Origin: an uncultured bacterium | Lineage (GTDB): Bacteria; Hydrothermota; Tepidihabitantia; SM23-42 | Direction of reading: 5' to 3' | Assembly (NCBI GenBank): GCA_965603515.1 | Contig: CBFDDH010000001.1 | Location: 80,568-144,567 of the forward strand | DNA length: 64,000 nt | Notes under the pieces: generated by a model | Told to the model about the DNA's origin: nothing | The model's database searches: none | Seen by the model: only the letters and a program-made list of their open reading frames with translations | Made by a program: the position numbers and the translations under genes | Part shown: piece by piece, positions 1 to 64,000 of the stretch | How the letters are laid out: every line of letters starts with the position of its first letter | Position numbering within the stretch: the first letter of the stretch is position 1

Positions 1-290
1 GATCCTTTTGACTATCGCGAAAGCGAATAATCCTATGTATGGGCAGAGCTTTTTTCACCAGTAAGAACTTCTGCCTGATATACCTTACCCGAACGAGCAA
101 TCTCCGGTCAGTAATAGTAAATCTGATTGTGTCTTCAATAAATTTTAGGGACTCGTTTAATCGGTTGAGGTTTGCGTCTGCGATGCGCTCCCATTGCACG
201 TTTAATTATAATAGAACAAGTTACTCATGTCAATGGGGAAAAGATGCAATATCGGGGTAACGGAGAAATACATTCGCTGGAATAAATTAA

Positions 291-375
291 TAGCGTTATG
301 ATCGTTTAGACCGTTTTGATCGTTAATATCGTTGTTTTTCGCCCTACGCTTTACTCACTACGCCTTACGCTTTTT
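291..375. repeat. 84-85 bp direct repeat, copy 1 (iteron-like sub-repeats)
   Basis: tagcgttatgatcgtttagaccgttttgatcgttaatatcgttgtttttcgccctacgctttactcactacgccttacgctttt identical to 4595-4678. Confidence 0.9.
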
Positions 376-1060
376 CCAGACTGTACTCCACGGCACTTAT
401 CGCGTGGATCCTTGTCGTGTTAAGAAAAGGGATCCCGAATTCATCTTTGGGTAAAATGAGAGGAAGCTCGGTGCAACCAAGGATGACCCCCTGTATAGAT
501 TCTTCAGCGATCATGCGCTTGATGATCACAAGCAGACCTTGTTTTGTCTCCTTCAATATCTTATTGTGCATTATCTCATTCATCAGCTTATTATGAATAT
601 ACTCCTTTTCAGATTCTTCAGGGGTAATAATATCAATGCTAGCCTTGGCAAAAATACGTTGATAAAAACCTGCGCTCATCGTTGTTTTCGTACCTAAAAG
701 CGCTACCTTATGCAGACGGGCGTGCCTGGCAACCTGGCATGTTGCTTTAACAATGCTGAGCATGGGTATGGGTGAACGTGCCTGTAAATCGTCAAAAACA
801 ATATGTGGTGTATTAGATGCAATGAGGGCAAAATCAGCCCCGGCGCGATGCAGTACCTGCACGGCTTCAGCCAACCAAGCTACAGTCTTCTCAGTACTAT
901 CGGTCGTGACCGCACAAGGGAAATCCTTCATGTTTACGCTATAGATAATGACTTCAGGATAAGCACCTCTGGTTTTTTTTTGATAAAGTTCATTGATTAT
1001 CCGATAGTACTCAGCTGTTGCCTCAGGACCCAATCCACCGACAATACCGATCCTCTTCAT
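365..1060 (-). CDS. Asp/Glu/hydantoin racemase family protein (aspartate racemase-like)
   Basis: 231 aa ORF; N-terminal MKRIGIVGGLGPEATAEYY and second Cys-containing half-site typical of Asp/Glu racemase superfamily; SD GGAGG upstream. Confidence 0.6.
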   Translation of the reverse strand: MKRIGIVGGLGPEATAEYYRIINELYQKKTRGAYPEVIIYSVNMKDFPCAVTTDSTEKTVAWLAEAVQVLHRAGADFALIASNTPHIVFDDLQARSPIPMLSIVKATCQVARHARLHKVALLGTKTTMSAGFYQRIFAKASIDIITPEESEKEYIHNKLMNEIMHNKILKETKQGLLVIIKRMIAEESIQGVILGCTELPLILPKDEFGIPFLNTTRIHAISAVEYSLEKA

Positions 1061-1091
1061 AAGACCTCCATATCAACGATATATCACACGT

Positions 1092-1550
1092 TCAGACATC
1101 AGAATTTCTTCTCTTTGAAAGATATACAATGTCACCGTGACGTTTGTAACCCATACGCTGAAATGCTTCCATTGAAACAGTATTCCAATCCTCGACAAGA
1201 CAGGCGATTATCTCAATACCCAGATCATGCAATCGCTCCTCCACTTCTCGTACCAACCGTGCGCCAAGCCCCTGTGTACGTTGCGCTGGAGTTACTGCCA
1301 ACCGGTTAATCCAACCTTTACGTCCATCATGGGTACCAAAGATAGAGCCGATCAGTTCACCTTCACGCTCGGCTACCAAAAAAATAGCGGCTGAAGTTTT
1401 CAGTTCGCGTTCTATGCACTCACGTCGGTCTCGACCCTTGGGCTTATATGGTAAGCCCGCATCCTGCCACAAGGAGATCAACCTATCATAATCTTTAATA
1501 CAAAAAGAAGAAATGATGATCTTTCCGCCCTGATCATCCAAAGTCTTCAT
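1092..1550 (-). CDS. GNAT family N-acetyltransferase
   Basis: Acetyl-CoA binding motif region RLAVTPAQRTQGLGARLVREVEE; start moved to internal Met to limit overlap with downstream CDF gene. Confidence 0.6.
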   Translation of the reverse strand: MKTLDDQGGKIIISSFCIKDYDRLISLWQDAGLPYKPKGRDRRECIERELKTSAAIFLVAEREGELIGSIFGTHDGRKGWINRLAVTPAQRTQGLGARLVREVEERLHDLGIEIIACLVEDWNTVSMEAFQRMGYKRHGDIVYLSKRRNSDV

Positions 1551-2466
1551 TATCGCCAATCGGTTCAGGGTGCACAGTAACCTCTGCACCTTCAATTCTT
1601 TGTTTGATCGTCAATTCGACTAATGATGCTATCTTATGCGCTTTGTCGAGATGAATATTGCGGCGTAAACGAACATGGACAGTTATTTCAAGTTTCCCGC
1701 CGTAATCATGGACATGAATGTGGTGTACATCACTGATATCTTCACAACATAGCGCTGTCGCCCTGATATCGCTAATCAAATGATCTGATGGTGCCTCTCC
1801 GAGAAGCGTGCTACCTGACTCAAATATCATCATGATACCAGTATACACAATAAACATGGCGATAATGATACTGAGAATTCCATCAACCTGATAGAATCCA
1901 AACCGAAATAGAATAAAACCAATAATAACGAGAACCGTTGAAACCGCATCGGTACCATGATGCCAGGCATCTGCTTTTAAAGCCGCCGAATGAACGTGCT
2001 TGCCAAGATCATATGAAATAACGGACAGCAATATCTTTGCAATAATTGTCACCGCAAGAATGACAATAATCAACGAGCTGGATTCAACCGGCACAGGCGT
2101 TCTAACCCGGCTAATGCCATTCATGAAAAACTCAAGACCAACGACTATCAGCATACAGGCAATAACGATTGCGACGATCCTTTCTGCCCTGCCGTGTCCA
2201 AAAGGATGTTTTTTATCGGGCGGCTTTGTTGAGATCATAAAGCCAATAATAACAACAAGTGAGGATGCAACATCGGATAAGGAATGGACTGCATCGGCGA
2301 TAAGGGCCATACTATTTACCATTATGCCGAAGAAGAACTTCACGGCCGAGATAAGGAGGTTTACTACGATGCTTAGACCACCAGCAAAATACCCACAGTT
2401 TTTCCTCTCATTACCTTTATCAAGATGAAAGCTAGAAATAATAACACTCATAAGTCTTTTCATCAT
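1534..2466 (-). CDS. cation diffusion facilitator (CDF) family metal efflux transporter
   Basis: 310 aa, six predicted TM helices, HSLSDVASSL and His-rich metal sites, C-terminal cytoplasmic domain typical of CzcD/FieF. Confidence 0.75.
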   Translation of the reverse strand: MMKRLMSVIISSFHLDKGNERKNCGYFAGGLSIVVNLLISAVKFFFGIMVNSMALIADAVHSLSDVASSLVVIIGFMISTKPPDKKHPFGHGRAERIVAIVIACMLIVVGLEFFMNGISRVRTPVPVESSSLIIVILAVTIIAKILLSVISYDLGKHVHSAALKADAWHHGTDAVSTVLVIIGFILFRFGFYQVDGILSIIIAMFIVYTGIMMIFESGSTLLGEAPSDHLISDIRATALCCEDISDVHHIHVHDYGGKLEITVHVRLRRNIHLDKAHKIASLVELTIKQRIEGAEVTVHPEPIGDNEDFG

Positions 2467-2549
2467 GGTCTCTGTTTTGATTATAGATTATTTGCGATGA
2501 TTGTCAATTGCCGGGGTTGTCTGATTCATCTGGGCTATGGCCGCCCGAC

Positions 2550-3359
2550 TCAGCGCGTATTAATTGTGTTCAGTTCCTCGGCAAGTTCCTCTGAAGTATA
2601 ATCTTGTTTTCTAACGCGCAGATCGAAATACAAAAGGACTGAACCGAGCACAGCTACAGGCATCCCCACTATCGTACTAATCGCTACGCCAAGAACCGGG
2701 ATTATGCCAGCGATCGAATTGATACCCGCTACGATTACTGCAAACATCAAATTGATGCCGAACACGCGCCACCAATTACCTTTAACAAGAGCATAGCTCT
2801 TAGAAAATGCCTCGATAATACCCGTTCCCCTAATCATCACACACGGCAAAGCAAAACACCAACATACACCAAGATAAATGGCAAAAGGTATGCCGATTAC
2901 GGTCAGGACAAGAGCACCGAGTGCCAAACCAACAAGTATGCTCGTGCCCAACGCAGTGCCCAGTCGGGACCAAGCATACCTATATGAATCACTAAAACCA
3001 ATGTCTTTATCATAATACTGCGCAGCAACGAAATAAATCAAAGCGCATTGAACCAAAACACTGACTATGATAAAACCAATGTAGCCAAGCACGCCACCGA
3101 TAATTATATATGGTAATACGCTCATCATCCTGTCGCTCTCGCTGAGCAAAGGAAATAGAAAAAAACCCCCATATATTGCTACGAAAAAAAACGCATTAAG
3201 AACACCGGTGATCGCAGCGATCGCCCAAAGTTTCGTGTAATTGCTTTTATAGATACGAAAAGCCTCGGAAAGAAGGTCTTCGAGTTTCCTCGGACCGAAG
3301 CTGATTTCTTGCGTTGTATTCAATTCTGTAGCCATTAGAAACGAAGGTCTTTTGCCCAT
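2550..3359 (-). CDS. polytopic membrane protein of unknown function
   Basis: 269 aa, multiple hydrophobic helices, no recognisable catalytic motif. Confidence 0.4.
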   Translation of the reverse strand: MGKRPSFLMATELNTTQEISFGPRKLEDLLSEAFRIYKSNYTKLWAIAAITGVLNAFFFVAIYGGFFLFPLLSESDRMMSVLPYIIIGGVLGYIGFIIVSVLVQCALIYFVAAQYYDKDIGFSDSYRYAWSRLGTALGTSILVGLALGALVLTVIGIPFAIYLGVCWCFALPCVMIRGTGIIEAFSKSYALVKGNWWRVFGINLMFAVIVAGINSIAGIIPVLGVAISTIVGMPVAVLGSVLLYFDLRVRKQDYTSEELAEELNTINTR

Positions 3360-4516
3360 AAGTGGGCGTATTTTATCCCGCTCGCGGTATTGAATAATAC
3401 CACAGTTTCACTCTCGCGAATCCAATCTTGCTGGCGTAGGTATTTGAAGGCAACGAGGGTTGCTCCTCCTTCAGGACAACAAAAAATACCCTCGGTGTTT
3501 CCGATCTGCATTATCGCTTCGATCATTGCATCATCCGGAACCGCGATCGCCGTACCCTTGCTTTCCTTTAGCGTACGCAGAATCAAAAAATCACCGATCG
3601 CCGCCGGTACGCGCAAACCATCGGCAATGGTCTCTGCGTCACGCCACGGGGTTGCCGTAGCTTCCCCTTGATTGAACGCAGTTACGATCGGTGCACACCC
3701 TTTAGCTTGAACTGATACCAAACGCGGCAACTTCGATTTTATCCAACCAAGATTCTTGAGTTCTTCAAATGCCTTCCACATGCCGATAAGACCAGTGCCG
3801 CCACCAGTTGGGTAAATGATAACATCGGGTAAGTTCCAGTTAAGTTGTTCCGCCAGCTCAAAACCCATGGTTTTCTTGCCCTCTATACGATATGGTTCTT
3901 TGAGCGTTGACATGTCAAACCTGCTATATTGAGCTACATCATGAGCTGCCTGCTGCCCGCAGTGAGTAATATACCCCTCCACGAGTTTTACCTGAGCTCC
4001 TCTTGCTATGCATTCAATAACAAAGGTCTTGGGCACGTCCTTAGGCATATAAACAAAGGATTTCAAGCCACCGAGTGCCGCATACGCACTCATAGATACC
4101 GCGGCGTTACCAGCTGATGGCACCGCCAGTTCTTGTATCCCGAATTCACGTGCCCGGGATACCGCAACCGACATGCCGCGGTCCTTAAAGGAGCCGGTCG
4201 GATTCTGGCTTTCGTCCTTGATATAGAGATTGCCAAAATCCAAAACTTCACCGAGGTTTCGGGCATGGATCAATGGCGTGAACCCTTCACCGAGTGAAAG
4301 GATGCTCTTGTTATTCTGCAAGGGAAGCAATTCTTTATAACGCCACAGGTTTGGTGCACGTTTTGCTATATCCTCGCGTTTGACTGCCTTGCGAACTTTT
4401 TTCAGGTCATAAAGAACGACCAGAGGTTTACCACAAAACGAACAAAGATTCCAGCGTCTATCCGCCTCCAGCTTATTGCCGCATTTTGAGCACTCTAAGT
4501 GACTGACGAAAGCCAT
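3335..4516 (-). CDS. thrC: threonine synthase with N-terminal zinc ribbon
   Basis: 393 aa; CxxC...CxxC N-terminus, PLP-lysine motif GSFKDRG, fold-type II PLP enzyme, length and motifs of ThrC. Confidence 0.8.
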   Translation of the reverse strand: MAFVSHLECSKCGNKLEADRRWNLCSFCGKPLVVLYDLKKVRKAVKREDIAKRAPNLWRYKELLPLQNNKSILSLGEGFTPLIHARNLGEVLDFGNLYIKDESQNPTGSFKDRGMSVAVSRAREFGIQELAVPSAGNAAVSMSAYAALGGLKSFVYMPKDVPKTFVIECIARGAQVKLVEGYITHCGQQAAHDVAQYSRFDMSTLKEPYRIEGKKTMGFELAEQLNWNLPDVIIYPTGGGTGLIGMWKAFEELKNLGWIKSKLPRLVSVQAKGCAPIVTAFNQGEATATPWRDAETIADGLRVPAAIGDFLILRTLKESKGTAIAVPDDAMIEAIMQIGNTEGIFCCPEGGATLVAFKYLRQQDWIRESETVVLFNTASGIKYAHLWAKDLRF

Positions 4517-4521
4517 GAATC

Positions 4522-4550
4522 ATTGTACACACAATGTGGTAAATTGTCAA
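4522..4550 (-). promoter_or_regulatory. sigma70-like promoter TTGACA-17-TACAAT placing TSS at the thrC start codon (leaderless)
   Basis: Minus-strand reading ttgacaatttaccacattgtgtgtacaatgattcATG; no SD between -10 and ATG. Confidence 0.45.
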
Positions 4551-4594
4551 TCATCCCGGCAAAATTATATAGCCATCATGTCACTGCGTCACTA

Positions 4595-4678
4595 TAGCGT
4601 TATGATCGTTTAGACCGTTTTGATCGTTAATATCGTTGTTTTTCGCCCTACGCTTTACTCACTACGCCTTACGCTTTT
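4595..4678. repeat. 84 bp direct repeat, copy 2, immediately upstream of thrC promoter
   Basis: Identical to 291-374 by eye across all 84 bp. Confidence 0.9.
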
Positions 4679-4725
4679 CCTGTTCCTCCCATACTCCGAT
4701 ACCCCATTACTCCGTTACTATCGTT

Positions 4726-5460
4726 CTACTTGTCTTTTATTTCTTCAAGTAGTTCAAGCGCTTCAGGCTTATCATCTAATACAAAATCAGCCATGTAGGT
4801 TGGATCCTGTATGTCGAGCAACCTCTTCAAATACCAACGTGCTTTCTCATAGTCCTTTTTCTTTATCCAGACTTTAGCCATATCAACGTAAAGCAAACTA
4901 TAATTAGAATCTATTTCAATACCCTTATTGAGCGCTTCCGAGGATTTATTCAGATTGCCACCTAGTAACCCTGGTAATTCATAGTACAACATCGCTTTCA
5001 CATCGAGCGCACCGGTATGTTCTGGATCCAGCTTCAGGATCTTATCTAGTTCTTTTTTTATCTCAGGGACTGATGCGAGAGAATTCAGCACGCCCTTTGT
5101 CTGCCCTATCCTACCGATATTAACAACATACCAAAAGTGAGCCCATTTAGAATTGCCATCGAGTTTAATCGCTTTTTTCGCGTGTTTCTTACCCGTTTCA
5201 TATAATGCAAGCTTGTCTTTCTTACTATTAGCTTCGTCCCCTAGCAGATAATAAATCCTGGAAAGTTCATAAAGAGCACGTACATTTTCCGGTTCTTGTT
5301 CAATTACGTTGCTGAGTACCTCAGCACTCTTCGCGAGGTTTCCGCTGTTCAAATGGCGCGTTCCGAATAACTCAATTGCATTATCGATAAGAGAATCACT
5401 TGATTGAGCAGTAATAAGAGATACTACAACGAATAGTCCTATTAAATAACGTCTTAACAT
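4726..5460 (-). CDS. TPR repeat protein with signal peptide
   Basis: 244 aa; hydrophobic N-terminus, repeated A/Y/L-rich 34-residue TPR-like units; SD AGGAGG upstream. Confidence 0.6.
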   Translation of the reverse strand: MLRRYLIGLFVVVSLITAQSSDSLIDNAIELFGTRHLNSGNLAKSAEVLSNVIEQEPENVRALYELSRIYYLLGDEANSKKDKLALYETGKKHAKKAIKLDGNSKWAHFWYVVNIGRIGQTKGVLNSLASVPEIKKELDKILKLDPEHTGALDVKAMLYYELPGLLGGNLNKSSEALNKGIEIDSNYSLLYVDMAKVWIKKKDYEKARWYLKRLLDIQDPTYMADFVLDDKPEALELLEEIKDK

Positions 5461-5474
5461 ATAACCTCCTCAGC

Positions 5475-5535
5475 ACAATAGTTATTGGGCTTGGGTTATG
5501 AAGCTGGAATCCAGCATTCAGACCAAACCCATATT
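5475..5535. repeat. G-rich-TIR intercistronic element, family 1 copy A (short)
   Basis: gttattgggcttgggttatgaagctggaatccagcattcagaccaaacccatattctatctc; between TPR gene start and deacetylase stop. Confidence 0.6.
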
Positions 5536-6273
5536 CTATCTCTTGACGAGCATAGTCGCAATGGTGAAGTGATTAATGACCTTCTGCTTTATGCGGTCAT
5601 AACGATAGATAAAATCGGGTTTTTCGAGAACCTTTGTTTTAAAACTCCTTGATGTATCAGTAATGTAAACGCTTTCTTTTTTGAGCAGCAAGTCATTACG
5701 ACCGTCGCCGCCAAAACCGAACTCATAACCTGCTTTGCTAACTGCCCTAACAACTATCGGGTTTACTCTGTTGAATGGATAAGATATGCTCGTACATTCA
5801 CCGAGTTCCTGCTGTAAAATTCTCCTGGATTCAAATACTTCGTATTCAACCTCCTGTTCACTCATCCTTGCAAGATTCCGATGGTTCATAGTGTGTGAAC
5901 CGAATTCAATGCCCCAATCTTTCATCTCGTATATCTTATCCCAGGATAGGTGCTGGACACGTTTACCCGTGATACTAATATCCCATAAATTATTCTGACC
6001 AATATAATTAACAATAAGAAAAACCACCGCTTTGACATTGTATTTCTTGAGGATTGGAAATGCATACTCATATATAGTATCTTCACCATCATCAAAGGTA
6101 ATAACAATACCATCATCATTATCCCCTGGAAGGACAATGTCTACGCCTTTGTCAGAAATAATTTCCAGGAACCTTGCGAACTGCTCTGGCGTGTTCCAGG
6201 TTCCGCAGAATTGGAATTCAGGAGTTATCCTGTGAAACTGTAGAGCTTTCATCCGGTTAGAAAACCTCGCCAT
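5536..6273 (-). CDS. polysaccharide deacetylase (NodB homology domain)
   Basis: 245 aa; TFDDG and HTMNH motifs of carbohydrate esterase family 4. Confidence 0.7.
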   Translation of the reverse strand: MARFSNRMKALQFHRITPEFQFCGTWNTPEQFARFLEIISDKGVDIVLPGDNDDGIVITFDDGEDTIYEYAFPILKKYNVKAVVFLIVNYIGQNNLWDISITGKRVQHLSWDKIYEMKDWGIEFGSHTMNHRNLARMSEQEVEYEVFESRRILQQELGECTSISYPFNRVNPIVVRAVSKAGYEFGFGGDGRNDLLLKKESVYITDTSRSFKTKVLEKPDFIYRYDRIKQKVINHFTIATMLVKR

Positions 6274-6309
6274 TTCCCGAGCGTAGATGCTAATGTTTTT
6301 TTTGAATTC

Positions 6310-7587
6310 CTAGCGGGATTTACCATGAGCCAAAACCATCCAACCAATGACCGCCAGAACGGCAAGGGATATGCCGGAAACAATAAAAATAGCATCTTTT
6401 CTTACGAATGTAGTAAGAAAACCGATCGCCAATGCTCCAAGAGCAATCAAGCAATGGTAAATCCAATCCCGTATTGAAAACATCCTACCGCGCACCAGTT
6501 CATCCGCACTCCGATGAATCAGTGTATCTTGACCAACAAATATCGGGGATATAGCGAGCCCAGCAACAAAAATCACTCCAGCAAACGCTAAACGATGCAC
6601 GAGAAATGGAAAAAGAACCAGACCACCGCCGATTAAAATAAAACAGAATAACATTAAATCCTTAAGGTCAAAGCGATGACCGATAACACCAACCAGAAAG
6701 GCACCGATGAGCAACCCGATCGCACCAGCTGAAGCAAGGATCCCGACACCGCTAGTGCCCCAACCCATATCCTGTTGGATAGTCGGTATAACAAGCACAT
6801 AAATAACACAAGTACCGATTATCATCAGCACAATCGATGACATAGCAAAACCGAGATCTTTTCTCTTTGGTATCATCTGCAAGGCGTGATTCAGATCATG
6901 CCAGACTCCTAATAAACCTTTGCGTACAAGAAGAAAAACCCCTCTGGCTTCCAAGTGTTTTTCGCGCTTTGGCGGTTTGATTAGCTTGACCTTAATTAAA
7001 TAAAGCATGAAGGCTGATGCGCCAAAAGTAACAGCATCAAGTATAAATGCAACAGTCCAACCAGCCAACCCAATAACTTTGTACCACATATGCCAGTCAA
7101 CGATTAACCCACCGATCAGCATACCGAGAAAAGTAGCTCCCCTGCCCACAAAATTCACTAGCGAATTGGCTTTCAAAATACTCTTTGGGGGTACCATATT
7201 AGGTATTACGGAATTCCTTGCAGTATTAAAGAAGAGGGTCAAAAGAAACATAAAAAAGACCACGGCAAAAACCGGATATATGCTATGTGTACTAATGAGT
7301 ACTATTGGAATCAAAATTGCACAAACCATTCTTAAAGCATCACAGATTACCATGACCTTTTTCTTGTTCCATCTGTCGACCAAAACACCAGCAATTGGAC
7401 CGAAAATAATCACAGGTAAAGTGATTGCGATAATCAATTGCGACAATAAAAACGATACGCTCCCAGGGTAAAGACCGATAATGCCAATAAGTGCTATATA
7501 ATTCAACTTATCACCGAACTGGCTGACCGTTTGCGACAGAACGAATAGCGAGAAGTTTCTGCTCTTAAGAGTTCTCCACACGATCAA
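6310..7587 (-). CDS. MFS transporter
   Basis: 425 aa, 12 predicted TM segments, two-fold repeat organisation. Confidence 0.65.
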   Translation of the reverse strand: MIVWRTLKSRNFSLFVLSQTVSQFGDKLNYIALIGIIGLYPGSVSFLLSQLIIAITLPVIIFGPIAGVLVDRWNKKKVMVICDALRMVCAILIPIVLISTHSIYPVFAVVFFMFLLTLFFNTARNSVIPNMVPPKSILKANSLVNFVGRGATFLGMLIGGLIVDWHMWYKVIGLAGWTVAFILDAVTFGASAFMLYLIKVKLIKPPKREKHLEARGVFLLVRKGLLGVWHDLNHALQMIPKRKDLGFAMSSIVLMIIGTCVIYVLVIPTIQQDMGWGTSGVGILASAGAIGLLIGAFLVGVIGHRFDLKDLMLFCFILIGGGLVLFPFLVHRLAFAGVIFVAGLAISPIFVGQDTLIHRSADELVRGRMFSIRDWIYHCLIALGALAIGFLTTFVRKDAIFIVSGISLAVLAVIGWMVLAHGKSR

Positions 7588-8702
7588 TCTCCTGAGTTTA
7601 ACACTTCAGTGTAGAAACTAAATACTTTCTTCGTGATGATCTGCCAATCATAGGTTAATGCCTTTGCCCGGCCTTTAACTCCCATCCTTTTCATCCTCTT
7701 CTTATCCTTGAGTAAACTGATAACCTTCTTTGCCAGAGACTGGACATCAGTTGTTTTAGAGAACACCCCCTCTTCACCATCCTGCATGACCGTTTTGTAC
7801 CCTGGATTATCTGAAGCAACTATCGGTTTACCTGAAGACATCGCCTCGAGCAAAACAATACCAAAACTCTCCTGACCGGTCGCCGGTGAGCAAAATATAT
7901 CACAGGATGCATAGTACTTCGGCAAATCATCAGGGCTCACACTACCAGCAAATATAACCTGCCTTTTTATGTGTTCCTCGATATATCTCTTGTAATAGCG
8001 TTCAAGAACACCGGCACCGACAATAATAAGTTTGGCACTTGGAAATTCCTTGAGAATTATCGGAAAAGCCTGCAAAAGATACTTCAGCCCCTTTCTCGGT
8101 TCAAACCTCCCGACAAACAATATTTTTGGTGAAAACTCGTCCAAGTAACCCATTGATTCGACCGCCGGACTAAACCGAGTTGTATCAATACCATTAGGGA
8201 TTATCCGATAATTACCCGGAAAATATTTTGAGATAGAATCACGGGCCACTTCAGAAACCGCAATGAGACCGTTTATCTTCCTGAAATACTGTTCCAAAAT
8301 CGGCTCCCAGAGTAGATATCCAAAACTATCCTCATGTGCCGCATGGAATGTAACCAAGTTCTTTGCATTGGAATACTTCAGCACATAATAAGGCAGCACC
8401 GGCGCCAAAATACCATGGATATGAACGATATCAAAATCTTCCTTTTCCAGGAAGCGCCTTAATTTCCATGGCATTGTCAGACTGAGATTCAGAACACCAA
8501 ATGACTTGTTCCATGGAACCAATATCGCCCTACCCAGTCTTATGATATTCTCATCAACATAGGGGTGATTCTTGCCAAAAGAAGCTGCCATGATCTTTGC
8601 ATCATGGCCCATCGACTTCAAACCCTGCCACAGGTGTAACATATGTTCAGGAATGCCACCGGTATGCGGATAGAAATCATCCGCAACTATCAGTATGTTC
8701 AC
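7584..8702 (-). CDS. glycosyltransferase family 4 (group 1 glycosyl transferase)
   Basis: 372 aa; GT-B fold signature with E-x7-E motif region in C-terminal half; 4-nt overlap with downstream MFS gene. Confidence 0.7.
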   Translation of the reverse strand: MNILIVADDFYPHTGGIPEHMLHLWQGLKSMGHDAKIMAASFGKNHPYVDENIIRLGRAILVPWNKSFGVLNLSLTMPWKLRRFLEKEDFDIVHIHGILAPVLPYYVLKYSNAKNLVTFHAAHEDSFGYLLWEPILEQYFRKINGLIAVSEVARDSISKYFPGNYRIIPNGIDTTRFSPAVESMGYLDEFSPKILFVGRFEPRKGLKYLLQAFPIILKEFPSAKLIIVGAGVLERYYKRYIEEHIKRQVIFAGSVSPDDLPKYYASCDIFCSPATGQESFGIVLLEAMSSGKPIVASDNPGYKTVMQDGEEGVFSKTTDVQSLAKKVISLLKDKKRMKRMGVKGRAKALTYDWQIITKKVFSFYTEVLNSGD

Positions 8703-8733
8703 CCCATCACCATAACCTTAAGAGGGAATTGCT

Positions 8734-9192
8734 TCATTGCGTTCCTGTATGACCGAAGCCACCACTGCCGCGTTTTGTTTCTTTCAACTTATCAACCAAT
8801 ATGAATTGAGCCTGTACAACACGGTTGAACACCAATTGCGCGATGCGGTCACCTGGTTCAATACGGAAAGACTCTTGCCCAAAGTTGAAGAGAATTACCT
8901 TTACTTCACCGCGATAATCAGCATCAATCGTCCCTGGTGCATTCAAAATACCGATGCCATATTTCATTGCCATACCACTACGGGGCCTGACCTGTGCTTC
9001 ATAGCCCTGCGGTAATTCAATCCTAACACCGGTCGGTACAATATTGTATTTCCCCGGTTCAAGAACGACTGGATTATCGATATCAGCATACAGATCACAA
9101 CCTGCTGCCTGCTTACTTTGGTATTTCGGTATGAATCTCCCTATTATCTTCACTTCTATTTTAGCTTCTTCATTTTTTAGGTGTTTAGGCAT
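8734..9192 (-). CDS. dut: dUTP diphosphatase
   Basis: 152 aa; all five conserved dUTPase motifs (AAGCDLYA, RPRSGMA, GIGILNAPGTIDADYRGE, etc.). Confidence 0.85.
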   Translation of the reverse strand: MPKHLKNEEAKIEVKIIGRFIPKYQSKQAAGCDLYADIDNPVVLEPGKYNIVPTGVRIELPQGYEAQVRPRSGMAMKYGIGILNAPGTIDADYRGEVKVILFNFGQESFRIEPGDRIAQLVFNRVVQAQFILVDKLKETKRGSGGFGHTGTQ

Positions 9193-10054
9193 TTGCTCCT
9201 TGTTCTATCCATTCCGGATGGAAGACAAACCATTGATCAGGATATTTCCTTATGAATTTCTCAAATTCGCTAACCATGAGTCTATTGAATGCATCAGCAT
9301 CACCATTAAAAATAATCGGTGATTCAATCACTCCAAGGTATCGTACACGCTTACTCGATGGATTTAGAACCATATACGCAAAGACCACTGGTAGCTTACT
9401 CCTGATAACCATTTCTGCAAGACCCTTGGGGATATTCCTCTTCCCCGAAAAAAATCGTACGGAGATACCATTCTTCATAATATCGCGATCCGCCAGCACT
9501 GCAAGAACACGATTGTTTCTAATAATATCAAGAAAAGCATAACCAGCCCGAGTAACTGGATATGTCTTCATGCCCGTGCTCTCGCGGTGTTTTGTATACA
9601 GATCAAACATGGCATTATCAGTCACTTCGACCAGCGCTGTCATCGGCAAACCCCGGGCTGCCAAATACACACCGGCATAATCCCAATTCCCAAGATGCAG
9701 GGTGATTAAAATGCAGCCCTTGTGTTGAGCAAGCGCCTTCTCCACGTTTTCATAACCGAGACATTCAGCGCTTTCAAGAATACTATCTTTAGATATAAAG
9801 GCAAGTCGAAAAAAATCCGTCATTGTAAGTGCAAAATTGGTAAATGTTCTCTTCAAAAAAAAATTCATCTGCTCTCGACTAATACTCTCGGTTGAAAAAA
9901 TATGCTCCAGGTTCCGCTCAATATAACGCCGTTTCTTTTTGAAAAAAAAGCAATATAAAAGCCCAAATCCAATGGCAATTCTGTCGGTCAGTTTCACGGG
10001 CATTAGGTGAACAAGTACAACACCGAATTTTTGCAGTTGAACAACCGGGTTCAT
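9185..10054 (-). CDS. lysophospholipid/lipid A biosynthesis acyltransferase (LpxL/HtrB family)
   Basis: 289 aa; single N-terminal hydrophobic segment, acyltransferase H(x)4D-like region HLGNWD. Confidence 0.55.
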   Translation of the reverse strand: MNPVVQLQKFGVVLVHLMPVKLTDRIAIGFGLLYCFFFKKKRRYIERNLEHIFSTESISREQMNFFLKRTFTNFALTMTDFFRLAFISKDSILESAECLGYENVEKALAQHKGCILITLHLGNWDYAGVYLAARGLPMTALVEVTDNAMFDLYTKHRESTGMKTYPVTRAGYAFLDIIRNNRVLAVLADRDIMKNGISVRFFSGKRNIPKGLAEMVIRSKLPVVFAYMVLNPSSKRVRYLGVIESPIIFNGDADAFNRLMVSEFEKFIRKYPDQWFVFHPEWIEQGANA

Positions 10055-10065
10055 GTACCAGGTGT

Positions 10066-11262
10066 CTAATCCTTATAAGATTGAAGAGCAGCGCCCAAGA
10101 CCTCAATTGCTTCTTTGAGATCTTCACTGTTCAGAACATAAGCAATGCGCACTTCGCTAACTCCTTTATCCTGCGACGAGTAAAAACCATTTGCCGGAGC
10201 AAGCATTAAGGTCTTATTCTTGTAAGAAAAGTCAGTCAAAAGCCATCGGCAAAATTTATCGGCATCCTGTACGGATAATCGCAAAATACCATAAAAAGCA
10301 CCTTCAGGCTTATGTGCGTAAACCCCTTGAACAGTATCCAACCCTTTGAATAACAAATTCCGACGCATCTCATATTCCTCAATCATTGGTCGCACGTATT
10401 TCTCGATATTTCGGTATGCGGCTATCGCACCCACCTGTTCAAGGGTGGGCGGACAGAGCCGCGCTTGCCCGAATTTAAGAAGCCGGTCCATAATCGTTTT
10501 ATTGTGACTTATGATCGTACCAACACGAGCACCGCAGGCAGAAAACCGCTTGGAAATAGAATCCATAACGATCACACGGTCCTTGATCTCAGGTAATGAA
10601 AGGGCACTTGTCTGAACATTGCCATCGTAGACAAACTCCCGGTAAACCTCATCCGAAAGAAGATACAAATTGTGCTTCTTGCAGAGGCTGTTCAATATAA
10701 ACATCTCTTCTTCAGTAAGCACTGTTCCGGTCGGATTGTTTGGCGTATTGATAAGTATTGCCCTTGTTTTATCAGTGATCTTCGCTTCAATAGTTTCCTT
10801 GGATGGCAAATGGAATCCATCCTCAACCCTGGTTGTAACGGGAACGAGGTTTAATTGCGACATTACGGCAAAACCGTTATAATTAGTGTAGAAAGGTTCA
10901 AAAACAATCATTTCATCACCCGGGTCAGCAACCGCCATCATCGCAAAAATGATCGCTTCACTCCCTCCTGTAGTGATCCACACATTATCTATATCAATGT
11001 CAAAACCGAGCTTTCGATGGTAATCTACTACCGCTACCCTGAGATCAACCAAACCGCCTGAAGGTCCGTAGCCAAGAACGTCTTTTTGAAACCCAGCGAT
11101 CGATTCGAATATTTCAACAGGGGTCTTGATGTCTGGCTGTCCGATGTTCAGGTGAAATACGTGTATGCCTTTTTTCTTTGCCTCTTCGGCAAAAGGGACG
11201 AGCTTGCGGATCGCTGAATATGGCATCTGCTCGGCTCTTCTCGATAATTTCATTTCAGCCAT
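10066..11262 (-). CDS. pyridoxal phosphate-dependent aminotransferase, class I/II
   Basis: 398 aa; PLP-lysine region SISKRFSACGARVG, NPTG motif, fold-type I aminotransferase architecture. Confidence 0.75.
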   Translation of the reverse strand: MAEMKLSRRAEQMPYSAIRKLVPFAEEAKKKGIHVFHLNIGQPDIKTPVEIFESIAGFQKDVLGYGPSGGLVDLRVAVVDYHRKLGFDIDIDNVWITTGGSEAIIFAMMAVADPGDEMIVFEPFYTNYNGFAVMSQLNLVPVTTRVEDGFHLPSKETIEAKITDKTRAILINTPNNPTGTVLTEEEMFILNSLCKKHNLYLLSDEVYREFVYDGNVQTSALSLPEIKDRVIVMDSISKRFSACGARVGTIISHNKTIMDRLLKFGQARLCPPTLEQVGAIAAYRNIEKYVRPMIEEYEMRRNLLFKGLDTVQGVYAHKPEGAFYGILRLSVQDADKFCRWLLTDFSYKNKTLMLAPANGFYSSQDKGVSEVRIAYVLNSEDLKEAIEVLGAALQSYKD

Positions 11263-11343
11263 GCGAAATTATATATATCTAACTATAAAAGTCAATATAT
11301 GCAGAATTTCATGAACTCCTCCATCAGAGCGCGAGGTGTACGC

Positions 11344-11371
11344 TTGACTTTTAACCATTCAGGGATATACT
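11344..11371 (+). promoter_or_regulatory. sigma70-like promoter TTGACT-16-TATACT placing TSS at the pepA start codon (leaderless)
   Basis: cgcTTGACTtttaaccattcagggaTATACTtaagtttATG; 7 nt from -10 to ATG, no SD. Confidence 0.45.
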
Positions 11372-11378
11372 TAAGTTT

Positions 11379-12875
11379 ATGAGAATAGAAACTGTGAACA
11401 AAAAAATCACCGATTTCACTGGTGACATTATAATAACAAACTTGTTTGAGGGAGTACGCAGACCTGGCGGCGCAACCGGTACAATCGATAAGGCTCTTGG
11501 CGGCATAATAACAAAATTGGTCAGGAACGGCGAACTGTCAGGCAAGCTCGGCGAGACCACGGTCGTCCACACCTTTGGTAAGATTAAAGCCAACAAAGTG
11601 CTGATTATAGGTCTGGGCAGAGCTGGAGATTTTAACGTTGAGCGAATTCGAAAGGCTGCAGGTGCTGCGATCAAACAGGCACGTAAAGCCGGTGCAGGAA
11701 AAGTCGGAACCATTGTCCACGGTGCAGGCATTGGCGGCATTGAACCAAAACAGGCGGCGCAGGCATTGACCGAAGGCTCTTTACTTGCATTGTACGAATT
11801 CAAGAAATACAAAAAATCCGATAAAAAACCGATCACCCATCTCTCAATCGTTGAGATAGACCGCAGAAAAATTTCCGAGTTCAAAAAGGGCATTGGCTCG
11901 GGTACGATTCTTGCACAGGCACAGAATATCGCGCGGGATCTCATAAATGAACCTGGTAATAACCTGACGCCTGAGAAACTTGAACTCCGATTGAAAAAAG
12001 CGATAAAGACACTGGGTTTGAATAAAACTATTGGGTATCGGTCCTTGAAGAAAAAAGGCCTGGAAGCATTGAAAATGGGTGCGTTGATGTCGGTTACAAA
12101 GGGCAGCAATAATAAACCAGCGTTCATCGTTCTTAGATACAAAAATACGCGTAAACCCCTGACATGTTTGATCGGCAAAACTGTCACCTTTGATTCGGGA
12201 GGAATTTCCTTGAAATCTCCATCAGGTATGGCACGCATGAAGGGCGATATGTCTGGTGGCGCAGCAGTGATCGGTGCAACCCTTGCGCTTGCCAAAATAA
12301 AAGCCAAGGTGAATCTCATGACTATTATCCCGGCGGTGGAGAACATGCCCTCGGGCACTGCATCAAGACCGGGCGATATCGTTACCGCAATGAACAAAAA
12401 AACTATTGAAATAATTTCAACTGACGCAGAAGGTAGAATGACTTTGGCCGATGCGATCAGTTATGCCGAACAGAAAGGAGCCAAGACGATAATCGACATC
12501 GCTACATTGACTGGAGGTTGCGTTGTTGCATTAGGCGACATCACTGCCGCAGTTATGGGTAATGACCAACGTCTAATCAATCTGCTGCTCAGCTGTGCAG
12601 AAAAAACCGGCGAGAGAATGTGGCAATTACCTTTATTCAATGAATATGAAAAACAAATAAAAAGCGATATCGCTGACGTTAGGAACTCGGGCGGTCGAGG
12701 AGCCTCGGCTATTACTGCAGGCTTATTCCTGAAGAAGTTTGTCAATAAAACACGGTGGCTCCATATTGATATGGCAGGTAAAGAAATAAGTGAAAAGGAA
12801 AGCTTCTACACACCAAAAGGCGGAACTGGATACGGCGTAAGGACTCTTTACGAATTTATCATAGGACTCGAATAG
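11379..12875 (+). CDS. pepA: leucyl aminopeptidase (M17 family)
   Basis: 498 aa; NTDAEGR-type signature (STDAEGRMTLADA) and Zn/Mn ligands of M17 peptidases. Confidence 0.85.
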   Translation: MRIETVNKKITDFTGDIIITNLFEGVRRPGGATGTIDKALGGIITKLVRNGELSGKLGETTVVHTFGKIKANKVLIIGLGRAGDFNVERIRKAAGAAIKQARKAGAGKVGTIVHGAGIGGIEPKQAAQALTEGSLLALYEFKKYKKSDKKPITHLSIVEIDRRKISEFKKGIGSGTILAQAQNIARDLINEPGNNLTPEKLELRLKKAIKTLGLNKTIGYRSLKKKGLEALKMGALMSVTKGSNNKPAFIVLRYKNTRKPLTCLIGKTVTFDSGGISLKSPSGMARMKGDMSGGAAVIGATLALAKIKAKVNLMTIIPAVENMPSGTASRPGDIVTAMNKKTIEIISTDAEGRMTLADAISYAEQKGAKTIIDIATLTGGCVVALGDITAAVMGNDQRLINLLLSCAEKTGERMWQLPLFNEYEKQIKSDIADVRNSGGRGASAITAGLFLKKFVNKTRWLHIDMAGKEISEKESFYTPKGGTGYGVRTLYEFIIGLE

Positions 12876-12877
12876 CT

Positions 12878-13831
12878 TTGTTAATTTTTCTACTAATAGC
12901 AACAGGCTTGAACAGTGCATCAACGCCCATCAACTATTATACCCTGTCTAATCCATCATTTACTGCATTTCGCGGTAATTATCAAGTATTTATTGAACCC
13001 AAGGATGTCGGAGAGATCGCTGTTGTCAGCTGTGCAGCACGTTTTTATGACTGGGGACTCGGTTTTTCCAATATGCATGAAGGTATCGAACGGAGAAACT
13101 GGGTAAGTATCAGCCACCACCTAAGAAAAATACCGCTATCTCTTGGACTCAATGCGGGAATCATCAAAGTTTACGACAATGCAGACGGATTATTTGACCT
13201 GGGGGTCTGGTACCGGACTAAACTGTCTCTTGGAGTAAACTACTCGAACATATTGAACGAAGACAGAATACTGAAAGCAGGCCTATCTTATACATGGAAA
13301 CAGTTTATGGCAGGTGTTGAAATCGAAGACTCAACACGCACCCACAACCTAACCCCTCACGCAATAATCGGTTTCCGACAACCGGTTGGGGATTTCTGTT
13401 TGAGGGCATATGCAGGATTTTGTCCGGGGACATTGAGTGCTGGACTGGGTATCGAATTCAGAGATTTTATAAGCGGCATGGTTTTCCTTGAGGACAGCAC
13501 GATGAACGTGATCATTGGACTGCATTTCCGACCACCGGTAAAAGTAAAAGAAGTCACAGTCGTTGATACCCTATTCGTTCACAAAAAGGTGATCGTCGAA
13601 AAACCCGCGATAAGAAAAGAACCGGAACCAAGCCCGGTCAAACCGCTATTAAAAAAAGACCGGCAATACTGCGAAGAACACTACTTAAAGGGTATCGAGT
13701 ACTATGTAAGCAACCAACTCAATGAAGCGATCGCTGAATGGAAACTGGTTGCTAAAGTCTACGCTGAGTATAAAGATGTCAAGCGTTATTTAGAGAACGC
13801 GCAGGCAAAACTGGAGTTATTGGAAGAATGA
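12878..13831 (+). CDS. hypothetical secreted/outer-membrane protein (beta-rich N-domain, helical C-terminus)
   Basis: 317 aa; TTG start directly after pepA stop, hydrophobic signal-like N-terminus, alternating hydrophobic pattern, TPR-like C-terminal helices; start uncertain. Confidence 0.35.
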   Translation: MLIFLLIATGLNSASTPINYYTLSNPSFTAFRGNYQVFIEPKDVGEIAVVSCAARFYDWGLGFSNMHEGIERRNWVSISHHLRKIPLSLGLNAGIIKVYDNADGLFDLGVWYRTKLSLGVNYSNILNEDRILKAGLSYTWKQFMAGVEIEDSTRTHNLTPHAIIGFRQPVGDFCLRAYAGFCPGTLSAGLGIEFRDFISGMVFLEDSTMNVIIGLHFRPPVKVKEVTVVDTLFVHKKVIVEKPAIRKEPEPSPVKPLLKKDRQYCEEHYLKGIEYYVSNQLNEAIAEWKLVAKVYAEYKDVKRYLENAQAKLELLEE

Positions 13832-13869
13832 ATTGTACGATCTCAGCAAGCTTAAAGAAAGGAGCAACA

Positions 13870-14252
13870 ATGAGGAAATTGAAAATCGGCGATTTAGAAA
13901 AAACAAGAAAAAAAGTAAGAAGAACAGCTAATCTGAGACAAAGCAAAGCAAAAGCTAAAATAACAGTACACTTGGGGACTTGTGGTATTGCTGCAGGAGC
14001 ACGCGAAATTCTTACCACCTTGATGACTGAAATAGATAAAAAAATATAAAGGACGTCATCGTTACCACATCAGGATGCGCTGGACTGTGCAGTCGTGAAC
14101 CAATGGCTACGGTCGAGATAAGTGGCAAACCGCCAGTGAAGTATGCAGATCTCAACGTAAGCAAGATGAAAAAAATTCTCGCGAACCATGTATTCAAAGG
14201 AACTGTTGTCGTTGAGTATGCTCTCGCCGTAGATAGTGAAAGAACACATTAG
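13870..14252 (+). pseudogene. thioredoxin-like [2Fe-2S] ferredoxin (NuoE/HndB-like), interrupted by frameshift in A7 run
   Basis: SD AAAGGAG then ATG at 13870; reading frame stops at 14047-14049 inside aaaaaaa; downstream frame continues KDVIVTTSGCAGLCSREPMATVEISGKPPVKYADL...; one extra A restores a ~127 aa ferredoxin. Confidence 0.5.
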
Positions 14253-14354
14253 ATACTATGCTATTAGCAAAGAAATCTGGAAATAACAGACATATGTATC
14301 CCCGCTTTCTTTCCACTTTGAGTAAGATGATTAGAAATAGGCTGATTCTGATAC

Positions 14355-14382
14355 TTGACAGATACCGATTTCTAAGTATGAT
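14355..14382 (+). promoter_or_regulatory. sigma70-like promoter upstream of gdhA (TTGACA-16-TATGAT)
   Basis: Sequence cTTGACAgataccgatttctaagTATGATa about 140 nt upstream of gdhA ATG. Confidence 0.4.
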
Positions 14383-14522
14383 ACATACGTATTATTGAAA
14401 TGCTTAAAATACCCTACAGTTACACAGAAACACGGGTATTGAACAAACAACAGATCTTTCTAATATAGAAAATCTGTTAATGAGTAAACCAGGAAGCAAA
14501 GACATAATAAAAGGAAGGAGTT

Positions 14523-15779
14523 ATGGCAAAAAGTTTATTTGTAACAGCAATAGAAACACTTGATAGTGTTGCGAAAATGGTGAATCTCGATCCGAATATT
14601 CTTGCTGTTCTAAAAGAACCAGAAAGGGAACTGAAAGTCGCAATTCCAGTTAATATGGATGATGGACATACCGAGGTGTTTACAGGCTATAGAGTGCAGC
14701 ATTCAAGTGTAAGAGGACCCTGCAAAGGGGGAATAAGATACCATCCAGATGTTACCCTGGACGAGGTCAAAGGTCTCGCAACGCTAATGACACTCAAATG
14801 TGCAGTTGTAAATCTTCCCTATGGTGGAGCCAAAGGCGGGGTCAAGTGTGATCCGTTCAAAATGTCAAGAAGAGAGATTGAAAACCTGACGAGACGTTAT
14901 ACGGTAATGATTATGCCAATTATTGGTGGCAGAAGGGATATCCCGGCTCCTGATGTCAACACAAATCCAGAGACGATGGGATGGATAATGGATACGGTCA
15001 GTATGTTTGAGGGACGGACTGTCCTCGAAATCGTTACGGGCAAACCACCTGACCTGGGCGGTTCATGCGGCAGATTTGAAGCAACTGGAAGAGGCGTAAT
15101 GCTTTCGACCATCCAGGCGCTCAAGAAAAAGAGATGTGATCCAGAGAAAACAACCGTGGCGATCCAGGGTTTTGGCAATGTAGGATCAATTGCAGCAAAG
15201 CTTCTCGTTGAAAAAGGATGTAAGATTGTTGCAGTGAGTGACGTCACAGGTGGTTTCTACAATCCCAAGGGACTGGACATGGAGAGTATATTCAAACACG
15301 TTGAATCCTCAGAGAATCACCTGCTGAAAGGCTATCAGAAGAAAGGCACTGAACCGATTTCCAACGAGGAGTTGCTTTTACTGGATGTTGATGTGCTAAT
15401 CCCGGCTGCGTTGGAAAATCAAATCACCGAAAAGAACGCCTCCAAAGTCAAAGCCAAGTTCATTGTTGAAGGTGCAAATGGTCCCACTACAACAGAGGGA
15501 GACGAAATTCTTGATGATAAAGGAACAATTGTGATACCGGATATATTAGCGAATAGTGGTGGTGTCATAGTCTCATACTTTGAATGGGTGCAAGGCCTGC
15601 AGTGTTTTTTCTGGGATGTTAGCCAAGTTAATTCACACCTTGAAAAAATTATGACAAATGCTTTTGATAGTGTCTGGACACTTGCTCAGGAAGAAAAAAC
15701 GAACGTAAGAAATGCCGCTTTTATGATTGCTCTTGAAAGAGTAGCGAATGCACTCCGCGAACGGGGAATCTTTCCATAA
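14523..15779 (+). CDS. gdhA: NAD(P)-specific glutamate dehydrogenase
   Basis: 418 aa; Glu/Leu/Phe/Val dehydrogenase active-site region KGGIRYHPDVTLDEVKGLATLMTLKCAVVNLPYGGAKGG; SD AAGGAGG. Confidence 0.9.
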   Translation: MAKSLFVTAIETLDSVAKMVNLDPNILAVLKEPERELKVAIPVNMDDGHTEVFTGYRVQHSSVRGPCKGGIRYHPDVTLDEVKGLATLMTLKCAVVNLPYGGAKGGVKCDPFKMSRREIENLTRRYTVMIMPIIGGRRDIPAPDVNTNPETMGWIMDTVSMFEGRTVLEIVTGKPPDLGGSCGRFEATGRGVMLSTIQALKKKRCDPEKTTVAIQGFGNVGSIAAKLLVEKGCKIVAVSDVTGGFYNPKGLDMESIFKHVESSENHLLKGYQKKGTEPISNEELLLLDVDVLIPAALENQITEKNASKVKAKFIVEGANGPTTTEGDEILDDKGTIVIPDILANSGGVIVSYFEWVQGLQCFFWDVSQVNSHLEKIMTNAFDSVWTLAQEEKTNVRNAAFMIALERVANALRERGIFP

Positions 15780-16096
15780 AGGATTCGAGTAAACGTGAAA
15801 TAATCATAGTGTTGCAGATAACTATTCTTTCAAGAAGAGACAATAGAACGTTCTTCACCAGCTAAAACGGAAATGCAAGGGAATTTTCTCTCTGATTCAA
15901 ATTTCTCTACTGGTCATTTCTCTATATCAGTAATCAAAGCAATGGCTGAAGAACTGCAAATATTCACTTCAAATCTATCTGAAGAGTTTTTCAGGAATTA
16001 AGTCCGGATAACGGATGAAATTGGAAGCTTTGAGTAGCACTAGATAACGAAAGGCGATACATTGTTAAGGTCGAGCATTAAGCGTAGAGCAAAAAC

Positions 16097-16127
16097 AAAA
16101 GGGGCGGTTTTTCAACCGCCCCTTTAA
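16097..16127. terminator. bidirectional rho-independent terminator hairpin
   Basis: aaaaGGGGCGGTTtttcAACCGCCCCtttaa: GC-rich 10-bp stem flanked by A-run and T-run, between convergent gdhA and flavoprotein genes. Confidence 0.7.
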
Positions 16128-16147
16128 TGCATTACACACGCTATTCG

Positions 16148-17803
16148 TTAGAACACATCAATCATACGTGCAAGCACTGCCTTACCACGGTATTCAGGGA
16201 GTAAAATAGGTGCCTTACGGGTCGTATCAACCCCGGCCTCTTTAAGCAGCTTCACATAGTTATTCATGTGGTCGATCGTCAATTTGCCGTGCTGTGGATT
16301 AGATTTTAGATATTCTGCGGTTGAAATCCCTGACCTTCGACCAAAGACAAGACAGTCAAGGGTTGAGTTACCCATGAGACGGTTCTTACCGTGCACACCA
16401 CCAGAAACCTCACCAGCAACCCAAAGACTATCAATATTGGTTTTACCCCAGGGGTCAGTCTCAACACCGCCATTTTGATAATGTAATGTTGGGAAAACAA
16501 GAACCGGGTCCTTACATATATCAAGATCAAAACGCTCGAACATCCTAAACATACCCGGGAATGATTTTTCTATCGTCCCTTTACCGTTCCGAAGTTCGAT
16601 CATCGGCGTATCAAGCCAGACACCGCGCATGCCCGTAGGTGTCACAATACCCTTGTCCTTTACATAACATTCCCGGATGAAACTCGCAGCTTCGACGTCG
16701 CGCGGTTCAAGCGGAAAAACGAATGCTTCACCATCCTTATTAACTGGTTGAGCACCCATACCCCTTAGCTTCTCGGTCAACAAAAGACCGATTATCTGCT
16801 GTGGGTACGCCGCACCGGTCGGATGGTACTGAACCGTATCAGTATCTCTCAGTTTTGCGCCCACGCGGTAGGCAAGGACTAAACCATCACAAGTAGCACC
16901 ATAATGATTCGTCGTTGGAAAACCCCTTACATGGAGACGTCCAAAACCACCGGTTGCCAGGATCGTTGCTTTGGCCTGGACAATCTTATAATCACCAGTT
17001 TCAAGGTTATATAGCACAACACCAGTAACCCGGTTACCATCAGTAAGAAACTCAATAACCGGAAAATACTCGAGACTGGGTATCTCGCGACTTCTGAATT
17101 CGTCTCTGATAACCCTCAGCTCCTCAAGACCAGTATAGTCTTTACAGGCGTGCATCCTTCTTCTTGAAGTTCCACCACCTGCCTTTTCCACAAAAGTGTT
17201 ATCTTTTTCCCGATCGATAATTGCACCAAGATCACAAAGCCATTTCATTATGAGCGGTGCATCTTCGACAAGTGCTCTCAGCACATCTGGTTTATTAGTG
17301 AAGTGCCCCCCACCAATAGCATCCAGAAAATGACGGGCTGGCGAATCGTTTTCACGATCAGCAGCCTGTGTACCACCCTCAGCCATGATTGAATTGGCAT
17401 CGCCGTGCCGCAGTTTATTAACGACAAGTATCTTATCCTTATCAATACCATTGTCATTTGCAAACACTGCAGCCGAAGTTCCGGCCAAACCGCCGCCCAC
17501 TATCAATAGATCAACTGTGTAATCCGGCTTGTTCACATCTATCTCATTACCCTGGATCAAAGGATAGGCTTCCAGTAAATCAACGACTTCATTAGGTGCC
17601 ATATCCCCTTTATTTAAACCCAAGCTGATCGCACGTTTGCCGCCGGCTGCATAGTCAGGATGAACCCTGAGCACTTCATCCCGTTCTTCCATGGTCATCG
17701 CCTTGGCCGTGAAATCTTTACGCTGAAGCCTTGTCCGATTGACGACTTCGATATATCTCCTCATGTACTCTGGATAACCGCCAATGAATTTTAGTTCTGC
17801 CAT
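16148..17803 (-). CDS. FAD-dependent oxidoreductase, succinate dehydrogenase/fumarate reductase flavoprotein family, with ~100 aa N-terminal extension
   Basis: 551 aa; GGGLAG dinucleotide motif, HYQNGGV and RLMGNSTLD signatures of SdhA/FrdA/NadB family. Confidence 0.65.
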   Translation of the reverse strand: MAELKFIGGYPEYMRRYIEVVNRTRLQRKDFTAKAMTMEERDEVLRVHPDYAAGGKRAISLGLNKGDMAPNEVVDLLEAYPLIQGNEIDVNKPDYTVDLLIVGGGLAGTSAAVFANDNGIDKDKILVVNKLRHGDANSIMAEGGTQAADRENDSPARHFLDAIGGGHFTNKPDVLRALVEDAPLIMKWLCDLGAIIDREKDNTFVEKAGGGTSRRRMHACKDYTGLEELRVIRDEFRSREIPSLEYFPVIEFLTDGNRVTGVVLYNLETGDYKIVQAKATILATGGFGRLHVRGFPTTNHYGATCDGLVLAYRVGAKLRDTDTVQYHPTGAAYPQQIIGLLLTEKLRGMGAQPVNKDGEAFVFPLEPRDVEAASFIRECYVKDKGIVTPTGMRGVWLDTPMIELRNGKGTIEKSFPGMFRMFERFDLDICKDPVLVFPTLHYQNGGVETDPWGKTNIDSLWVAGEVSGGVHGKNRLMGNSTLDCLVFGRRSGISTAEYLKSNPQHGKLTIDHMNNYVKLLKEAGVDTTRKAPILLPEYRGKAVLARMIDVF

Positions 17804-17815
17804 GCTTGCCCCCTT

Positions 17816-18574
17816 TTATACCTTTTCTATATCCCGCGCCGTGTAAAGCTTCCTCAAATCCTCAACCTTAGTCTGTACAAGCTTATCAAGTTCGGCATTG
17901 TATTTACCATCAGCGATCTCTTTAGCTCTCGCATTTAAATGCTCTGGAGCCGGTGTCTCATATTTCCCGTGGAGTCTTCTCCCTAACTGCGCATAATTAT
18001 ACTGGGCCAGCTCTGCTGGACAACGTATCGCACACAGACCGCACATTATGCAGTCAAAAGATAGCTCAGCCATCAAAGAAATATCACCTCTTTTCCCCGC
18101 CGCAATATACTCCATTACGTCAATATCCTGAGGGCATGCCTTTGTACAGGCATTACACCCCAAACATCTTAGAATCTCGGGATAATTAGTCAGGAACGCC
18201 TCAATACCTGGAGATAGCTTATTTATGTCATACTTCGCTCTCTCGGCTGGTGTAAACGGTATCTGGGTCAGGTACATCCCATGTTCGACCCTAGTCTGAC
18301 AAGCCATCGCAGTTTTCAGCCGGTAATCGCCCTCGATCCTATAGACGGTTGTACAAGCACCACAAAAACCTGCCCGACAACCGCACGACCGAATAAAACG
18401 GTATCCTGCAAATTCCATAGCCTGCATTATCGTAAGACCGGCAGGAACTTTATATTCTCTGTCTAAGATGGAAATCTTGATCCAATGTTCAATATCCTTT
18501 TCGTCGATCCCTGTAACAACCGATCTATTGGATTCTGCAATTGTATCCATAATCTTGCTGTCTTTTTCAAGCAT
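17816..18574 (-). CDS. succinate dehydrogenase/fumarate reductase iron-sulfur subunit-like protein
   Basis: 252 aa; 2Fe-2S motif CGCRAGFCGAC plus two cubane motifs CLGCNACTKACP and CIMCGLCAIRCP. Confidence 0.65.
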   Translation of the reverse strand: MLEKDSKIMDTIAESNRSVVTGIDEKDIEHWIKISILDREYKVPAGLTIMQAMEFAGYRFIRSCGCRAGFCGACTTVYRIEGDYRLKTAMACQTRVEHGMYLTQIPFTPAERAKYDINKLSPGIEAFLTNYPEILRCLGCNACTKACPQDIDVMEYIAAGKRGDISLMAELSFDCIMCGLCAIRCPAELAQYNYAQLGRRLHGKYETPAPEHLNARAKEIADGKYNAELDKLVQTKVEDLRKLYTARDIEKV

Positions 18575-18701
18575 TTTTCAAAAACCTCCTCTTATTTTGA
18601 TTACTTTCAAATTTGGATGAAATAGAAGCACACAGAAAATCCTTGTTCTTTCGATTGAATCCAGAAAAAATCCATCTATTATAGTCAATATGGTTCGCAT
18701 G

Positions 18702-19748
18702 TCAACTGCCGTTTATCTTATTGATGGAAGAATCAGTCAGCTTCTCGATATAGCTGACAATTAAACACTTCGTCCTCTCAATATCCTTCAAGCAAACGAC
18801 TTCCACTGGTGTATGCATATAACGCAGAGGAATTCCAATAACGCAGGTCGCTATCCCTTCGCGGCTAAACGCGATAGCATCAGCATCTGTACCTGTAAAG
18901 GTCGGCAATGGTTCAATCCGATAAGGTATGTCATTCTGCTTGGCAGTTTCAATAAGCAGATCGCTCAATTTCTCAGGTATTGTGGCACCGCGACCTATGA
19001 CTGGACCACTGCCCAGCGGATAAATCTCATGATCTTTCAAATCTGGATATTCGGCAAAGGTAACATCAACCACAATTCCATAGTCAATCGGTAAACGGTA
19101 AGCATGAATCCGGGCTCCAAGACCCGTGTATTCTTCCTGACTAGTAGCAACGAAATATATGTTAAATGCACGTTCCCGTTGCGCCAAGTCACGCATTGCG
19201 AGTATGCCACAAGCAATACCGGCGCGATTATCAAGGGACTTCACAGTACGGAGGTCGCCCTGCAGCTTCATGTATTTGCCAAAAAAGGAAACACAGTCAC
19301 CGATTTCTACGATATTTCTCACCTCGCTTGGCGCCAGTCCGGTGTCGACAAAAAATTTATCAAGCGGCAAGATCTTTTTACGTTCTTCTTTGGGTACCAG
19401 ATGCGGCGGTTTAGCAGCAATATAACCCTGTATCGTTTTACGACCATGAATCAGTACTTGCTGGGCTGGTAATATGCTGATGTCAATACCTCCCACACTA
19501 CTGAGACTGAGTCTACCAGCATCGTCCATAGAACTCACCATGAAACCGACCTCATCTATATGACAAGCTAACATGATACCACGATCTGTTCTACCCTTAA
19601 GATAACCGCTAACACTCCCATCTCTTTCAATCGTGGTCTTGATCTGCGAACGCTGCAATTCATCATGAACAATACTCTTCACATCCCCTGAATATCCTAT
19701 CCCAGTTGCCAGCGTCAGTTTCTCAAGCAGCTCATCAATGGATTCCAT
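18702..19748 (-). CDS. M42 family metallopeptidase (glutamyl aminopeptidase/FrvX-like)
   Basis: Start taken at MESIDELLEKL with SD; M42 His/Asp metal ligands (LACHIDEVGFMV). Confidence 0.7.
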   Translation of the reverse strand: MESIDELLEKLTLATGIGYSGDVKSIVHDELQRSQIKTTIERDGSVSGYLKGRTDRGIMLACHIDEVGFMVSSMDDAGRLSLSSVGGIDISILPAQQVLIHGRKTIQGYIAAKPPHLVPKEERKKILPLDKFFVDTGLAPSEVRNIVEIGDCVSFFGKYMKLQGDLRTVKSLDNRAGIACGILAMRDLAQRERAFNIYFVATSQEEYTGLGARIHAYRLPIDYGIVVDVTFAEYPDLKDHEIYPLGSGPVIGRGATIPEKLSDLLIETAKQNDIPYRIEPLPTFTGTDADAIAFSREGIATCVIGIPLRYMHTPVEVVCLKDIERTKCLIVSYIEKLTDSSINKINGS

Positions 19749-20376
19749 CAGTCCGGTCCCCTCTTCTTTTAACCTTCTGCATAATAAGTGGTTTGTTACC
19801 TTCTTCTTGAACCAATTCACAAAACACGAGATGCCCCGTTTCAAAAGACAGCATCGTTGTCACACGTGCATTCACGGTCTGATTTATATACTTCGCACTA
19901 TTGTCTACAACAATCTTCACGCCCTCTATATAACCAACACCCTCAGTGTTTTTTATACCCCGTTTCAAAATCCTGACCGAGATAAGCTTATTTGGTGTAA
20001 AAATGGGTGTGAGTAAGCGATAGAGATCCCGGATATCAAGAATCCTAACATTAGGAAACGTCTTTGCGTACCTTCGTATTTCATCTGATGTAGTAATGAC
20101 CTTAGCACGTCTTCGGCGCGCTTCCCGCAACACACAGTCTTCCTCAACTAACCCATCGCCCTTCACATCAACGAACTCAAGAGTTGAAGTTCTCTTCAAA
20201 ACCTTGATTGCTCGGTCTCCACGGGGCCCCATAAACCTCTTAACAATGGATCGCACCAACTTAGGGATTATTATCTTACCTTCAAAAATCCTCTTATCGA
20301 ACAAATGAATAACTCGTCCATCAATGATGCTTGATGAATCTAAAACAAATCTATTTTCGCGCTTAAAAAATACCAT
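19735..20376 (-). CDS. PIN/TRAM domain protein (YacL-like)
   Basis: 213 aa; N-terminal PIN-like region with acidic residues and C-terminal TRAM-like beta domain; classic position immediately downstream of radA. Confidence 0.6.
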   Translation of the reverse strand: MVFFKRENRFVLDSSSIIDGRVIHLFDKRIFEGKIIIPKLVRSIVKRFMGPRGDRAIKVLKRTSTLEFVDVKGDGLVEEDCVLREARRRRAKVITTSDEIRRYAKTFPNVRILDIRDLYRLLTPIFTPNKLISVRILKRGIKNTEGVGYIEGVKIVVDNSAKYINQTVNARVTTMLSFETGHLVFCELVQEEGNKPLIMQKVKRRGDRTDGIH

Positions 20377-20418
20377 GCTTCCTCCTGCTTATAAGCAGCC
20401 AAAACTTTTCTGAACCGA

Positions 20419-21759
20419 CTATTTCTTCAAAACCAGCCTTACCGCCTCTTTCACATCGGCAACACCAACAATCTTCATCTTCACGCTGTTTTGATGAGAA
20501 TTCTTTACCGGCACAATTGCCCTCTTGAAACCCATCTTCTCGGCTTCCTTAAGCCTGGGCAACACACCATAAACCGACCTCACCTCACCGCCCAGACCGA
20601 CTTCGCCAATGACAACGGTCTCTCTCTCGATCACCATATCTCTTACTGAAGAAGCGATTGCAAGAACAATCCCCAAATCATTCGATGTCTCAAGAACCTT
20701 TATACCTCCAACCGCATTAACAAAACAATCAAATCCGTAAACCCCTATGCCTGCACGACGCTCTAACACTGCAAGAAGCATTGAGAGTCTTTTGTAATCA
20801 ATGCCGGTCGCCACGCGCTGTGGGAAATTGTAAAATGTCGGACTGGTCAGTGCCTGGACCTCAACAAGTAGCGGTCTTGAACCCTCAATAACCGCTACGG
20901 TGACTGACCCTGAATAGATCGCATCGGACATAAAGAGATGCGAAGGGTTGATAACTTCCTTTATACCTGATGCAGTCATCTCAAAAATACCAATCTCATT
21001 AGTTGAACCAAAGCGGTTCTTGATCGCACGGATAATGCGGTACTGCTGGTTACTCTCACCTTCGAAGTACAAAACAGCATCAACCATGTGTTCAAGAGTT
21101 TTTGGTCCGGCAATAGCACCATATTTCGTGACATGGCCTATGAGGACAGTCGTCACATTCCTTTCTTTGGTAAACCTCATCAATGCACCACCGCACTCCC
21201 TGACTTGAGCAACACTACCTGGTGCAGAAGACAAACGAGACGTGTAGATCGTCTGGATCGAATCTATCACCATTAGGTCCGGTTCATAAGCACGCGCACT
21301 CTCAAGTATCGAATCGAGTTGCGTTGCCGTAAGTACACTGATACCATGAACATCCACTCCTAATCGTTCAGCCCTCATACGCACCTGATATGCGGATTCT
21401 TCTCCATTGACATAGAGTATCTTCTTACCCGTGCGTGACATCATACCAGATATTTGCAGCATCAAGGTTGATTTACCGATCCCTGGATCACCACCGAGCA
21501 AGACCAAAGAACCCTTGACAAAACCACCACCCAGCACACGGTCCAGCTCGCCTATTCCAAGCCCGGTCCGCGCTTCTTTGCTATAGGGTATTTCTGATAA
21601 AGGCAGTGGTTTAACTACTTCTGATTTCCTTGATGCTTGTCCGCCCTTTCTTTCAATGACTTCTTCAACCATTGTATTGTACTCTTCACAGGCCGGGCAT
21701 CGACCAAGCCATTTAGGCGCTGAGGCGCCGCAATTTTGACAAACAAATCTCGTTATCAT
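20419..21759 (-). CDS. radA: DNA repair protein RadA/Sms
   Basis: 446 aa; N-terminal C4 zinc finger CQNCG...CPAC, RecA-like Walker A GGDPGIGKST, KNRFG motif, Lon-like C-terminal domain. Confidence 0.9.
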   Translation of the reverse strand: MITRFVCQNCGASAPKWLGRCPACEEYNTMVEEVIERKGGQASRKSEVVKPLPLSEIPYSKEARTGLGIGELDRVLGGGFVKGSLVLLGGDPGIGKSTLMLQISGMMSRTGKKILYVNGEESAYQVRMRAERLGVDVHGISVLTATQLDSILESARAYEPDLMVIDSIQTIYTSRLSSAPGSVAQVRECGGALMRFTKERNVTTVLIGHVTKYGAIAGPKTLEHMVDAVLYFEGESNQQYRIIRAIKNRFGSTNEIGIFEMTASGIKEVINPSHLFMSDAIYSGSVTVAVIEGSRPLLVEVQALTSPTFYNFPQRVATGIDYKRLSMLLAVLERRAGIGVYGFDCFVNAVGGIKVLETSNDLGIVLAIASSVRDMVIERETVVIGEVGLGGEVRSVYGVLPRLKEAEKMGFKRAIVPVKNSHQNSVKMKIVGVADVKEAVRLVLKK

Positions 21760-22016
21760 AAGACTAAAATCATCAAATCACAAACGGCAAATAATCCCGA
21801 AAATCTACGATATGAAAATGAGACAAAATTTTCGAGGATGCTCGCTTCGCGCAACAAACAATCTCCAATGACCTAAACCACAAATAAGAAATAGAGAAGT
21901 TTTGATATTTAAATTTCAGCATTGTTTGGAATTTGGTGCTTGTGTTCTGCAATTTCCAGTACAGTATTCTTGATTTGCATGATGTGAATTCTCGAACTTT
22001 AGAACGATGCCTCCGT

Positions 22017-22769
22017 CTAGAATACCTTTATATTGATGTAACGATCAGGATTCTCCTTGATGTCTTCAACAAGACTTTTCAACGCCTGGTTGGTCTGCCT
22101 GACTTCTTCATAAAGCTCGTCTGACTTCATCAATTGGCCTATTGTTCCATCACCACTCAATAATGTGGTCAGGGAATCTAACCTTATAGCCAGGTGTTCG
22201 ATCTTTTCAGATGGACCTTTTATAGCTTCAGTTAGATTCTCGAGGCTTCGGTTCATGTCCCGAGTCAGTTTTGAAGCTATTTTGTTCAGATCAAAATCTC
22301 CCAGTTTGAAATTCTTTACAACAAGCATCAGACTATCAAGCTGGTTTCCCAATGCTTCGAGATCAAATCCGCCGGTTGAGCCATAATACACGCTTGCAGT
22401 CTTGTCAGATGAGCCTGGTTCGATTTTCACATAGCGATCCGCACCTAACATGCTAATCGATTTAATGGAAATCTTTGAGTCTTCCGGTATCATGATATTA
22501 CGGTCGATCGCAAGAATCGATTTAATCTCATCCTGGTCAATCTTCATATCCTTGACCTTCCCTTTTTCCATACCATAGACCATCACCGGATCACCAATCC
22601 TCAGCCCCACAACATCATCAAACATAACTACTAAATCATAGGTATTTCGTAAACCAAGCCTGCCGGAAAACCATGTGTACAAAACGACGAAGATGATTAC
22701 TCCAACAAAAATAAATATGCCGACAAAAGTCGCCTTCAACTCTTTAACCATTGTAAACTTCCTTTCCAA
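22017..22769 (-). CDS. MlaD-like MCE domain protein
   Basis: 250 aa; single N-terminal TM helix then MCE domain; in operon with ABC ATPase and permease. Confidence 0.6.
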   Translation of the reverse strand: MERKFTMVKELKATFVGIFIFVGVIIFVVLYTWFSGRLGLRNTYDLVVMFDDVVGLRIGDPVMVYGMEKGKVKDMKIDQDEIKSILAIDRNIMIPEDSKISIKSISMLGADRYVKIEPGSSDKTASVYYGSTGGFDLEALGNQLDSLMLVVKNFKLGDFDLNKIASKLTRDMNRSLENLTEAIKGPSEKIEHLAIRLDSLTTLLSGDGTIGQLMKSDELYEEVRQTNQALKSLVEDIKENPDRYINIKVF

Positions 22770-23433
22770 TCTTTTCCAGTTTGTTTATCTTACCTTTCTT
22801 CAGTAGATATATATCGTCACCTACTTTTTCTGCAGTATCGAGGTCATGAGTAACGACAATACCGATCTTTCTGTAATTCTTTTTTAGATCAATGATAAGC
22901 CGCACGATCCGGTCTCTCATAATTGGATCAAGACCGGTAGTCGGCTCATCATAGAATAAATGCTTCGGATCTAAAGCAAGTGCCCGACCAACTGCAACTA
23001 AACGCTTCATACCCCCAGAAAGCGAACGCGGATAAAGCCTTTCCTTACCGACCATACCGATTATTTCTAAAATCTCTTGGACTTTGTCCCTGACTTGTCG
23101 GTTCGACAACGTGGTGTGTTCCACAAGCGGCAAAGCGATATTCTCACAAACGTTCATCGAATCAAACAACGCAGTACTCTGAAACACAAAACCAACCTGT
23201 CTTCGTATGTCGTATATCTCACTTCCTTTGGCCGACTGAACAGGCTTACCATCAAACAACACTTCACCGCTATCGACCGGCACTATTCCAAGTATCGACT
23301 TAAGGAGAACCGTCTTGCCCGTACCTGATGGTCCAAGGATAACAACCAGATGTGCTTCAGTCACGTTGAAACTGACGTTATCCAGAACAACAAGGTCGTC
23401 AAACATTTTTGATAAGTTCTTGACTTCAATCAT
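22744..23433 (-). CDS. ABC transporter ATP-binding protein (MlaF-like)
   Basis: 229 aa; Walker A GPSGTGKT, signature LSGGMKRLV, Walker B. Confidence 0.7.
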   Translation of the reverse strand: MIEVKNLSKMFDDLVVLDNVSFNVTEAHLVVILGPSGTGKTVLLKSILGIVPVDSGEVLFDGKPVQSAKGSEIYDIRRQVGFVFQSTALFDSMNVCENIALPLVEHTTLSNRQVRDKVQEILEIIGMVGKERLYPRSLSGGMKRLVAVGRALALDPKHLFYDEPTTGLDPIMRDRIVRLIIDLKKNYRKIGIVVTHDLDTAEKVGDDIYLLKKGKINKLEKIGKEVYNG

Positions 23434-24167
23434 CCAAAGATCACCACCGCAACCAAAAAATCCAAAACAAGAATGAGAATCGAGGAACTAACAACCGCAT
23501 ATGTTGCCGCCCTGCCGACTTCTTTAGCGCCGCCTTTAACAAGAAACCCAAAATAACAACCGGACGCACCAATTACGATCGAGAAGAATAGCGACTTGAC
23601 TAGTCCTCCGAGAAAATCACGCATAGAGAAAAAGTGAATAATACCATAGCTGAACACACTGAACGGTATGTTCAGGAAATAATGTGCATACACTGCACCA
23701 AATGCTAGAGCCACAAATTCGGCAAAAATCGTAAGGACTGGTAAGGAAATGAATGTACCGACAATGCGCGGAAGACTGAGGAAACGGTAAGGATCAATGG
23801 CCATGATCTCCAGGGCATCGATCTGTTCAGTAACCCGCATCGTGCCGATCTCTGCAGCCATGGAAGACGCACAACGACCACTTACCATTAACGCAGTCAG
23901 GATCGGACCGAGTTCTATCAAAACCATCCTGCCAACCGTAGTACCGATAATATAGCGCGGCACTGTACCGATCATCTGATAGGTCGCTTGAACTGTGGAA
24001 ACTAAGCCGGTAAACGCAGCGATAATAATTATAATCGGCAGAGAACCTATCCCGATATTATAGACTTGTTCCAGTATCCTGTCTTTGCTCGTGCGGAACT
24101 TCCAAGGGATAAAAAGACTCCTGAAGAAAAATGCCGCGAAATCACCGATCAGACTAAAAAGATTCAT
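23430..24167 (-). CDS. ABC transporter permease (MlaE-like)
   Basis: 245 aa; 5-6 TM helices, MlaE/YrbE family arrangement. Confidence 0.7.
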   Translation of the reverse strand: MNLFSLIGDFAAFFFRSLFIPWKFRTSKDRILEQVYNIGIGSLPIIIIIAAFTGLVSTVQATYQMIGTVPRYIIGTTVGRMVLIELGPILTALMVSGRCASSMAAEIGTMRVTEQIDALEIMAIDPYRFLSLPRIVGTFISLPVLTIFAEFVALAFGAVYAHYFLNIPFSVFSYGIIHFFSMRDFLGGLVKSLFFSIVIGASGCYFGFLVKGGAKEVGRAATYAVVSSSILILVLDFLVAVVIFG

Positions 24168-25518
24168 CTTCTACTTCTTCCATAGCCATTTCTTCACGGG
24201 ATGTTAGAGGAGCAAATAATGTGAAATCACCCTGAAACCCCAGTTCCAGTATGCCGGTTGGGCCATTACGTTGTTTTGATAAAAGCAGTTCAGCAATACC
24301 TTTTTTATCACTCTGTCTGTCATAAACCTCTTCGCGGTAGATGAAGAGTACGACATCTGCATCCTGTTCGATCGCTCCGCTCTCTCTTAAATCAGATAAT
24401 AATGGTCGACGATCCTTACGCTGCTCAGGCATACGCGATAACTGTGATACGATAAGCAAGGGTATATTCAACTCTTTTGCCAATCCTTTCACCGCCCTCG
24501 ATATTTCCGATATTTCCTGGGTCCGCGACATTGAACGAAATGTTTGTGGTCCGGTCAAAAGCTGCATATAATCGACTATCAGCATTCCTATATCATTCTC
24601 CGCCTTTAACCGCCGCGCTTTTGCCTTCAGCTCATAGATTGACATAGTCGCTGAATCATCGATGTAGATCGGTGCCTTATCAAGGTTACCAGCCGCAGTA
24701 GCGAGATTGACCCAATCTACATCACGCAACATACCATGCCTTAAGTTCCTCAAACTCACTTTTGCCTCACTGCAAAGAAGTCTCTGGACTAATGCTTCAC
24801 CCGACATTTCTAAAGAAAATATGCCGACTGAAACATTATTCTCAATCGCTGCATAAGCAGCAATATTCAAAGCGAGGGCGGTCTTTCCCATTGATGGTCT
24901 GCCGGCGATAACGACGAAATCGCCTTTTTGAAAACCCGAGGTCATTTCATCGAGTTTGTAATAACCGGTTTCAACACCTGTTATCAGACGCTCCCCGCGC
25001 ATTGCCTCTGCAGCTTCCAATATCCCAGTAATATAGCCTCGGATATGAACCGGCTCTTTTCTCAAACCACTTTCTTTTATTTGAAAAACAGCATTCTGGG
25101 CGTAGTCAACAAGTTCTGCAGCTGCTTGACTATCCTCAAAGCTATTCTTTAAGAGTTCCATCGAAGTTTGTATAATATTACGTTTGATCGCCTTATCTAA
25201 AATCACCCTGGCATGATGTTCAACATTGGCAGTGGTCAGTACATTAGCAACAAGGTTCGATAAATACTCGGGTCCGCCAATATCGTCGAGTATCTTGTTC
25301 TGTTTGAGCCAGTTTGTAACAGTCACCAAATCAGCCGCAACATTCTCACCAAAGAGGTAGAGGATTGCCCGATAGATCTTTTGGTTAACCGGAGAATAGA
25401 AATTGCCTTCATTAAGAATCTCCATAACCTTAGGCAATGCTTGAGCATCAAGCAACATTGCACCAAGCACAGCCTCTTCAGCTTCTGATGAATGTGGGGG
25501 TACGCGCTCTTCTACCAC
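24154..25518 (-). CDS. dnaB: replicative DNA helicase
   Basis: 454 aa; DnaB N-terminal domain plus RecA-like domain with Walker A GRPSMGKT; GTG start. Confidence 0.9.
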   Translation of the reverse strand: MVEERVPPHSSEAEEAVLGAMLLDAQALPKVMEILNEGNFYSPVNQKIYRAILYLFGENVAADLVTVTNWLKQNKILDDIGGPEYLSNLVANVLTTANVEHHARVILDKAIKRNIIQTSMELLKNSFEDSQAAAELVDYAQNAVFQIKESGLRKEPVHIRGYITGILEAAEAMRGERLITGVETGYYKLDEMTSGFQKGDFVVIAGRPSMGKTALALNIAAYAAIENNVSVGIFSLEMSGEALVQRLLCSEAKVSLRNLRHGMLRDVDWVNLATAAGNLDKAPIYIDDSATMSIYELKAKARRLKAENDIGMLIVDYMQLLTGPQTFRSMSRTQEISEISRAVKGLAKELNIPLLIVSQLSRMPEQRKDRRPLLSDLRESGAIEQDADVVLFIYREEVYDRQSDKKGIAELLLSKQRNGPTGILELGFQGDFTLFAPLTSREEMAMEEVEDESF

Positions 25519-25527
25519 GGTTTATGT

Positions 25528-26712
25528 TTATTTGTACTTGCGCTTTTTGCGACGCTTGCCAAGTGCTTTAATGCACTCGTCAAGAATCCTATTGGCGAGC
25601 TGCCATTTCGTAACTTTGCCAAACGAAATAACCTTACCATCTTTCTTGAGTATTTTTGCATGGGTGGTCTCACTGGCCATTGCAGAATAGCTGTTCAGAA
25701 TTATCATATCACATTTCTTTGATGTCAACTTTTTCTTACCTCTGGCAAGAAGCAGGCTGTCTTCAAGCGAAAAACCTACGACCAGCGGAGACGATTTTAC
25801 TCGGATCAGTTTCTTTAGCAAATCCTGGTTCTTCTCCAGATTAAGACTGAATGCTCTATCATGGATCTTTTTTGTCTTCTTTTTCTCTGGTCGATAGTCA
25901 CCAACTGCAGCAGCCATTATCAAACAATCGCACCAGCTCAAATTTGCTTTCAGACCTTCCAGCATCTCACCCGAAGTTCGGGTATAGGTGATATCCATAT
26001 CCTCCGGAAAATCGACAGTCACATCACCTATTACGCCCTTCACAATACCGCCGCGACAGGTAATGGCATAGAGAAATTCTCTTGCCATACGACCGGACGA
26101 ACGATTCGTTATCACGCGAACCGGGTCAATGTCCTCTTCAGTACGACCACCTGATACGAGAAATTTCAGCTGATCAAGAGATTTATGTTTCTCGTGAAGC
26201 ACGAGGATTTTCTTCTGGATAGTTGAAACAGACGGAAAACGCCCTTTACCGATTTTTCCTGAAGCCAAAGCACCGCAGCTTGGTTCTAGAATATGAAAAC
26301 CGGCTTGGCGCAATTTGCTCACATTTTCCCGTACAATCTCGTTTGCCCACATGTCACTGTCCATAGCTGGAACAAACAAGACAGGTTTTTGGAAAGAAAG
26401 CAACGTGGTTGAAAGTAAATCATCACCAACACCGCACGCTGCTTTACCGATAATGTTTGCGGTAGCCGGAGCAACGACCAGCACATCAGCCCATGCTGAT
26501 AAAGTTAGATGTTTCATGCCTTTGGTTAACAGAAACTGATCAATGTACACTTCATTTGCTGATAACGTCTGGCAGCTCAGTGGTGTGACAAAGTGGCTTG
26601 CCGATTTGGTAAGCACCACTCTAACTTCAGCACCACTTTTTCTCAACAGTCTTATGAGCTCTAATGATTTATACGCGGCAATAGAACCGGTTATACCCAG
26701 GGCAATATTCAA
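25528..26712 (-). CDS. coaBC: bifunctional phosphopantothenoylcysteine decarboxylase/phosphopantothenate-cysteine ligase
   Basis: 394 aa; N-terminal flavoprotein domain GITGSIAAYK, C-terminal CoaB ligase domain. Confidence 0.85.
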   Translation of the reverse strand: MNIALGITGSIAAYKSLELIRLLRKSGAEVRVVLTKSASHFVTPLSCQTLSANEVYIDQFLLTKGMKHLTLSAWADVLVVAPATANIIGKAACGVGDDLLSTTLLSFQKPVLFVPAMDSDMWANEIVRENVSKLRQAGFHILEPSCGALASGKIGKGRFPSVSTIQKKILVLHEKHKSLDQLKFLVSGGRTEEDIDPVRVITNRSSGRMAREFLYAITCRGGIVKGVIGDVTVDFPEDMDITYTRTSGEMLEGLKANLSWCDCLIMAAAVGDYRPEKKKTKKIHDRAFSLNLEKNQDLLKKLIRVKSSPLVVGFSLEDSLLLARGKKKLTSKKCDMIILNSYSAMASETTHAKILKKDGKVISFGKVTKWQLANRILDECIKALGKRRKKRKYK

Positions 26713-26897
26713 TCCTGATACCTTATCTTACCAGCGATCAGTTTTCTGATCGCTTCAAAGACCGGATTAATGTGTCCTTCTAAAAGACCCTTTACTTGAT
26801 CGTCTTTCAATTTCCTTGCTTCTAAGGATGCCACGTTAATCGCTTTGTATTTGTTCTCAAACCTTTTATATATTTTTTCAGTCGGTATGATCATCAA
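26709..26897 (-). CDS. rpoZ: DNA-directed RNA polymerase subunit omega
   Basis: 62 aa; NKY...V..ARRA-like core (FENKYKAINVASLEARKLK), canonical position upstream of coaBC. Confidence 0.6.
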   Translation of the reverse strand: MMIIPTEKIYKRFENKYKAINVASLEARKLKDDQVKGLLEGHINPVFEAIRKLIAGKIRYQD

Positions 26898-27039
26898 ACC
26901 TCCTATTTCATTCTATACGCATACAGCTGCATGTCAACAATGATAGACGTCTCATGGACGGCGATATGGATATTGCTCTGTTCTTGCTGTCTGTTGATAG
27001 CCTTTTCATACGATCTTAACGCCATTACAGACCCTCTTG

Positions 27040-27570
27040 TCAGTATTCTATCCCTTTACGCGCGGACGCACCACCGCTAAAATGATGTTTCACTTCCTTG
27101 ATATCACTTATCAGATCTGCGTACTCAGCAAACTCTTCGGGCATGTAACGGCCAGTAAGAACGAGCTCTTTTTTCCGATGTTTGCCTTTCATCAGATCAA
27201 TAACCTCTTGGACCCCAATAAGCCCAAAGGCAACAGCCACATTGATTTCATCCAGAATAACAATATCAAATCCCTTCTTTCTCATAACCTCCTTAGCACG
27301 CGTAAATGCTTGACGCGCTAAACGAATATCTTCCTCAGAAGGATTTTCTGGATTCACAAAATCCGGGCGGCCGTATTGTTCGATAACCAGGTTGGGTAGG
27401 TATTTTGCTGCCTCAAGTTCGCCGTAGTTTATCTTGCCTTTCATGAATTGAATCATTATTACCTTTAGACCGTGTCCGACCGCCCTTAGCGCCAAACCCA
27501 AAGCTGCAGTTGTTTTACCCTTACCGTTACCTGTATATATCTGTATCATTCTTTCTTTCTCAGATGACAC
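27040..27570 (-). CDS. cob(I)yrinic acid a,c-diamide adenosyltransferase (CobO/BtuR family)
   Basis: 176 aa; P-loop GNGKGKTTAALG, conserved MIQFMKG region. Confidence 0.75.
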   Translation of the reverse strand: MSSEKERMIQIYTGNGKGKTTAALGLALRAVGHGLKVIMIQFMKGKINYGELEAAKYLPNLVIEQYGRPDFVNPENPSEEDIRLARQAFTRAKEVMRKKGFDIVILDEINVAVAFGLIGVQEVIDLMKGKHRKKELVLTGRYMPEEFAEYADLISDIKEVKHHFSGGASARKGIEY

Positions 27571-28256
27571 ACACCGGCAACCACTTTTTCAATCTTACCA
27601 TCTAAACACATGATTATTAAAGCACCATCCCTACTGATATCAAGGACTTTACCCTCTAGTTTTTTGTCCGGCAATTCAATAATAACTTGCTGACCAAGCA
27701 AGATTGTGTAGTGACGCCATTCGGTCAATAAATCAGCTGCTTTGTTTTGCTTCAACATCATATAGCAATCATCCAATTGCCTGCACAGTGTATTGAAAAC
27801 CATCTTCTTTTCGAGATGCTTCTTTGTCTCAAGAAACACGGAACTCGCAGTAGTTTTAAGTTCTTTCGGAAACTCGCGTATGTTCAGGTTGAGCCCGATA
27901 CCAAGGATCACTGCTTTATCAACCATTTCAGTTAGAACCCCACCAATCTTTTTTCCATTAAGCATGATGTCATTGGGCCATTTAATGCCTGGAAGTATGC
28001 TATTCATATGTAAGGTTTTGCAAACCGCTATACCGGCAATGAGAGAGATCAATGAAGGATCAAGGGGATGCAGGATGACTGACATCCAAATACCACCCTC
28101 AGGTGAGTACCACTGTTTACAAAATCTTCCACGACCCTCAGTCTGCTCATCAACCAGAACCACTGCTCCTTCTGGTGCGTCTTTTACGAGCGTTTTTGCA
28201 TGCTCGTTCGTGGACTCAATTGAATCAAAGTAATATAGTTTGTTTCCGATAATCAT
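27546..28256 (-). CDS. birA: biotin--[acetyl-CoA-carboxylase] ligase (group I, no HTH)
   Basis: 236 aa; GRGRRGR-type motif (QTEGRGRFCKQW), KWPND motif, C-terminal SH3-like domain. Confidence 0.75.
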   Translation of the reverse strand: MIIGNKLYYFDSIESTNEHAKTLVKDAPEGAVVLVDEQTEGRGRFCKQWYSPEGGIWMSVILHPLDPSLISLIAGIAVCKTLHMNSILPGIKWPNDIMLNGKKIGGVLTEMVDKAVILGIGLNLNIREFPKELKTTASSVFLETKKHLEKKMVFNTLCRQLDDCYMMLKQNKAADLLTEWRHYTILLGQQVIIELPDKKLEGKVLDISRDGALIIMCLDGKIEKVVAGVCHLRKKE

Positions 28257-28274
28257 AAATGGGACAGGTTACTT

Positions 28275-29519
28275 TTATGTTTTTCTGAAGATCATTGCTA
28301 CGACAGTTTTATCATTACCACCCATGCTCGATAACATGCCATAAGGTCGACTCGCATCAATCTTGACCTGATAGCCATCTGCTTTATCGACAAGCTGGTT
28401 GACTACGTCAACTGCTTGCCGGACACCGGTTGCTCCTGTAGGATGACCATAACCAATAAGACCGCCAGTTGTATTTGTGGGTATTGCACCGGTCAACTTG
28501 GTTTGCCCATCCTTCACAAAATCAGCACCTGCACCGTAGTCGGCAAACCCCGCTGCTTCTATAGCCAAAAGGCCCGCAATAGTGAAACAATCATGGACCT
28601 CGAGCACACTCAAATCAACAGGTTTGATACCGGCACGCTCATAGGCACGTTTGGCCGCTACTCCGCACGTCGTTAATTTAGCAAAGTCAGGCGGCGGGGT
28701 TGTCAAATTATCCTGAACCTGTGCATAGGAAATAACTTCAGCAGCATCTTTTCGGTCAACCCCAATCTTCTTCAAACCTTCTTCCGAAGCAAAGATCATT
28801 GATGAACCGCCATCAGAAACCTTTGAGCAATCAAAAACATTGATGTATTCGCAAAAGACTTTGGGATTAGGAGGCGTCATACCGGTAGCAAAGAGCTCCG
28901 AGTTCTTATTGTGAAACTCTTGTGCGTGGGGGTATTTCCTTGCATTTTCGATTGCATTAACATACCATTGTGCCATGCCGACCCGTACTTTCTCCTTGCC
29001 GAATTTTTCAAAACAAGCACCAGCACGCTGTGAAAACTGATCGGGAAAGAAATAGGCGTGGCCATTCTTCCTTTCTCCAGAAAACCAGCCAGCAGCAGCA
29101 AGAAAATCAGCACCATATATCGCCTTAACTGAATTCTGTACCTCAACGCCCAGACAAAGAACAACATCCGCAAGGTCAGCAAGGATCGTTTTCACCGAAA
29201 CAACCAAAGCCAACCCACCTGAATCGCAGGCACCTTCGACACGAATGCAAGGTTTATATTGGAAGGTTGAGTGGACCATTGGAAAAAATCCGCCAAGGTT
29301 ACCTTGTTTACAGAACCTTGCAGCAATGAAGTTCCCGATAACACCTTCATCTATTGCTTCGGGGTTCTGTATCTGGTTAATGGTTCCGAGCCCTGCTTCT
29401 TTAATATAATGTTCAATCCCTGGACGCGGTTTCTTGGGATGGAATTCCTTTCTACCACTACCCAATGATATAGTGTTAAACCCCGCGCAGGCGTAGATTT
29501 TTTTCCTGAAAAACGACAT
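28275..29519 (-). CDS. thiolase family protein (SCP-x/lipid-transfer-type acetyl-CoA acetyltransferase)
   Basis: 414 aa; thiolase-fold with catalytic Cys region and C-terminal GYGHPTGATG motif. Confidence 0.65.
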   Translation of the reverse strand: MSFFRKKIYACAGFNTISLGSGRKEFHPKKPRPGIEHYIKEAGLGTINQIQNPEAIDEGVIGNFIAARFCKQGNLGGFFPMVHSTFQYKPCIRVEGACDSGGLALVVSVKTILADLADVVLCLGVEVQNSVKAIYGADFLAAAGWFSGERKNGHAYFFPDQFSQRAGACFEKFGKEKVRVGMAQWYVNAIENARKYPHAQEFHNKNSELFATGMTPPNPKVFCEYINVFDCSKVSDGGSSMIFASEEGLKKIGVDRKDAAEVISYAQVQDNLTTPPPDFAKLTTCGVAAKRAYERAGIKPVDLSVLEVHDCFTIAGLLAIEAAGFADYGAGADFVKDGQTKLTGAIPTNTTGGLIGYGHPTGATGVRQAVDVVNQLVDKADGYQVKIDASRPYGMLSSMGGNDKTVVAMIFRKT

Positions 29520-29537
29520 AGCAACTCCTTTTCAAAA

Positions 29538-29610
29538 TGGTCATTGGGTTAGGTTAGGAAGCTAGAAAAGAATCCAGCATCCACACCCAAACCCATTTTC
29601 CATATTCTAT
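29538..29610. repeat. family 1 element copy B
   Basis: tggtcattgggttaggttaggaagctag...atccagcatccacacccaaacccattttccatattctat; fills spacer between HADH stop and thiolase start. Confidence 0.7.
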
Positions 29611-30948
29611 TTATACGTAGTCATTTATCGGTCCGTATAACCAATAAAATCCATTCGTTAAAACCGCATTGACATTCTCAGCCGAAACCGCAACGCCATC
29701 ACTGACCAACTGTTCACCTATCACCTTTGTCCTTTTGAGAAAATCGACCGCGAGCTTTGCACCGAGCGTATCCATTTTCTTCAGTTTGGCAAAATGACTC
29801 TGCAGAGCCTCTTCTTTCTTAGGGTTTATCAGGAGGGCTTTCCATGAAACAGAATCTTCCGGTAGGGGCCCGATCTTGGCATCAGTTTTCTCATTCCACT
29901 TGTCACTCAGCATGAAATACTCTTTCTTGCTGAAATTATAGATACCCACCGGACGATTCCTCTCATACTTAAGGAAACCATCTTTTTGGGAACCATCAGC
30001 ATATTGCCCCCCCAACACGTGCTGCTTGACCATCTTATCGACAAATCTACTTCTTAAGCTCTTGTCGTTAAGATGAGTTCGCATAACTCTCAGGATACAC
30101 TGGAATACATCAATCCCGACATAGTCAATGAGTTGGAAAATACCCATGGGTCTTAAGAGAAAATCCTGGGTGACTCTATTAACAACGTAAATCGCACCGG
30201 GATAGCGAAACGTGCTTTTTAGACGTTCCACTTCGCTTAGTGCGTACAAGCCGTCGCGTGTAAAATGACCATTGCCTATAAACCCGGATATATCACATGA
30301 AGGGATTAATTTTTTGCGCAACCGTTTTCCCAGCTCATCTCCAATTCTCACTAACTCTTCGACCGTGCTTTGCGCAGTTATGACCTCGACTAAACGCTGT
30401 ACAACAGGTGGATTGTAGAAGTGGTAGCCAATCAAACGACCATCAAGACCTGCTTGTTCATCAAGATATGAGATCGGAATACTCGACGTATTTGTTAAAA
30501 ACATGGTATCGGGAGCACATAATCTCTTCATTTTCCGGTAGATTTTTGTTTTTACCTTCTCATTCTCAACAATCGCTTCAAAAACCAGGTGTGCATCTTT
30601 GACGACATTGAGATCAGTGGAATAATTAAGCACTGATGATGCACTGTCAACAAAAGTCTCTATGATATCAGCATTCTCAATAAGATCCTGGCGTTCGCTG
30701 TATAGCGCCCTCAACTGAACACTGGATTTCTCAGCTACTTTGGTTAACTGTGTTCTCATATAACCACGTAAACTATCCAGCGCCGTTTCACTAATATCGA
30801 TAAGGTTGATTCGATACGCCTTGTCTTTGTTCTCCGCTTTTAACTTGAGCTTGGTTATCTCCTGAGCAATCATAACGCCGATACCACTACCCATTTTCCC
30901 CGCCGCACCGATAATCGCCACATTTTGCAGCCTATCATCCAATGTCAT
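29611..30948 (-). CDS. 3-hydroxyacyl-CoA dehydrogenase family protein
   Basis: 445 aa; NAD Rossmann IIGAAGKMGSGIG, HADH N-terminal and C-terminal domains plus extension. Confidence 0.7.
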   Translation of the reverse strand: MTLDDRLQNVAIIGAAGKMGSGIGVMIAQEITKLKLKAENKDKAYRINLIDISETALDSLRGYMRTQLTKVAEKSSVQLRALYSERQDLIENADIIETFVDSASSVLNYSTDLNVVKDAHLVFEAIVENEKVKTKIYRKMKRLCAPDTMFLTNTSSIPISYLDEQAGLDGRLIGYHFYNPPVVQRLVEVITAQSTVEELVRIGDELGKRLRKKLIPSCDISGFIGNGHFTRDGLYALSEVERLKSTFRYPGAIYVVNRVTQDFLLRPMGIFQLIDYVGIDVFQCILRVMRTHLNDKSLRSRFVDKMVKQHVLGGQYADGSQKDGFLKYERNRPVGIYNFSKKEYFMLSDKWNEKTDAKIGPLPEDSVSWKALLINPKKEEALQSHFAKLKKMDTLGAKLAVDFLKRTKVIGEQLVSDGVAVSAENVNAVLTNGFYWLYGPINDYV

Positions 30949-31056
30949 CTAAAACCTCCTTTTTCCTTCGGAAAAATAGATGCAGACAGATTTGCCTACC
31001 GGCAAATTAAGATGCAAACGGATTAGATTTGATAAAAATTCCGTCTGCATCCTTAA

Positions 31057-31845
31057 TTATCCGTTTGAATCTAAAGCCCACTTGGGCTTTCGCTTTTCCA
31101 GAAAAGCCTTCATGCCTTCTTTCGCTTCATCAGTAGAGAAAAGAATACTGAAGGCTTCCATTTCATAGGAATTCGCCGTTGTAAGATTTGCATCAATACC
31201 GCGATTGATCACGGTTTTGGCAACACGCACTGCAGTTGGACCAACCGCTGCTATTTTGTTTGCGATATCCTTTGCTTCATCCATGAGTTTATCAAAAGAA
31301 ACAACTCTATTTACTAAACCTATTCTCAACGCCTCCTGAGCGTCAATGAGATCGCCCGTGTAAATAAGCTCTTTTGCTTTTGCCGTACCCACTAATCTGG
31401 CAAGGCGCTGTGTTCCAGCATGCCCGGGGATCAAACCAAGTTTCACTTCAGGCTGACCTAATTTCGCCTTTTCAGAAACAATCCTTATGTCACAAGCCAT
31501 TGCAAGTTCACATCCCGAACCAAGAGCATAACCATTCACTGCCGCAATAACTGGTTTCTCCATATTTTCGATGTAGGATAAAACACGCTGACCGATTCGA
31601 CTGTATTCCCGGGCCTTAAAGACATCCATCTCAGATAAACGAGCGATGTCTGAACCTGAGACAAACGCCTTACCTTCACCAGTTATAATGATGACATAGA
31701 TGCTGTCATCTTCATCGAAACCCTGCATTGCCTTTTCGATCTCAAGTATTGTCTCCACGTTTACAGCATTCAAGACATCGGGCCGATTGATCTTGAGAAT
31801 CCCCAATCTGTCTTCATTTTCAACAATTATGTTATTAAAGGACAT
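31057..31845 (-). CDS. enoyl-CoA hydratase (crotonase)
   Basis: 262 aa; crotonase fold with oxyanion-hole segments AAVNGYALGSGCELA and catalytic Glu residues. Confidence 0.8.
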   Translation of the reverse strand: MSFNNIIVENEDRLGILKINRPDVLNAVNVETILEIEKAMQGFDEDDSIYVIIITGEGKAFVSGSDIARLSEMDVFKAREYSRIGQRVLSYIENMEKPVIAAVNGYALGSGCELAMACDIRIVSEKAKLGQPEVKLGLIPGHAGTQRLARLVGTAKAKELIYTGDLIDAQEALRIGLVNRVVSFDKLMDEAKDIANKIAAVGPTAVRVAKTVINRGIDANLTTANSYEMEAFSILFSTDEAKEGMKAFLEKRKPKWALDSNG

Positions 31846-32044
31846 CTTACCTCCTTCCAGATAAATACTAAATTCTGATCTCTTCAGCCTGAGGCTGATC
31901 CACCTCGGGTGGAAAATCGTACCTAAACAAATTCAAATGTTTTAAACGTTTCTTATTTTGTATTTCTGTCATTTGATATTGTTTAGGATTTAGTACTTAG
32001 ATATTGTCTACTCATTCATTCTGATCTCCTGAAAACACTCACCA
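31846..32044. repeat. AT-rich CCAAA/TTTAGG-armed intercistronic element, family 2, with twin-hairpin core (31885-31915)
   Basis: core cagcctgaggctgatccacctcgggtggaaaat; flanking ataaatactaaattctga ... gtttaggatttagtacttag inverted arms. Confidence 0.55.
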
Positions 32045-32512
32045 TCAGAACAGATCTGCAGCGATTGCACATATTTTCCCCAGCAACGCGTTGTCCTTAT
32101 CAGTAAAAGGGGAAAGAGTATATGAATCAATATCAAGCTCCCCGACAACCTGATCATTCTTCATTATAGGAAATACTATTTCGGACATCACCTTGACACT
32201 GCAGGACAAATAATTCGTTTCTTTTCTAATATCCTGAACCACAAATGGCTTTCTTATTACTGCAGCTTGTCCACAAATCCCTTCACCAAAAGCGATGCGG
32301 GTATGTTCAGTCGGTTCTCCGACAAAAGGTCCAAGAATGAGTTCCCTCTTTGATTGGTCAGCAATATAAAAGCCTACCCAATCATAATACGTTACATTAT
32401 CTTTAAGCAAATTACACGTTGCCGCTAGTTTTTCATCACGACTGAGCTTGCTATCGACAATTTCCTGGACGTTATTGATAATCTGCACAATCTCTTCAGA
32501 ATAGTCGGTCAT
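32045..32512 (-). CDS. GAF domain protein
   Basis: 155 aa; free-standing GAF fold pattern (small-ligand binding), no output domain. Confidence 0.55.
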   Translation of the reverse strand: MTDYSEEIVQIINNVQEIVDSKLSRDEKLAATCNLLKDNVTYYDWVGFYIADQSKRELILGPFVGEPTEHTRIAFGEGICGQAAVIRKPFVVQDIRKETNYLSCSVKVMSEIVFPIMKNDQVVGELDIDSYTLSPFTDKDNALLGKICAIAADLF

Positions 32513-32570
32513 TTTTCATTTCTCCTTCATTATGATTTAATTTTGTTTTCTAAACAACTATCTAAAACGC

Positions 32571-32951
32571 CTACTTCCTTTTTTTCTTTTCCTTCGCCAA
32601 GTAATTCTCGAGTGCCTTATGCAGTGCATCAGCGCCAAGGTTTGAACAATGTAATTTCAGAGGTGGCAAACCTCCAAGTTCATCGACAACTGACTCATTA
32701 GTTATTTTCATCGCTTCCTCAACTGCTTTCCCTTTTGCCATCTCGCTCACGATACTAGAAACGGCAATCGCCGCACCACATCCAAAGGTCTTGAATCTTA
32801 CATCTGTAATAATACCGTTCTTAACTCTAATATAAAAGGTCATAACATCACCGCAGACAGGATTACCAACTTCACCGACACCGTCGGCATCCTTAATCTC
32901 ACCCACGTTACGTGGCTTCATAAAATGGTCCATCACTTTCTTACTGTACAT
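32571..32951 (-). CDS. Fe-S cluster assembly scaffold protein (IscU/NifU N-terminal type)
   Basis: 126 aa; three conserved Cys in GNPVCGD, FGCGAAIA, LHCS motifs. Confidence 0.8.
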   Translation of the reverse strand: MYSKKVMDHFMKPRNVGEIKDADGVGEVGNPVCGDVMTFYIRVKNGIITDVRFKTFGCGAAIAVSSIVSEMAKGKAVEEAMKITNESVVDELGGLPPLKLHCSNLGADALHKALENYLAKEKKKRK

Positions 32952-32953
32952 TA

Positions 32954-33451
32954 TTATTTCTCCTGCTCCAATTCCACTAATGGCTTAAGGGCTTCAACCT
33001 GATCACCTTCTTCATAGTTAATCCTTTTGACAATACCATCCCGCGGCGCGCGCAATTCATTTTGCATCTTCATTGCTTCAACTATCGCGAGCGTGGTTCC
33101 TTCCTTGACATCATCGCCAACCGCTACCATAACCTTCACTAGTAACCCAGGCATTAACGACTGCACACTATCACCCTTTTGAACCTGAGCACCAGCTCCT
33201 TTGAATACATTCCCTCTTTCCAAAACAAGCAAATAATAATCTCCGTTAACTGCCAAATATATAATATCTCCAGCTTGTGCATAATAGATATTGTTAAGTT
33301 TTTTGTTAAGTTTGAAAGAGACTATATTATCATATCTCGAATAGTTAACGATATCATAGTCCTTTCTATCAATAGTAACCTGATAACCACCATCAGATTT
33401 CTTGATTTTCGCTGTATGGGTCTTATTTAGATGTTTGAATTTATATTCCAT
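32954..33451 (-). CDS. biotin carboxyl carrier protein-like (biotinyl domain with ~90 aa N-terminal extension)
   Basis: 165 aa; C-terminal EAMKMQNEL biotinylation motif; 3 nt downstream of IscU gene stop. Confidence 0.7.
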   Translation of the reverse strand: MEYKFKHLNKTHTAKIKKSDGGYQVTIDRKDYDIVNYSRYDNIVSFKLNKKLNNIYYAQAGDIIYLAVNGDYYLLVLERGNVFKGAGAQVQKGDSVQSLMPGLLVKVMVAVGDDVKEGTTLAIVEAMKMQNELRAPRDGIVKRINYEEGDQVEALKPLVELEQEK

Positions 33452-33595
33452 AAACGATTAAATCTCAAAACCCAAGTATCAAAAACCAAACAATACCTAA
33501 ATTCCAATACCGAATTTTCTTTTTTATTTTTAAGTTTAGGATTTTGGTCATTATTAATTATTTGTAATTTGGGATTTGTAATTTGGAACTTGCCC
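33452..33595. repeat. family 2 AT-rich element
   Basis: aaacccaagtatcaaaaaccaaacaatacctaaattccaatacc ... aagtttaggattttgg ... tttgggatttgtaatttgg. Confidence 0.5.
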
Positions 33596-35104
33596 CTAGT
33601 GTCCACATATTTCCCAATGACCCAATTCTTGCCATGGAGTCGTCGTGTGGCGAACCTGCGCCGATTTGGCGAGGGTTTGAACAGCAACCACTGCGCTTCT
33701 TGTTATCTTTACCAAAGAAGCAGCAACTAAAGCCTCCGTTATCTTATCATGTTGAGGGATCAGAGCTTCCTCATTATCATCAATAAAATGCGTATCGTAT
33801 TCGCCAGTTATGAACTTCTCTGTATCCACGATGCGTTTCAAAAAGCCGATATTGGTTTTAATACCGAGGATAATATAGTTTTCCAAGGCTTTGGACATAC
33901 GGGCGATAGAGATTTCTCTTGTCTCAGCCAAGGTTATCAATTTAGAAAGTATCGGATCATAATGGGGCGGCACATCCCAGCCTTGATATATCCCTGAATC
34001 TACTCTGATACCTGGCCCACTCGGTTCAAGGAGAAACAGGATTTTGCCAGGCGACGGCATGAAGTTACTGTCCGGATCTTCAGCGTAAATACGTGATTCT
34101 ATTGCATGCCCGCGCTGACTTATGTCTTTTTGCCGGAACTCCAATTCCCCTCCGGCAGCAATCAGGATTTGATGACGGACTATATCTACACCAGTAACCA
34201 TCTCCGTAATAGGATGCTCAACTTGAACCCGCGCGTTCACTTCCAGAAAATAGAATTTCCTGTTATGGTCAACGAGAAACTCAACTGTACCAGCATTCGT
34301 ATAATCAGCAGCTTCAATAACGCTTTTTGCCGCTTCACCCATTTTAGCACGCAGAACATTATCGAGGGCTGGCGAAGGTGTCTCCTCAACTATCTTTTGG
34401 TGACGACGTTGAATAGAACACTCGCGCTCGTACAAATGCACAACATTACCATGAGTATCCCGAATAACTTGAAACTCAATATGCCGCGGGTTCTGGATAT
34501 ATTTCTCAAGGTAAACCGTAGCATCACCAAAGGCGCTCTGAGCCTCTCTCTGTCCAGCTGCAATACTGGCCTCAAGTTCCTTTTCACTACGAACAACTCT
34601 CATACCTTTACCGCCACCACCCATGGACGCCTTAACAATAACTGGGTAACCTACTTGATCCGCCATACTTCTATACGCAGCTAAATCTGCACTACTGGCT
34701 TCCATGCCCGGGATAATCGGCACATCAACCCGTTTTACTGTATTGCGCGATGCCACCTTATCACCGACAAGGATCATCGCCTTGGAACTTGGTCCGATAA
34801 AGACAATCCCAGCATCTTCACAGGCTTTCACAAACAATGCATTTTCTGCCAAAAAACCATAACCTGGATGAATTGCTTGAGCACCGGTTCGACGTGCTTG
34901 CTCAATGATAGTCTTAATGTTCAAATAGCTCGTCTGAGGCGCCGGTTCGCCAATGCAGACCGCCTCATCCATATGCCAAAGGTGGCGTGAGCTGACATCA
35001 ACCGTGGAATATACGCCGGTTGCTGCAATACCCATTTCATGGCATGCGCGGGCGATGCGAATTGCAATCTCACCACGGTTGGCAATTAGTATTTTCTTAA
35101 ACAT
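33596..35104 (-). CDS. biotin carboxylase subunit of acyl-CoA carboxylase
   Basis: 502 aa; MFKKILIANRGEIAIRIARA N-terminus, ATP-grasp domain, biotin carboxylase C-domain; C-terminal ~40 aa of ORF may be read-through of weak similarity. Confidence 0.9.
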   Translation of the reverse strand: MFKKILIANRGEIAIRIARACHEMGIAATGVYSTVDVSSRHLWHMDEAVCIGEPAPQTSYLNIKTIIEQARRTGAQAIHPGYGFLAENALFVKACEDAGIVFIGPSSKAMILVGDKVASRNTVKRVDVPIIPGMEASSADLAAYRSMADQVGYPVIVKASMGGGGKGMRVVRSEKELEASIAAGQREAQSAFGDATVYLEKYIQNPRHIEFQVIRDTHGNVVHLYERECSIQRRHQKIVEETPSPALDNVLRAKMGEAAKSVIEAADYTNAGTVEFLVDHNRKFYFLEVNARVQVEHPITEMVTGVDIVRHQILIAAGGELEFRQKDISQRGHAIESRIYAEDPDSNFMPSPGKILFLLEPSGPGIRVDSGIYQGWDVPPHYDPILSKLITLAETREISIARMSKALENYIILGIKTNIGFLKRIVDTEKFITGEYDTHFIDDNEEALIPQHDKITEALVAASLVKITRSAVVAVQTLAKSAQVRHTTTPWQELGHWEICGH

Positions 35105-35217
35105 AAATCAAGTTCTTGAAACTTGTCCCGATTTATCATTGTTGATTATATAGTATAAGTAAATCGTGGATCCCGCATAGCGGGAGGATTTGGTTCTTGG
35201 GATTTGCGTTTTGGCAT
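35105..35217. repeat. family 2-related spacer (tttgg arm only)
   Basis: ggatttggttcttgggatttgcgttttggcatc. Confidence 0.3.
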
Positions 35218-36012
35218 CTATACTTTGTTCCATTTCGGTTTTCTCTTGTCAAAAAATGCTGCCATCCCTTCCTGACCTTCATCAGAGATACGCAATCGCG
35301 CAATTACCTCAGCAGTATATTCTCTTGCCTTATCAAAGGGCATCTGCGCAACATTGCGCAATAACTCCTTGCATTTAGTGATCGCCTCTGGACCACTGGA
35401 TATTAATCTACTGACCAGTTCGTCAACATATTTATCGATTTCTTTTAACTCAACGACCGCATTAACCAACCCGGAATTAAATGCCCTTTTGGCGGTCAAC
35501 CTTTCACCGGTTAAAAAGAATTCACGACATTTACCTTCACCGCATTTTTTCATTACGTAAGGTGAAATGCATGCCGGAATAAGACCTATTTTCACTTCGC
35601 TGAAACTGAACTTGGCTTGGTCTGCAGCAATGGCAATATCGCATACTGCAACAAACCCAGTGCCACCACCAATTGCGACACCGTTAACTTGAGCGATTGT
35701 CGGTTTTGGTGAAGTATAGATTTTATAAAACATGTCAGCTAGTTTTAAAGACCCTTTCAGATTATCTTCATAAGAATAATCCTTGACCCGGCGCATCCAG
35801 TTCAGGTCAGCGCCCGCACAAAAAGACTTACCTTTACCAGTTAGAATGACCACCCGTACGTCGTTGTTCTCGGCGATACAGTCAAAAACCTCAATCAACT
35901 CCTTTATCATTATGTCATTGAAGGCGTTATGAACATCCGGACGGTTGAAAGTCACCTTTGCTACTTTGTTTTCGATATCATACAAAAGTGTCTGCAGGTT
36001 TTCTCCTCGCAT
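35218..36012 (-). CDS. enoyl-CoA hydratase/isomerase (methylglutaconyl-CoA hydratase-like)
   Basis: 264 aa; crotonase fold, oxyanion hole region VNGVAIGGGTGF. Confidence 0.7.
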   Translation of the reverse strand: MRGENLQTLLYDIENKVAKVTFNRPDVHNAFNDIMIKELIEVFDCIAENNDVRVVILTGKGKSFCAGADLNWMRRVKDYSYEDNLKGSLKLADMFYKIYTSPKPTIAQVNGVAIGGGTGFVAVCDIAIAADQAKFSFSEVKIGLIPACISPYVMKKCGEGKCREFFLTGERLTAKRAFNSGLVNAVVELKEIDKYVDELVSRLISSGPEAITKCKELLRNVAQMPFDKAREYTAEVIARLRISDEGQEGMAAFFDKRKPKWNKV

Positions 36013-36090
36013 AAACTATATCCCCCTATTTCTTAATTACGAATTTCAAATCAGAAATGCCAAATTGAAGCATTGAGGCTTTGACATTTG

Positions 36091-36420
36091 TCATTGATTA
36101 TCTTCTCCTAGGGTTTTTGTTCGAGTCGGCTCAACGAGCAAAATCCAGGCAGGTTTTTTTGCACGCGAACGGTGCCGCGTCCCCTTTTCTACCAGAAAAC
36201 CTTCATTCTCTCTGAGCTCGACTGCGCCTTCTTCTGTATCAATGAAAATCTTGCCTTTGAGTACTAAAAAGAATTCATCCTCATCGCGATGCGTATGCCA
36301 GTTGTAAACACCATGGATTTTTGCAATACGCAAAGCAGTATCATTAATATAGGCAATATCCTTAGGTTGCCACGGGTCTCTGACATCCTTAATAATATCC
36401 TTAAGTTTTATTTTTTTCAT
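36091..36420 (-). CDS. cupin domain protein
   Basis: 109 aa; two-motif cupin with His ligands (HTHRDEDEFF... H). Confidence 0.55.
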   Translation of the reverse strand: MKKIKLKDIIKDVRDPWQPKDIAYINDTALRIAKIHGVYNWHTHRDEDEFFLVLKGKIFIDTEEGAVELRENEGFLVEKGTRHRSRAKKPAWILLVEPTRTKTLGEDNQ

Positions 36421-36440
36421 TGCACCCCTTTTTGCAGTAA

Positions 36441-36540
36441 TGGTTATTGGGTTAGGGGTAAGATACTAGATTTCAAGCATCCATACCTATCTTCTATCTT
36501 TTTTTGTAGCATCCAAACCTAAACCCATCTTCTATATGTC
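36441..36540. repeat. family 1 element copy C
   Basis: tggttattgggttaggggtaagatactagatttcaagcatccata...catccaaacctaaacccatcttctatatg. Confidence 0.75.
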
Positions 36541-36542
36541 GA

Positions 36543-38150
36543 TTACATTCGGAAAATTCCAAATTTGTGGTCAGGAATTGGCGCATTGAGTGCCATGGCA
36601 ATGGCTAAACCAAGTAGCTGTCGTGTATCTAAAGGATCGATAATTCCATCATCCCACAATCGAGCAGTCGAGAAATAGGCACTTGATTCGTTCTCGTACT
36701 TAACCAAGATGGGGCTTCTTATTTCTTCTATCTCTTTAGGCATAGGCTCTTCACCCTTTTTCGTCAAAGCCCTCACTTTGATATCAGTCAAAACACTTGC
36801 AGCTTGTTCACCACCCATGACACAAATCCTCGCGGTTGGCCACATCCAGAGAAGTCGCGGATCATAAGCCCGTCCGCACATGCCATAGTTACCAGCGCCG
36901 TATGATCCACCTATTATGACCGTGAACTTGGGCACCTGGGCGTTAGCTACCGCGTGCACCAATTTAGCACCGTCTTTCGCAATACCCTGATGCTCGTACG
37001 TCTTACCGACAATAAAACCCGTGATGTTCTGCAGGAAAAGCAATGGGATTTTCCTTACTGCGCACATCGTAATAAAATGTGCACCTTTTTGAGAAGATTC
37101 AGAAAACAAAACTCCGTTATTCGCAAGGATGCCGATCGGATAACCCATGATGCGGGCAAAACCGCAGACAATAGTTGGTCCGTACAATTCCTTGAATTCA
37201 TGGAATTCACTAAGGTCAACCAGACGTGCAATAATCTCTCTCATATCAAAGGTCTTCTTAGGATCCCTGGGGATAATCCCATACAGTTCTGATGGATCAT
37301 ATGCTGGCTCTTCTGGCTCTTTCCTTACAAGCGGGAATTTTGACAACACACCTAAATTCTCCACGATATTACGGGTGATTTCAATGGCGTGTTCGTCACT
37401 GAACGCATAGTGGTCAGCGACACCAGAGATACGACAATGCACATCAGCACCACCTAAATCCTCTTCACTAACAACTTCACCAGTTGCCGCCTTGACCAAA
37501 GGAGGTCCGCCAATATAGATAGTACCCACTCCTTTAACAATGACCACCTCATCACTCATCGCCGGTTGATACGCACCACCGGCAGTACAGAACCCCATAA
37601 CCACAGATATTTGAGGGATATTTTCAGCTGACATTCGCGCCTGGTTAAAAAATATCCTGCCGAAATGGAAGCGGTCAGGAAATGTTCCGACCTGGAGCGG
37701 CAAAAATATACCTCCTGAATCAACAAGATATATACATGGCAGGCGATTTTCCATTGCAATCTCTTGCGCGCGAATATGCTTCTTTATGGTTTCCGGAATA
37801 TATGTCCCACCTTTCACCGTTGCATCGTGGGCAATGACCATAACTTCTCTGTTGTGGATAACGCCGATACCAGTAATAATTGCTGCTCCTGGATGACCAT
37901 TATCATACATATCCCAAGCTGCCAACGGATTCAATTCAAGAAAGGGCGTATCCGGATCAAGAAGAAGGCGTAGCCGCTCACGCACAAAGAACTTACCGCG
38001 GTCCTTATGCTTCTTATGCATATAATCAGGACCACCCTTTTTCACCGATGCAAGGCGTTCCTTCAAAACCCTCACTGCTTCTTGCATAGCTGCTTTGTTC
38101 TCTTTGTATTCAGCGCTGTTTACGCTTACTTTTGATTCTATTTTAAACAT
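36543..38150 (-). CDS. acyl-CoA carboxylase carboxyltransferase subunit (3-methylcrotonyl-CoA carboxylase beta-like)
   Basis: 535 aa; two crotonase-like CoA-carboxyltransferase domains; N-terminal region resembles MCC beta ([27 protein letters not shown]). Confidence 0.8.
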
Positions 38151-38253
38151 AATCTCCTTCTAAATCCTAAACACTATTATTTAAACTTGATTGTTGATTT
38201 ATGAGTTTGAATCTTTGGGATTTGTTTGTCATTTGGTATTTGTAATTTGGATC
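38151..38253. repeat. family 2-related spacer (tttgg arm)
   Basis: gaatctttgggatttgtttgtcatttggtatttgtaatttggatc. Confidence 0.4.
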
Positions 38254-38643
38254 TTATGCCAATACTGCCTTATAACCATAACAAATAATCCCGGTTTGTC
38301 CTTCTGTATACAACTTTCTAAAAACAAACTTCACTTTCTTACCGATTTCAAGGTCCTTTGGCTCACAATCAACGACCTGAGTTGTAAGCCGGACACCGTT
38401 GTCTGATTCAACGATAGCGATCGCATAGGGAACCTGCGTAGCAAAGTCTGCTGGTGCTACCCTGATCATTGTATAAGAAACAATTGTTCCAGTTTCTGAC
38501 AACTTTGTTTTATCAAATCCTTTGGACCCGCAAGCCGCGCATACCAGGCGGGGAGGAAAAAACAATTTACCACATTTCTTACACTTGGCAGCTTCGAGCC
38601 GGTATCTCTGAGGCATCTCTCTGTGATATCTCGGTGATGGCAT
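38254..38643 (-). CDS. DUF35 Zn-ribbon/OB-fold protein (thiolase/HMG-CoA synthase partner)
   Basis: Start at MPSPRYH with SD AGGAGG; CKKCG...CAACG zinc ribbon followed by OB fold. Confidence 0.7.
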   Translation of the reverse strand: MPSPRYHREMPQRYRLEAAKCKKCGKLFFPPRLVCAACGSKGFDKTKLSETGTIVSYTMIRVAPADFATQVPYAIAIVESDNGVRLTTQVVDCEPKDLEIGKKVKFVFRKLYTEGQTGIICYGYKAVLA

Positions 38644-38741
38644 GTAACCTCCTTTTAGAAACAAATACCTAAAAGTCCAAAAATCCAAAATACCTAAAGA
38701 AAAATACCAAACAAATCTTAGGCATTTAGGTGTTTAGTTAT
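38644..38741. repeat. family 2 AT-rich element
   Basis: aaatacctaaaagtccaaaaatccaaaatacctaaag ... cttaggcatttaggtgtttag (latter shared with 42360-42382). Confidence 0.5.
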
Positions 38742-39890
38742 TTATATTAGTTTGAATATATGTGTCACGGATGATGCTCCTGAACCACCCATATTCTGAG
38801 TCAATCCTATCTTTGCGTTCTTCACCTGACGCTTGCCAGCCTTGCCACGTAACTGTTCAACCACCTCAACAACTTGCGCAATACCAGTAGCACCAACCGG
38901 ATGCCCCTTTGATTTCAAGCCGCCCGATGGGTTGACTGGAATCTTACCTTCCAAAGCGGTATTCCCCTGCTCTGTAAAAGGACCACCTGTGCCTTTTTCA
39001 GTAAAACCCAATTCCTCAATAATGCAGATCTCGGCGATCGAGAAACAATCATGGACCTCAGCCACATCAATCTCTGATGGCTTAACACCAGCCATCTTAT
39101 AGGCAACCTCACCTGATACTTTAACCGCTTTCAAAGCAGTTATGTCTTCGCGACTGTGCAGGGCAAGTGTATCAGTGGCCGCACCTGAACCGAGTATCTT
39201 AACCAACGGTACTTTCAGCTGCTTGGCAAAATCAACTGATGTGAGAACAACGCATGCTGCGCCATCAGAAACCGGTGAACTGTCGAGCACCGTCAGCGGA
39301 TCAGCAACCAATGTCGCATTCATGACTTGTTCAAGCGTGACTTCTCTTTGGAATTGGGCATTGGGATTCATCGCACCGTTATGGTGATTTTTTACTGATA
39401 CTGCAGCCAACTGCTCCCTCGTTGTGCCGTAGCGATGCATATGGGCTCGAGCGATCAAAGCGTAAAGGCCAGGAAAAGTCACGCCTTGATACACCTCATA
39501 TTCCTGATCGGCTGCCGTAGCAAGCGCGTAAGTAGCATCAGCGCCGTCATTCATCTTTTCAACACCACCGACCAAAACTACATCACTATGACCTGAAGAA
39601 ATTTCAAAAAGACCGAGTCTCAACGCCATACCACTTGAACAACACGCTGATTCAACACGCATCGCTGGTATCGGAGCCACGCCCAGATAATCCGCCATCA
39701 AAGCACTGATGTGTTCCTGACCAACAAAAAGTCCTGGGGTCATTGCACCAACATACATCGAATCAATATGATCCACACCTGCATCATCGATCGCCTTTAG
39801 GGCAGCTTCAACGAAGATGTCCCTCAGAGACTTTTCCCAGAGCTCACCAAATTTGGTCATTCCACAACCAATTACTGCAACTTCTCTCAT
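38742..39890 (-). CDS. acetyl-CoA acetyltransferase, archaeal-type thiolase
   Basis: Start at [15 protein letters not shown] with SD; thiolase catalytic Cys region, GHPVGATG C-terminal motif; ORF track N-extension rejected. Confidence 0.75.
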
Positions 39891-39900
39891 ACCAGCCTCC

Positions 39901-40947
39901 TTATTCGGACATTCTGATCTTACCCCGATACTTGGCGTACTGTCCATAATCAAGGTAGATACGATTGTTCTCAAGCATCTCTTTGAGCTTCGCAGCTTTA
40001 TCGCGCACTTCATCAATTCGATCAGTCATCTTAAATATAAATGCATCGCTACCTGCACCTGAACCAAAAGAAACGAGCATTATCAACTCACCTGGTTTGG
40101 CAATATCGAGCGTCGCAGAAAACCCAGTGGGTGACGAGCCTGAATAGGTATTACCCATTAATGGAACTATCCAACCCGCGTCAATCTGTTCCTTGGTAAA
40201 TCCCAATCTCTTAGCCACGGCTAATGGAAATTTACCATTTGGCATGTGGAAAATCGCGTGGGCAAAATCGCTGGGTTTATAGCCGCTTTTATCAAGAATT
40301 GCCTTTGCCGCACCCAACTCATGTTTGAAATAAGCAGGCTCGCCAGTGAATCGCCCACCATGAAGCGGATAAAACGCACCTTCTCGGCGCCAGAAATCAG
40401 GTGTATCTGTTGTATAAGAAAACGTATCCAGGACCTCAGCAATAATGCCTTCTTTTCCGAAAATGAATGCCGAACCGCCGGCTGCGGCAGAAAATTCAAG
40501 GGCATCACCTGGTGCACCCTGCGAAGTGTCAGCACCAATGGCGAGTGCATACTTTACAAGATCAGCCTTTACCAAACCATGGGCAACAAACATTGCTTCG
40601 GTGCCTGCCTTGCAGGCAAATTCATAATCCGCTATATGGACATTCGGCACAACACCCAAAGCCTCAGCCACTACAGTACCAGATGGTTTCACGGCATAGG
40701 GATGTGATTCTGAACCGATGTACAATGCGCCGATCTCAACCGGGTCAATATTAGCTCTTTTTAGCGCATTACGTGCAGCTTCCACTGATATGGTTATCGT
40801 ATCCTCATCCATTCCAGGCACGGTCTTTTCCTTGAGCATCAGACCTCGTTTTACTGTCTCGGAATCTCTGCCCCACTGATGGGCAATTTTCTCAACCTTA
40901 ATCCGATATCTTGGTAAATAAGAACCATAGCCAACAACGCCAACCAT
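39901..40947 (-). CDS. hydroxymethylglutaryl-CoA synthase (archaeal/KAS-III-like type)
   Basis: 348 aa; [17 protein letters not shown]-terminus, catalytic Cys in EFACKAGT context, typical size of archaeal HMGCS; forms thiolase/HMGCS/DUF35 trio. Confidence 0.7.
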
Positions 40948-40964
40948 TAGACCTCCTCACCAAA

Positions 40965-41070
40965 TGGTTATTGGATTTGGGTTAGGATGCTGGATATAAT
41001 CAATAAATAAAATCTAGCTTCCAAACCCATCTTCCATCTTTTTTCTAGCATCCAAACCTAAACCCATCTT
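40965..41070. repeat. family 1 element copy D
   Basis: tggttattggatttgggttaggatgctggat...tctagcttccaaacccatcttccatctttttt ctagcatccaaacctaaacccatcttctata; internal tandem sub-units. Confidence 0.75.
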
Positions 41071-42240
41071 CTATATTTTAGATAGGGCTTGTTCTAAATC
41101 AGCAATCAGATCATCAACATGTTCAAGACCAACCGATATTCTAACAAAACCAGGATTGATCCCGCACTCTCGCAGCTCTTCATCTGAATACGTTGAATGG
41201 GTCATTGAAGCGGGATGCTCAATGAGTGTATCTACGTCACCCAGACTCACTGCAAGAATGCACAACTCTACTGAGTTCATTATTGTCTTTCCAGCTTCCT
41301 TACCACCCTTCACATCAAACCCAATCATGCCACCAAAATCGCTCATCTGTTTCTTTGCTAATTCATGATCCGGGTGCGAGGTAAGACCAGGGTAATAAAC
41401 CTTCTCAATCTTGTCATGCTTTTCAAGATACTCTGCGATCTTCATGGCAGTTTCACAGTGTCGGTCCATTCTCACAGCTAAGGTCTTTAGACCACGCAGA
41501 ACAAGCCAAGCATTAAAGGGTGAATTACAGGCGCCGATCTCTTTTGCGTCTTCCCAAAGGTGATGCATGAAATCCTTTTTCCCAACGACAACTCCACCTA
41601 TGATATCGCCGTGCCCACTAAAATATTTAGTCATTGAATGAAGCACGATGTCAGCACCGAGTTCTACTGGTCTTTGGAGATATGGAGTAGCAAAAGTATT
41701 GTCAACACACAGCGGGATATTTCTGGCGTGGGAGATCTCTGAACATCGGGCGATATCGACAATCTTCAAAGTCGGATTTGCCGGCGTCTCAGTAAAGATC
41801 AAACGCGTATTCTCCTTAATACAAGAACCCAGTTGATCTGCATCTGCCGTATCACAGAATGTCACCTCAATACCCATCTTTGGTAGAATGCTCTTGAATA
41901 ATGCAAAAGTACCACCATAGATGGTATCATCAGAAACAACGTGTTCACCGGTTTTAGTTAGTGTCACAACGACGTTAAAAATGGCAGCGAGACCAGATGC
42001 AAAAACCACCCCGGCCTCAGTAGATTCCAACAAAGCAATCTTGCTTGCCAGAAGATCGGTCGTCGGATTGCTAAGTCTTGTATAGATATGACCTTTTTCC
42101 TCTTGCTTGAAAAGACGCGCACCGTGTTCAGCGTTGCGGAATGCAAAAGTCGATGTTTGATAAATCGGCGGCGCAAGAGCACCGGTTTCTTTATCAGGAT
42201 GCTGACCACCGTGTACGATCTTTGACTCAATATGCATCAT
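41071..42240 (-). CDS. Cys/Met metabolism PLP-dependent enzyme (methionine gamma-lyase / cystathionine gamma-synthase family)
   Basis: 389 aa; PLP lysine region SMTKYFSGHGD, fold-type I gamma-family. Confidence 0.75.
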   Translation of the reverse strand: MMHIESKIVHGGQHPDKETGALAPPIYQTSTFAFRNAEHGARLFKQEEKGHIYTRLSNPTTDLLASKIALLESTEAGVVFASGLAAIFNVVVTLTKTGEHVVSDDTIYGGTFALFKSILPKMGIEVTFCDTADADQLGSCIKENTRLIFTETPANPTLKIVDIARCSEISHARNIPLCVDNTFATPYLQRPVELGADIVLHSMTKYFSGHGDIIGGVVVGKKDFMHHLWEDAKEIGACNSPFNAWLVLRGLKTLAVRMDRHCETAMKIAEYLEKHDKIEKVYYPGLTSHPDHELAKKQMSDFGGMIGFDVKGGKEAGKTIMNSVELCILAVSLGDVDTLIEHPASMTHSTYSDEELRECGINPGFVRISVGLEHVDDLIADLEQALSKI

Positions 42241-42389
42241 TCCTCCCTATTGCAAACACCTAAGAATCCAAAATTCCCAAATTCTTCACCCTGAGGCTGA
42301 TCCACCTCGGGCGGAAAATTAGTGCTCTGATACACTGATGTTCTGATAACATAATATTCTTCACTTTAGGCATTTAGGTGTTTAGGTAT
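42241..42389. repeat. family 2 element with twin-hairpin core (42288-42318)
   Basis: aaacacctaagaatccaaaattcccaaa ... ccctgaggctgatccacctcgggcggaaaat ... tttaggcatttaggtgtttaggtatctagg; inverted arms about 15 bp. Confidence 0.55.
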
Positions 42390-42800
42390 CTAGGCATTTT
42401 TGTCTTTTTCGGTTAATTCAATCAAAACACCACCCATATCCTTTGGATGGATAAATGCTATCTTGTTCCCCCCCGCGCCAATTCTCGGAACCTCATCGAT
42501 CAACCGGACATTGTGACTCTTCATCTCGGCTAGTACCTTCTCAATATCATCAACCCGAAAACACAGATGATGCAATCCTTCACCCCTTTTTTCTATGAAT
42601 TTAAAAACCTGGCTCTCTTCACTTGTCGGTTCTACTAATTCAATATGGGTTCCGCTGATATCCAACTTGGCTACTTTGACCTTTTGATCCTCAACCTCTT
42701 CGAGATTCGCCAAGCCCAAACCCAACGCATCTTTCCATACATACAATCGTTCTTCAATAGATTTAACTGCGATGCCTATATGATCTAGTTTCATATTCAT
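42390..42800 (-). CDS. methylmalonyl-CoA epimerase (VOC/glyoxalase family)
   Basis: 136 aa; paired beta-alpha-beta-beta-beta modules with His/Glu metal ligands (HIGIAV...HIELVEP...HLCF...ELTE). Confidence 0.7.
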   Translation of the reverse strand: MNMKLDHIGIAVKSIEERLYVWKDALGLGLANLEEVEDQKVKVAKLDISGTHIELVEPTSEESQVFKFIEKRGEGLHHLCFRVDDIEKVLAEMKSHNVRLIDEVPRIGAGGNKIAFIHPKDMGGVLIELTEKDKNA

Positions 42801-42917
42801 CTTAAACCCTTAACACTATCATGCTGAACCATGGACTGAATTCATTTCGGGCTTGTTTCAGCATCACATCCATTGCACGTCCATTATATTTCATTGTAAA
42901 CTATCTTCTACCTACTC

Positions 42918-44213
42918 TCACAGCAATTTCCTTTTCTTCGCTTCTTCTTCAAGTACATTGCGGAAATCCGGATGAGCTATGGAAATAAGCGCCTCGGCAC
43001 GCTGGCGCAGGTTCTTGCCGTGTAAACTTACAACACCGTGTTCAGTAGCAATATAGTGAACATCTGCCCGGGTCGTCACCACACCCGCACCGACCTGTAA
43101 GGTGGACACAATCTTAGATAATTTACCACCTTTAGCAGTCGAAGGTAAAGCGATTATAGGTTTACCACCTTTGGATTGAGCGGCTCCCCTTATAAAATCG
43201 AGCTGACCACCAAAACCTGAATAGATCCTTGTGCCGATAGAATCCGAGCACACCTGACCAGTAAGGTCGACTTCTATGGCAGAATTTATCGCAACCATCT
43301 TTTCGTTTTGCCCGATTATATAAGGATGATTTGTGTAATTGCATGGGTGGGTCTCAAATACTGGGTTATTATCGATAAACTCGTAGATCTTTTTGGTTCC
43401 CAAATAAAATGTTGCAATAATCTTACCGGTATGCAGGGTTTTTTTCGAACCGGTAACTACACCAGCTTCAATAGCCTCGATTATACTATCTGAAACCATT
43501 TCAGTATGAACCCCGAGGTCTCTTCTATCAAACATAGCTTTGAGCGCGGCATTCGGGATCCCGCCGATACCCAACTGGACAGTGGAACCGTCTTCGACCA
43601 AACTAGCGACATTCGCGCCGATTTTCTTTTCAACATCGGTGAACGGAATGGGCTGCAGCTCAGGCAAGTCCTTTGAAATCTCAACTATCTTGGACACTCT
43701 TGATGCGTGAATGAACGAATCACCCAGAGCACGCGGCATCTTCTCATTGACTTGGGCGACCACGATCTTAGCTGATTCTGCAGCACCTTTTGAAGCCAAA
43801 CATTCAACACCATAACTCATAAAACCGTGTTCATCAGGTGGTGATAGATGCATAAAAGCCACATCGACCGGCAAAAGACCTTTATAAAAAAAACTAGGTA
43901 TCTCATAGAGAAAAACCGGAATATAATCTGCTTTACCAGCATTGACTGCTGCACGGTCAGCCGGACCGACGAAAAGTGAGTTGTGCCGGAAATGACCTTC
44001 CATACCGGGCTTTGACAAAGGTTCATCACCGAACAACAACACATGCGCAAGTTCAACATTATGCAGTTCATCCTTTCGCTTCTCAAGCGCATCCATCAAT
44101 CCAAAAGGAGTTGCTGCATTACCACTGACATAGATCCGGTCATTACTCTTAACAACCGAAACAGCCTCATCAATAGAACATTTTTTTCCTTTGTAATCGT
44201 CGAACCAGCTCAT
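42918..44213 (-). CDS. acetyl-CoA hydrolase/transferase family CoA-transferase (4-hydroxybutyrate/succinyl-CoA:acetate type)
   Basis: 431 aa; two-domain CoA-transferase fold, catalytic Glu region; typical of propionate/succinate CoA-transferases. Confidence 0.75.
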   Translation of the reverse strand: MSWFDDYKGKKCSIDEAVSVVKSNDRIYVSGNAATPFGLMDALEKRKDELHNVELAHVLLFGDEPLSKPGMEGHFRHNSLFVGPADRAAVNAGKADYIPVFLYEIPSFFYKGLLPVDVAFMHLSPPDEHGFMSYGVECLASKGAAESAKIVVAQVNEKMPRALGDSFIHASRVSKIVEISKDLPELQPIPFTDVEKKIGANVASLVEDGSTVQLGIGGIPNAALKAMFDRRDLGVHTEMVSDSIIEAIEAGVVTGSKKTLHTGKIIATFYLGTKKIYEFIDNNPVFETHPCNYTNHPYIIGQNEKMVAINSAIEVDLTGQVCSDSIGTRIYSGFGGQLDFIRGAAQSKGGKPIIALPSTAKGGKLSKIVSTLQVGAGVVTTRADVHYIATEHGVVSLHGKNLRQRAEALISIAHPDFRNVLEEEAKKRKLL

Positions 44214-45298
44214 ATTTTGTACTCCTCCTTGACGACACCACGCTCAACATAAATACCGTGTTTTAAAGCATAGTTCTCTTTCAAAGTAGCTTCAATACCT
44301 TTTTCAGTTAAGATCTTAAGAAACGGATAGATCCCTGAACTGATTGTGTGTGTCGCAGTTCGAGCAACGAGCGTTGTCGCGTTCGGCATGCAGAAATGAA
44401 CCACCCCGTTAACCATGTAGATAAACTGACCGCTTGGAGAGATCTTCGACGTCTCAGAACAACCACCCTGGTCAATAGAGAAATCGATCAAAACCGCACC
44501 AGGACGCATTGAACTCACCATCTCTTTCGTAATGAGAATCGGTGAGCGTTTACCTGGTTCCAGCACAGCACAAATCACAACATCGGCAAACTTGAGAAGT
44601 TTTTCTATATTGTGTTTGGTAGAAAACATTGTGGTGATCCGGCTGCCGCTGGTTTGGCATACCAGACTATCGAGCCTGTCACGAACAACATCCAGTACAT
44701 AAACATTGGCACCAGAAAAGGCAAAAGATTTTGCAGCATTACAGCCTAAAGTACCAGCACCCAGGATCACGACTTCAGCTGGTGGGATACCAGCTATGCC
44801 ACCCAGTAGAATACCTCTTCCCCCACCTGGTGATTCTAATAATCTACCAGCGATCTGCACTGAAAGTTTACCAGCTATCTCACTCATCGGTATAACGACA
44901 GGAAGTCGACCATCCTCATTTTGCATTATTTCATAACCGATAATGGTCATTTTTTTGTCCTGAACAGTTTTAACAAAAGCTTTGCGAGCGGTGACCATAT
45001 GGATAAAACCCATTAAGATCTGCCCCTCATTCATATACTGGTATTCTTCTTGTTGAGGTCTTCTGACCTTCAGGACAATATCTGCCCGTCGATAGACTTC
45101 TTCCTTTGAATAAACAATAGTTGCTCCAGCTTTTTCATAGTCTTCGTCTAGGAACCCTGCACCTTCACCGGCTTTTGATTCAACATAGAATTTCGCGCCG
45201 TATAACATAAGTTCCTTTGCTGCCATAGGAGAAAAACCAACTCTATATTCCGGCGTGTTTTTAAAAGGCGGAATTTCTCGAGGAATACCGAACATCAT
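44210..45298 (-). CDS. ald: alanine dehydrogenase
   Basis: 362 aa; AlaDH/PNT N-domain and Rossmann GAGTLGCNAA; 4-nt overlap with CoA-transferase gene. Confidence 0.75.
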   Translation of the reverse strand: MMFGIPREIPPFKNTPEYRVGFSPMAAKELMLYGAKFYVESKAGEGAGFLDEDYEKAGATIVYSKEEVYRRADIVLKVRRPQQEEYQYMNEGQILMGFIHMVTARKAFVKTVQDKKMTIIGYEIMQNEDGRLPVVIPMSEIAGKLSVQIAGRLLESPGGGRGILLGGIAGIPPAEVVILGAGTLGCNAAKSFAFSGANVYVLDVVRDRLDSLVCQTSGSRITTMFSTKHNIEKLLKFADVVICAVLEPGKRSPILITKEMVSSMRPGAVLIDFSIDQGGCSETSKISPSGQFIYMVNGVVHFCMPNATTLVARTATHTISSGIYPFLKILTEKGIEATLKENYALKHGIYVERGVVKEEYKI

Positions 45299-45317
45299 TC
45301 AAAACCTCCTTGCTAAA

Positions 45318-45425
45318 TGGTTATTGGGTTAAGGTTAGGACGCTGGATTTCAAACATCCATAGTCAAACCTGTCTTCTATCTTTCTCTAGTTTCCAAACC
45401 CATCTTCCATCTTTTTTTTAGGTAT
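45318..45425. repeat. family 1 element copy E
   Basis: tggttattgggttaaggttaggacgctggatttcaaacatccatagtcaaacctgtcttctatctttctctagtttccaaacccatcttccatctttttttta. Confidence 0.75.
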
Positions 45426-46976
45426 CTAAAATATCGATCTTTCCTTATATTCACCATGGACATCCCTTAGTGTATCTGATATTTCACCAATAGTAGCATA
45501 GGCTTTCACGCACGCCAAGATTGGTTCCATCAAGTTCTCATTGTCAATTGCTAATCCCTCTAATTTTTTCAGCAGCGATCTTACCTTTAGGTTATTACGC
45601 CTAGCTTTGACACGTTTAGTCCTTTGCAGCTGTTTCTTCAAGGTTTTAGGCGAAACCCTCATTGTTGTGAACTTCCTCCCTTTATCAGAAGACACGAACT
45701 TGTTTACGCCAATCACACTTATATCATCTTGCTCAATAGCTTTTTGATACTCATACGCACTGCGGTGAATTTCTTCCTGAAAATATCCGTTTTCAATAGC
45801 TACCAGGGCACCACCCATTGAGTCAATCTTATCCAGATAGTCGTTCACCTGCTCCTCTAATCTGCTAGTCAACGATTCAACATAGTAGGATCCAGCCAGG
45901 GGATCAATAACTTCCGGGATCTTACTTTCATAAGCGATCATCTGTTGAGTACGTAATGCCAATTTCACTGATTCTTCGGTGGGCAGGGTCAAGGCTTCAT
46001 CGCGCGAATTCGTATGGAGACTCTGGGTCCCGCCCAGAACTGCGGCGAGTGCCTGTAATGCAACACGTATCGCATTATTATCAGGTTCCTGGGCAGTCAA
46101 TGTTGAACCGGCAGTCTGAGTGTGGAATCGAAGCATCCTCGATTTTGGATTCTTCGCATTGAATCGCTCTTTCATGACACGCGCCCAGATCCTCCTGGCC
46201 GCTCTGAACTTAGCAATCTCTTCAAAAAAATTATTGTGTGCGTTAAGGAAAAATGAAATACGCGGCGCAAATGAATCCACATCAAGTCCACCCCGTTCAA
46301 TTGCATATTGCACATAAGTCATTCCATTTGCGAGTGTGAAAGCAAGCTCTTGTACTGCTGTCGCACCAGCTTCTCTTATGTGATAACCAGATACTGAAAT
46401 GGTATTCCACCTGGGCAGGGACTTACTGCAATATTTCATGATATCGACCGTAATCTTTATCGATGCTGCAGGTGGATATATGTAAGTGCCGCGCGCAATA
46501 TACTCCTTGAGGATATCATTCTGAACCGTACCGGATAGTCTCTCTTTTGGCACACCCTGCTTTTCGGCAACTGCGATATACATTGCCAAGAGAACTGCTG
46601 CGGTGGCATTGATCGTCATCGACGTACTCACCCTGTCAAGCGGTATTCCTTTAAATAATATCTCCATATCTTCAAGTGTATCAATGGCAACACCGGTCTT
46701 ACCCACCTCACCAGCGGCAAGTCTATGATCTGAGTCATAACCCATCTGGGTTGGTAAATCAAATGCAACGGATAAACCTGTCTGCCCCTGTTTCAGTAAA
46801 TAACGGTAGCGACGATTCGACTCTTCTGCAGTCGCATAACCGGCATACTGCCGCATAGTCCATAGCCGACCCGTATACATACTTGGATATACGCCGCGTG
46901 TATAAGGAAATTCACCCGGGTTACCCAAATCTTTTTTGTAGTCTATATCTTTTATGTCATCAGGAGAAAAAAGCAT
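45426..46976 (-). CDS. methylmalonyl-CoA mutase family catalytic (TIM-barrel) subunit, copy 1
   Basis: 516 aa; [34 protein letters not shown] motifs; no B12-binding domain in this polypeptide. Confidence 0.85.
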
Positions 46977-46984
46977 AATTCAGC

Positions 46985-47002
46985 GCAGTATCATTTTCAT
47001 TC
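46985..47002. repeat. 17-bp motif gcagtatcattttcattc (isolated copy between mutase and BCCP genes)
   Basis: Matches motif array flanking four-helix-bundle gene. Confidence 0.5.
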
Positions 47003-47488
47003 TATTATGATAAGTGTATCTCCAGTGTTTACGGTCTGACCTTTTTTCACTTGTATCGTCTTAACAACACCATCTCTTGGCGTTTGTATCTCGTTTTGCA
47101 TTTTCATAGCTTCGATTATGAGCAAACCTTGCCCCTCGGTGACATTGTCACCTTCTTTAACAATCACCTCGATGATCAAACCTGGCATCGCTGTTTTCAC
47201 CGCCAATTCCCGCTTTTCAGATTTGCCCGCGCTTGCCTTCATGAGTCTTCCTACTTGTTCATCAAATATCTCAACAGAGTATTCCTGGTTGTTAACAATA
47301 ATCGTGTTATCGTCAGAAAAAACAACATCGAACGGTTTATCATCAACTATCAATGTCATGCGTGAACCACGATCATCAGCTACCTCTACTCGTCTTGTCT
47401 CACCATTAAGAAAAACCCGGAATTTCTCATCCTGTCTCTCAACTTCTATCTTGATAACCTTATCGTCGACCTTAACAATATCAGCCAC
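46997..47488 (-). CDS. biotin carboxyl carrier protein-like (paralog 2)
   Basis: 163 aa; EAMKMQNEI biotinylation motif, N-terminal extension comparable to 32954-33451 product. Confidence 0.7.
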   Translation of the reverse strand: MADIVKVDDKVIKIEVERQDEKFRVFLNGETRRVEVADDRGSRMTLIVDDKPFDVVFSDDNTIIVNNQEYSVEIFDEQVGRLMKASAGKSEKRELAVKTAMPGLIIEVIVKEGDNVTEGQGLLIIEAMKMQNEIQTPRDGVVKTIQVKKGQTVNTGDTLIIIE

Positions 47489-47489
47489 G

Positions 47490-48989
47490 CTAATTACTCC
47501 TCATCATCGCCTTACGCCCGTACATCTTCCATGAACTTGATAACTTGCGCCCACTTGGTTTTCCTACCACAACCTGCTTCTCCTTGATGATTTTTCCTAT
47601 AGCGGCAGCTATTGCAACAACTTCATGATACTCTTTTTTATAAACTACCTTACCCAAAACTTTGTCGATAAAAGTAGTGTCATACTCACCTTTCACGAAT
47701 TCAGGGGTGTTCATTACCAAAATATGGAAAGGTATTGAGGTCTTAATTCCTCTAATCGTATATTCTTTCAGGGCACGCTTTGTTCTGGAAATAGCCTCTT
47801 CCCGGGAAGGTGCCCAGACAAGTAACTTAGCAATCAATGGGTCGTAATATATCGGCACTTCAAAACCTTCATAGACACCGCTATCAAGTCTTATACCCGG
47901 ACCGCCAGGTTCAACGATCTCTACGATCCTACCAGTCGACGGCACAAAATTGTTTTGTGGATCTTCAGCAGAAATACGACATTCAATAGCCGCACCGTTC
48001 ATCTTTATTTCTTCTTGTTTTAACGATAGTTGTTGCCCAGCAGCGATCTTGAACTGCTCCTTTACAATATCAATACCAGTAATCAACTCAGTAACTGGGT
48101 GTTCCACCTGTAACCGGGTATTCATTTCAAGAAAATAGAAGTTCCTGTTGTTGTCAACCATGAATTCAACCGTACCGGCGTTCGTGTATTTTGATGTCTT
48201 TACCGCCTGAACTGCTGCCTGCCCCATCTTGGCACGCAAATCCAGGTCCATGATCGCAGACGGCGATTCCTCGATCAATTTCTGGTGTCGTCGCTGGACT
48301 GAGCATTCTCTCTCAAAAAGATGTATGACATTACCGTGATTATCTGCAAGAATTTGGAATTCAATGTGACGGGGTGCTTCAAGGAATTTCTCAATAAATA
48401 CGGTTGGGTTACCAAAAGCAGACTGCGCTTCGCTGATAGCCTGTTTCAAGGCGCCAGTCAACTCCCTCATCTCCCTTACAACACGCATCCCCTTTCCGCC
48501 ACCACCACCCGCTGCTTTTATAAGTACAGGAAAACCTATCTGTTGAGCCATAATTTGAGCTTCTGATTCATCAGCCACGGCACCGTCACTACCTGGAATA
48601 ACTGGTATCCCCACGTCGCTCATCGTCTTCTTTGAAATAATCTTATCACCCAATAGCCTTATTGCTTTTGACGTTGGACCAATGAACACAATACCTGATG
48701 CTTCACAGGCTTCAGCAAAATCCGTGTTCTCAGCAAGAAATCCATAGCCTGGATGAATTGCCTCTACCTTTGCACGTTTGGCAACCTCAATGATTCTATC
48801 AATCCTTAGATAACTTTCAGTAGCCGGAGCTCGACCAATATGATATGCTTCATCGGCATAACGCGTATGGAATGCGCTTTGGTCCGCATCCGAATAAACA
48901 GTTACCGAAGTAATATCCATTTCACGACAGGTACGCAAAACCCGCACTGCTATTTCACCACGATTAGCGACTAATATTTTTTTAAACAT
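47490..48989 (-). CDS. biotin carboxylase (paralog 2)
   Basis: 499 aa; MFKKILVANRGEIAVRVLRT, ATP-grasp and BC C-domain. Confidence 0.9.
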   Translation of the reverse strand: MFKKILVANRGEIAVRVLRTCREMDITSVTVYSDADQSAFHTRYADEAYHIGRAPATESYLRIDRIIEVAKRAKVEAIHPGYGFLAENTDFAEACEASGIVFIGPTSKAIRLLGDKIISKKTMSDVGIPVIPGSDGAVADESEAQIMAQQIGFPVLIKAAGGGGGKGMRVVREMRELTGALKQAISEAQSAFGNPTVFIEKFLEAPRHIEFQILADNHGNVIHLFERECSVQRRHQKLIEESPSAIMDLDLRAKMGQAAVQAVKTSKYTNAGTVEFMVDNNRNFYFLEMNTRLQVEHPVTELITGIDIVKEQFKIAAGQQLSLKQEEIKMNGAAIECRISAEDPQNNFVPSTGRIVEIVEPGGPGIRLDSGVYEGFEVPIYYDPLIAKLLVWAPSREEAISRTKRALKEYTIRGIKTSIPFHILVMNTPEFVKGEYDTTFIDKVLGKVVYKKEYHEVVAIAAAIGKIIKEKQVVVGKPSGRKLSSSWKMYGRKAMMRSN

Positions 48990-48998
48990 AGTTTAAAA

Positions 48999-49090
48999 GC
49001 AGTATCATTTCATTCGCAGTATCACGCCACCCTTTTTCAATGAGATGGGGTTCGCAGTATCGTTCATTCTGAACTTGCAGTATCACCTTC
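48999..49090. repeat. array of four gcagtatc(a/g)tttcattc motifs
   Basis: gcagtatcatttcattc gcagtatcacgcc ...gcagtatcgttcattc ...gcagtatcacc. Confidence 0.6.
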
Positions 49091-49111
49091 GGCTCGCCAT
49101 AAACTAAATAC

Positions 49112-49498
49112 TCATGAAGAATAACGCCTCCTATTTTTCGGCTTTTTAATAAGTGATTTATCAAAGGCAATTAGCTTGTAATACTCTTTTTCAATTAATG
49201 GCTCAGCAATTAAATAATCATCTTTGGTGGTATAATTTAGAGGAATCCCAATTTTCAAGACCCCGTCGACTTCTTGTAACGAAGTAATTGATCGGTTGAT
49301 GAAAACACTAAAATCTTTATCAGTATGACGACCACTACCTTCAGCAATGTTCAAAGCTATAGATACTACTGCTCTTTTACCTTGTGATGTTAGTCCATAT
49401 TTCTCATCTTTAGGGAACTCTTCGAGCAATTTATAAACAGCTTTAATTAATTCAATTGCTAACTGCCAGATTTCTGAATCTTCGTATTTAAATTTCAT
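49112..49498 (-). CDS. four-helix-bundle protein (23S rRNA intervening-sequence protein family)
   Basis: 128 aa; hallmark EKYGLTSQ.RRA.VSI..NIAEG.GR segment; inserted between biotin carboxylase and carboxyltransferase genes. Confidence 0.75.
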   Translation of the reverse strand: MKFKYEDSEIWQLAIELIKAVYKLLEEFPKDEKYGLTSQGKRAVVSIALNIAEGSGRHTDKDFSVFINRSITSLQEVDGVLKIGIPLNYTTKDDYLIAEPLIEKEYYKLIAFDKSLIKKPKNRRRYSS

Positions 49499-49530
49499 TG
49501 TTTAAGCGAATAAATGATCCTGCGCCTCCT

Positions 49531-49550
49531 GCGAATGAAATAATACTGCG
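49531..49550. repeat. inverted copy of gcagtat-tttcattcgc motif
   Basis: gcgaatgaaataatactgcg = reverse complement of cgcagtattatttcattcgc; right flank of four-helix-bundle gene. Confidence 0.55.
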
Positions 49551-49572
49551 AGCGTAGCGATCCTGCAATTAT

Positions 49573-51120
49573 TCACAACGGTATATTCCCGTGTTTTCTC
49601 GGTGGATTAGTATCGCGTTTGTTTTCAATAAATTCCAGAGCTTCAATGATCCTGGGTCTTGTCGTTGAAGGTTTGATTACTGCATCAATGTATCCTTTGC
49701 TCGCAGTCACGAAAGGATTGGCGAGTTTCTCAGTATATTCATCGATCAATCGTTTTTCCAAAACCTTGGGGTCCTTAGCCTCTTTGATTTCTTTACGATA
49801 AAGTATCTTCACCGCACCGCTAGGACCCATCACTGCTATCTCTGCGCTGGGCCATGCAAGATTGACATCTGCCCGCGTGTGTTTCGAACTCATTACACAA
49901 TAAGCACCACCATATGCCTTGCGTGTGATCACAGTTATTCGCGGTACGGTCGCCTCACAAAAAGCATAAAGGAGTTTCGCGCCATTCTTGATGACACCAC
50001 CCCACTCCTGGGCAGTCCCGGGCAAAAATCCTGGAACATCAACAAACGTAACAATTGGAATATTAAAACAATCACAAAACCGTACGAAGCGTGCACCCTT
50101 CATGGCTGACTCAATATCCAGAACGCCAGCCAGCACGGCTGGTTGATTGGCCACAACACCAACCGCCCGACCATTGAAGCGTGCAAAACCAATAATAAGG
50201 TTCTTGGCAAAGTGCTTGTGGACTTCCAGAAAATCACCGTTGTCAACGATCAGTTTTAGCACAGCATGCATATCATAAGGCATATTAGTACTATCCGGGA
50301 TTATTGCATCCAACTTTCCATCCATCCGATTGATATCATCAGTCGTTTCGATCTTAACTGGATCTTCGAGATTATTCTGGGGTATGAACGACAACATATT
50401 CTTGATAAGATCCATGCATTCAATCTCTGATTCGACAGCAAAATGAGCAACGCCAGATTTCTCATTATGGACCATCGCACCACCCAACTCTTCAAAAGTA
50501 ACGTCTTCATGGGTTGCTGCTTTAACAACATCAGGACCAGTCAAGAACATAAATGAGCCCTGGACCATAATAACAAAATCAGTCATTGCCGGAGAATAAA
50601 CTGCTCCCCCGGCGCACGGACCCATAACCGCTGATATCTGAGGCACAACTCCCGCGGAAAGGACATTCCTCAGGAAAACGTCAGTGTAACCAGCAAGGCT
50701 ATCAACCCCCTCCTGGATCCTAGCCCCACCTGAATCTTTAAGACCGATTACTGGACATCCCATCTTGAGTGCCAAATCCTGCAGCTTGCAGACTTTCTCA
50801 GCATATGCTTTGGATAGAGAACCACCGAATACTGTAAAATCCTCAGCGAAAATGCATACGGGTCGCCCGTTTATCCTACCGTAGCCAGTGACCACACCAT
50901 CGCCCAATATTTTGTTCTTATCCATGTCAAAGTCACTGCATCGATGGGTGACAAACCGATCGGTCTCACGAAATGAACCTTTATCCATCAGCAGATCAAT
51001 TCGTTCGCGCGCGGTCAACCTGCCTTTATCATGCTGTGCTTTTATTCTTTTCTCACCACCGCCAAGCTGTGCTTGCTCGTTCAGTTCTTCAAGCCGCTTT
51101 AGTTTATCCTCCATCTTCAT
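49573..51120 (-). CDS. acyl-CoA carboxylase carboxyltransferase (propionyl-CoA carboxylase beta / methylmalonyl-CoA decarboxylase alpha type)
   Basis: 515 aa; two CT domains, conserved MGGSLS-like (FGGSLS) and AYGGAY motifs. Confidence 0.85.
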
Positions 51121-51208
51121 ACGCTTACCCCCTGCATACCTTAAACGTTAAACCACAAATCCCAAGCACCAAATTACAAACAATACCTAAATTACGAACA
51201 TACTAAAC
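51121..51208. repeat. family 2 AT-rich element
   Basis: caaatcccaagcaccaaattacaaacaatacctaaattacg ... catttggaatttttg. Confidence 0.4.
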
Positions 51209-52072
51209 TCATTTGGAATTTTTGTTATGTACTGGTTTCAACACTTGATTCCCATTCTTTTCAACTATGTAGGCAAATGGAGTGTCAGGATCGTGTTCAA
51301 ATATCAATAACCAGTGTTCGTTTAGTGCCGTTTGCAAAATATCTTTTTTCTTCTTGATAATGTCGAGTGGGTACAGATCATAACCCATTACATAAGGAAT
51401 CTTAATGTGTGATGTTGTAGGTATAAGATCACCAAAATATATTGCCTTGCTGCCATCCGATTCAATCAAGACCGACTGATGCCCCTGCGTGTGACCATTG
51501 GTGACGATCACCTTGATTCCCTTACTTACTTCTTGTTCGCCATCAACCAATAAGAGCTGAGAATTTTCCTCTAAGGGAACAAAATTCTCTTTTAAGTAAC
51601 TTGCCTTGGTCCTTTCATTAACATGTGTTGCATCATACCATTCTTGTGTTTGAATGATGTACTGAGCATTAGGAAAAGTCGGTACTGACTTACCCTCCTT
51701 TTTTACAGTATTGCCACCACAATGATCGAAATGGAGGTGGGTGTTTATCACTTTATCGATATCCCCAGGTTCAATACCTCGTCTATGCAAGACTTCAATA
51801 AGATTGAAATCCCGCTCCACACGGTAGATATCTTTGAACCTCTCCTTGAGCTTCTCACCGATACCCGTATCGACGAGAATCTTGTTGTCAGGCGTTTGAA
51901 TCAATAAGCAATTCAAACCGAGTTCAATTCTATTCAGGTCGTCAGCCGGATTGAGTTTGTCCCACATAACCTTAGGAACAACACCAAACATCGCACCGCC
52001 ATCAAGCCAGAATTTACCATCTGATACGATCGACAGTTCAAATTGTCCCAGTTTTACTGATCTCGAATTCAT
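51209..52072 (-). CDS. MBL-fold metallo-hydrolase
   Basis: 287 aa; HLHFDHCGG metal-binding motif. Confidence 0.7.
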   Translation of the reverse strand: MNSRSVKLGQFELSIVSDGKFWLDGGAMFGVVPKVMWDKLNPADDLNRIELGLNCLLIQTPDNKILVDTGIGEKLKERFKDIYRVERDFNLIEVLHRRGIEPGDIDKVINTHLHFDHCGGNTVKKEGKSVPTFPNAQYIIQTQEWYDATHVNERTKASYLKENFVPLEENSQLLLVDGEQEVSKGIKVIVTNGHTQGHQSVLIESDGSKAIYFGDLIPTTSHIKIPYVMGYDLYPLDIIKKKKDILQTALNEHWLLIFEHDPDTPFAYIVEKNGNQVLKPVHNKNSK

Positions 52073-52122
52073 AGAAAATCCTGTTTAAAGCCTCTCTCTT
52101 GTTTTTCGTAACTTTCCAACTT

Positions 52123-52575
52123 CTATTTTTTCCTAGCACTTCCCGTTTTTTTTGATTTGCGCGGTTTTGTTTTCCTGATCTTGGCTTTTACATTATCTGT
52201 AATCCACTGAATGATCTCGGTCGTTGGTGTACCTGGACCAAATAATTTCTTCACACCTTTTTTCTCGAGTTTCTTCATGTCTTCGCGAGGGATTATCCCA
52301 CCGCCGATAACGATAATAGCCTTTGCCTGTTTCTTCTCAAGCAAAGACAGCACTTTGGGAAAGATCGTCATATGAGCACCAGACAATATGGATAAACCGA
52401 TTATGTGAACATCTTCTTGTATGGCAGCTTCGACTATACTCTCGCAAGTCTGGTGAAGACCCGTATAGATAACTTCCATGCCTGCGTCGCGCAAGGCAGC
52501 AGCAACGACCTTAGCACCGCGGTCATGTCCATCAAGACCAGGTTTCCCAACCAGAACCCGAATTCTTCTTGTCAT
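52123..52575 (-). CDS. cobalamin-binding domain protein (methylmalonyl-CoA mutase small/B12 subunit)
   Basis: 150 aa; DxHxxG B12-binding motif (GLDGHDRG), Rossmann-like fold, basic C-terminal tail. Confidence 0.8.
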
Positions 52576-52597
52576 AAATCATCCTCCTTCATCAAAA

Positions 52598-52697
52598 TGG
52601 TCATTGGGTTAGGGTTTAGCCCGCCCCGCTTCGCGGCACGAGGTCGGGGAAACGAGAAAAAAATCCAGCATCCAAACCTAAACCAATCTTCCATCTA
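52598..52697. repeat. family 1 element copy F with GC-rich 36-bp internal insert
   Basis: tggtcattgggttagggtttag then cccgccccgcttcgcggcacgaggtcggggaaacg then aaaaaaatccagcatccaaacctaaaccaatcttccatcta. Confidence 0.7.
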
Positions 52698-54329
52698 TTA
52701 GAATATGATCGGTTCATGGTATTCACCGAATTCTTCTTTCAATGTACCACACATTTCACCAAGCGTGGTATAAGCGCGTACGCAATCCAGAATCTTAGGC
52801 ATCAGGTTAGACCCATCAGCTGCGGCTTTGTGTAATCTCCCGAGTGTTTCTTTCACTTTCTTATTATTGCGTTCTCGTTTGATGCCTTTAAGTGCCTTCA
52901 CCTGATCACGTTCAACTTGTTTTGGAATTCTCAGAAGCTCCATTTCTGCCTTGCCCTCTTCTTCGAGTATGTTCACTCCCACATGATATTTCTCTTTCTT
53001 CTCCAAACTCTTCTGGTATTGATATGCACTTCTCGATATTTCGCGTTGAAAAAATCCCTTATCAATCGCTTTAACCACACCACCCATTTTATCTATCGCA
53101 GCAAAGTACTTGTAAGCTCCTTGCTCAAGTTCATTAGTCAAAGTCTCAACGTAATATGAACCACCGATTGGGTCAATAGTATTGGCAACACCCGTTTCAT
53201 AAGCTATCAATTGCTGGGTGCGCAAAGCGATCTTGACCGCGTTTTCAGTTGGCAGGGCATAGGTTTCATCCATAGAGTTGGTGTGGAGTGATTGGGTTCC
53301 TCCGAGTACTGCCGCGAGTGCCTGGAAAGCAGTACGCATGATATTATTCTGTGGTTGTTGAGCAGTCAACGTGCAACCAGCGGTCTGGGTGTGAAACCTC
53401 ATCAAATATGAACGGGGGCTTTGAGCATTATACTTATCCTGCATAAGGCGTGCCCAAATCCGCCGCGCTGCGCGGTATTTAGCGATCTCCTCAAAGAAAT
53501 CAAGGTGTGAGTTGAAGAAAAAAGAGAGCCTTGGGGAAAACTTGTCGACTGATAGACCTGCTTTTATACCGTACTCAACATAAGTTAAACCGTTCTTCAG
53601 GGTAAAAGCAAGCTCCTGCAGCGCAGTAGAACCAGCTTCTCTTATGTGATAACCAGATATCGAAATTGTATTCCATCTAGGGACATGCTCGGTACAATAT
53701 GCCATAATGTCGGTAATTATACGCATCGATGGTTCTGGAGGGTATATCCACGTCTTTTGAGCTTGGTATTCTTTCAGCATATCATTTTGAATAGTTCCGG
53801 TTAGAAACTTCATCGGCACACCCTGTTTTTCACCGACCACGATGTACATGGCCAGAAGCATTGCGGCAGGCGGGTTAATCGTCATTGAAGTCGATATCTG
53901 GTCGAGTGGTATGCCATGAAATAATATCTCCATGTCTCTAAGCGTATCAATCGCAACCCCACACTTACCCACTTCTCCTCGTGCAAGTAAGTCATCAGAA
54001 TCACGACCGTACAAAGTGGGAAAATCAAAAGCAACAGAGAGCCCAGTCTGTCCATGGTTCAGAAGGTACTTGTAGCGCTTATTTGTGTCCTTTGGTGTAC
54101 CAAAGCCCGAGAATTGACGCATTGTCCAGAGCCGACCCCGATACATGTTCGTGTAGACCCCGCGCACATATGGAAATTCACCCGGGTAACCCAGATCTCG
54201 GTCATAATCAAAATCTCTAATGCTATCTGGTGTATACAACGTTTTCGTCACTCTCCCAGAGGCTGTCGTGAATTTCCCATCTCGCTCCTTGCAGGTCTTA
54301 AGCTTCTTGTCCCAAATATCTTTCTTCAT
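52698..54329 (-). CDS. methylmalonyl-CoA mutase family catalytic subunit, copy 2
   Basis: 543 aa; [34 protein letters not shown] motifs; paralog of 45426-46976 product. Confidence 0.85.
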   Translation of the reverse strand: MKKDIWDKKLKTCKERDGKFTTASGRVTKTLYTPDSIRDFDYDRDLGYPGEFPYVRGVYTNMYRGRLWTMRQFSGFGTPKDTNKRYKYLLNHGQTGLSVAFDFPTLYGRDSDDLLARGEVGKCGVAIDTLRDMEILFHGIPLDQISTSMTINPPAAMLLAMYIVVGEKQGVPMKFLTGTIQNDMLKEYQAQKTWIYPPEPSMRIITDIMAYCTEHVPRWNTISISGYHIREAGSTALQELAFTLKNGLTYVEYGIKAGLSVDKFSPRLSFFFNSHLDFFEEIAKYRAARRIWARLMQDKYNAQSPRSYLMRFHTQTAGCTLTAQQPQNNIMRTAFQALAAVLGGTQSLHTNSMDETYALPTENAVKIALRTQQLIAYETGVANTIDPIGGSYYVETLTNELEQGAYKYFAAIDKMGGVVKAIDKGFFQREISRSAYQYQKSLEKKEKYHVGVNILEEEGKAEMELLRIPKQVERDQVKALKGIKRERNNKKVKETLGRLHKAAADGSNLMPKILDCVRAYTTLGEMCGTLKEEFGEYHEPIIF

Positions 54330-54339
54330 ATACGCCCCT

Positions 54340-55281
54340 CTAGTTCCTTGTCTTGATCATTTTCCTGGCTATCTTATTTGCAATGTCATAGGGGTTAAGC
54401 TTCCGTTCGTAGACCTTATCAATGATCCTCACCAGTTCCTCTTTTCGAATGATTTTTTCTCTTAGATGCAATGATATTTTGTCTCCAACCAGGTCATTGA
54501 TGCGCCTCACGAGTTTCGCCTTCCGCTCCTTTTCAAGACGGCCGCTCTTATTGAGATATTTCTGATGATTTTGTATTTCGAGAACAAGTGCATCAATACC
54601 GACATCCCTGGTCGCTGTTGTTTTGAGAATTGGAAAATCCCAACCTGCTTTCTGTTCACGCAATTCAAATGCGAATTTCAATTCCATAAGTAATCGGTCA
54701 ACCCCATCACGATCGCCTTTATTGACAACAATGATATCAGCAATTTCCAATAACCCGGCTTTCATTGCCTGGACACTGTCGCCTGATTCAGGTACCAGAA
54801 TAACGACCGTAGTATCACAGACTTCAGCTATATCTAACTCAACCTGCCCCACACCAATAGTCTCAATGAGGATATAATCCATTCCAGCAGCATCAAGCAC
54901 CAAAGCAGCGTCAATTGTTTTGCGCGCCAAACCGCCAAGACTGCCGCGCGATGCCATGCTTCTTATGAAAACATTCTTGTTAAGTGCCAAATCAGTCATT
55001 CTAATACGGTCACCAAGTAATGCACCACCAGAAAATGGCGATGTAGGATCGACCGCAATGATACCGATTTTCTTCTTTTTCAACAATAATCTTTTGGCCA
55101 CGGCATTAACTAATGTCGATTTACCTGCCCCAGGTGGTCCGGTAATGCCAACATGGTATGCCCTGCCGGTGTGTGAAAATATTCTTCCCAACAATTTTGC
55201 GTCACCGCCATTTTCAACTGCGCTAATTATTCGGGCAATCGTACGTTTATCGCCTTTCATGAGTTTATTTAAATAATTCAT
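54340..55281 (-). CDS. meaB: methylmalonyl-CoA mutase-associated GTPase MeaB/ArgK
   Basis: 313 aa; P-loop GPPGAGKST, G-domain motifs, adjacent to mutase. Confidence 0.85.
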   Translation of the reverse strand: MNYLNKLMKGDKRTIARIISAVENGGDAKLLGRIFSHTGRAYHVGITGPPGAGKSTLVNAVAKRLLLKKKKIGIIAVDPTSPFSGGALLGDRIRMTDLALNKNVFIRSMASRGSLGGLARKTIDAALVLDAAGMDYILIETIGVGQVELDIAEVCDTTVVILVPESGDSVQAMKAGLLEIADIIVVNKGDRDGVDRLLMELKFAFELREQKAGWDFPILKTTATRDVGIDALVLEIQNHQKYLNKSGRLEKERKAKLVRRINDLVGDKISLHLREKIIRKEELVRIIDKVYERKLNPYDIANKIARKMIKTRN

Positions 55282-55351
55282 CTTCAGGTAACCACGGGGT
55301 CAAATCTGGAAACTTGAAAATTGAGTAATATCTCAAAACTTAAAGGATACA

Positions 55352-55834
55352 TTATTCACTTCCAACTTCACCCAATAGTGTAGTATGAAGAGATTCCATT
55401 CCTTTTCTTTTATAGAATTCAATTGCTCCAATATTATTGACTGATGTATAAACTGTATAGTTTCTTACTGATTTTTCACTAAAATAGTTTATAGCATTAT
55501 CAAGAAGTTTAATACCAATACCTCTTCTTCTGTAATTTTTATTAACCATAAATCCTGAAATATGCCCAATTTTTTTAACTGCCCAATAGTCAGGTTGGTT
55601 TTGAATTAACACTGAAATGTAACCAATAATCATATTATTATCTACAGCTATAAATGCTTTGCGATTCTCATTGTCAATAAAATTTATAAAGTAATTGATT
55701 ATATCTTTTCTATTTATCCGATCAGTCTTAAAAAAATAACTATGATTAGCTTCATATTCTGAAAAAAACTCTTTAGATAGAGGAATCAAATCATTTAAGT
55801 TATCAGCATTTTTTAAGGCACGTATTTCTATCAT
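55352..55834 (-). CDS. GNAT family N-acetyltransferase (low-GC islet)
   Basis: 160 aa; RRRGIG acetyl-CoA binding motif; local GC visibly lower than flanks. Confidence 0.6.
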   Translation of the reverse strand: MIEIRALKNADNLNDLIPLSKEFFSEYEANHSYFFKTDRINRKDIINYFINFIDNENRKAFIAVDNNMIIGYISVLIQNQPDYWAVKKIGHISGFMVNKNYRRRGIGIKLLDNAINYFSEKSVRNYTVYTSVNNIGAIEFYKRKGMESLHTTLLGEVGSE

Positions 55835-55915
55835 ACTTATACCTATTTATAATTTTTAAGAAGATTCAACACGAAAATATCGTCTAACTCGGTTATATCC
55901 GTTGAGTCCCTGGGG

Positions 55916-56482
55916 TTAAATAACTTCTGCTTCTTTCTGTATTCTCTGTAACATTGACTCAACGCCAAGTTCCTTAGCCCATTTTTGAAGATAGTCCATG
56001 TTGAGTTTTCCAAATTGCACTTCATAGACCCGTAATGCATCAGTAAATTGTTTTTCACTACCACCAGATAGCTTTGCCCACTTCAACTTAGCTAGAATCG
56101 TATCCTCAGGGCTTGAAACCCTAATATGCATTCCCATTATTTCCTCGACGTATTTACGCGCAAACCGCGATCGGTCAAATGCTTCATCCGTAAGCATCCA
56201 GAAATCAACCTTATCTCCTGTGTTCACAGCAATAAGATTGAACATACCGTTGTTCTTGATTGCATCAATAATACTCTCATCATCCAAATGGTAATCAGCT
56301 GGAGGAAAAACCCGAACCAACTCCTTGACTGCTTTCAGCTGAAGGGCAACTACAAAATCGATATCATGGGTTGAACGTGGTTCCCCCTGCAAACTTGAAG
56401 CAAAAGAACCAGTTAGCATGTATTCAATTCCAACTCTGTCAAGTGCCCCTACAATTTTTTTTAGTAATTCCTGTTGTGACAT
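55916..56482 (-). CDS. minimal nucleotidyltransferase-fold protein (MNT-like)
   Basis: 188 aa; GS-x10-DID motif (TGSFASSLQGEPRSTHDIDFVV) of pol-beta superfamily NTases. Confidence 0.4.
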   Translation of the reverse strand: MSQQELLKKIVGALDRVGIEYMLTGSFASSLQGEPRSTHDIDFVVALQLKAVKELVRVFPPADYHLDDESIIDAIKNNGMFNLIAVNTGDKVDFWMLTDEAFDRSRFARKYVEEIMGMHIRVSSPEDTILAKLKWAKLSGGSEKQFTDALRVYEVQFGKLNMDYLQKWAKELGVESMLQRIQKEAEVI

Positions 56483-56682
56483 TTATCCAATCGCTTTAAA
56501 AATATCTCTTTGATAGTATCGTTCGACAAATCAGGAAATCTCTTGTGCAAGCCATGAAGAAATAGTCCCCGGCATAACTGAGACAATTCAAGGCATTTCA
56601 TCAATCTCTGTTCAGACGTCATACGACGAAGTACCTGAATGTATATTCTGTGATTTGGACGGTTTTTAATGTCTTTCTTCAT
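56461..56682 (-). CDS. small hypothetical protein upstream of and overlapping MNT-like gene
   Basis: 73-82 aa basic ORF; start placed at second Met just after glnS stop; C-terminal RLDKCH motif. Confidence 0.3.
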
Positions 56683-58364
56683 TTTAGCCTCTTCTCGATC
56701 TTTGCCCATGCATCACGCAATGAAACTGTTCGGTTGAATACAAGTAAGTTTTCAGAAGAATCTGGGTCAACGCAAAAATAGCCGAGTCGTTCAAATTGGT
56801 ATCTATTTCCTGGTGCGGCGTCTTTTAGACTCGGTTCAATTTGACAGGAAGTCAATACATCTAAGGACTCTGAATTTACATTAGATGTGAAATCTCTTCC
56901 TTCCTCCACTTCATTAGGATTTGCTTTGGTGAAAAGACGATCATACAACCGCACTTCGGCTTTAAGCGCATGATCAGCTGAAACCCAGTGGAGTGTTGCC
57001 TTTACTTTACGGCCATCAGGTGCATCACCACCACGTGTTTTTGGATCATACATGCAGTGTAGTTCGATCACTTTTCCTTTTTCGTCTTTAATCACATCAA
57101 CACACTTGATAAAATATGCATAACGCAACCGTACTTCACGACCTGGCACCAGACGAAAATATTTTTTATGCGGTTCTTCACGAAAATCTTCCTGTTCTAT
57201 GTACAACACCCGCGAGAAAGGCACCTCTCGAGTAGCCATACCCGCGTCTTCTGGGTTATTCACGCAATCCAATTCTTCTACTTTATCTCCCGGGTAATTG
57301 TCAATGACTACCCGAAGCGGATGCAGTACTGCCATTACACGCTGAGCACGTTTATTCAAATCCTCGCGCAGACAATGTTCGAGCAGTGCTATATCAATGA
57401 TACTATCAGTCTTTGCCACACCGACACGTTTCACAAAATTTCTTATTGATTCAGGTGTATATCCTCTCCTGCGTAAACCAGACAATGTGGGCATACGGGG
57501 ATCACCCCAGCCATCTACATAATTCTCCTGCACAAGTTTTCCCAGCTTGCGGGTGCTTGTTATCATGTAGCTCAAATTAAGACGAGCAAACTCGATTTGC
57601 TGTGGGCGATGAACACCTAACTTGTTCAGATACCATTCATATAAAGGTCGATGATCTTCGAATTCCAAAGAGCAGAGTGAATGAGTAATGCCTTCGATTG
57701 AATCAGATTGACCATGTGTAAAGTCGTATGTCGGATAGATGCACCACTTATCTCCTTGACGATGGTGTGATTTATGTAAAATACGATACATAACTGGATC
57801 GCGCATATTGATATTAGACGCAGCCATGTCGATTTTAGCACGGAGTACGCGAGAACCGTCGGGAAACTCACCTGTTTTCATGCGCTTGAATAAATCCAGG
57901 TTTTCCTCAACTGAGCGGTTCCGATACGAGCTCTCCTTACCAGGCTCAGTCAACGTACCCCTGGTTTCTCGGATTTCATCAGCGCTCAAATCACAAACAT
58001 AAGCCTTGCCTTTTCTTATAAGCTGCATAGCCCACTCGTAAAGCTGGTCAAAATAATCAGATGCATAGTATTCTCGGTCTGCCCAATCAAAACCAAGCCA
58101 ACGAATATCTTCTTTTATGGCGTCAATATATTCCTGCTTCTCCTTGATAGGATTCGAATCATCGAAGCGCAGATTGCAGACACCACGATAATCTTCGGCA
58201 ATACCGAAATTGATACACAGTGATTTAGCATGGCCAATGTGCAAATAACCGTTGGGCTCTGGTGGAAAGCGCGTGTGGATCGATTTGTATTTGCCAGTCC
58301 TTAGGTCATTATCTATGACTTCACGGATGAAATCGGTAGGTCTTGTTGGTTTATCTTCTGCCAT
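56679..58364 (-). CDS. glnS: glutamine--tRNA ligase
   Basis: Start at MAEDKPTRP (562 aa); class I HIGH motif [14 protein letters not shown], GlnRS catalytic and anticodon-binding beta-barrels; upstream ORF-track extension rejected. Confidence 0.85.
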
Positions 58365-58371
58365 AATAACC

Positions 58372-59862
58372 TTATTTCTTAAATCTAAACCTTGCCTTAA
58401 AATGACGCAGGGACAATTCCCTTCCTGAAGTAACCTCAACCCCGGGTATTTTATCACGGCACTTGTGCAATATGCGCACCGCATCAGCAACCGCGTCAAG
58501 GTCGCGTTTCTCATACCTGAGCCTGGGTATTGCAAACCGGACAAAATTGACTTCAGGTGCGATCTCCTTTTGGGAACTCTGGTCGTATGAACCAAAAGCG
58601 AAATGACCGAGTTCACATGCCCGGTGCCCATATGCAGCCAAAAGCACTGCGCACAATGCAATCCCGCCAAAATCATCTGGTTTCATCGATGTACCGGCAT
58701 AAAATCTATTAACGTCGAGGTACACTGCATGACCGCCCGTAGGTAGAAGCACCGGTATACCGAGTTTGTCCATAGTCTCACCGAAATCGCGGATTTGTTC
58801 AATCCGGTAAGTTAAATACTCCTCGGTCGTGATGATTCTTAATCCAACTGTCAAAGCCATAATATCACGACCTGAAAGACCACCATAGGTCGGATGCCCC
58901 TCTTTTATGAGCTGGTAGTTCAACAAAATATCGGGGACCGACGGGAATTTACTAATGAATACACCTTTGTCTCTTAGGAACAACCCTCCACCCATATTGA
59001 CCAAACCATCTTTTTTGAAACTGATCGTGAAACCATCTGCATAAGCAAACATCTCCCGAACGATTTCCTGTATCGACTTTTTTTCGTACCCTGGTTCATA
59101 GTGCTTGATGAACCACGCATTCTCGGCAAAACGACAGGCATCAAAGAAAAACGGAGTATCGTATTGACCGCAAAGTTCAGCAACCTTTTTGATATTCTCA
59201 AGAGATACCGGCTGACCTGCAGCAGTATTATTCGTGATTGTCATATAAACTACAGGGATTTTATCATTTGAGTCACTGAGGAGCGTTTTCAACTTGACGA
59301 TATCCATATCCCCTTTGAAACGATCCGATGACTTCATATCTTTCAACTCGGGGCTGAAAAGATTCAATGCCTTAATATCATTTGCCTTAATATTGGCACC
59401 GGTCGTGTCAAAATGACCATTGCTCGGGATCATAAATCCAGAACCTTGCTTGCCTAGTACTGAAAACAATGCATCTTCACATGACCTGCCCTGGTGGAAA
59501 ATAAAAGCATTTGGTCTACCAATGATTGGATCATTAAAAAATGCTTCACCGAACGTATCTTTTATTTGTTCCATCAATAGATAGAAACCGCGATTCGAAC
59601 CATAGGCTTCATCACCGAGGTGCAAGGCAGCCCATTGTTCATTTGTCATCGTTGAAACCCCGGAATCAGATAAAAGATCACACCCAGTTATCATCTCTGA
59701 TGGAAAGTAGAAAACGTTCAAACCAACCTTCTCCAATGCCTCAGCGCGCTCCTTTGGAGAAAATATTTTCTTCATCTCAACTGAATGATTGAAATATGGT
59801 CGCGCCTGTAAATTCAAGTCTTTCTCTGTAGTGATATTCTCGATGATATGACCTAAGTCCAT
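58372..59862 (-). CDS. tryptophanase/tyrosine phenol-lyase family beta-eliminating lyase
   Basis: 496 aa; alignment-by-eye to E. coli TnaA ([11 protein letters not shown]..., GDEAYGS, PLP-lysine region [13 protein letters not shown]). Confidence 0.8.
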
Positions 59863-59873
59863 TTCCGTAACCT

Positions 59874-61052
59874 CTATTCTAAAGATAGCTCAAGAATTTC
59901 TGAAATATCCATAACTTCAATACTCGCGTTCAATGATTTTATGGTTTCTTCAAACATCTGAAGACAGTACGGACAGGCAACACAAAGGATATCAGCACCA
60001 GTTTCTAATATTTGCTCAGCACGGAGGTCAGCGAGTCTTTCATCCTGGGGCCAATCACGCCACAGACCCATTGCACCACCGCCACAACAGATACTGAAAT
60101 CCCGATTGAAAATAGGGACCTCAATAAGCTTCAAACCCGGGATACTCTTTAACACTGCCCTTGGCTCATCATAAATGTCCATTTGTTTACCTAATGTACA
60201 TGGATCATGGTAGACAACGGTTTTTTCAAACGGCCTTTTTGGGACTATTTTCTTGTCCTTTATCAACCGGTCAAATACCTGTACTGCGTGGAGTGTTTCA
60301 AACCCATCATAATATTCTGGGTATTCTTTGGTAAAAGTAACCAAACAATGGGGTGAAGTAGCGATTACTTTGTGCACCTTAGTCTTTTTGAATAGTTCAG
60401 TATTTTGCTTAACCGCAGTTTGAAAAACCTTTTCCGCACCCACCCTACGCACTGCCTCGCCACAACAGAATTCTTCTTTTCCAATAATACCAAAAGAAAC
60501 AGCGGCTCGTTTTAGTATCCTCGCCGTAGCTTGGGAGACCTTTTTGGCCCGCGCATCATAAGCTGGCAAACAACACGGGAAATACAAGTACTCGCAGTCC
60601 TCAGTGTATTGAGGTATGTTCAGACCCGCAGCCCAATCACCCCTTTTCTCAATTGATTCACCAAGCGGATTCCCTGAACTAAAGACCCGTGTGACAACAC
60701 TCTTTAATTCTCCAGGATAAGAATCATAATCAACAAGTATCCTTCGAACCGCGCGCAATATGTCAGAAAGCCCAACGCCGCGCGGGCACTCGGACTTGCA
60801 TGAATCGCATCCAACACATCTAAATACATCAATAGTATCAGCGGCGATCTCCTCCTTTTCTTCACTATCAATTATCGCACCGAGTTTAATGCGCTGACAG
60901 AACCGATACGTAGTGTAATTCAACCCATCGAGAAGATTCCATGGACATGCCGCCATGCATCGACCACATTGATAACACTTAATAACGTCAGCAGCGTCCG
61001 ATTCAATAATCGCATCGCGTACTTCTAAATTTATTTTTATAGAACCGCCCAT
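59874..61052 (-). CDS. (Fe-S)-binding oxidoreductase with two 4Fe-4S motifs and two CCG domains (HdrD/GlcF-like, ETF-associated)
   Basis: 392 aa; CxxCxxCxxxCP x2 and two CCG cysteine-rich domains (PCCLP, CCGGG). Confidence 0.7.
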   Translation of the reverse strand: MGGSIKINLEVRDAIIESDAADVIKCYQCGRCMAACPWNLLDGLNYTTYRFCQRIKLGAIIDSEEKEEIAADTIDVFRCVGCDSCKSECPRGVGLSDILRAVRRILVDYDSYPGELKSVVTRVFSSGNPLGESIEKRGDWAAGLNIPQYTEDCEYLYFPCCLPAYDARAKKVSQATARILKRAAVSFGIIGKEEFCCGEAVRRVGAEKVFQTAVKQNTELFKKTKVHKVIATSPHCLVTFTKEYPEYYDGFETLHAVQVFDRLIKDKKIVPKRPFEKTVVYHDPCTLGKQMDIYDEPRAVLKSIPGLKLIEVPIFNRDFSICCGGGAMGLWRDWPQDERLADLRAEQILETGADILCVACPYCLQMFEETIKSLNASIEVMDISEILELSLE

Positions 61053-61057
61053 AAAAA

Positions 61058-62041
61058 TTATCCTTTCGCTAGCTTAACCTCTAATATCTTGGTTTTCAAA
61101 ACCGGCACGACCTTAAAAAGATCGTCTACAATGCCATAGTCAGCTTCACTAAATATCGGTGCATTTGAGTCCTTGTTGACCGCGATAACCGTATCCGCAC
61201 CTTTCATACCGACAATGTGCTGGAATGCACCGGAAATACCCAGGGCGATGTAAAGCTTTGGTTTAACAGTCTTTCCAGACGAACCGACTTGTCGGTCTTT
61301 TGCCATCCAACCAGCATCAACAACTGGTCTTGAACAAGCAACAACGCCGCCAATCGCACTGGCAAAATCCTCGATAATCGATAGGTTTGCCTGATCTTTT
61401 ATACCACGGCCAACAGTTACCAGTATGTCGGACTTGGTGATATCAACTTCACCAACCGCGGCTTCAATATACTCGATGAATTTTCGGTAATCAGGTTGGG
61501 TAGATACTGGTGTATCGAATTTCTCAACTGATCCATCCAGACTGCCCTCTCCAGCTGGGAAACAACCGCTGCGCAGTGTGATCATATAGCCAGGGTTCTC
61601 ACGTAATTGAACCTTCGCGTTCAGTTTTCCATCGTATATCTGACGCGTAACCTTGAGTTTCTGCTCCACAAACTCAATATCTAAACAATCAGTGGTAAAT
61701 GGAACGCCGAGTTGGGTAGCAAGTGCTGGGCATAAATCCATACCAAAAGCAGAATGGCTGATCAAGGTCAGTGCAGGATCTTGCTGCTTGATGATCTCAC
61801 TGAGTGCATTCTGATAGACCTCAGAATTAAAGTCTTTAAAGACATCATTATCCACCACGAGCAAACGGTGCGCTTGGCTTTTCAATATCTGCACAAGATC
61901 ATCAGTATTGTGTCCTAAAATAACTGCAGTCAGTTTCGTATTCTCTTTTTCTGCAAGCTTCCTGCCGCAGCTCAGCAATTCATATGTCATGTCTCTTATT
62001 GCACCCTGTCGATGTTCTACCAGCGCAAAAATATCATTCAT
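61058..62041 (-). CDS. etfA: electron transfer flavoprotein alpha subunit
   Basis: 327 aa; ETF alpha N-domain and FAD-binding C-domain (PKLYIALGISGAFQH). Confidence 0.85.
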   Translation of the reverse strand: MNDIFALVEHRQGAIRDMTYELLSCGRKLAEKENTKLTAVILGHNTDDLVQILKSQAHRLLVVDNDVFKDFNSEVYQNALSEIIKQQDPALTLISHSAFGMDLCPALATQLGVPFTTDCLDIEFVEQKLKVTRQIYDGKLNAKVQLRENPGYMITLRSGCFPAGEGSLDGSVEKFDTPVSTQPDYRKFIEYIEAAVGEVDITKSDILVTVGRGIKDQANLSIIEDFASAIGGVVACSRPVVDAGWMAKDRQVGSSGKTVKPKLYIALGISGAFQHIVGMKGADTVIAVNKDSNAPIFSEADYGIVDDLFKVVPVLKTKILEVKLAKG

Positions 62042-62053
62042 TTTTCGCCTCCA

Positions 62054-62827
62054 TCATATGAGTCCTTTTTCCTTGATAATACCTGCGACTTTTGCTGAAA
62101 TCTCATCCATGCTTCCAGAAAGAATTTCCGCACGCTTGCCGACCGGTGGTGTGAATAACTCTTCAAGACTCGCATTAGCTTGAATACCTGTCGGGTCAAT
62201 GTCAGATGCACCGATCACTTTGATTTCTTTTTTTGCGGCGCGCCTGATCGCAATGAGCGAAGCATATCGTGGTTCATTGATACCGGTCTGGATCGTAAAA
62301 AGAGCGGGCAGACTCATCTCGAGGTGTTCTATTAAACCGCCTTCGAGTTCTCGATGTACCTGGGCTTTTGTATCCTGGATGTCAACTTTGGCAACCAATG
62401 TGGCATGTGGTATGCCAAGTAATTCAGCAAGTATTACACCAACCTGTGAATAGTAATCATCGGTCGCAATACAACCGGTAAATATGACATCGGATTTCAG
62501 ATCTTTGATGGCTGCTTTTAGAAGCTGGGCTGTTTTATACCCATCAAGTTCTTCAAAATCCTCTGCTTTTATCCGTATCGCACTATCTGCGCCTTTTGCC
62601 AAAGCAATACGCAATGTATCTTCCACCTCAATAGTTCCTAAAGAGACCGCGGTAAGAGTGCCGCCGGATTTTTCTTTTAAAAGAATTGCTTCTTCAAGGG
62701 CATAAGTGTCAGATTCATTCATGTCAAAGGTCAAACGGTCCTTTATTATATCCTTACCAGAAGAATCAATTTTCACATCAGCTTCAGCAGTCTGCGCAAC
62801 TCTTTTTATGCAAACAATAATATCCAA
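62054..62827 (-). CDS. etfB: electron transfer flavoprotein beta subunit
   Basis: 257 aa; MDIIVCIKRV N-terminus typical of EtfB; TTG start codon 6 nt after AGGAGG. Confidence 0.85.
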   Translation of the reverse strand: MDIIVCIKRVAQTAEADVKIDSSGKDIIKDRLTFDMNESDTYALEEAILLKEKSGGTLTAVSLGTIEVEDTLRIALAKGADSAIRIKAEDFEELDGYKTAQLLKAAIKDLKSDVIFTGCIATDDYYSQVGVILAELLGIPHATLVAKVDIQDTKAQVHRELEGGLIEHLEMSLPALFTIQTGINEPRYASLIAIRRAAKKEIKVIGASDIDPTGIQANASLEELFTPPVGKRAEILSGSMDEISAKVAGIIKEKGLI

Positions 62828-62847
62828 AATAACCTCCTAACAATGCT

Positions 62848-62941
62848 GGTTATTGGGTTAGGGTTAGGACACTGGATTTCAAGCATCCATACTCAAGCCT
62901 GTCTTCTATCTTTCTCTAGCTTCCAAACCCAAACCCACCAT
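62848..62941. repeat. family 1 element copy G (most regular copy)
   Basis: tggttattgggttagggttaggacactggatttcaagcatccatactcaagcctgtcttctatctttctctagcttccaaacccaaacccaccatcta. Confidence 0.8.
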
Positions 62942-64000
62942 CTATCTTGTAAGTTCTCTTGCTATAACAATCTTCTGGATTTCCGATGTCCCCTCATAGA
63001 GCTCAAGAATCTTGGCATCACGGTAGATCCTTTCAATAGGATATTCTTTTGTATAACCATAACCACCGTGAATTTGAACTGCCTTGCGAGCAACATCTAC
63101 AGCCATTGAAGCACCATAATACTTTGCCATTGCCGATTCCAGCGAGAACCTCGTCATCCCTTTGTTCTTACAGTGCCCGGCAAAGTAAACGAGCATCCTT
63201 GCGGCTTGAATCTCAGTTGCCATTTCAGCAAGCATTGACTGCACCATTTGGAAATTACATATCGGCTGCCCGAATGCCTTGCGCTCTTTTGAATATCGCA
63301 CCGCCTCATCGAGTGCGCTCTGGGCAATACCGACCGCCTGCGCACCGATATCAATCCTTGAGACATCGAGCGTGTTCATACAAATCTTGAAACCTTCACC
63401 TTCTTTACCCAATAGGCTTTCTTTAGGTATTCTTACATCCTCGAAAATCATTTCACAGTTAGCTGTTGCCCTAATACCCATCAAATCCTCATGCTTACCA
63501 AGACTAAACCCCGGGATATCTCTCTCTACGATAAAGGTGCTTATACCCTTGTGTTTCAATTCCTTGTTAGTATAGGCAAAAACCACGTAGACCCCTGCTT
63601 CACCGGCATTTGTGATAAATCTTTTTGTGCCATTAAGGATATAGGCATCACCGTCCAACCGTGCCGTAGATTCCATAGCCGCCACATCAGACCCAGCATT
63701 CGGCTCGGTTAAACCAAATGCCCCGAGTTTCTCACCTTTGCAGAGCAACGGTAGATATTTCTTCTTCTGCTCTTCGTTGCCAAACTGCATAATAGGATAG
63801 CCAACGAGCGAATTGTTAACTGCGACAATAACACCAGTCGATGCGCAAGCCCTGGAAATCTCTTCGACCGCAATAGCAAGTGAGATGTAATCAAAACCAG
63901 CACCACCGTATTCCTCCGGAATAATAATGCCAAGCAGACCCAGCTTGGCCATCTTTTTGATATTATCCCAGGGAAACTCAGCAGATTTGTCTATATCTGG
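62942..64000 (-). CDS. acyl-CoA dehydrogenase (short/branched-chain type), N-terminus beyond window end
   Basis: C-terminal 336+ aa of ACAD fold incl. catalytic Glu region YEGTSEIQKIVIAREL; ORF open to position 64000. Confidence 0.85.
   Translation of the reverse strand, partial: PDIDKSAEFPWDNIKKMAKLGLLGIIIPEEYGGAGFDYISLAIAVEEISRACASTGVIVAVNNSLVGYPIMQFGNEEQKKKYLPLLCKGEKLGAFGLTEPNAGSDVAAMESTARLDGDAYILNGTKRFITNAGEAGVYVVFAYTNKELKHKGISTFIVERDIPGFSLGKHEDLMGIRATANCEMIFEDVRIPKESLLGKEGEGFKICMNTLDVSRIDIGAQAVGIAQSALDEAVRYSKERKAFGQPICNFQMVQSMLAEMATEIQAARMLVYFAGHCKNKGMTRFSLESAMAKYYGASMAVDVARKAVQIHGGYGYTKEYPIERIYRDAKILELYEGTSEIQKIVIARELTR

Follow-up and report, generated by a model that had tools for sequence, protein, structure and literature searches.

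Two sequences of 85 bp, identical at every position, lie in direct orientation 4304 bp apart near the start of the window, the 64,000-nucleotide stretch of DNA from an uncultured bacterium that was analysed here. Five genes lie between them. What does such a pair of repeats stand for? The sequence-only reading of this DNA offered iteron-like binding sites for a regulator, recombination sites or a duplication scar delimiting a translocated cassette, and a highly conserved dispersed repeat, and it named an assembly artefact as a concern. We examined the repeat itself, the reliability of the assembly, the order of the surrounding genes and the occurrence of related copies in other genomes.

Structure of the repeat

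Copy 1 (290..374, minus strand) is located in the gap between the racemase gene and thiDE, and it reads AAAAGCGTAAGGCGTAGTGAGTAAAGCGTAGGGCGAAAAACAACGATATTAACGATCAAAACGGTCTAAACGATCATAACGCTAT on the gene (minus) strand. Copy 2 (4594..4678, minus strand) is located in the gap between the TPR gene and thrC. The two copies agree at 85/85 positions; the perfect direct repeat described earlier is real, and it is one base pair longer than the 84 bp given for it. The sequences immediately flanking the two copies share nothing with each other, as had been observed before. When up to three mismatches were allowed, the 85-mer matched the 64-kb window at these two places only, and the expectation from shuffled sequences is 0.

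The repeat is made up of two short arrays. Module B (340..374, minus strand, in copy 1; 4644-4678 in copy 2) consists of five heptads, GCGTAAG GCGTAGT GAGTAAA GCGTAGG GCGAAAA, with a 7-bp period, and it has stop codons in all three frames of the gene strand. Module C (290..333, minus strand, in copy 1; 4594-4637 in copy 2) consists of five 9-bp units, AACGATATT AACGATCAA AACGGTCTA AACGATCAT AACGCTAT, of which the first two alone belong to the family-wide conserved core described below. On the plus strand, CGTT/AACG recurs at offsets 4, 13, 22, 31 and 40 of the 85-mer, which gives a strict 9-bp period over five units. The sub-repeats had been described as phased at about 10 bp, with GAYCGTT at four offsets. 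This does not hold: the periods are strictly 9 bp and 7 bp, with five units each, and GAYCGTT occurs only three times (offsets 10, 19 and 28). The recurrence of TACGC(T/C)TT is real as an iteration, and its unit is corrected to TACKC, found at four offsets (55, 62, 69 and 76) with a strict 7-bp period. DNA curvature, which would call for a 10-bp helical phase, was rejected on the basis of the 9-bp period. GATC methylation was also set aside; each copy holds two GATC sites, and the observed/expected ratio of GATC in the window, 0.85, is unremarkable.

The sequences next to the two copies belong in part to the same family. Upstream of copy 2 lies module A (4679..4725, minus strand), a GGA-rich array with an 8-bp period (GGAGTAAT GGGGTATC GGAGTATG GGAGGAAC), which also precedes module B in the related sequences L031, L123 and L141. 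Copy 1 continues into a 3′ extension of 31 nt (259..289, minus strand; TAATTTATTCCAGCGAATGTATTTCTCCG...), which is homologous to the sequence after module C in L031, L123 and L125; from 374 to 259, the window is 94.8% identical to site A of L031 over 116 nt. Because this additional family homology is missing from copy 2, the 85 bp correspond to the overlap of two differently truncated family members.

RNA folding of the element gave z-scores of −0.44 (gene strand) and +0.94 (opposite strand), no better than shuffles. A repeat search revealed no inverted repeats within or around the 85-mer, and no terminal inverted repeats. Rfam gave no match at the gathering score in the window, L002, L123, L125 or L129, and none at E≤1 in L002. 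A structured RNA (riboswitch, sRNA or leader) was rejected on the lack of a fold signal and of an Rfam match, and on an orientation to transcription that flips between genomes.

Assembly and gene order

Metagenome assemblies can misjoin at repeats, and other assemblies do break at this locus: short contigs of two of them stop 11–16 nt past the TPR stop codon, as is expected at a repeat. A chimeric join or a collapsed repeat in the window is nevertheless contradicted by ENA assembly ERZ25073479, made independently from a population that differs slightly from this one (99.9% identity). That assembly carries both repeat junctions with copies identical to those of the window (L002 2742-2826 for copy 1 and L001 9533-9617 for copy 2). 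Its contigs differ from the window at 5/11080 and 3/3115 nt, and the two contigs that bear the junctions have equal coverage (5.03x and 5.10x). The gene order also matches that of relatives. The artefact is excluded by this independent assembly, and we assign it practically no probability.

The five genes between the copies are as first described, and all are on the minus strand: an Asp/Glu racemase (365-1060), a GNAT protein (1092-1595), a CDF transporter (1534-2466; a separate 12/12 promoter for this gene lies at 2507-2480), a GPDPase_memb-like membrane protein (2550-3359) and thrC (3335-4516), whose product is a genuine threonine synthase (588 bits; cut-off, 303). Copy 1 overlaps the final codons of the racemase gene and its stop codon, TAA (365..367, minus strand). 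In relatives the racemase protein ends ...YSLE; here the repeat appends K-A-stop. The predicted thrC promoter (TTGACA-N17-TACAAT, 4522..4550, minus strand; 11/12 match) is conserved in L031, L123 and L125. Its −35 hexamer is 43 bp downstream of copy 2, which therefore does not sit right on the promoter, as had been thought. The predicted promoter ends 5 nt before the ATG, which suggests that the thrC mRNA may be leaderless. Downstream of copy 1, after 56 bp, comes the predicted thiDE promoter (TTGACA-N17-TATAAT, 205..233, minus strand; 12/12 match), and the GTG start at ~199 follows this promoter by 5 nt. No regulator gene was found near the repeats, no integrase, transposase or tRNA was found within ±10 kb, and the Rfam search detected no TPP riboswitch upstream of thiDE or thiC.

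Perfect direct repeats that flank 4.3 kb, together with a GC content that climbs to ~0.50 inside thrC, would fit attL/attR-type sites or a duplication scar, with the five-gene block inserted or translocated as a unit. The position and order of the block are, however, unchanged in all relatives examined. The order TPR-thrC-...-CDF-GNAT-(racemase)-thiDE-hpf-hprK-...-thiC is seen in L123, L125, L126-128, L132-137 and L141-142. Nine related genomes or assemblies keep it across both repeat sites, even where one of the sites, or both, are without a copy, and from TPR to thiDE it is conserved down to ~70% identity, with the element present or absent. The cassette reading is contradicted because synteny is conserved with or without the repeat. 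A third copy outside the block, the internal promoters of the block itself and the lack of an integrase or tRNA within ±10 kb also count against an insertion, which we consider very improbable. The synteny comparison, suggested earlier as a check, indicates that the block between the copies is ancestral and not imported.

Copies in related genomes

The family has copies at three intergenic sites, and six further genomes or assemblies also contain members. They lie between the end of a transcription unit and the promoter that follows it, upstream of thrC, thiDE and thiC. The family core is ~58 nt long and comprises five GCGTARN heptads, followed by AAAAACA and two AACGATNNN nonamers. The variable flanking modules are short imperfect arrays: GGAGTAWN with an 8-bp period upstream, extra 9-bp units downstream, and a CAGCGAAGCGTGTCT-type module. 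Non-orthologous intergenic copies share the 58-nt core and differ in the A, C-distal and D modules, as is generic for mosaic repeats.

In the same genome, a third copy is located upstream of thiC (L002 7865-7915); it is interrupted by another repeat inserted within module B. The ortholog of the thrC-site copy in L031 (site A) is 83/85 identical. In L123, the copy at site A matches 54/58 positions of the core and has another 3′ part, and the copy at the thiC site (81/85) is in reverse orientation. The copies at the thiDE site of L125 (51/58 over the core) and of L141/L142 (82/87) are also reversed, and the L129 copy is 57/58 identical over the core. By genome, the element occupies the thiDE site only in L141, where an IVP gene takes the thrC site instead, the thrC and thiC sites in L123, and the thiDE site only in L125. 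Occupancy and orientation thus vary among genomes that are 92–95% identical in coding DNA, and in close relatives the element is present, absent, truncated, inverted or interrupted by other elements.

A pattern search of genome contigs with the degenerate pattern ACGATCNNNACGGTCNNNACGATCNNNAC hit at least 120 loci. The pattern is too loose; most of the matches listed are coding tri-peptide (Arg/Asp/Gly-type) repeats in high-GC genomes, and L031 is the sole true family member among them. A search of metagenome contigs with a 20-nt core gave one true match (L129) and two chance matches. Pattern searches of viral contigs did not find the element, and BLAST against plasmids and phages gave no match to it. 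The sole long open frame across the element (TVLIVNIVVFRPTLYSLRLTLF...) was compared with a protein database in search of copies called as spurious ORFs, with no candidates. The window from 12 to 64 kb (~52 kb) and the other 14 kb of L129 contain no further copies, and a literature search on repeats in WOR-3 found nothing. The family is best read as restricted to one clade of the uncultured candidate division WOR-3 / Ca. Stahlbacteria, a distribution that rests on ~200 kb of clade DNA. The idea of a highly conserved dispersed repeat is borne out with a qualification: a third site nearby and several relatives have additional copies, some forward and some reversed, and all of those found are within one ~10-kb neighbourhood.

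Origin of the identical copies

We consider it probable that both 85-mers belong to a mosaic intergenic repeat, lineage-restricted, without coding capacity and not palindromic, whose two copies here were recently homogenised or copied. The copy upstream of thiDE would have been overwritten very recently from the copy upstream of thrC, or both would derive from one master copy, by gene conversion, template switching or another non-reciprocal event. Overwriting would have left 85 identical bases, deprived the racemase gene of its earlier 3′ tail and given it a new stop codon, and the element would require no host function. The five differences private to the thiDE-site copy of L141 are all missing from copy 1, and at the thrC site the window and L031 have orthologous copies that already differ at 2/85 positions; the identity of copies 1 and 2 is therefore younger than the lineage splits. 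Simple inversion of a resident, reverse-oriented copy of the L141 type was rejected as the source of copy 1, given the lack of these differences and its identity to copy 2.

Some observations count against the mosaic-repeat reading. Conservation of the core exceeds that of the coding DNA around it (89.5% against 67–78% for genes in L125; ~95–97% against ~84% in L123), which is not expected of a purely neutral element unless it is spread or exchanged often, and because of this conservation selection for a function is possible. Classic dispersed repeats do not usually cluster as these copies do. We found neither terminal inverted repeats nor target-site duplications nor an associated recombinase, and the means of spread is therefore putative.

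Conservation above that of the flanking genes would also suit a cis-regulatory array, in which the heptads, the nonamers or both are cooperative sites for a lineage-specific DNA-binding protein that co-regulates or insulates thrC, thiDE and thiC. As parallels, ribbon-helix-helix repressors act on heptad arrays, and MetJ acts on tandem 8-bp met boxes. In line with such an array, copies occur only upstream of three strong sigma-70-like predicted promoters in one neighbourhood, thiDE and thiC are without a detected TPP riboswitch, and the 5 module B substitutions of the L125 copy are all confined to heptad positions at which the units themselves differ. The more distant relative L132 has non-homologous AAC-N6 arrays, with a 9-bp period, at the corresponding sites. 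Against it, close relatives can carry the element in opposite orientations at one and the same site, the spacing between element and −35 hexamer spans 7 to >200 bp among copies, and genomes do not agree on which of the three sites (thrC, thiDE, thiC) are occupied. The L123 copies are substituted at invariant heptad positions, no regulator gene is nearby, and there is no evident functional link between thrC and the thiamine genes. We give a regulatory array a modest chance of being right. A more specific version, in which the 58-nt core is a selected protein-binding array, bound by a putative DNA-binding protein of the clade, that acts as an orientation-independent upstream element, controlling or insulating these promoters, and in which mobility between promoters rewires the regulon, seems unlikely. 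Iteron-like regulator-binding sites, as first proposed, may exist: they would fit the conserved core, and the widely varying orientation and promoter distance and the substitutions at core positions of the heptads speak against them.

The identical copies could also result from recent transposition of a non-autonomous mobile element (like MITEs such as Correia and RUP, or served by a recombinase in trans) with a preference for terminator-to-promoter gaps. Presence/absence and orientation polymorphism at orthologous sites in close relatives would agree with this, as would near-identity at non-orthologous sites across genomes (81/85 between the L123 thiC site and the window), the repeat inserted in module B of L002, and the CAGCGAAGCGTGTCT-type module, which is found inverted on either side of the core in different copies. 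No copy, however, is flanked by this module on both sides, the 85-mer lacks terminal inverted repeats, and no target-site duplication was recognisable; where an orthologous site lacks the element, it has other inserts or a diverged sequence. Furthermore, no transposase or integrase is present within ±10 kb, viral contigs, plasmids and phages gave no copy, and every copy found is confined to one neighbourhood. We regard transposition of this kind as quite unlikely.

Comparison with known elements

The mosaic repeat resembles the BIMEs and REP elements of enterobacteria, which are likewise non-coding intergenic mosaics of short conserved modules between transcription units, with module content and orientation that vary among copies and strains. 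REP units are imperfect palindromes (20–40 nt) that form hairpins, are dispersed over the genome in many copies and are linked to RAYT, a Y1 transposase whose gene often accompanies them. The present element differs in that it has no palindrome, folds no better than shuffles and is known from one neighbourhood; no RAYT or other transposase was seen within ±10 kb. A separate hairpin-type repeat family in the window (29–63 kb) is nearer to REP than the 85-mer is. The BOX elements of Streptococcus pneumoniae (boxA-boxB-boxC) are also modular intergenic repeats, with a variable number of internal units between other modules and no coding capacity. They form stable stem-loops via complementary end modules and occur in >100 copies genome-wide. 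The present element has no sequence similarity to BOX, and neither stem-loops nor a high copy number were found for it in the DNA examined. The STRR heptamer arrays of heterocystous cyanobacteria share tandem intergenic heptanucleotide units with module B and its five heptads, but they belong to another phylum, have another unit sequence and form one long homogeneous array; here, the heptads are one module of a longer, conserved and single-copy-like core and are joined to 8- and 9-bp arrays.

Head-to-tail short direct repeats upstream of promoters are shared with the iterons of plasmid Rep proteins, the heptads of the omega repressor and the met boxes of MetJ. In the present element, by contrast, promoter spacing and orientation are not conserved, and the binding protein is putative. 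Plasmid or chromosomal iterons are 17–22 bp long and lie beside a rep or dnaA gene and an origin. The units here are 7, 8 and 9 bp long, with no rep gene and no plasmid match, and the cumulative GC skew is monotonic across the region. The attL/attR sites of integrated islands are similar in that direct repeats flank co-oriented genes; the present locus differs by its lack of an integrase, its ancestral synteny and the third copy outside the block. Unlike integron attC sites, the element has no attC-type imperfect palindrome.

Implications

The attractive reading of a cassette with att-like borders is removed, and the 85-bp identity is read as recent copying between two intergenic gaps. A non-palindromic mosaic repeat is thereby documented in an uncultured phylum with almost no genetics, where it turns over between genomes that are 92–95% identical in coding DNA. 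The repeat can rewrite the 3′ end of a gene and its stop codon, and metagenome assemblies break on it at this locus. Around an essential biosynthetic gene it provides substrates for recombination; with two direct repeats of 85 bp, the 4.3-kb thrC block is open to deletion or duplication by homologous recombination. If the conservation of the core reflects protein binding, the element would point to a novel system by which a lineage without the usual riboswitch regulates its threonine and thiamine genes.

The repeat pair and its genes

An 85-bp sequence is present twice in the window as a perfect direct repeat, at positions 290-374 (copy 1) and 4594-4678 (copy 2), with a spacing of 4304 bp. The sequence-only reading had correctly seen a perfect direct repeat, at 84 bp one base short. 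Its internal periodicity is likewise real, with exact periods other than those described: AACG occurs five times at a spacing of exactly 9 bp, and GMGTA recurs at exactly 7 bp. The flanks directly beside the two copies do not align to each other, as had been observed. No further match to the 85-mer was found in the 64-kb window at ≤3 mismatches (chance expectation, none). On its upstream side copy 2 adjoins a GGAGTAWN tract that repeats every 8 bp (4679-4725).

An assembly artefact, which had been raised as a concern, was ruled out because both junctions are reproduced with identical copies in a separate ENA assembly, ERZ25073479. The two contigs of that assembly that jointly span the region show 5/11080 and 3/3115 differences from the window and contain TPR-copy 2-thrC and racemase-copy 1-thiDE at a coverage of 5.03x and 5.10x. 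The element evidently fragments short-read assemblies. Two short contigs from other samples (L124, 1478 bp; L140, 1875 bp) stop 11-16 nt past the TPR stop codon, which is the start of the repeat-bearing gap, and the related locus L126 has an N run in its racemase-thiDE gap.

Every gene in this part of the window is on the minus strand. In transcription order, the TPR/TatT-like gene (4726-5460) comes first, followed after 47 nt by copy 2. The promoter of threonine synthase (thrC, 3335-4516), TTGACA-N17-TACAAT, starts 43 nt after copy 2 (within 4516-4550) and ends 5 nt before the ATG. Copy 2 is thus upstream of this promoter without overlap, and does not sit on top of it as first thought. Next come a GPDPase_memb-like membrane protein, a CDF transporter with its own promoter (12/12; within 2466-2507) and GNAT. 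The final two codons and TAA stop of the Asp/Glu racemase (365-1060) lie inside copy 1. The promoter TTGACA-N17-TATAAT follows 56 nt after copy 1 (within 199-233), 5 nt before the GTG of a ThiD2-ThiE fusion (thiDE) that extends beyond the window start. The three sigma-70-type promoters are near-perfect (11-12/12). The gap between promoter end and start codon is 5 nt for thrC and thiDE and 13 nt for CDF, which suggests that these mRNAs are leaderless or nearly so. The thrC promoter and its spacing are kept in the relatives L031, L123 and L125. In this clade, searches of the DNA ahead of thiDE and ahead of the 80-aa gene and thiC (2917-3927 and 8006-9498 of L002, the same genome in ERZ25073479; L123; L125) gave no TPP riboswitch. 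The thiC promoter is followed by a stretch of just ~20 nt that includes a ribosome-binding site. The thiamine genes must therefore be under some other regulation.

Copies and gene order in relatives

All the loci retrieved were compared by BLAST with the 85-mer and longer versions of it, which revealed further copies. A third copy in the same genome (L002 7738-7915) lies 4.75 kb beyond the window start, ahead of the 80-aa gene and thiC; its heptad module is interrupted by another small repeat with a terminator-like hairpin. At the thrC site, L031 (coding identity 89-93%) matches at 83/85, and a linker and additional modules come after the element. L123 (~84% identity) has a core of 54/58 with a different 3' part at the thrC site, a reversed second copy at the thiC site (81/85) and no copy at the thiDE site. 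A single reversed copy is found at the thiDE site of L125 (67-78% identity; core 51/58). L141/L142 (92-95% identity) have a reversed copy at the thiDE site (82/87) and none at the thiC site; their thrC site is occupied by a 23S-rRNA-IVP-family gene. The scan of metagenome contigs gave one true match, on the JGI contig L129 after the 84-aa gene (core 57/58); a selenocysteine tRNA gene (L129 2266-2355; Rfam RF01852, 77.8 bits) lies near this copy. All copies found sit in three gaps, each separating the end of a gene from the promoter that follows, in a stretch of about 10 kb; none occurs in window 12-64 kb (~52 kb). At the same sites, the more distant relative L132 has non-homologous AAC-N6 arrays with a 9-bp period.

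The first ~58 nt form the conserved core. Variation affects the distal 9-bp units and the flanks, which themselves consist of short imperfect arrays, and a flanking module (CAGCGAAGCGTGTCT...) is found on either side of the core in either orientation. Every comparison showed higher conservation of the core than of the genes around it, and this requires either purifying selection or frequent copying or exchange.

Homologues of the TPR protein assign the window to candidate division WOR-3/Ca. Stahlbacteria. We compared the locus in L031, L141/142, L123, L125, L126-128, L132-134, L135, L136/137 and L138 (nucleotide identity ~95% to 65%); a comparison of synteny had been suggested. The order TPR-thrC-...-CDF-GNAT-(racemase)-thiDE-hpf-hprK-EIIA-acyl-CoA ligase-84 aa-80 aa-thiC is kept in all of them with local differences: an opposite-strand 310-aa gene replaces or accompanies the membrane protein, and the racemase is absent from L123 and L132. 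In L135 the thrC-membrane protein-310-aa segment (10769-13657) is inverted relative to all other relatives, which shows that rearrangements take place at the locus. From the conserved order it follows that the five-gene block is ancestral at this position. On these grounds, and since no integrase, transposase or tRNA was found near the copies, we rejected the proposal that the repeats mark a cassette border.

Origin of the perfect identity

The thrC-site orthologues of the window and L031 differ at 2/85 positions. The thiDE-site copy of the very close L141 has five differences and is inverted; copy 1 is identical to copy 2 and has none of these differences. A family-type 3' sequence of 31 nt is kept in copy 1 and missing from copy 2; the upstream 8-bp-unit array is kept in copy 2 and missing from copy 1. 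The racemase of relatives ends in ...YSLE followed by variable tails; a repeat module encodes that of L141, EHANAGDTLC*. In the window YSLE is followed directly by the element, which adds K-A-stop. The simplest account is that a thrC-site-type copy was recently copied non-reciprocally into the thiDE gap, perhaps by gene conversion or template switching, where it would have replaced the former content.

Other intergenic elements

The window also has a distinct second family of intergenic repeats, REP/BIME-like, whose members are long imperfect hairpins with arms of 7-8-bp units (GATGGGTTTAGGTTTGGATGCTGGA ... TCCAGCATCCTAACCCTAACCCAATAACCATT). It occurs at window 5461-5535, 29520-29610, 36421-36542, 40965-41070, 45299-45425, 52576-52697 and 62828-62941, just ahead of the next gene's ribosome-binding site, with fold z-scores of -0.55 to -2.4. 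Most members are inside a large acyl-CoA metabolism gene cluster (biotin carboxylase, carboxyltransferase, two methylmalonyl-CoA mutases, acyl-CoA dehydrogenase). Two more low-complexity intergenic families, one in which CAAATTACAAATCCCAAAT... is paired with ATTTAGGTATTGTTTGG and one of TTAGGCAT/TTAGGTGT arrays that repeat every 8 bp, are present at 33452-33595, 38151-38253, 51121-51208 and 21850-21950, and also 38718-38744 and 42366-42400. A conserved 37-mer, TCTTCASCCTGAGGCTGATCCACCTCGGG, is found at 31881-31917 and 42283-42319.

In several relatives a 117-aa IVP-family gene (PF05635) fills the TPR-thrC gap in place of the repeat (L141 530-883, L126 10859-11212, L132 10861-11214, L136 6783-7136), flanked by inverted low-complexity arrays (GATTGTAGATTTCAGATT ... 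AATCTAAAATTTTAAATCTACAATC). The racemase-thiDE gap of L126 (~15760-16100) seems to hold a degraded second copy. Both gaps are thus hot spots at which two unrelated types of element insert.

The 9-mer of the window repeat (AACGATCCN/AACGGTCYN) also forms non-coding tandem arrays in unrelated phyla: in Desulfobacterales MAGs (L011 2380-2640; L028 1700-1880 and 5400-5640; L027; L010), in Vicinamibacterales (L077 4460-4860; L066; L051; L075) and in L122 and L108. They are often back-to-back inverted, beside promoters or start codons. In a Desulfobacterales MAG they are joined to other 7-9-bp-unit arrays in the mosaic style of the window repeat. This spread may only be an effect of the search pattern selecting its matches.

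Nature of the repeat

A structured RNA was rejected: the fold z-scores are -0.44 and +0.94, with no RNA structure found in the repeat, and Rfam gave no match for the element at the gathering score or at E≤1. So was a coding sequence, as every frame of the gene strand contains stops and the one frame open on the opposite strand has no relatives in the database; that frame shows non-conservative changes between copies. REP-type units are palindromic, whereas this element is not. A MITE-like mobile element appears improbable; no terminal inverted repeats bound the element, and no likeness to plasmid or phage sequence was found.

An array of binding sites for a regulatory protein is a legitimate rival, although we regard it as unlikely. 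Heptad and nonamer arrays stand upstream of three strong promoters, in a lineage without the TPP riboswitch at thiDE or thiC. However, the orientation flips between close relatives, the element lies anywhere from 7 to >200 bp away from the -35 hexamer, genomes are inconsistent in which sites are occupied, and the L123 copies carry substitutions at core heptad positions. We favor, as the probable reading, a lineage-specific mosaic intergenic repeat that was recently homogenised at two neighbouring sites and is not a cassette border. The repeat is a real but fairly ordinary feature.

Follow-up and report, generated by a model that had tools for sequence, protein, structure and literature searches.

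The twin-hairpin motif upstream of an enoyl-CoA hydratase gene is, on balance, probably a copy of a mobile double hairpin: a REP-like, non-coding and non-autonomous element of 30 bp that is passively transcribed and is the bacterial counterpart of the double-hairpin elements of mitochondria. There are two copies in the window (the whole stretch of 64 kb of DNA that was analysed), and we found further copies in other genomes and metagenomes, at some sites in one strain and missing from its close relative.

The recurrence of the motif in the window is real and far above chance. A repeat search of the window found a 37-nt pair in which 35 of 37 positions (95%) are identical. A degenerate 29-nt pattern with up to three mismatches matched only at 31889-31917 and 42291-42319, and there were no matches in any of 100 shuffles. 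A covariance model run with the filters off also returned only these two copies in the 64 kb (scores in Table 1). Beyond the 37-nt stretch, the two spacers could not be aligned except for short AT-rich words and the Shine-Dalgarno sequence (SD). The initial annotation had reported this recurrence, and correctly, as a 31-nt motif beginning at 31885. The start was right; as written, the motif is 33 nt long (31885-31917), so that its end had been placed 2 nt short. The natural unit of the motif is the 30-nt core. The same annotation described two perfect mini-hairpins, which is true of copy 1. In copy 2 each hairpin has a single position without a canonical pair (plus strand: C.C and A.C; minus strand: G.G and G.U).

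Table 1. Coordinates of the twin-palindrome copies and neighbouring features in the window.
Feature	Coordinates	Strand	Details
Twin-palindrome element, copy 1 (30-nt core)	31884..31913	-	both hairpins perfect; 59.8 bits
Copy 1, minus-strand reading	31913-31899, then 31898-31884	-	TCCACC-cga-GGTGGA, then TCAGCC-tca-GGCTGA
Twin-palindrome element, copy 2 (degenerate)	42286..42315	-	56.2 bits; two non-canonical pairs flagged
Copy 2, minus-strand reading		-	TCCGCC-cga-GGTGGA (G.U at pair 3), then TCAGCC-tca-GGGTGA (G.G mismatch)
37-nt common stretch, first copy	31881..31917		30-nt core plus lineage-specific flanks TCT and AAAT
37-nt common stretch, second copy	42283..42319		from the repeat search
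138-nt nested inverted-repeat module enclosing copy 1	31862..31999	-	fold z = -2.7
Enoyl-CoA hydratase gene, downstream of copy 1	31057..31845	-	own SD GGAAGGAGG at 31850-31858
GAF-domain gene, upstream of copy 1, co-directional	32045..32512	-	
Cys/Met-metabolism PLP enzyme gene (methionine gamma-lyase-like), downstream of copy 2	41071..42240	-	own SD AGGGAGGA at 42242-42249
Glyoxalase/VOC-family gene, upstream of copy 2, co-directional	42390..42800	-	
Solitary 15-nt palindrome of the same format, TCCCGC-ata-GCGGGA	35171..35185		spacer between the second enoyl-CoA hydratase gene and the biotin carboxylase gene

The core consists of two directly abutting 15-bp palindromes. On the gene (minus) strand it reads TCCGCC-cga-GGCGGA and then TCAGCC-tca-GGCTGA (consensus GAGGCTGATCCGCCTCGG), and each palindrome has 6-bp arms and a 3-nt centre, with half-sites (TCCGCC and TCAGCC) that are alike. 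Either DNA strand was predicted to fold into the twin hairpin (-11.3 kcal/mol, z ~ -4), as was RNA of the sense strand (-17.2 kcal/mol, z = -3.7). Because the arms of the two palindromes are similar, a single hairpin of 9 bp can form as an alternative, and for the antisense consensus this single hairpin had the lowest energy as RNA; copy 2 is likewise predicted to form it. Hairpin 1 occurs more commonly as CCGCC/GGCGG; the CCACC/GGTGG form in the window, in which the third pair of copy 1 is A-T, is a rarer, compensatory variant. Read on the sense strand, this third pair was G-C in 12 rows, G.U in three and A-U in two, and was broken in none. The CCGCC/GGTGG intermediates give a G.U pair on the sense strand only, where the antisense strand would give A.C. 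An outer closing stem (P1) around both hairpins was attractive in AT-rich copies but failed in GC-rich hosts, with 58% of cells paired, and we rejected it.

Both copies in the window are surrounded by genes on the minus strand, and probably lie between cistrons. The distance from the end of the core to the ATG is 38 nt for the hydratase gene and 45 nt for the PLP enzyme gene, roughly as the initial annotation had given it. Neither a terminator nor, on the gene strand, a sigma-70-like promoter was found in scans of the two spacers, and the copies themselves, with flanks AAGA and AAAT, are not intrinsic terminators. A sigma-54 promoter at these sites was considered and rejected by eye, as the spacing of GG and GC is wrong. 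With neither a gene-strand promoter nor a terminator in the spacers, the copies are more likely to be intercistronic than to belong to true 5' leaders.

Relatives of the element were found in other genomes. We scanned a genome collection (one genome per species) with an 18-mer of the window's rarer A variant and obtained 34 loci, most of them chance matches in high-GC genomes because the rarer variant had been used as the query. Two matched the whole element: one in a MAG labelled 'Ca. Stahlbacteria' (L025; 43% GC), which is 95-97% identical to the window from 35.7 to 42.7 kb, and one in a Ca. Binatia MAG (L022; 53% GC). A metagenome scan of 241 million records with the pattern CCTGAGGNTGATCCNCCTCGGG (20 specified bases) gave 13 loci, of which 11 were genuine, and all 11 also conserve TCCG and CTGA, the eight core bases that the pattern did not cover. 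As the search patterns fixed 18-20 core bases, the invariance of the core is partly a product of how the copies were found.

The 30-mer occurs with zero to two changes on contigs of 40-56% GC. According to the taxon labels of the MAG records, three loci (L044, L054 and L055) belong to Ca. Nomurabacteria (CPR), and the closest homologue (97%) of a DNA polymerase encoded at another locus, L039, is labelled Ca. Zixiibacteriota. These matches and labels show an element of almost the same sequence in what appear to be at least four unrelated lineages. Few copies were seen: two in the 64-kb window, three in 8 kb of the L025 contig and three in 16 kb of the L063 contig. They do not have the arrangement of CRISPR repeats, being 10.4 kb apart in the window and at least 1.1 kb apart elsewhere, each in a different spacer. 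Phages, plasmids and viral contigs were searched as possible vehicles, and no copy was found in those collections. The whole window had no match in Rfam at the gathering score, and with E up to 10 the region around copy 1 gave noise only (E ~2). In the papers searched, the literal sequence of the element matched unrelated primers only. We rejected a sequencing adaptor or assembly artefact as the source: the same copy is present, with point variants, in independent ENA, Logan, JGI and NCBI assemblies, and one copy is in frame in a protein gene.

That gene is dinB. The DNA polymerase IV genes at L039 and L053 contain the element in frame, where it encodes QPEADPPRAG. The L053 polymerase is a 97% homologue of that at L039, and its element has one loop change. 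Exactly these ten residues are missing from a 91%-identical homologue (P0002, at L052) and from all seven of the aligned homologues of 51-55% identity, and solved DinB structures have a gap of 10-13 residues at the same loop. In the nucleotide alignment of dinB, the 30-nt insertion TCAGCCTGAGGCTGATCCGCCTCGGGCGGG is exactly the two palindromes and nothing else.

A second site is the spacer between rpsZ and the PhzF gene, where the element is present at L050 and L048 and absent at L060 and L062, in spacers that are otherwise almost identical. Here the indel is 35 nt and not a clean 30; it comprises the 30-mer and small changes in the flank, and the altered flank already resembled that of other copies. 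This difference would fit gene conversion from another copy. We saw no target-site duplication at either the dinB or the rpsZ site, and no consistent target.

Strains whose coding DNA is 95-98% identical to that of the window differ as to which spacers of the same operon contain the element. It lies upstream of the genes for a 382-aa thiolase and a 535-aa carboxyltransferase in L025 and L063, upstream of a 348-aa gene in L041, upstream of nifU in L051, and upstream of the gene for a 414-aa thiolase in L063-65; the copy upstream of the hydratase gene in the window is absent from L063-L066. Relatives of the Binatia and L047 loci are without the element, in spacers too diverged to align, and so without exact boundaries. 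In Nomurabacteria, the copy is the same on three contigs, 8 nt ahead of a pilin ATG. In a relative whose PilC is 92% identical, two hairpins are kept: loop 2 is changed, and a longer nested hairpin has replaced hairpin 1, on a base that is conserved except for a change from C-G to T-A; in a relative at 83% there is no hairpin. Taken together, these comparisons show the element to be a discrete unit, present or absent at otherwise homologous sites, and copy 2 of the window and the Nomurabacteria relative show that individual copies decay.

The position of the element relative to genes is variable and its orientation is biased. With orthologous sites counted once, there are 16 independent loci; in 13 the TCCGCC reading is on the strand of the neighbouring genes, and in three (L022, L050 and L039) it is on the opposite strand (two-sided binomial p ~0.02). 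Seven of the 13 sense loci come from the window's lineage, in which the element occupies seven different spacers, 35-60 nt upstream of a start codon. Over all loci, the start codon is as near as 8 nt or as far as about 70 nt. Other copies are downstream of genes (L046, L047 and L050) or inside a coding region (L039), and in two cases (L046 and copy 1 of the window) the element is between a gene and a long inverted repeat. The flanking genes are functionally unrelated: acyl-CoA metabolism, pilC and pilin, rpsZ and PhzF, pyrG, a cobalamin adenosyltransferase gene and fabI, dinB, and a VOC gene convergent with an amine-oxidase-family (heme-biosynthesis-like) gene. At every locus the GC skew runs with the direction of the genes, which makes orientation with respect to transcription inseparable from orientation with respect to replication. 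The set of loci shows that intergenic positions, positions 3' of genes and an in-frame coding position are all tolerated.

In the window, copy 1 is part of a larger repeat, a module of 138 nt with nested inverted repeats. Its outer stem pairs 31988-31999 with 31862-31873 and its long inner stem pairs 31970-31987 with 31922-31939, and the twin hairpin separates the inner stem from the outer 3' arm. In L025 and L041, further spacers contain parts of the module (BLAST matches to window positions 31845-32027 at 3588-3681, 3144-3224 and 5344-5489 of L025 and at 1132-1278 of L041), in one case with a gene for a four-helix-bundle protein inserted in the loop. We infer that the module is mobile as a unit. 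The 30-nt core, which occurs alone and in other phyla, is an independent unit that is not tied to the module. The initial annotation had offered three roles for the motif, and the core of a MITE-like family was the nearest of them, in that copy 1 does lie within a recurrent module, although the core does not depend on it.

In the mobile double hairpin that we favour, single-stranded DNA (or RNA) would fold into two 6-bp GC-rich triloop hairpins, and these would be the substrate of a trans-acting enzyme, most plausibly a nuclease of the HUH/Y1 type (RAYT or IS200-like) or another structure-specific recombinase. No transposase or other mobilising enzyme was linked to the element at the loci. Within the window's lineage the element would spread also by gene conversion between repeat-rich intergenic modules with shared flanks, which would account for its sense orientation and its position 35-60 nt upstream of start codons. 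Given how fast copies change in place, the identity across phyla would mean that the element spread horizontally not long ago, or that a conserved master has been copied repeatedly; long vertical conservation is an unlikely cause on this comparison of sequences. Once between co-transcribed genes, the element would be transcribed and may incidentally stabilise or punctuate the mRNA, as REP elements do, and this would not be its reason for existing. Besides the lack of a linked enzyme, of a target-site duplication and of a consistent target, the apparently low copy number, the rpsZ indel of 35 rather than 30 nt and the sense bias with its compensatory pair would count against a mobile element.

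In L063 and L064, a RAYT-like Y1 transposase gene (Pfam Y1_Tnp; NCBIfam REP_Tyr_transpos with 75.9 bits, against a cut-off of 80) separates the thiolase gene from the BPL gene, where the window has the empty site. The presence of this gene in the operon of a sister strain and its absence from the window indicate that such enzymes are active in this lineage. We rejected a link between the gene and the element, as the gene is flanked by a perfect 19-bp inverted repeat (AGGGGACAGGCTACTTTTT / AAAAAGTAGCCTGTCCCCT) and not by the twin hairpin.

Selection on RNA would also predict the 13:3 sense bias and the compensatory changes at pair 3. The element would then be a cis-acting structure in a polycistronic mRNA, an end-protecting or processing signal, which we consider rather unlikely. 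Such a structure could stabilise the downstream cistron like a 5' cap once the adjacent long inverted-repeat stem has been cleaved, stabilise the upstream cistron at its 3' end, or tune access to the nearby ribosome-binding site. The seven spacers of the window's lineage, with the element 35-60 nt ahead of a start, speak for it, as do the stability of the predicted RNA fold, a sense-strand pair 3 that is never broken, the position beside long inverted repeats (in the window and L046), and the Nomurabacteria copy just ahead of the pilin gene, with two hairpins retained in the 92% relative. However, some near-identical strains do without the element, it is found in frame in dinB, three loci have it antisense, and both hairpins of copy 2 are damaged. 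A function of structure alone would leave the identity of loops and stems across phyla unexplained, given the fast divergence in place of the Nomurabacteria copy. No Rfam family matches, and the enclosing stem is unsupported. Moreover, with more than half of the sense loci (seven) from one lineage, spread through oriented modules would by itself keep the orientation. The element may also be a site for an RNA-binding protein, which was the second role put forward in the initial annotation. Binding of a conserved DNA-binding protein, in the manner of parS or CIRCE and with two dimers on adjacent palindromes, is improbable. Two perfect, abutting 15-bp palindromes with similar half-sites, apparently few copies per genome and identity across phyla are what such a site might look like, and both orientations and an intragenic copy are compatible with it. 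Against this, the flanking genes have no common function, no gene for a candidate protein is linked at the loci, the element is gained and lost between near-identical strains, and it entered dinB as a discrete 30-nt insertion and not by sequence drift; nor does protein binding require the compensatory change that keeps the pairing within a strand.

The remaining role from the initial annotation concerned the ribosome: GAGGYGGAUCAGCC in the mRNA would pair with the 3' end of 16S rRNA and be a stand-by site, a decoy or a STAB-SD-like stabiliser upstream of the true SD. We regard this, too, as improbable. The likeness does exist in the window variant, the plus strand of which agrees with CCUGCGGCUGGAUCACCUC (which we take to be the generic consensus of this stretch of the 16S 3' end, and which may not be the host's) in 16 of 20 columns with two gaps, a score equalled by 0.3-0.45% of composition-matched random twin palindromes, and most copies are in the sense orientation, many of them upstream of starts. 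But both the likeness and the SD-like stretch are weaker in the family consensus, which has C for U in GAGG(C/U)G (and so GAGGCGG, not GAGGUGG) and agrees in 15 of 20 columns, as do 3-4% of the random twin palindromes. The SD-like bases are sequestered in hairpin 1, and pairing beyond the anti-SD would require helix 45 of the 16S rRNA to be opened. Each window copy is followed by a separate SD of its own, and elsewhere copies are 3' of genes, antisense or within a coding region, at widely differing distances from a start. Given the match rates of random palindromes, and with the SD-like bases shut in a stem and neither position nor orientation constant, the likeness to 16S rRNA looks largely coincidental. 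The initial annotation had stated that copies inside coding regions or far from starts would speak for chance similarity. Such copies exist (L039 within dinB, others after genes), and they refute a function in leaders and not the reality of the motif.

We compared the favoured mobile double hairpin with known systems. REPs are sequences of 20-40 bp that occur between unidirectional or convergent ORFs and occasionally inside replication or repair genes, where dimers encode 20-30 residues, and one of their ends has an unpaired GTAG or CGTC as a tag (PMC3733652). The element resembles REPs and REPINs in its short GC-rich palindromes (15-bp units with 6-bp stems and 3-nt loops), in being mainly extragenic, between unidirectional or convergent ORFs and often as dimers, with a rare intragenic copy, and in being transcribed with the operon and sporadic between strains. 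In contrast to REPs, GTAG, CGTC or their complements are absent from the 30-mer and are not consistent in its flanks, the units are head-to-tail, abutting perfect palindromes with triloops, and the RAYT-like gene nearby is not flanked by the element. REPs number from tens to thousands in a genome; the copy number of the element seems low on the contigs and metagenome records searched. REP families are also mostly specific to a species or genus, whereas the element is near-identical in CPR, a Zixibacteria-like lineage, Binatia and another lineage.

The hairpin elements of mitochondria include units of 15 and 18 nt, form tandem double hairpins, and are inserted in genes and kept in the transcripts (PMC2800124), and the GC clusters of yeast merge, are shuffled and pass from one species to another (PMC4478555). 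The element shares with these and with other repetitive hairpin-forming elements its units of ~15-45 nt and its one or two adjacent hairpins, sporadic in occurrence and tolerated in genes. In both cases, GC-rich islands lie in AT-rich spacers, similar units are found in tandem or nested, insertion into a gene is not followed by removal from the transcript, there is horizontal exchange, probable in the case of the element, and a dedicated enzyme is not known. The mitochondrial elements are organellar and restricted to lineages, whereas the element is on bacterial contigs with bacterial operons, in several phyla, and its hosts are free-living or episymbiotic bacteria.

Resemblance to other systems was partial. 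Rickettsia palindromic elements (RPEs) are confined to one genus and are much longer than the 30-bp element. The in-frame copy in dinB is similar to them in that RPEs, too, are palindromic repeats inserted in frame in functional protein genes (cited in PMC3733652). Like MITEs, the element is non-autonomous, and in the window's lineage it seems to travel inside an inverted-repeat module of ~140 nt. MITEs are 70-300 bp long, with terminal inverted repeats of 15-30 bp and a target-site duplication; the 30-bp core has no terminal inverted repeats besides its own palindromes and no target-site duplication. Some copies have, as in STAB-SD or stand-by SD sites, an SD-like GAGG(U/C)G upstream of the genuine SD; unlike such sites, the stretch is within a stem, is weaker in the consensus, and is not conserved in position or orientation.

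More tentatively, the element may represent an undescribed family of ultra-small mobile hairpins of bacteria, of 30 bp or in 15-bp units, that would move between distant phyla including CPR, insert exactly even into essential-type genes, and be mobilised by a putative structure-specific enzyme. This family would be to bacteria what double-hairpin elements are to mitochondria, and among the discrete mobile units known from bacteria it would be the smallest. If this is true, some enzyme or recombination route copies 30 bp with base-pair precision across phyla, in sediment and groundwater communities, and the element is a concrete and very short substrate with which to seek that copying activity. 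The phenomenon of hairpin elements would then extend beyond organelles and species-specific REPs, where it has mainly been recorded so far. A mobile element would also explain, without shared regulation, why two unrelated genes of the window share a 'leader motif'. For annotators, the caution is that a motif ahead of genes may be conserved and fold well without being a regulatory RNA.

Two further features of the neighbourhood were examined. Genes for four-helix-bundle proteins (23S rRNA IVP) were found only in L025, L063 and L065, beside one copy of the element and not the others; they are absent from the window and from the other phyla, and we rejected a link with the element. The solitary palindrome at 35171-35185 may be a single-unit relative of the element. 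Palindromes of 15 nt in this format are far above the number expected from shuffles. At position 10855 of L060 there is a solitary palindrome of the same format directly before an SD, and a Zixibacteria-like contig contains nested and tandem units of this 15-nt palindrome format.

The twin hairpin, a 30-bp double palindrome, may be one dimer within a wider family of 15-nt units. Spacers contained palindromes that follow the pattern TC-NNNC-N3-GNNN-GA, such as TCCCGCataGCGGGA and TCAGCCataGGCTGA, as solitary, tandem or nested copies. Their frequency was far above the shuffle expectation, and one was immediately 5' of an SD. Separately, in the pilC/pilin spacer of a Nomurabacteria relative (contigs L067 and L068), hairpin 1 of the element was replaced by TCCGCTTC-ACCCCGCCATAGCGGGGCAAG-GAAGCGGA, a second palindrome nested on the conserved stem base, and hairpin 2 was retained with the loop TTA.

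The spacers between genes of the window's operon are insertion hot spots. In sister strains (contigs L025 and L063), the insertions between operon genes encode four-helix-bundle / 23S rRNA intervening-sequence proteins (PF05635, TIGR02436), and one of these inserted genes occupies the loop of an inverted repeat that is present in the window. There were no such genes anywhere in the 64-kb window. Sister strains (L063 and L064) also carried a gene for a RAYT-like Y1 transposase; the protein has 222 aa, but a truncated form of 163 aa is encoded in L063. The gene lies between the arms of a perfect inverted repeat of 19 bp, AGGGGACAGGCTACTTTTT / AAAAAGTAGCCTGTCCCCT, that contains GTAG. The corresponding site in the window was empty: the thiolase-BPL junction was uninterrupted and retained one repeat-like copy (AAGTAACCTGTCCCA).

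Coordinates of repeats, inserted genes and matching sites in the window and in related contigs
Feature	Window	Other contigs
15-nt palindromes	35171-35185	L063 4834, 6215, 10945; L060 10855; L039 (Zixibacteria-like) 4216, 4241
Rearranged hairpin 1		L067 and L068 2498-2553
Four-helix-bundle genes		L025 1685-2059, 3206-3568; L063 974-1336, 8545-8985
Spacers matching four-helix-bundle gene sites	near 40948-41070, 39900-40016, 32951-32954	
Inverted repeat with gene in loop in sister strain	31922-31987	
RAYT-like gene		L064 4952-5657; L063 13897-14567
Empty site for RAYT-like gene	28257-28274	
TTAGG(G)/CCTAAA-like spacers	29532-29605, 36435-36537, 40959-41076, 45312-45421, 52592-52696, 62847-62947	
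85-nt direct repeat	290-374, 4594-4678	
Paralogous stretches	34152-34876 vs 48037-48761; 45926-46481 vs 53195-53747	
Biotin carboxylase gene	33596-35104	
PhzF-family interruption of ribosomal-protein cluster		L060 6300-6680; L050; L062

Six window spacers were composed of TTAGG(G)/CCTAAA-like word repeats (families D1, D3, D7, D9, D10 and I3 in our repeat search of the window), which together make up long, imperfect inverted repeats. The window also has two identical copies of an 85-nt direct repeat with ~4.3 kb of minus-strand genes between them, possibly the trace of a duplication or of the integration of a segment. Paralogous gene pairs within the window contained stretches with 71-72% identity, which suggests duplicated acyl-CoA carboxylase-type modules; the biotin carboxylase gene is one member of the first pair.

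In contigs L060, L050 and L062, a PhzF-family gene interrupts the S10-spc ribosomal-protein cluster after a zinc-type rpsZ. A perfect TTGACA-N17-TATAAT box precedes this gene and ends 6 nt from its ATG, suggesting that the transcript is leaderless.

Follow-up and report, generated by a model that had tools for sequence, protein, structure and literature searches.

What fills the spacers between the genes of a long acyl-CoA gene cluster, and where does that material come from? The window analyzed here, meaning the whole 64-kb stretch of DNA, has a GC content of ~43% and carries nearly all of its genes on the - strand. The gene content between 28 and 55 kb is that of acyl-CoA catabolism, including, among others, thiolases, 3-hydroxyacyl-CoA dehydrogenase, enoyl-CoA hydratases, methylmalonyl-CoA mutases, MeaB and two biotin carboxylase/BCCP/carboxyltransferase sets. 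Seven spacers of this region, among them the focal spacer at 33452-33595, had been described from the sequence as a single repeat family (family 2 below) in which reiterated short units face their complements across inverted arms.

Source and operon context

The genomes nearest to the window are Candidatus Stahlbacteria (WOR-3) MAGs. A cyanobacterial origin, considered because the heptamers resemble STRR repeats, was rejected, as HIP1 occurs only four times and the nearest genomes are these MAGs. Five syntenic relatives (L002-L006) share protein identities of 85-95% and gene DNA identities of 76-96% with the window, while the remoter relatives, from a metagenome scan, are L072, L074, L089, L094, L109 and L156 (protein identity 50-86%). 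The DNA of the Stahlbacteria/WOR-3 lineage compared here amounts to ~0.2 Mb, and 1.16 Mb from unrelated loci of other phyla serves as control DNA for the profile searches.

Family-2 spacers are read in mRNA sense, i.e. on the - strand. In the window, strong Shine-Dalgarno sites come after the family-2 elements. Sigma-70-like promoters and intrinsic terminators show no excess over shuffles in the region as a whole, and the scan places no site on the mRNA (-) strand within any family-2 spacer; promoters and terminators were rejected as the spacer content on the grounds of this missing excess. One + strand terminator-like site lies at 35171-35185. A Bacteroidetes-type -7 motif (TAnnTTTG) was dropped, its only match being on the antisense strand and found by eye. 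Rfam covariance models give no match at gathering thresholds across the whole window, and none at E <= 1 across 28-53 kb. The Rfam search likewise finds no rRNA in the window (0 matches).

The spacers form a discrete repeat family

The spacer sequences listed in the initial annotation are present at the positions it gave, and its description of reiterated units holds: the spacers are built from phased 7-8 nt CCAAAT.. and RCCTAAAY units and their complements, ~4-fold over composition (11-fold for the hexamers). The motifs CCAAA, CCTAAA, TTTGG and TTTAGG occur 27 times in the seven spacers versus 6.4 +/- 2.2 times in dinucleotide shuffles, and none of 1000 shuffles reaches 27. CCTAAA and TTTAGG together account for 12 occurrences in the seven spacers, against 1.1 expected from dinucleotide shuffles. 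Each hexamer is found 6.7 times per kb in these spacers, against 0.4-0.9 times in the window's remaining intergenic DNA and 0.12-0.15 times in coding DNA; the spacer density is thus 45-56 times that of coding DNA and 8-15 times that of the other window intergenic DNA. Periodicity is pronounced at lag 7 (z = 8.0) and at lags 8 and 14 (z = 5.8), and likewise in the relatives' copies. The focal spacer contains three pairs of 14-nt tandem units, and 7/14-nt tandem units are also reported by TRF. The 12-mer CCAAATTACAAA has four exact and two one-mismatch occurrences, all intergenic, where 0.7 are expected.

These motif tests carry a selection bias, since the spacers had been picked by the same motifs; nhmmer profiles were therefore built from the relatives' copies only and then run on the window. 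The profile of one sub-family (2a/c) matches the window at E 3.5e-14 to 1.8e-5, with the focal spacer as the best match, and that of the other (2b) matches 38647-38744 (E 6.3e-20) and both arms of spacer 42241-42389. Nothing in the 1.16 Mb of control DNA is significant (best E = 0.013). Phased arrays are almost confined to Stahlbacteria loci. A self dot-plot had been proposed as a check, and an unbiased, blind self-comparison of 20-64 kb does join the spacers to one another, pairing 33523-33591 with 38187-38255, 33458-33503 with 51148-51193 and 38718-38744 with 42366-42392. The same comparison also recovers another repeat, family 1, and a 37-nt GC module. K-mer counting, the other proposed check, gives frequencies above those of the other intergenic DNA of the window, so that the compositional reading fails. 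With this failure and the profile matches taken together, the family-2 spacers constitute a genuine, discrete repeat family and not a by-product of AT-rich composition: foreign-genome profiles find them at E 1e-5 to 1e-20, and the controls are empty.

Two sub-families and their copies in the window

What had been taken for one family separates into two sub-families. The heptamer sub-family 2a/c (CCAAAT[TG]ACAAAT-type units) comprises the spacers beginning at 33452, 38151, 51121 and 31846 and half of that at 35105, and the octamer sub-family 2b (RCCTAAAY ... TTTAGGTA/TTTTGGAY units) those at 38644 and 42241. The described layout, in which C-type units precede their complementary G-type counterparts, is confirmed. 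It does not extend to inverted arms in all seven spacers, as had been claimed, since 35105-35217 and 51121-51208 bear one arm type only and represent half elements. The copies and their parts are as follows.

33459..33588, - strand: focal element, 2a/c, nearly full length (2a/c profile E 3.5e-14, profile positions 2-124)
33534-33586, - strand: focal 5' arm in mRNA sense, CCAAATTACAAAT-type heptamers
33541-33555, - strand: probable ORF-start relic AATAATGACCAAAAT inside the focal 5' arm
33512-33533, - strand: focal A-rich loop
33460-33511, - strand: focal 3' arm, TTTAGG/TTTGG units
31850..32001, - strand: 2c copy (2a/c profile E 5.3e-11)
31975-32004, - strand: 5' arm of the 2c copy
31952-31974, - strand: relic of the first 7 codons of a four-helix-bundle ORF (AAATGACAGAAATACAAAATAAG)
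31922-31939 and 31857-31874, - strand: 3' arm of the 2c copy, in two pieces split by a nested module
31875-31921, - strand: GC twin-hairpin module nested in the 2c copy
38160..38251, - strand: decayed 2a/c copy (profile E 2.2e-6), 5' arm 38213-38250, short 3' arm 38160-38174
38647..38744, - strand: 2b copy with octamer units (2b profile E 6.3e-20), 5' arm ACTAAACACCTAAATGCCTAAG at 38717-38738, 3' arm TTTAGGTATTTTGGATTTTTGGACTTTTAGGTATTTG at 38662-38698, with the next gene's Shine-Dalgarno site after it
42251..42399, - strand: 2b copy with nested inserts (2b profile E 2.3e-9 for 42361-42399 and 5.8e-3 for 42251-42284), 5' arm 42364-42389, 3' arm 42253-42282, GC twin-hairpin module 42283-42321
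51139..51208, - strand: half element, 3'-arm type only (TTTAGG/TTTGG in mRNA sense)
35186..35217, - strand: half element, 5' arm only (ATGCCAAAACGCAAATCCCAAGAACCAAATCC); the same 32 nt begin L002 2468-2577
21854..21957, + strand: extra 2a/c copy outside the acyl-CoA cluster, absent from the initial list (E 4.8e-10)

The focal element is colinear with seven other copies, shows lag 7 periodicity at z = 7.8 and scores 48 bits on the - strand versus 24 bits on the + strand; it carries AATAATGACCAAAAT at the place occupied by ATCAAATGACCGAAAT in other 2a/c copies. Spacer 38151-38253 is the diverged ortholog of a better-preserved 2c copy, L006 6641-6779. The half element at 51139..51208 is a direct repeat of 33458-33503 (46 nt, 83%), and 51149-51227 matches positions 46-124 of the 2a/c profile (E 1.8e-5). 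Its counterpart at 35186..35217 has no match to either profile. The remainder of that spacer (35122-35185) is an unrelated module, the only one present in the L003 ortholog; in the L002 ortholog of 35105-35217 (2468-2577), the shared 32 nt are followed by a full hairpin (duplex z = -3.5). The extra copy at 21854..21957 scores far better on the + strand than on the - strand (E 4.8e-10 vs 5e-4), is inverted relative to its flanking - strand genes, and has a 38-nt, 82% complementary match to 51156-51193.

The order of C-type and G-type arms was rejected as an orientation marker because a palindrome is the same on both strands, and profile strand scores were used instead. Scored on both strands with the 2a/c profile, five of six copies lie in mRNA sense. 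A string said to recur verbatim between two spacers is real and 20 nt long (TTAGGCATTTAGGTGTTTAG, at 38718-38737 and 42366-42385), but the coordinates given for it were a few bases off and its leading 'c' is unshared. Two copies of the GC twin-hairpin module (CCCGAGGYGGATCAGCCTCAGG) lie in the window and three in L003, and 209 other loci have none. As for the statement that almost every spacer between 28 and 63 kb is occupied by a repeat, most are, but only ~16-17 of the 23 spacers of at least 50 nt hold some repeat family.

Short copies and the cassettes that carry a PF05635 gene

In the relatives, family-2 arms also flank open reading frames. Those of 2b enclose L003 1685-2059 and L074 10434-10808, and those of 2c enclose L003 3206-3568; all three ORFs belong, above gathering score, to PF05635 ('23S rRNA-intervening sequence protein', TIGR02436 four-helix bundle, 4HB below). 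Spacer 31846-32044 of the window aligns with the two ends of the ORF-bearing L003 3140-3690, over 81 nt on the left at 89% and 93 nt on the right at 92.5%, but lacks the 363-nt body of the ORF. The conserved 2c 'loop' CAATATCAAATGACAGAAAT is the ORF start: in all 2c copies it reads CAATATCAAATGAC(A/C)GAAAT, equivalent to the start ATG ACA GAA ATA CAA AAT. In the 2b cassette of L003 the last 5' unit, ATGCCTAAA, also serves as start codon, and both ends of a short 2b copy, L003 4831-4936, match this cassette at 91-94%. Junction 38742/38643 holds an ORF in L074 and a short copy in the window, L003 and L006, and junction 41071/40947 holds an ORF in L003 and a short copy in L074; L003 10078-10292 retains a decayed ORF 3' end. 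Because short copies keep both arms together with the first ORF codons, and because presence and absence of the ORF are reciprocal, the short family-2 elements are evidently internal-deletion derivatives of PF05635-bearing cassettes. The homology is colinear over 100-130 nt, including the non-repetitive loop and the ORF-start relic, at non-orthologous junctions and in genomes of 60-95% protein identity. For the heptamer 2a form itself, the ~0.2 Mb of lineage DNA yields no master copy with an ORF; the tie of 2a to the ORF cassettes runs via the 2c copies and family membership.

The 64-kb window contains no cognate family-2 ORF beside its ORF-less copies, and no transposase domain is found among the 48 window proteins scanned (all but 13 of the window genes). 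No target-site duplication is seen: compared with the empty site (window 39888-39915), the filled one (L003 3140-3690) has the cassette in place of 19 nt and brings its own new stop codon and new Shine-Dalgarno site. A duplication formed by AGATCAGAAT, which lies on both sides of 2c copies, was rejected, as the empty site does not fit.

The state of a family-2 spacer prior to ORF loss is displayed in the window itself by a cassette that is still intact and belongs to a sister family (family 3).

48990..49572, - strand: intact family-3 cassette (PF05635 E 9.6e-28, TIGR02436)
49516-49566, - strand: 5' arm, GCAGGATC/GCAGTATC units
49112-49498, - strand: PF05635 four-helix-bundle ORF
48999-49084, - strand: 3' arm, complementary GATACTGC units

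The flanks of this cassette form a duplex of -59 kcal/mol (z = -6.1), with 21-nt arms that are 95% complementary. Its 4HB protein is under purifying selection and the gene functional, judging from a dN/dS of 0.15 between the window and L005 (in other pairs dS is saturated and dN is 0.08-0.18). A Shine-Dalgarno motif within 25 nt is found for none of eight 4HB ORFs, unlike the host genes. Multi-copy status of the window 4HB protein, considered after an exact look-up, was rejected, the five contigs concerned being the same locus in other samples. In other WOR-3 genomes the family-3 cassette lies between an AMP-binding gene and ThiC, co-oriented in the L199 set and inverted in the L205 set. Clades of the 4HB protein and arm units pair as 2b with L003 1685-2059 and L074 10434-10808, 2c with L003 3206-3568, and family 3 with the proteins of the window, L005 and L199.

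Arm pairing and folding

A repeat search finds inverted arms of 17 nt and 71% complementarity in the focal spacer. Their duplex has z = -1.3, the five two-armed spacers of the initial list span 0 to -1.8, and 38160..38251 gives no pairing signal (z = 0). The inverted arms of 12-20 bp proposed initially are thus not borne out, the window copies, focal one included, being no more complementary than composition-matched shuffles. Whole-spacer MFE z-scores were rejected as proof of hairpins because they are mixed: spacers 31846, 38644 and 42241 score -2.0 to -2.4, the focal one -0.26, and 38151 and 51121 are positive. Arm-arm duplex tests took their place.

Short copies in the relatives have duplex z-scores of -1.4 to -4.4, most of them -2 to -4.4, and for the better-preserved ones only 0-7 of 500 shuffles pair as well. 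Flank-flank duplexes of the ORF-bearing cassettes reach z = -2.0 to -6.3. In L074, CCTAAAT/ATTTAGG has become CCGAAAT/ATTTCGG, a change in both arms. Consensus folding of six 2c copies yields a weak 14-pair stem only (-3.5 kcal/mol), with compensatory changes at 3 of the 14 consensus pairs. Pairing and folding of the window family-2 copies stay within the range of shuffles, and an RNA-level role is not arguable from them; having lost significant pairing, these copies are probably near-neutral relics.

Turnover at orthologous junctions

At the focal junction, whose flanking genes are 80-96% identical, four different arm families are found in five relatives. The window holds a 2a element, L004 a 2b element, L003 a 2b arm with a decayed ORF tail, L002 a hairpin of GATCAGA/TCTGAT units, and L005 and L006 elements of GCAGGATC/GATACTGC units. 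By sequence comparison, whole cassettes are exchanged or replaced at one junction between close relatives, and the family-3 cassette is inverted at its junction between the L199 and L205 sets. Unit number varies as well: the 5' arm at 38742/38643 has one octamer in L006, three in the window and four in L003, and in L006 the single 5' unit stands against five 3' units. Such differences between close relatives suggest slippage. L003 has a 55-nt segment with the GC twin-hairpin module (5427-5482) that is lacking at the same place in L006, and these very small GC-hairpin modules evidently nest within cassettes. Where the window has a 10-nt spacer (39891-39900), its L003 counterpart measures 520 nt.

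PF05635 genes beyond the lineage

Among 65 control loci, a single PF05635 gene is found, in L021 (Bacteroidota). It lies directly upstream of a biotin carboxylase gene, on the same strand as a reading frame that ends just before it, and is accompanied by complementary heptamer arrays (z = -3.4). Four further Bacteroidota/Balneolales homologs, chosen solely for contig size, all lie between co-directional genes (MTHFR/LepA, FtsX/ABC ATPase, NuoF-like/GltD-like) and are surrounded by 7-8 nt unit arrays, parts of which are complementary to one another (z = -2.3 to -6.3). The arrays around the 4HB genes of L127, L130 and L213 are direct, not inverted. A search with a single Bacteroidota PF05635 member found >1,500 relatives. 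In the literature searched, PF05635 is discussed only in IVS and DGR contexts, and a description of operon-spacer cassettes was not found. Unrelated metagenome contigs with GC contents of 0.28-0.65 often contain one-sided (CCTAAAYR)n arrays, of which only about 8 of 122 have a complementary array close by. The metagenome octamer-array scan was of limited use, its hits being mostly one-sided, from unrelated organisms and in part plant-type telomere-like CCCTAAA.

Comparison with known elements

Intervening sequences (IVSs) with an S23p/PF05635 ORF are known from Leptospira, Coxiella and Brucella, in helices 9, 25 and 45 of the 23S rRNA. IVSs have complementary borders, are excised by RNase III, in some cases carry a PF05635-family ORF with a poor Shine-Dalgarno site, and are regarded as selfish or parasitic sequences transcribed within host RNA (PMC4990558). 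The cassettes share the ORF family (PF05635/TIGR02436), which family-2 arms enclose in L003 (two ORFs) and L074, the family-2 copies of the window retaining the start relic only. Complementary borders of the ORF-bearing cassettes form a predicted stem around the ORF (z = -2 to -6.3), and the arms of many short copies in relatives pair significantly too, while the window family-2 copies remain at z = 0 to -1.8. Further likenesses are the lack of a good Shine-Dalgarno site before the ORFs, their decay, and the sporadic occurrence of the cassettes among close relatives. Unlike IVSs, however, all cassette copies lie between protein-coding operon genes and none in rRNA, their arms consist of phased 7-8 nt units, and ORF-less short derivatives are abundant. 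By analogy, then, the cassettes would work most like rRNA IVSs, yet they do not sit in the location that defines that class. The DGR accessory protein Avd belongs to PF05635 as well (PMC10053308).

Like REP/REPIN, ERIC, Correia and BOX elements, the cassettes are short, dispersed, imperfectly palindromic and extragenic, and often lie between co-transcribed genes. REP sequences are palindromes of 20-40 nt with a conserved GTAG or CGTC head (PMC3733652; REP and REPIN background also in PMC3116915), whereas family-2 arms begin CCAAAT or RCCTAAAY and contain no GTAG/CGTC-tagged palindrome. Among the 48 window proteins scanned, no RAYT (Y1 transposase) was seen. Resemblance to MITEs lies in short forms that are internal deletions of longer coding elements and in nested insertions; in contrast to MITEs, the cassettes have inverted arms without target-site duplication, and their parent encodes only a PF05635 four-helix-bundle protein instead of a transposase.

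Cyanobacterial heptamer repeats (STRR) reportedly contain very small nested mobile repeats. Family 2 has comparable intergenic tandem heptamers with tiny hairpin modules inside, present or absent among relatives, but the cassettes belong to another phylum, use other units and flank a PF05635 ORF or its relic with two mutually complementary arrays. Tandem 7-nt units with nested tiny modules are found here as in STRRs, but as the organism is no cyanobacterium and the units differ, the likeness is one of analogy, not membership. MIRUs are mycobacterial intercistronic operon repeats of strain-variable unit number, whose units are direct repeats of 46-100 bp accompanied by small coupled ORFs. The cassettes similarly occupy operon spacers with variable unit number, but their units measure 7-8 nt, their arrays are inverted and the coupled-ORF design is absent.

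Interpretation and alternatives

We consider it reasonably probable that the family-2 spacers are ORF-less, partly decayed palindromic cassettes that dwell between operon genes in the Stahlbacteria/WOR-3 lineage. On the best reading, these cassettes are selfish, IVS-like and co-transcribed, and mostly decaying in the window. A full cassette opens with a 5' arm in which 3-6 units of 7-8 nt are repeated in phase, continues with a ~120-codon PF05635 gene lacking a Shine-Dalgarno site in the 25 nt before it, and closes with a 3' arm of complementary units that ends just ahead of the next host gene's ribosome-binding site. The short forms of 100-150 nt arise when the ORF is lost by internal deletion. 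Co-transcription with the operon is suggested by the lack of promoter or terminator excess and of any mRNA-strand site within the family-2 spacers. In intact copies the arms would pair, so that the insert is looped out of the mRNA. By analogy with rRNA IVSs, RNase III may process such stems, and with cutting there the operon could tolerate the insertion.

The same spacers could instead hold stem-loops that serve the host, by stabilizing the upstream mRNA, providing processing sites or coupling translation through stop/start proximity, roles that have been proposed for REP/BIME or ERIC elements. Elements placed exactly between stop codon and Shine-Dalgarno site would suit such a role, as would the significant pairing of well-preserved copies, the joint change of the L074 arms and the mRNA sense assigned to five of six copies by the 2a/c profile strand scores. 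Selection for a host function is nevertheless hard to reconcile with close relatives whose orthologous junctions hold unrelated cassettes or none, with the loss of pairing in the window copies, with the one 5' unit against five 3' units of L006 at 38742/38643, or with the absence of Rfam matches even at E <= 1, and we regard this explanation as unlikely. Quite unlikely, too, is that the units are iterated DNA or RNA binding sites for the cassette 4HB protein or a host protein, their inversion reflecting binding geometry instead of a hairpin. Strict unit phasing, the association of each 4HB clade with its own unit sequence, the purifying selection on 4HB proteins and the unit arrays around Bacteroidota 4HB genes, some of them direct (L127, L130, L213), all speak for such sites, and the Avd relatives of PF05635 accompany the DGR reverse transcriptase (PMC10053308). 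The clade-unit match, however, follows from co-inheritance of ORF and arm without any binding, the binding itself is putative, and ORF-less copies persist with no cognate family-2 ORF in 64 kb.

Simple-sequence or compositional DNA, in which slippage-expanded units in AT-rich spacers converge on the appearance of a family, is very improbable and largely refuted. Unit copy number does differ among orthologous copies, and one-sided (CCTAAAYR)n arrays are common in unrelated contigs, but convergence accounts neither for colinear homology of 100-130 nt that includes a non-repetitive loop and an ORF-start relic, nor for a motif excess beyond dinucleotide shuffles, nor for control DNA empty of profile matches.

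The preferred reading, of decaying selfish cassettes, can be extended beyond this lineage, although only tentatively. PF05635 cassettes with self-complementary arrays might be a widespread class of the FCB group (WOR-3/Stahlbacteria, Bacteroidota, Balneolales), in which the protein of each clade would recognize its own units and promote maintenance, processing or spread, with the family-2 spacers as footprints; we hold this to be possible rather than probable.

Significance

Between genomes whose genes are 80-96% identical, the family-2 spacers are structural turnover hot spots. This turnover bears on MAG assembly, as contigs break inside these spacers (L001, for example, ends at 33514), and also on operon annotation and strain typing in an uncultured phylum. 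For 30 years, rRNA IVSs have been called selfish elements of unknown purpose. PF05635/S23p proteins are abundant, yet we know of no role for them outside the DGR Avd subunit; Avd relatives bind nucleic acid in DGRs. The combination of a PF05635 ORF with complementary arms in mRNA operons suggests that the IVS is one habitat of a broader type of element, and matched protein-repeat pairs are available for binding and RNase III processing tests. If a widespread FCB class of such cassettes does exist, a general operon-dwelling element would include rRNA IVSs as a special case, and the orphan S23p/Avd-like family would gain a testable nucleic-acid target.

Repeat elements of the operon spacers

Apart from family 2, the AT-rich repeats of the operon spacers, several further element types occupy intergenic positions in the window and in some of the syntenic Stahlbacteria (WOR-3) loci L002-L006.

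Spacer elements (window coordinates unless a locus is named)
5461-5535, 29520-29610, 36421-36542, 40948-41070, 45299-45425, 52576-52697 and 62828-62941: family 1 copies
30949-31056, L004 13287-13394 and L004 1225-1355: further hairpin family
31875-31921, 42283-42321, L003 422-443, L003 3617-3638 and L003 5443-5464: GC twin-hairpin module
1-364 and 4517-4725: two spacers with a stretch of AACGATnnn units

Family 1 elements are 75-127 nt long and read GAAGATGGGTTTAGGTTTGGATGCTRG ... CCAGCATCCTAACCCNAACCCAATRACCATTT in mRNA sense, with a Shine-Dalgarno site 4-8 nt past the CCAGCATCCTAACCCNAACCCAATRACCATTT end. They share the TTTAGG/TTTGG cores with family 2; the arm order is reversed, the G-type arm leading in family 1. 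The MFE z-scores of the copies range from -0.5 to -4.3. The segment at 18575-18701, described as a relic resembling family 1 in the initial annotation, holds TTGACTATAAT-like promoter boxes together with AGATGGATTTTTTCTGGATT, and the family-2 profiles gave no match there.

The strongest fold signal among all spacers (z = -4.6) belongs to the hairpin family at 30949-31056, which consists of GGATGCAGACGGAATTTTT...ATCCGTTTGCATC plus TTTGCCGGTAGGCAAA; this hairpin is kept at the same junction in L004, where a related copy lies at another junction. The AACGATnnn stretch, GGCGTAGTGAGTAAAGCGTAGGGCGAAAAACAACGATATTAACGATCAAAACGGTCTAAACGATCATAACGCTAT, is ∼75 nt long with units of 9/18-nt periodicity, and is followed downstream in both spacers by sigma-70-like TTGACA...TATAAT-type boxes. 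The cyanobacterial HIP1 octamer GCGATCGC occurs four times in the window (3217, 3543, 13727 and 38417) against 0.66 expected, a mild excess in a non-cyanobacterial genome.

The GC twin-hairpin module, TTTTCCRCCCGAGGYGGATCAGCCTCAGGSTGAAGA, is very small and nests within the 3' arms of family 2, in an identical orientation in every copy. At one junction it is found in L003 but not in L006. From these sequence comparisons, the module would appear to behave like a tiny mobile insert.

Octamer arrays in metagenome loci

Long one-sided tandem octamer arrays, such as (CCTAAACA)n, were found in L076, L083, L098, L172, L182, L183, L188 and other metagenome loci, where they often sit directly upstream of start codons and adjoin arrays built from different 7-8 nt units. 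Such one-sided arrays are frequent on contigs from unrelated organisms, with GC contents of 0.28-0.65. In L090 and L166, the arrays resemble the CCCTAAA arrays of plant-type telomeres.

Revised gene starts

Mechanically called ORF starts are overlong at 38644-38688 and 39891-40016. For the gene at 38254, the most likely start codon is the ATG at 38643, preceded by AAAAGGAGGTTAC, and for the gene at 38742 it is the ATG at 39890, preceded by GGAGGCTGGT; because of this probable start, the apparent overlap of the latter with 39901-40947 is an artefact.

Insertion and inversion at operon junctions

A cassette of sub-family 2c carrying a 4HB (PF05635 four-helix-bundle) gene is present at L003 3140-3690, whereas the corresponding sites in the window (39888-39915) and L006 (5005-5008) lack it, the flanking genes being otherwise 10 nt apart. 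In L003, the insertion alters the C-terminus of the upstream protein from ..RMSE* to ..RMNG*, and the cassette brings a new Shine-Dalgarno site, GGAAGGAGGTAAG, to the downstream gene. The 2c copy at window 31846-32044 shares its left flank, AGATCAGAATGAATGRGTAG, and its right flank with this cassette, at a different junction. In two other WOR-3 lineages, the same 4HB cassette of the sister family 3 lies at the junction between an AMP-binding gene and the ThiC region in opposite orientations (L199 2405-3108 versus L205 2402-2977), while the neighboring 84-aa ORF keeps its orientation. An inversion between the inverted arms of the cassette would fit this pattern.

The GAF-domain gene at window 32045-32512, between NifU and the enoyl-CoA hydratase, is present in L002; L004 and L006 lack it, their two neighboring genes being separated by 16-33 nt. 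This gene-level presence/absence adjoins a family-2 copy. Small inserted genes also occur at junctions of the relatives: L004 9145-10000 and 3745-4310, L005 2834-3517, which is one more 4HB gene, and L002 6151-6801, which by eye appears to be a Cys-rich, Fe-S-like ORF. Operon junctions are general insertion hot spots.

Follow-up and report, generated by a model that had tools for sequence, protein, structure and literature searches.

The window, a stretch of 64,000 nucleotides from an uncultured, sediment-type bacterium of the SM23-42 lineage, placed here in the Stahlbacteria/WOR-3 group, holds a minus-strand run in which we found all six genes named in the original prediction, co-linear as it had claimed and with exact coordinates (Table 1). 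They had also been described as separated only by repeat elements. Repeat families do lie in several of the spacers, which measure 10-144 nt, but not in all of them.

Table 1. Genes of the operon and of its surroundings in the window
Feature	Coordinates	Strand	Evidence
HMG-CoA synthase, archaeal type	39901-40947	minus	TIGR00748, NF003274, best PDB match 6esq_I
Acetoacetyl-CoA thiolase, archaeal SCP2-type, HMG-CoA synthase partner	38742-39890	minus	NF053570, PRK06064, 6esq_A
DUF35 scaffold protein (zinc ribbon + OB fold)	38254-38643	minus	PF12172 + PF01796
Carboxyltransferase, 3-methylcrotonyl-CoA carboxylase (MCC) beta type	36543-38150	minus	bit scores against PDB chains
Small monocupin, accessory member at most	36091-36420	minus	PF07883
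Crotonase, LiuC/AtuE-like, candidate 3-methylglutaconyl-CoA hydratase	35218-36012	minus	PF00378, 207 bits
Biotin carboxylase (BC), MCC-dedicated, outside the predicted span	33596-35104	minus	Biotin_carb_N, CPSase_L_D2, Biotin_carb_C
Biotin carboxyl carrier protein (BCCP) of MCC, outside the predicted span	32954-33451	minus	PF00364
Second crotonase	31057-31845	minus	Pfam
3-Hydroxyacyl-CoA dehydrogenase	29611-30948	minus	Pfam
SCP2-type thiolase of the context set	28275-29519	minus	Pfam
Biotin ligase	27546-28256	minus	Pfam
Methionine gamma-lyase-like gene, methylmalonyl-CoA epimerase, CoA-transferase, alanine dehydrogenase	within 41071-55281	minus	Pfam/NCBIfam
MCM-type mutase, second BCCP/BC/PCC-type carboxyltransferase set	within 41071-55281	minus	Pfam/NCBIfam, mutase signature residues
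ICM-type mutase, B12 subunit, MeaB	within 41071-55281	minus	Pfam/NCBIfam, mutase signature residues
Fe-S/CCG oxidoreductase, EtfA, EtfB, acyl-CoA dehydrogenase (ACAD; cut by window end)	59874-64000	minus	Pfam

The HMG-CoA synthase (HMGCS) scored 536 bits on TIGR00748 (cutoff 353), also matched NF003274, and shares 60% identity with 6esq_I (455 bits). Its E-C-H-N tetrad is intact, in GNTYSG and motif sequence of a further 22 residues. The thiolase scored 556 bits on NF053570 AcCoTHIOL_METTL, slightly below the cutoff of 600, and 551 bits on PRK06064. It is 53% identical to 6esq_A (404 bits), its ATG start lines up with residue 1 of that chain, and ACCS (CxS), VHDCF (HDxF) and GHPVG are retained. 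The DUF35 protein, made up of zf-ChsH2 and OB_ChsH2_C domains with CxxC...CxxC present, shares 43% identity with 6esq_E (99 bits). These identities bear out the claim that the trio is archaeal-type. The Methanothermococcus thermolithotrophicus complex (6ESQ/6ET9; Vogeli et al. 2018) has the same three subunits, each the best PDB match of its counterpart here, and the HMGCS tetrad, the thiolase CxS/HDxF/GHx, the DUF35 zinc ribbon and the adjacency of the three genes are all kept. Unlike that system, the trio lies in a bacterial host whose relatives use the MEP pathway, has no other mevalonate-pathway gene near it, and is joined in an operon with MCC and hydratase, where the flux direction may differ. 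The same tripartite architecture is found in the bacterial HMGS/ACAT/DUF35-like acyltransferases PhlABC/MucABC, in which neither the HMGCS tetrad nor the HDxF motif of the thiolase survives (PMC12960953). The window proteins retain both, and the bit scores are 195 versus 455 for the true HMGCS.

The carboxyltransferase, predicted as MCC-like, is clearly MCC-beta. It scored 720 bits against Pseudomonas aeruginosa MCC-beta (3u9r_B), 706 against human MCCC2 and 687 against Mycobacterium tuberculosis AccD1, while the scores were weaker for geranyl-CoA carboxylase beta (483), PCC-beta (at most 277) and GcdA (155). An assignment as ACC or PCC was ruled out by these scores, and the original MCC assignment stands. 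The second, PCC-type carboxyltransferase of the window is 33% identical. The BC and BCCP that complete MCC sit just beyond the predicted span, which has to be corrected in this respect. The BC scored 639 bits on TIGR00514, shares 53% identity with a second BC (47490-48989) and is syntenic in six related loci (L002, L004, L006, L007, L014, L081); the BCCP carries the EAMKM biotinylation motif. As judged from sequence, MCC has a BC and a BCCP to itself and is a complete, ATP-dependent carboxylase, distinct from the PCC set in the window. The crotonase most resembles hydratases of the LiuC/AtuE type, in line with its earlier description as methylglutaconyl-CoA-hydratase-like. Its best NCBIfam matches, both below cutoff, were PRK07468 (262 bits) and PRK05674, gamma-carboxygeranoyl-CoA hydratase (257 bits). 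A Cloacimonetes orthologue is annotated as methylglutaconyl-CoA hydratase by RAST, and the second crotonase of the window shares 31% identity.

The trio and the MCC-beta-type carboxyltransferase are kept together in 13 of the 60 related loci with sufficient downstream sequence, and the closest relatives retain the full block, so the co-linearity is not a matter of chance. The block was seen again in MAGs of WOR-3, Stahlbacteria, TA06, Cloacimonadota and a few others. The tightest and most widespread linkage is that of the complete trio, not of the thiolase alone, with MCC-beta. HMGCS-thiolase-DUF35-MCCbeta is the minimal cassette, and in three loci (L018, L046, L080) it is flanked by unrelated genes. 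The best explanation is an HMG-CoA-centred operon of eight genes, composed of a liu-type module (MCC-beta carboxyltransferase, LiuC-like hydratase, a split MCC-alpha of BC and BCCP, and an optional cupin) and the archaeal-type complex of thiolase, HMGCS and DUF35. That HMG-CoA as a shared intermediate explains the conserved synteny is supported.

The surroundings of the operon are catabolic. They include a PCC/epimerase/MCM route, an ICM-type mutase, a methionine gamma-lyase-like gene and alanine and glutamate dehydrogenases, and further M17 and M42 aminopeptidases, a crotonase/HADH/thiolase set, ACAD-EtfBA-FeS, BirA, CobO and CoaBC. The genes within 41071-55281 are syntenic in relatives and the set at 27546-31845 in L004, L007 and L081. 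The original prediction had also tied the operon to the ACAD and ETF at the cluster end. We found this tie to be weak: these genes lie 19-23 kb upstream, past GlnRS and other unrelated genes, and the ACAD is not of the isovaleryl-CoA-dehydrogenase (IVD) type. It carries YEGTSEIQ with the canonical catalytic Glu, which we take to mark the butyryl-CoA-dehydrogenase type rather than the IVD type. The Fe-S/CCG oxidoreductase has no predicted transmembrane segment.

The operon resembles Pseudomonas liu (liuRABCDE) and Bacillus yng in its MCC-beta-type carboxyltransferase, its LiuC-like hydratase, the presence of biotin carboxylase and carrier, and its beta-hydratase-alpha order, which corresponds to liuB-liuC-liuD. 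Unlike liu and yng, it lacks both an HMG-CoA lyase and an IVD-type dehydrogenase, its MCC-alpha comes as separate BC and BCCP proteins with no BT domain, a cupin is inserted, and the trio lies upstream. As in the Aib pathway of Myxococcus xanthus (MvaS, LiuC, AibA/B, AibC), HMGCS is clustered with enzymes of 3-methylglutaconyl-CoA and 3-methylcrotonyl-CoA, and HMG-CoA would serve outside isoprenoid synthesis. Here, however, the HMGCS is archaeal-type and accompanied by thiolase and DUF35, an ATP-dependent MCC replaces the AibAB decarboxylase, the AibC reductase is missing, and the crotonase matches M. xanthus LiuC (5jbx) only distantly (105 bits).

The operon probably links acetyl-CoA and branched five-carbon acyl-CoAs, and the flux may be either catabolic or anabolic. 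Our tentative reading, held at somewhat less than even confidence and for which we infer substrates, complex formation, flux direction and ATP bookkeeping, has an anaerobic peptide/amino-acid degrader using the operon for the lower half of leucine/isovaleryl-CoA catabolism, with the trio reversed and replacing the lyase. MCC would carboxylate 3-methylcrotonyl-CoA to 3-methylglutaconyl-CoA, spending ATP and bicarbonate, and the crotonase would hydrate this to HMG-CoA. The thiolase/HMGCS/DUF35 complex, standing in for the lyase, would then convert HMG-CoA and CoA into acetoacetyl-CoA and acetyl-CoA, and thiolysis of acetoacetyl-CoA would follow, so that HMG-CoA and 2 CoA would give 3 acetyl-CoA. 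The channelling logic of the complex would be valid in reverse too, with the exergonic second step pulling the uphill first one. Compared with the lyase route, this would conserve an additional thioester and with it an additional ATP: from isovaleryl-CoA, the lyase route would give 2 acetyl-CoA equivalents minus 1 ATP for MCC (+1, equal to isovalerate excretion) and the reversed route 3 acetyl-CoA minus 1 ATP (+2).

Several points count against this catabolic reading. The archaeal complex is known only as a synthetic system, and the HMGCS reaction counts as practically irreversible; the summed reverse reaction is estimated to be only mildly endergonic, with an uncertainty of about 10 kJ/mol. 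An ACAD motif check of the window found no IVD-type enzyme. Many WOR-3 loci do not have the hydratase, BC and BCCP next to the cassette, and in most other phyla the trio has no adjoining MCC; in Ignavibacteria it adjoins AtuA. A thioesterase beside HMGCS in L087 is at odds with the thioester-sparing logic. An HMG-CoA lyase gene could also sit elsewhere in the genome, and the myxobacteria offer a precedent for HMGCS clustered with enzymes of the opposite direction.

That opposite direction is the main rival, which we consider possible but rather unlikely. The trio would build HMG-CoA from three acetyl-CoA, as its archaeal counterpart does, the crotonase would dehydrate it to 3-methylglutaconyl-CoA, and MCC, running backwards as a decarboxylase and perhaps forming ATP, would yield 3-methylcrotonyl-CoA. 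Reduction of the latter would give isovaleryl-CoA, which would prime the synthesis of iso-branched fatty acids or be a precursor of leucine. All catalytic motifs of the trio are intact, and the complex to which it is 43-60% identical has been characterised in this direction alone. A lyase would be required neither here nor in the catabolic reading, in agreement with our motif scan: as originally predicted for the window, neither HMG-CoA lyase (GPRDGLQ) nor HMG-CoA reductase (HMGR; DAMGxN) motifs were found in it, and these and GHMP-kinase motifs were equally absent from the window and from 80 related loci with 10 kb flanks. In M. xanthus, HMGCS is clustered with the enzymes from methylglutaconyl-CoA to isovaleryl-CoA, and LiuC acts there as a dehydratase. 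Biotin carboxylases work close to equilibrium, and reduction of the enoyl-CoA makes the anabolic sequence as a whole strongly exergonic. The window ACAD scored highest on the NCBIfam model of the acryloyl-CoA reductase AcrC, and Bcd/AcrC-type enzymes often work reductively with Etf. The trio-bearing bacterial phyla include Ignavibacteria, Bacteroidota, Gemmatimonadota and Acidobacteriota, where iso-C15:0 lipids are common. Nevertheless, the hallmark genes AibA and AibB for the decarboxylase and AibC for the reductase are absent from the window, and a full ATP-grasp BC with BCCP would be an odd choice for a decarboxylase; known decarboxylating routes rely on AibAB or on membrane-bound Gcd-type enzymes. 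Catabolic genes surround the operon, a carbonic-anhydrase-like gene and an ACAD immediately precede the cassette in L087, and ACADs adjoin it in L009, L036, L055 and L074 as well. As a fermentation, this direction would be a poor electron sink.

We regard as improbable a usual liu-type leucine catabolism with the lyase encoded elsewhere, where the trio thiolase would merely cleave acetoacetyl-CoA arising after CoA transfer and HMGCS would have another purpose or run an HMG-CoA/acetoacetate cycle. MCC and hydratase are canonical, and a CoA-transferase, syntenic in relatives, lies 2 kb upstream. However, lyase and HMGCS together would make a futile cycle hydrolysing acetoacetyl-CoA, MCC-beta is linked to the complete trio, canonical liu and yng operons include the lyase, and its motif occurs within 10 kb in 0 of the 80 loci.

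Plain isoprenoid synthesis is unlikely, since no mevalonate-pathway genes lie nearby and a complete MEP pathway is encoded in Cloacimonetes relatives that carry this block. We give hardly any weight to a supply of mevalonate and isoprenoids, possibly of the archaeal-type ether lipids proposed for FCB-group bacteria, by HMG-CoA from both the trio (acetyl-CoA) and MCC/hydratase (leucine), even though archaea enter the mevalonate pathway through this trio, and myxobacteria and some eukaryotes have a leucine-to-mevalonate shunt. FCB-group bacteria, Cloacimonetes included, do carry GGGPS and DGGGPS (PMC7852524, PMC6431249), but the HMGR and GHMP-kinase motifs are missing as described, and in Cloacimonetes MAGs with the MGH-cupin-MCC...HMGCS block the MEP pathway is complete and ACAT and HMGCS are the only mevalonate-pathway genes (PMC7852524); HMGR, mevalonate kinase and the decarboxylase are thus reported missing from these genomes as a whole.

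The cupin, originally counted among the gene set, is not a dependable member. It was found in 11 MCC-linked loci, but genes closely homologous to it turn up in unrelated contexts too. Its His/His/Glu/His metal motif is present, and its AF2 model (pLDDT 88.5) is nearest in fold to the uncharacterised cupins 3d82 and 2i45.

Six genes, from the archaeal-type HMG-CoA synthase (HMGCS) to the crotonase, were confirmed as co-linear on the minus strand, at the positions given by the original prediction. Genes for a biotin carboxylase (BC) and a biotin carboxyl carrier protein (BCCP) extend the row to an operon of eight. The spacers are 10-144 nt long and none of them contains a terminator-like site on the minus strand, which is the direction of transcription in the whole operon region. 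Terminator-like sites occurred in our scan at about twice the shuffled mean and all those on the minus strand were located within coding regions, so no operon break is marked. Spacers without such a site are compatible with a single transcript but do not prove it. A promoter scan of the operon gave no excess over the shuffled expectation, and no Rfam family was found in the window.

Positions of the operon genes and of other features in the window and in related loci
Feature	Position	Strand	Remark
HMG-CoA synthase	39901-40947	minus	
Thiolase	38742-39890	minus	
DUF35 protein	38254-38643	minus	
Carboxyltransferase (CT)	36543-38150	minus	
Cupin, 109 aa	36091-36420	minus	
Crotonase	35218-36012	minus	
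Biotin carboxylase, 502 aa	33596-35104	minus	directly after the crotonase, outside the span first flagged
Biotin carboxyl carrier protein, 165 aa	32954-33451	minus	follows BC, outside the span first flagged
Biotin ligase, cob(I)alamin adenosyltransferase, CoaBC	25528-28256		directly downstream of the acyl-CoA cluster
B12 mutase large subunit	45426-46976		
B12 mutase large subunit	52123-55281		
PCC-type CT	49573-51120		
23S-rRNA-IVP insert, window	49112-49498		between PCC-type CT and BC
Inverted repeat flanking the window insert	48999-49019, 49529-49549		21 nt, 95%
23S-rRNA-IVP/PDDEXK_3 insert, related locus L081	14546-14770		
23S-rRNA-IVP/PDDEXK_3 insert, related locus L087	6046-6447		
23S-rRNA-IVP/PDDEXK_3 inserts, related loci L001, L008, L012, L014			
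Repeat of about 110 nt	36421-36542	minus	directly upstream of the cupin gene
Repeat of about 110 nt	40948-41070	minus	directly upstream of the HMGCS gene
Repeat of about 110 nt	45299-45425	minus	directly upstream of the alanine dehydrogenase gene
Further sites of the repeat core	5477-5488, 29536-29547, 52596-52607		
A/T-rich repeat spacers	33452-33595, 35105-35217, 38151-38253, 38644-38741, 42241-42389, 51121-51208		
GlnRS ORF	56679-58676		
Beta-eliminating-lyase ORF	58372-59862		upstream of the GlnRS ORF

The HMGCS, the thiolase and the DUF35 protein (the trio) all had their best solved relatives in the PDB search in the Methanothermococcus thermolithotrophicus complex 6ESQ: chain I for the HMGCS (455 bits, 60% identity), chain A for the thiolase (404 bits, 53%) and chain E for the DUF35 protein (99 bits, 43%). 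The HMGCS scored over the cutoff of the archaeal equivalog TIGR00748 (536 bits against 353), and the thiolase score for NF053570 was slightly below the cutoff (556 against 600). In the alignment to 6esq_I the HMGCS keeps the E-C-H-N catalytic tetrad, with identical motif stretches including GNTYSG, while the alignment to 6esq_A shows the thiolase motifs CxS, HDxF and GHx as ACCS, VHDCF and GHPVG. These residues define a true HMGCS and an archaeal thiolase (PMC12960953). The DUF35 protein consists of PF12172 and PF01796, a zinc ribbon and an OB fold, with the four-Cys ribbon present (CKKCG...CAACG). Because the best matches are in 6ESQ, TIGR00748 is passed and the defining residues are kept, the sequences identify the trio as a genuine archaeal-type HMG-CoA-forming set in a bacterium, whose proteins would assemble into a putative complex. 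The PhlABC/MucABC acyltransferases share the architecture of the trio but have lost those HMGCS and thiolase residues (PMC12960953); an acyltransferase of this type was ruled out by the retained HMGCS tetrad.

Ranked by bit score against structures, and not by a tree, the CT matched three structures of the beta subunit of 3-methylcrotonyl-CoA carboxylase (MCC) best (720, 706 and 687 bits), ahead of geranyl-CoA carboxylase (483), PCC-beta (at most 277) and glutaconyl-CoA decarboxylase GcdA (155). This ranking rules out an ACC or PCC type and bears out the original assignment to MCC. The identity to the PCC-type CT of the window was just 33%. Judging solely by orthology-level similarity, the enzyme would be specific for 3-methylcrotonyl-CoA. 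MCC-alpha is split into separate genes, a BC with all three BC domains and a BCCP with the EAMKM biotinylation motif; a fused chain (BC+BT+BCCP) is absent and Pfam detected no BT domain among the operon ORFs. Such a split organisation resembles archaeal acyl-CoA carboxylases. The crotonase is nearest to LiuC/AtuE-type models, with scores under the cutoffs of both PRK07468 (262, cutoff 350) and PRK05674 (257, cutoff 426), and RAST named its Cloacimonetes orthologue methylglutaconyl-CoA hydratase (MGH). The cupin has the canonical metal ligands and a confident AF2 model (pLDDT 88.5). Since its nearest folds were uncharacterised monocupins and nothing else, and its homologues at 64-69% identity are found in unrelated neighbourhoods, it was dropped as a core component, for which it had been a candidate lyase/isomerase, and we treat it as accessory.

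In a scan of genome contigs, the closest HMGCS relatives (78-91% identity) came from Candidatus Stahlbacteria, WOR-3, TA06 and Cloacimonadota MAGs, followed at 66-74% by Ignavibacteria, Melioribacter, Bacteroidota, Gemmatimonadota, Planctomycetota, Acidobacteriota and others. The trio genes are adjacent in nearly all of the 80 loci around these homologues, and the full block from alanine dehydrogenase to BCCP is syntenic in L002, L004, L006 and L007/L081. Where the sequence reaches 2.5 kb or more downstream of the trio, an MCC-beta-type CT (>60% identity, at most 3 kb away, same strand) stands near it in 13 of 60 loci. A block MGH-cupin-MCC...HMGCS is likewise present on the Cloacimonetes contig NODE_1318 (supplementary annotation, PMC7852524). 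In L046, L080 and L018 the unrelated genes MreBCD/PBP2/RodA, UvrD or a transporter flank the cassette HMGCS-thiolase-DUF35-MCCbeta, in which cupin and hydratase may be present or not; this means that the trio-CT linkage is the conserved core. The MCC-linked trios formed a basal grade and a WOR-3/Cloacimonadota clade in a rough, simple NJ tree with a single outgroup. In L087 three genes at 2897-4954 come before the cassette: one is carbonic-anhydrase-like (Pro_CA_2), one encodes an acyl-CoA dehydrogenase (ACAD) that has the canonical Glu, and one an acyl-CoA thioesterase of the 4HBT type.

The operon sits within a stretch of about 35 kb of acyl-CoA and amino-acid catabolic genes. These include a methionine gamma-lyase-like enzyme, methylmalonyl-CoA epimerase, a CoA-transferase and alanine dehydrogenase, together with a second BC/BCCP/PCC-type CT set and a crotonase/3-hydroxyacyl-CoA dehydrogenase/thiolase set. 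Methylmalonyl-CoA mutases carry Tyr/Arg where isobutyryl-CoA mutases carry Phe/Gln, and both signatures occur in the window: one B12 mutase large subunit is of the Tyr/Arg kind (RQYAG, ARGTY), and the second, which adjoins a MeaB-like GTPase and a B12-binding subunit, is of the Phe/Gln kind (RQFSG, AQKTW). Farther from the operon lie aminopeptidases, glutamate dehydrogenase and an ACAD-EtfB-EtfA-Fe-S oxidoreductase set; for its Fe-S protein no membrane helix was predicted. The ACAD, 19-23 kb from the operon and the only one in the window, has Bcd/AcrC as closest models. The position of the active-site glutamate divides butyryl-CoA from isovaleryl-CoA dehydrogenase (IVD) types; since this ACAD carries the canonical glutamate of YEGTSEIQ, it is of the butyryl-CoA dehydrogenase type and was rejected as an IVD, so that the window holds no ACAD of the IVD type. 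The three cofactor genes (see table) amount to one for each cofactor used by the acyl-CoA cluster.

HMG-CoA is the only metabolite common to both halves of the operon, which explains their conserved fusion. The axis from HMG-CoA over methylglutaconyl-CoA to methylcrotonyl-CoA in the original prediction was supported, as were MCC (by the bit scores) and the low probability of a mevalonate role; the direction of flux was not among the supported parts. What we infer is the direction, the substrate specificity and the formation of a complex. Our preferred reading, held tentatively and at somewhat below an even chance, is catabolic with a reversed trio, because MCC has all the parts of an ATP-dependent carboxylase, the operon lies among catabolic genes, the L087 cassette follows an ACAD and a carbonic-anhydrase-like gene, and none of the 80 loci has a lyase motif linked to the trio within the 10-kb flanks. 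Leucine or isovalerate catabolism would then end without a lyase, with the trio converting HMG-CoA and two CoA into three acetyl-CoA. Channelling in the complex would work equally well when the uphill step comes first. By the inferred stoichiometry from isovaleryl-CoA, the lyase route would net a single ATP, equal to isovalerate excretion, and reversal of HMGCS and thiolase would net two. Such a lyase-free, thioester-conserving end, whose one extra ATP would make the MCC route worthwhile for anaerobes, is a suggestion that we would sooner doubt than assert. Thiolysis, at about -25 kJ/mol, would make up for a large part of what HMGCS reversal costs; our literature search found no published free-energy value for HMGCS. 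An analogue of the reversed trio would be citrate synthase as it runs backwards in the reversed oxidative TCA cycle.

An anabolic, Aib-like direction is possible, though on the doubtful side. Synthesis is the only direction known for the trio, a lyase would be unnecessary, biotin carboxylases work near equilibrium and myxobacteria cluster HMGCS with enzymes that turn methylglutaconyl-CoA into isovaleryl-CoA. However, the myxobacterial pathway employs the AibA/AibB decarboxylase and the AibC reductase, and the window ORFs include neither a glutaconate-CoA-transferase-like pair nor an MDR reductase; an ATP-grasp carboxylase would also be an unusual decarboxylase.

Ordinary liu catabolism with a lyase encoded elsewhere in the genome seems improbable. 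A liu-type leucine pathway has HMG-CoA lyase and IVD, whereas neither was found in the window: the lyase motif GPRDGLQ was missing there and in the 80 loci with 10-kb flanks, and none of the window ORFs scanned matched the HMGL family of Pfam. These absences are local, covering the 64-kb window for lyase, reductase and IVD, and the 10-kb flanks of the relatives. The statement of the original prediction that the window has no HMG-CoA reductase or lyase held for both motifs. A feed of HMG-CoA into the mevalonate pathway, as by the archaeal complex with its fused CoA-binding site, is very improbable, and isoprenoid synthesis by this pathway an unlikely role in this lineage, since the reductase motif DAMGxN and the GHMP-kinase motif were found neither in the window nor in the 10-kb flanks of the trio at the 80 loci, and the Cloacimonetes relatives are reported to lack the downstream genes, with Black Sea MAGs having a complete MEP pathway and only acetyltransferase (ACAT) and HMGCS of the mevalonate one (Villanueva et al., PMC7852524).

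All enzyme families in the operon are already known. The joining of an archaeal HMG-CoA-forming complex to a leucine-type carboxylase operon is, as far as we can see, not discussed in the searchable literature, which gave nothing relevant on lyase-free degradation of leucine, on syntrophic pathways for isovalerate or on an association of HMGCS with MCC; in the papers on WOR-3 genomes and isolates these genes go unmentioned. The operon occurs in widespread uncultured anaerobes that appear to do without the mevalonate pathway. A trio working in reverse would be a second in vivo reversal of a supposedly irreversible Claisen synthase and would explain how anaerobes profit from oxidising leucine or isovalerate rather than excreting isovalerate. 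In the forward direction, new phyla would share the myxobacterial route by which acetyl-CoA becomes isovaleryl-CoA, with a decarboxylation step that differs and possibly yields ATP. For both directions the finding corrects the usual 'mevalonate pathway' annotation of these genes in FCB-group MAGs.

Other loci have other partners of the trio. In Ignavibacteria, Melioribacter and Bacteroidota MAGs (L015-L033, L043, L050, L051, L054 and L067) it is followed, without MCC, by an AtuA-family protein (PF07287, 506 bits) and a small AtuA_ferredoxin-like protein (PF23544), and usually preceded by Pcm and MiaA. AtuA is a member of the acyclic terpene utilisation cluster; the literature search returned nothing useful on its function. 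In Gemmatimonadota (L039, L060, L065) a two-subunit 2-oxoacid:ferredoxin oxidoreductase and an ADP-forming acyl-CoA synthetase-like protein divergently adjoin the trio.

The copies of the repeat of about 110 nt have a mean column identity of 73% and a long predicted hairpin (-34 kcal/mol, z = -2.1). Their core, CCAATAACCATT, is found at six places in the window, where 0.5 would be expected, and each of them lies 16-21 nt ahead of a start codon. The repeat had no Rfam match and was essentially absent from the loci of relatives. Six spacers consist of short A/T-rich direct repeats of the CAAAT/CCAAA type, common to several of them in both orientations (families D3, D5, D11, D14 and D17; inverted pairs I2-I5). 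Small 23S-rRNA-IVP (PF05635) or PDDEXK_3 genes occupy different operon spacers in different relatives and look like mobile selfish insertions. The GlnRS ORF overlaps the beta-eliminating-lyase ORF by about 300 nt. Its catalytic domain begins only at residue 133 of the listed ORF, and GlnRS probably starts a good way downstream of the ATG given for it.
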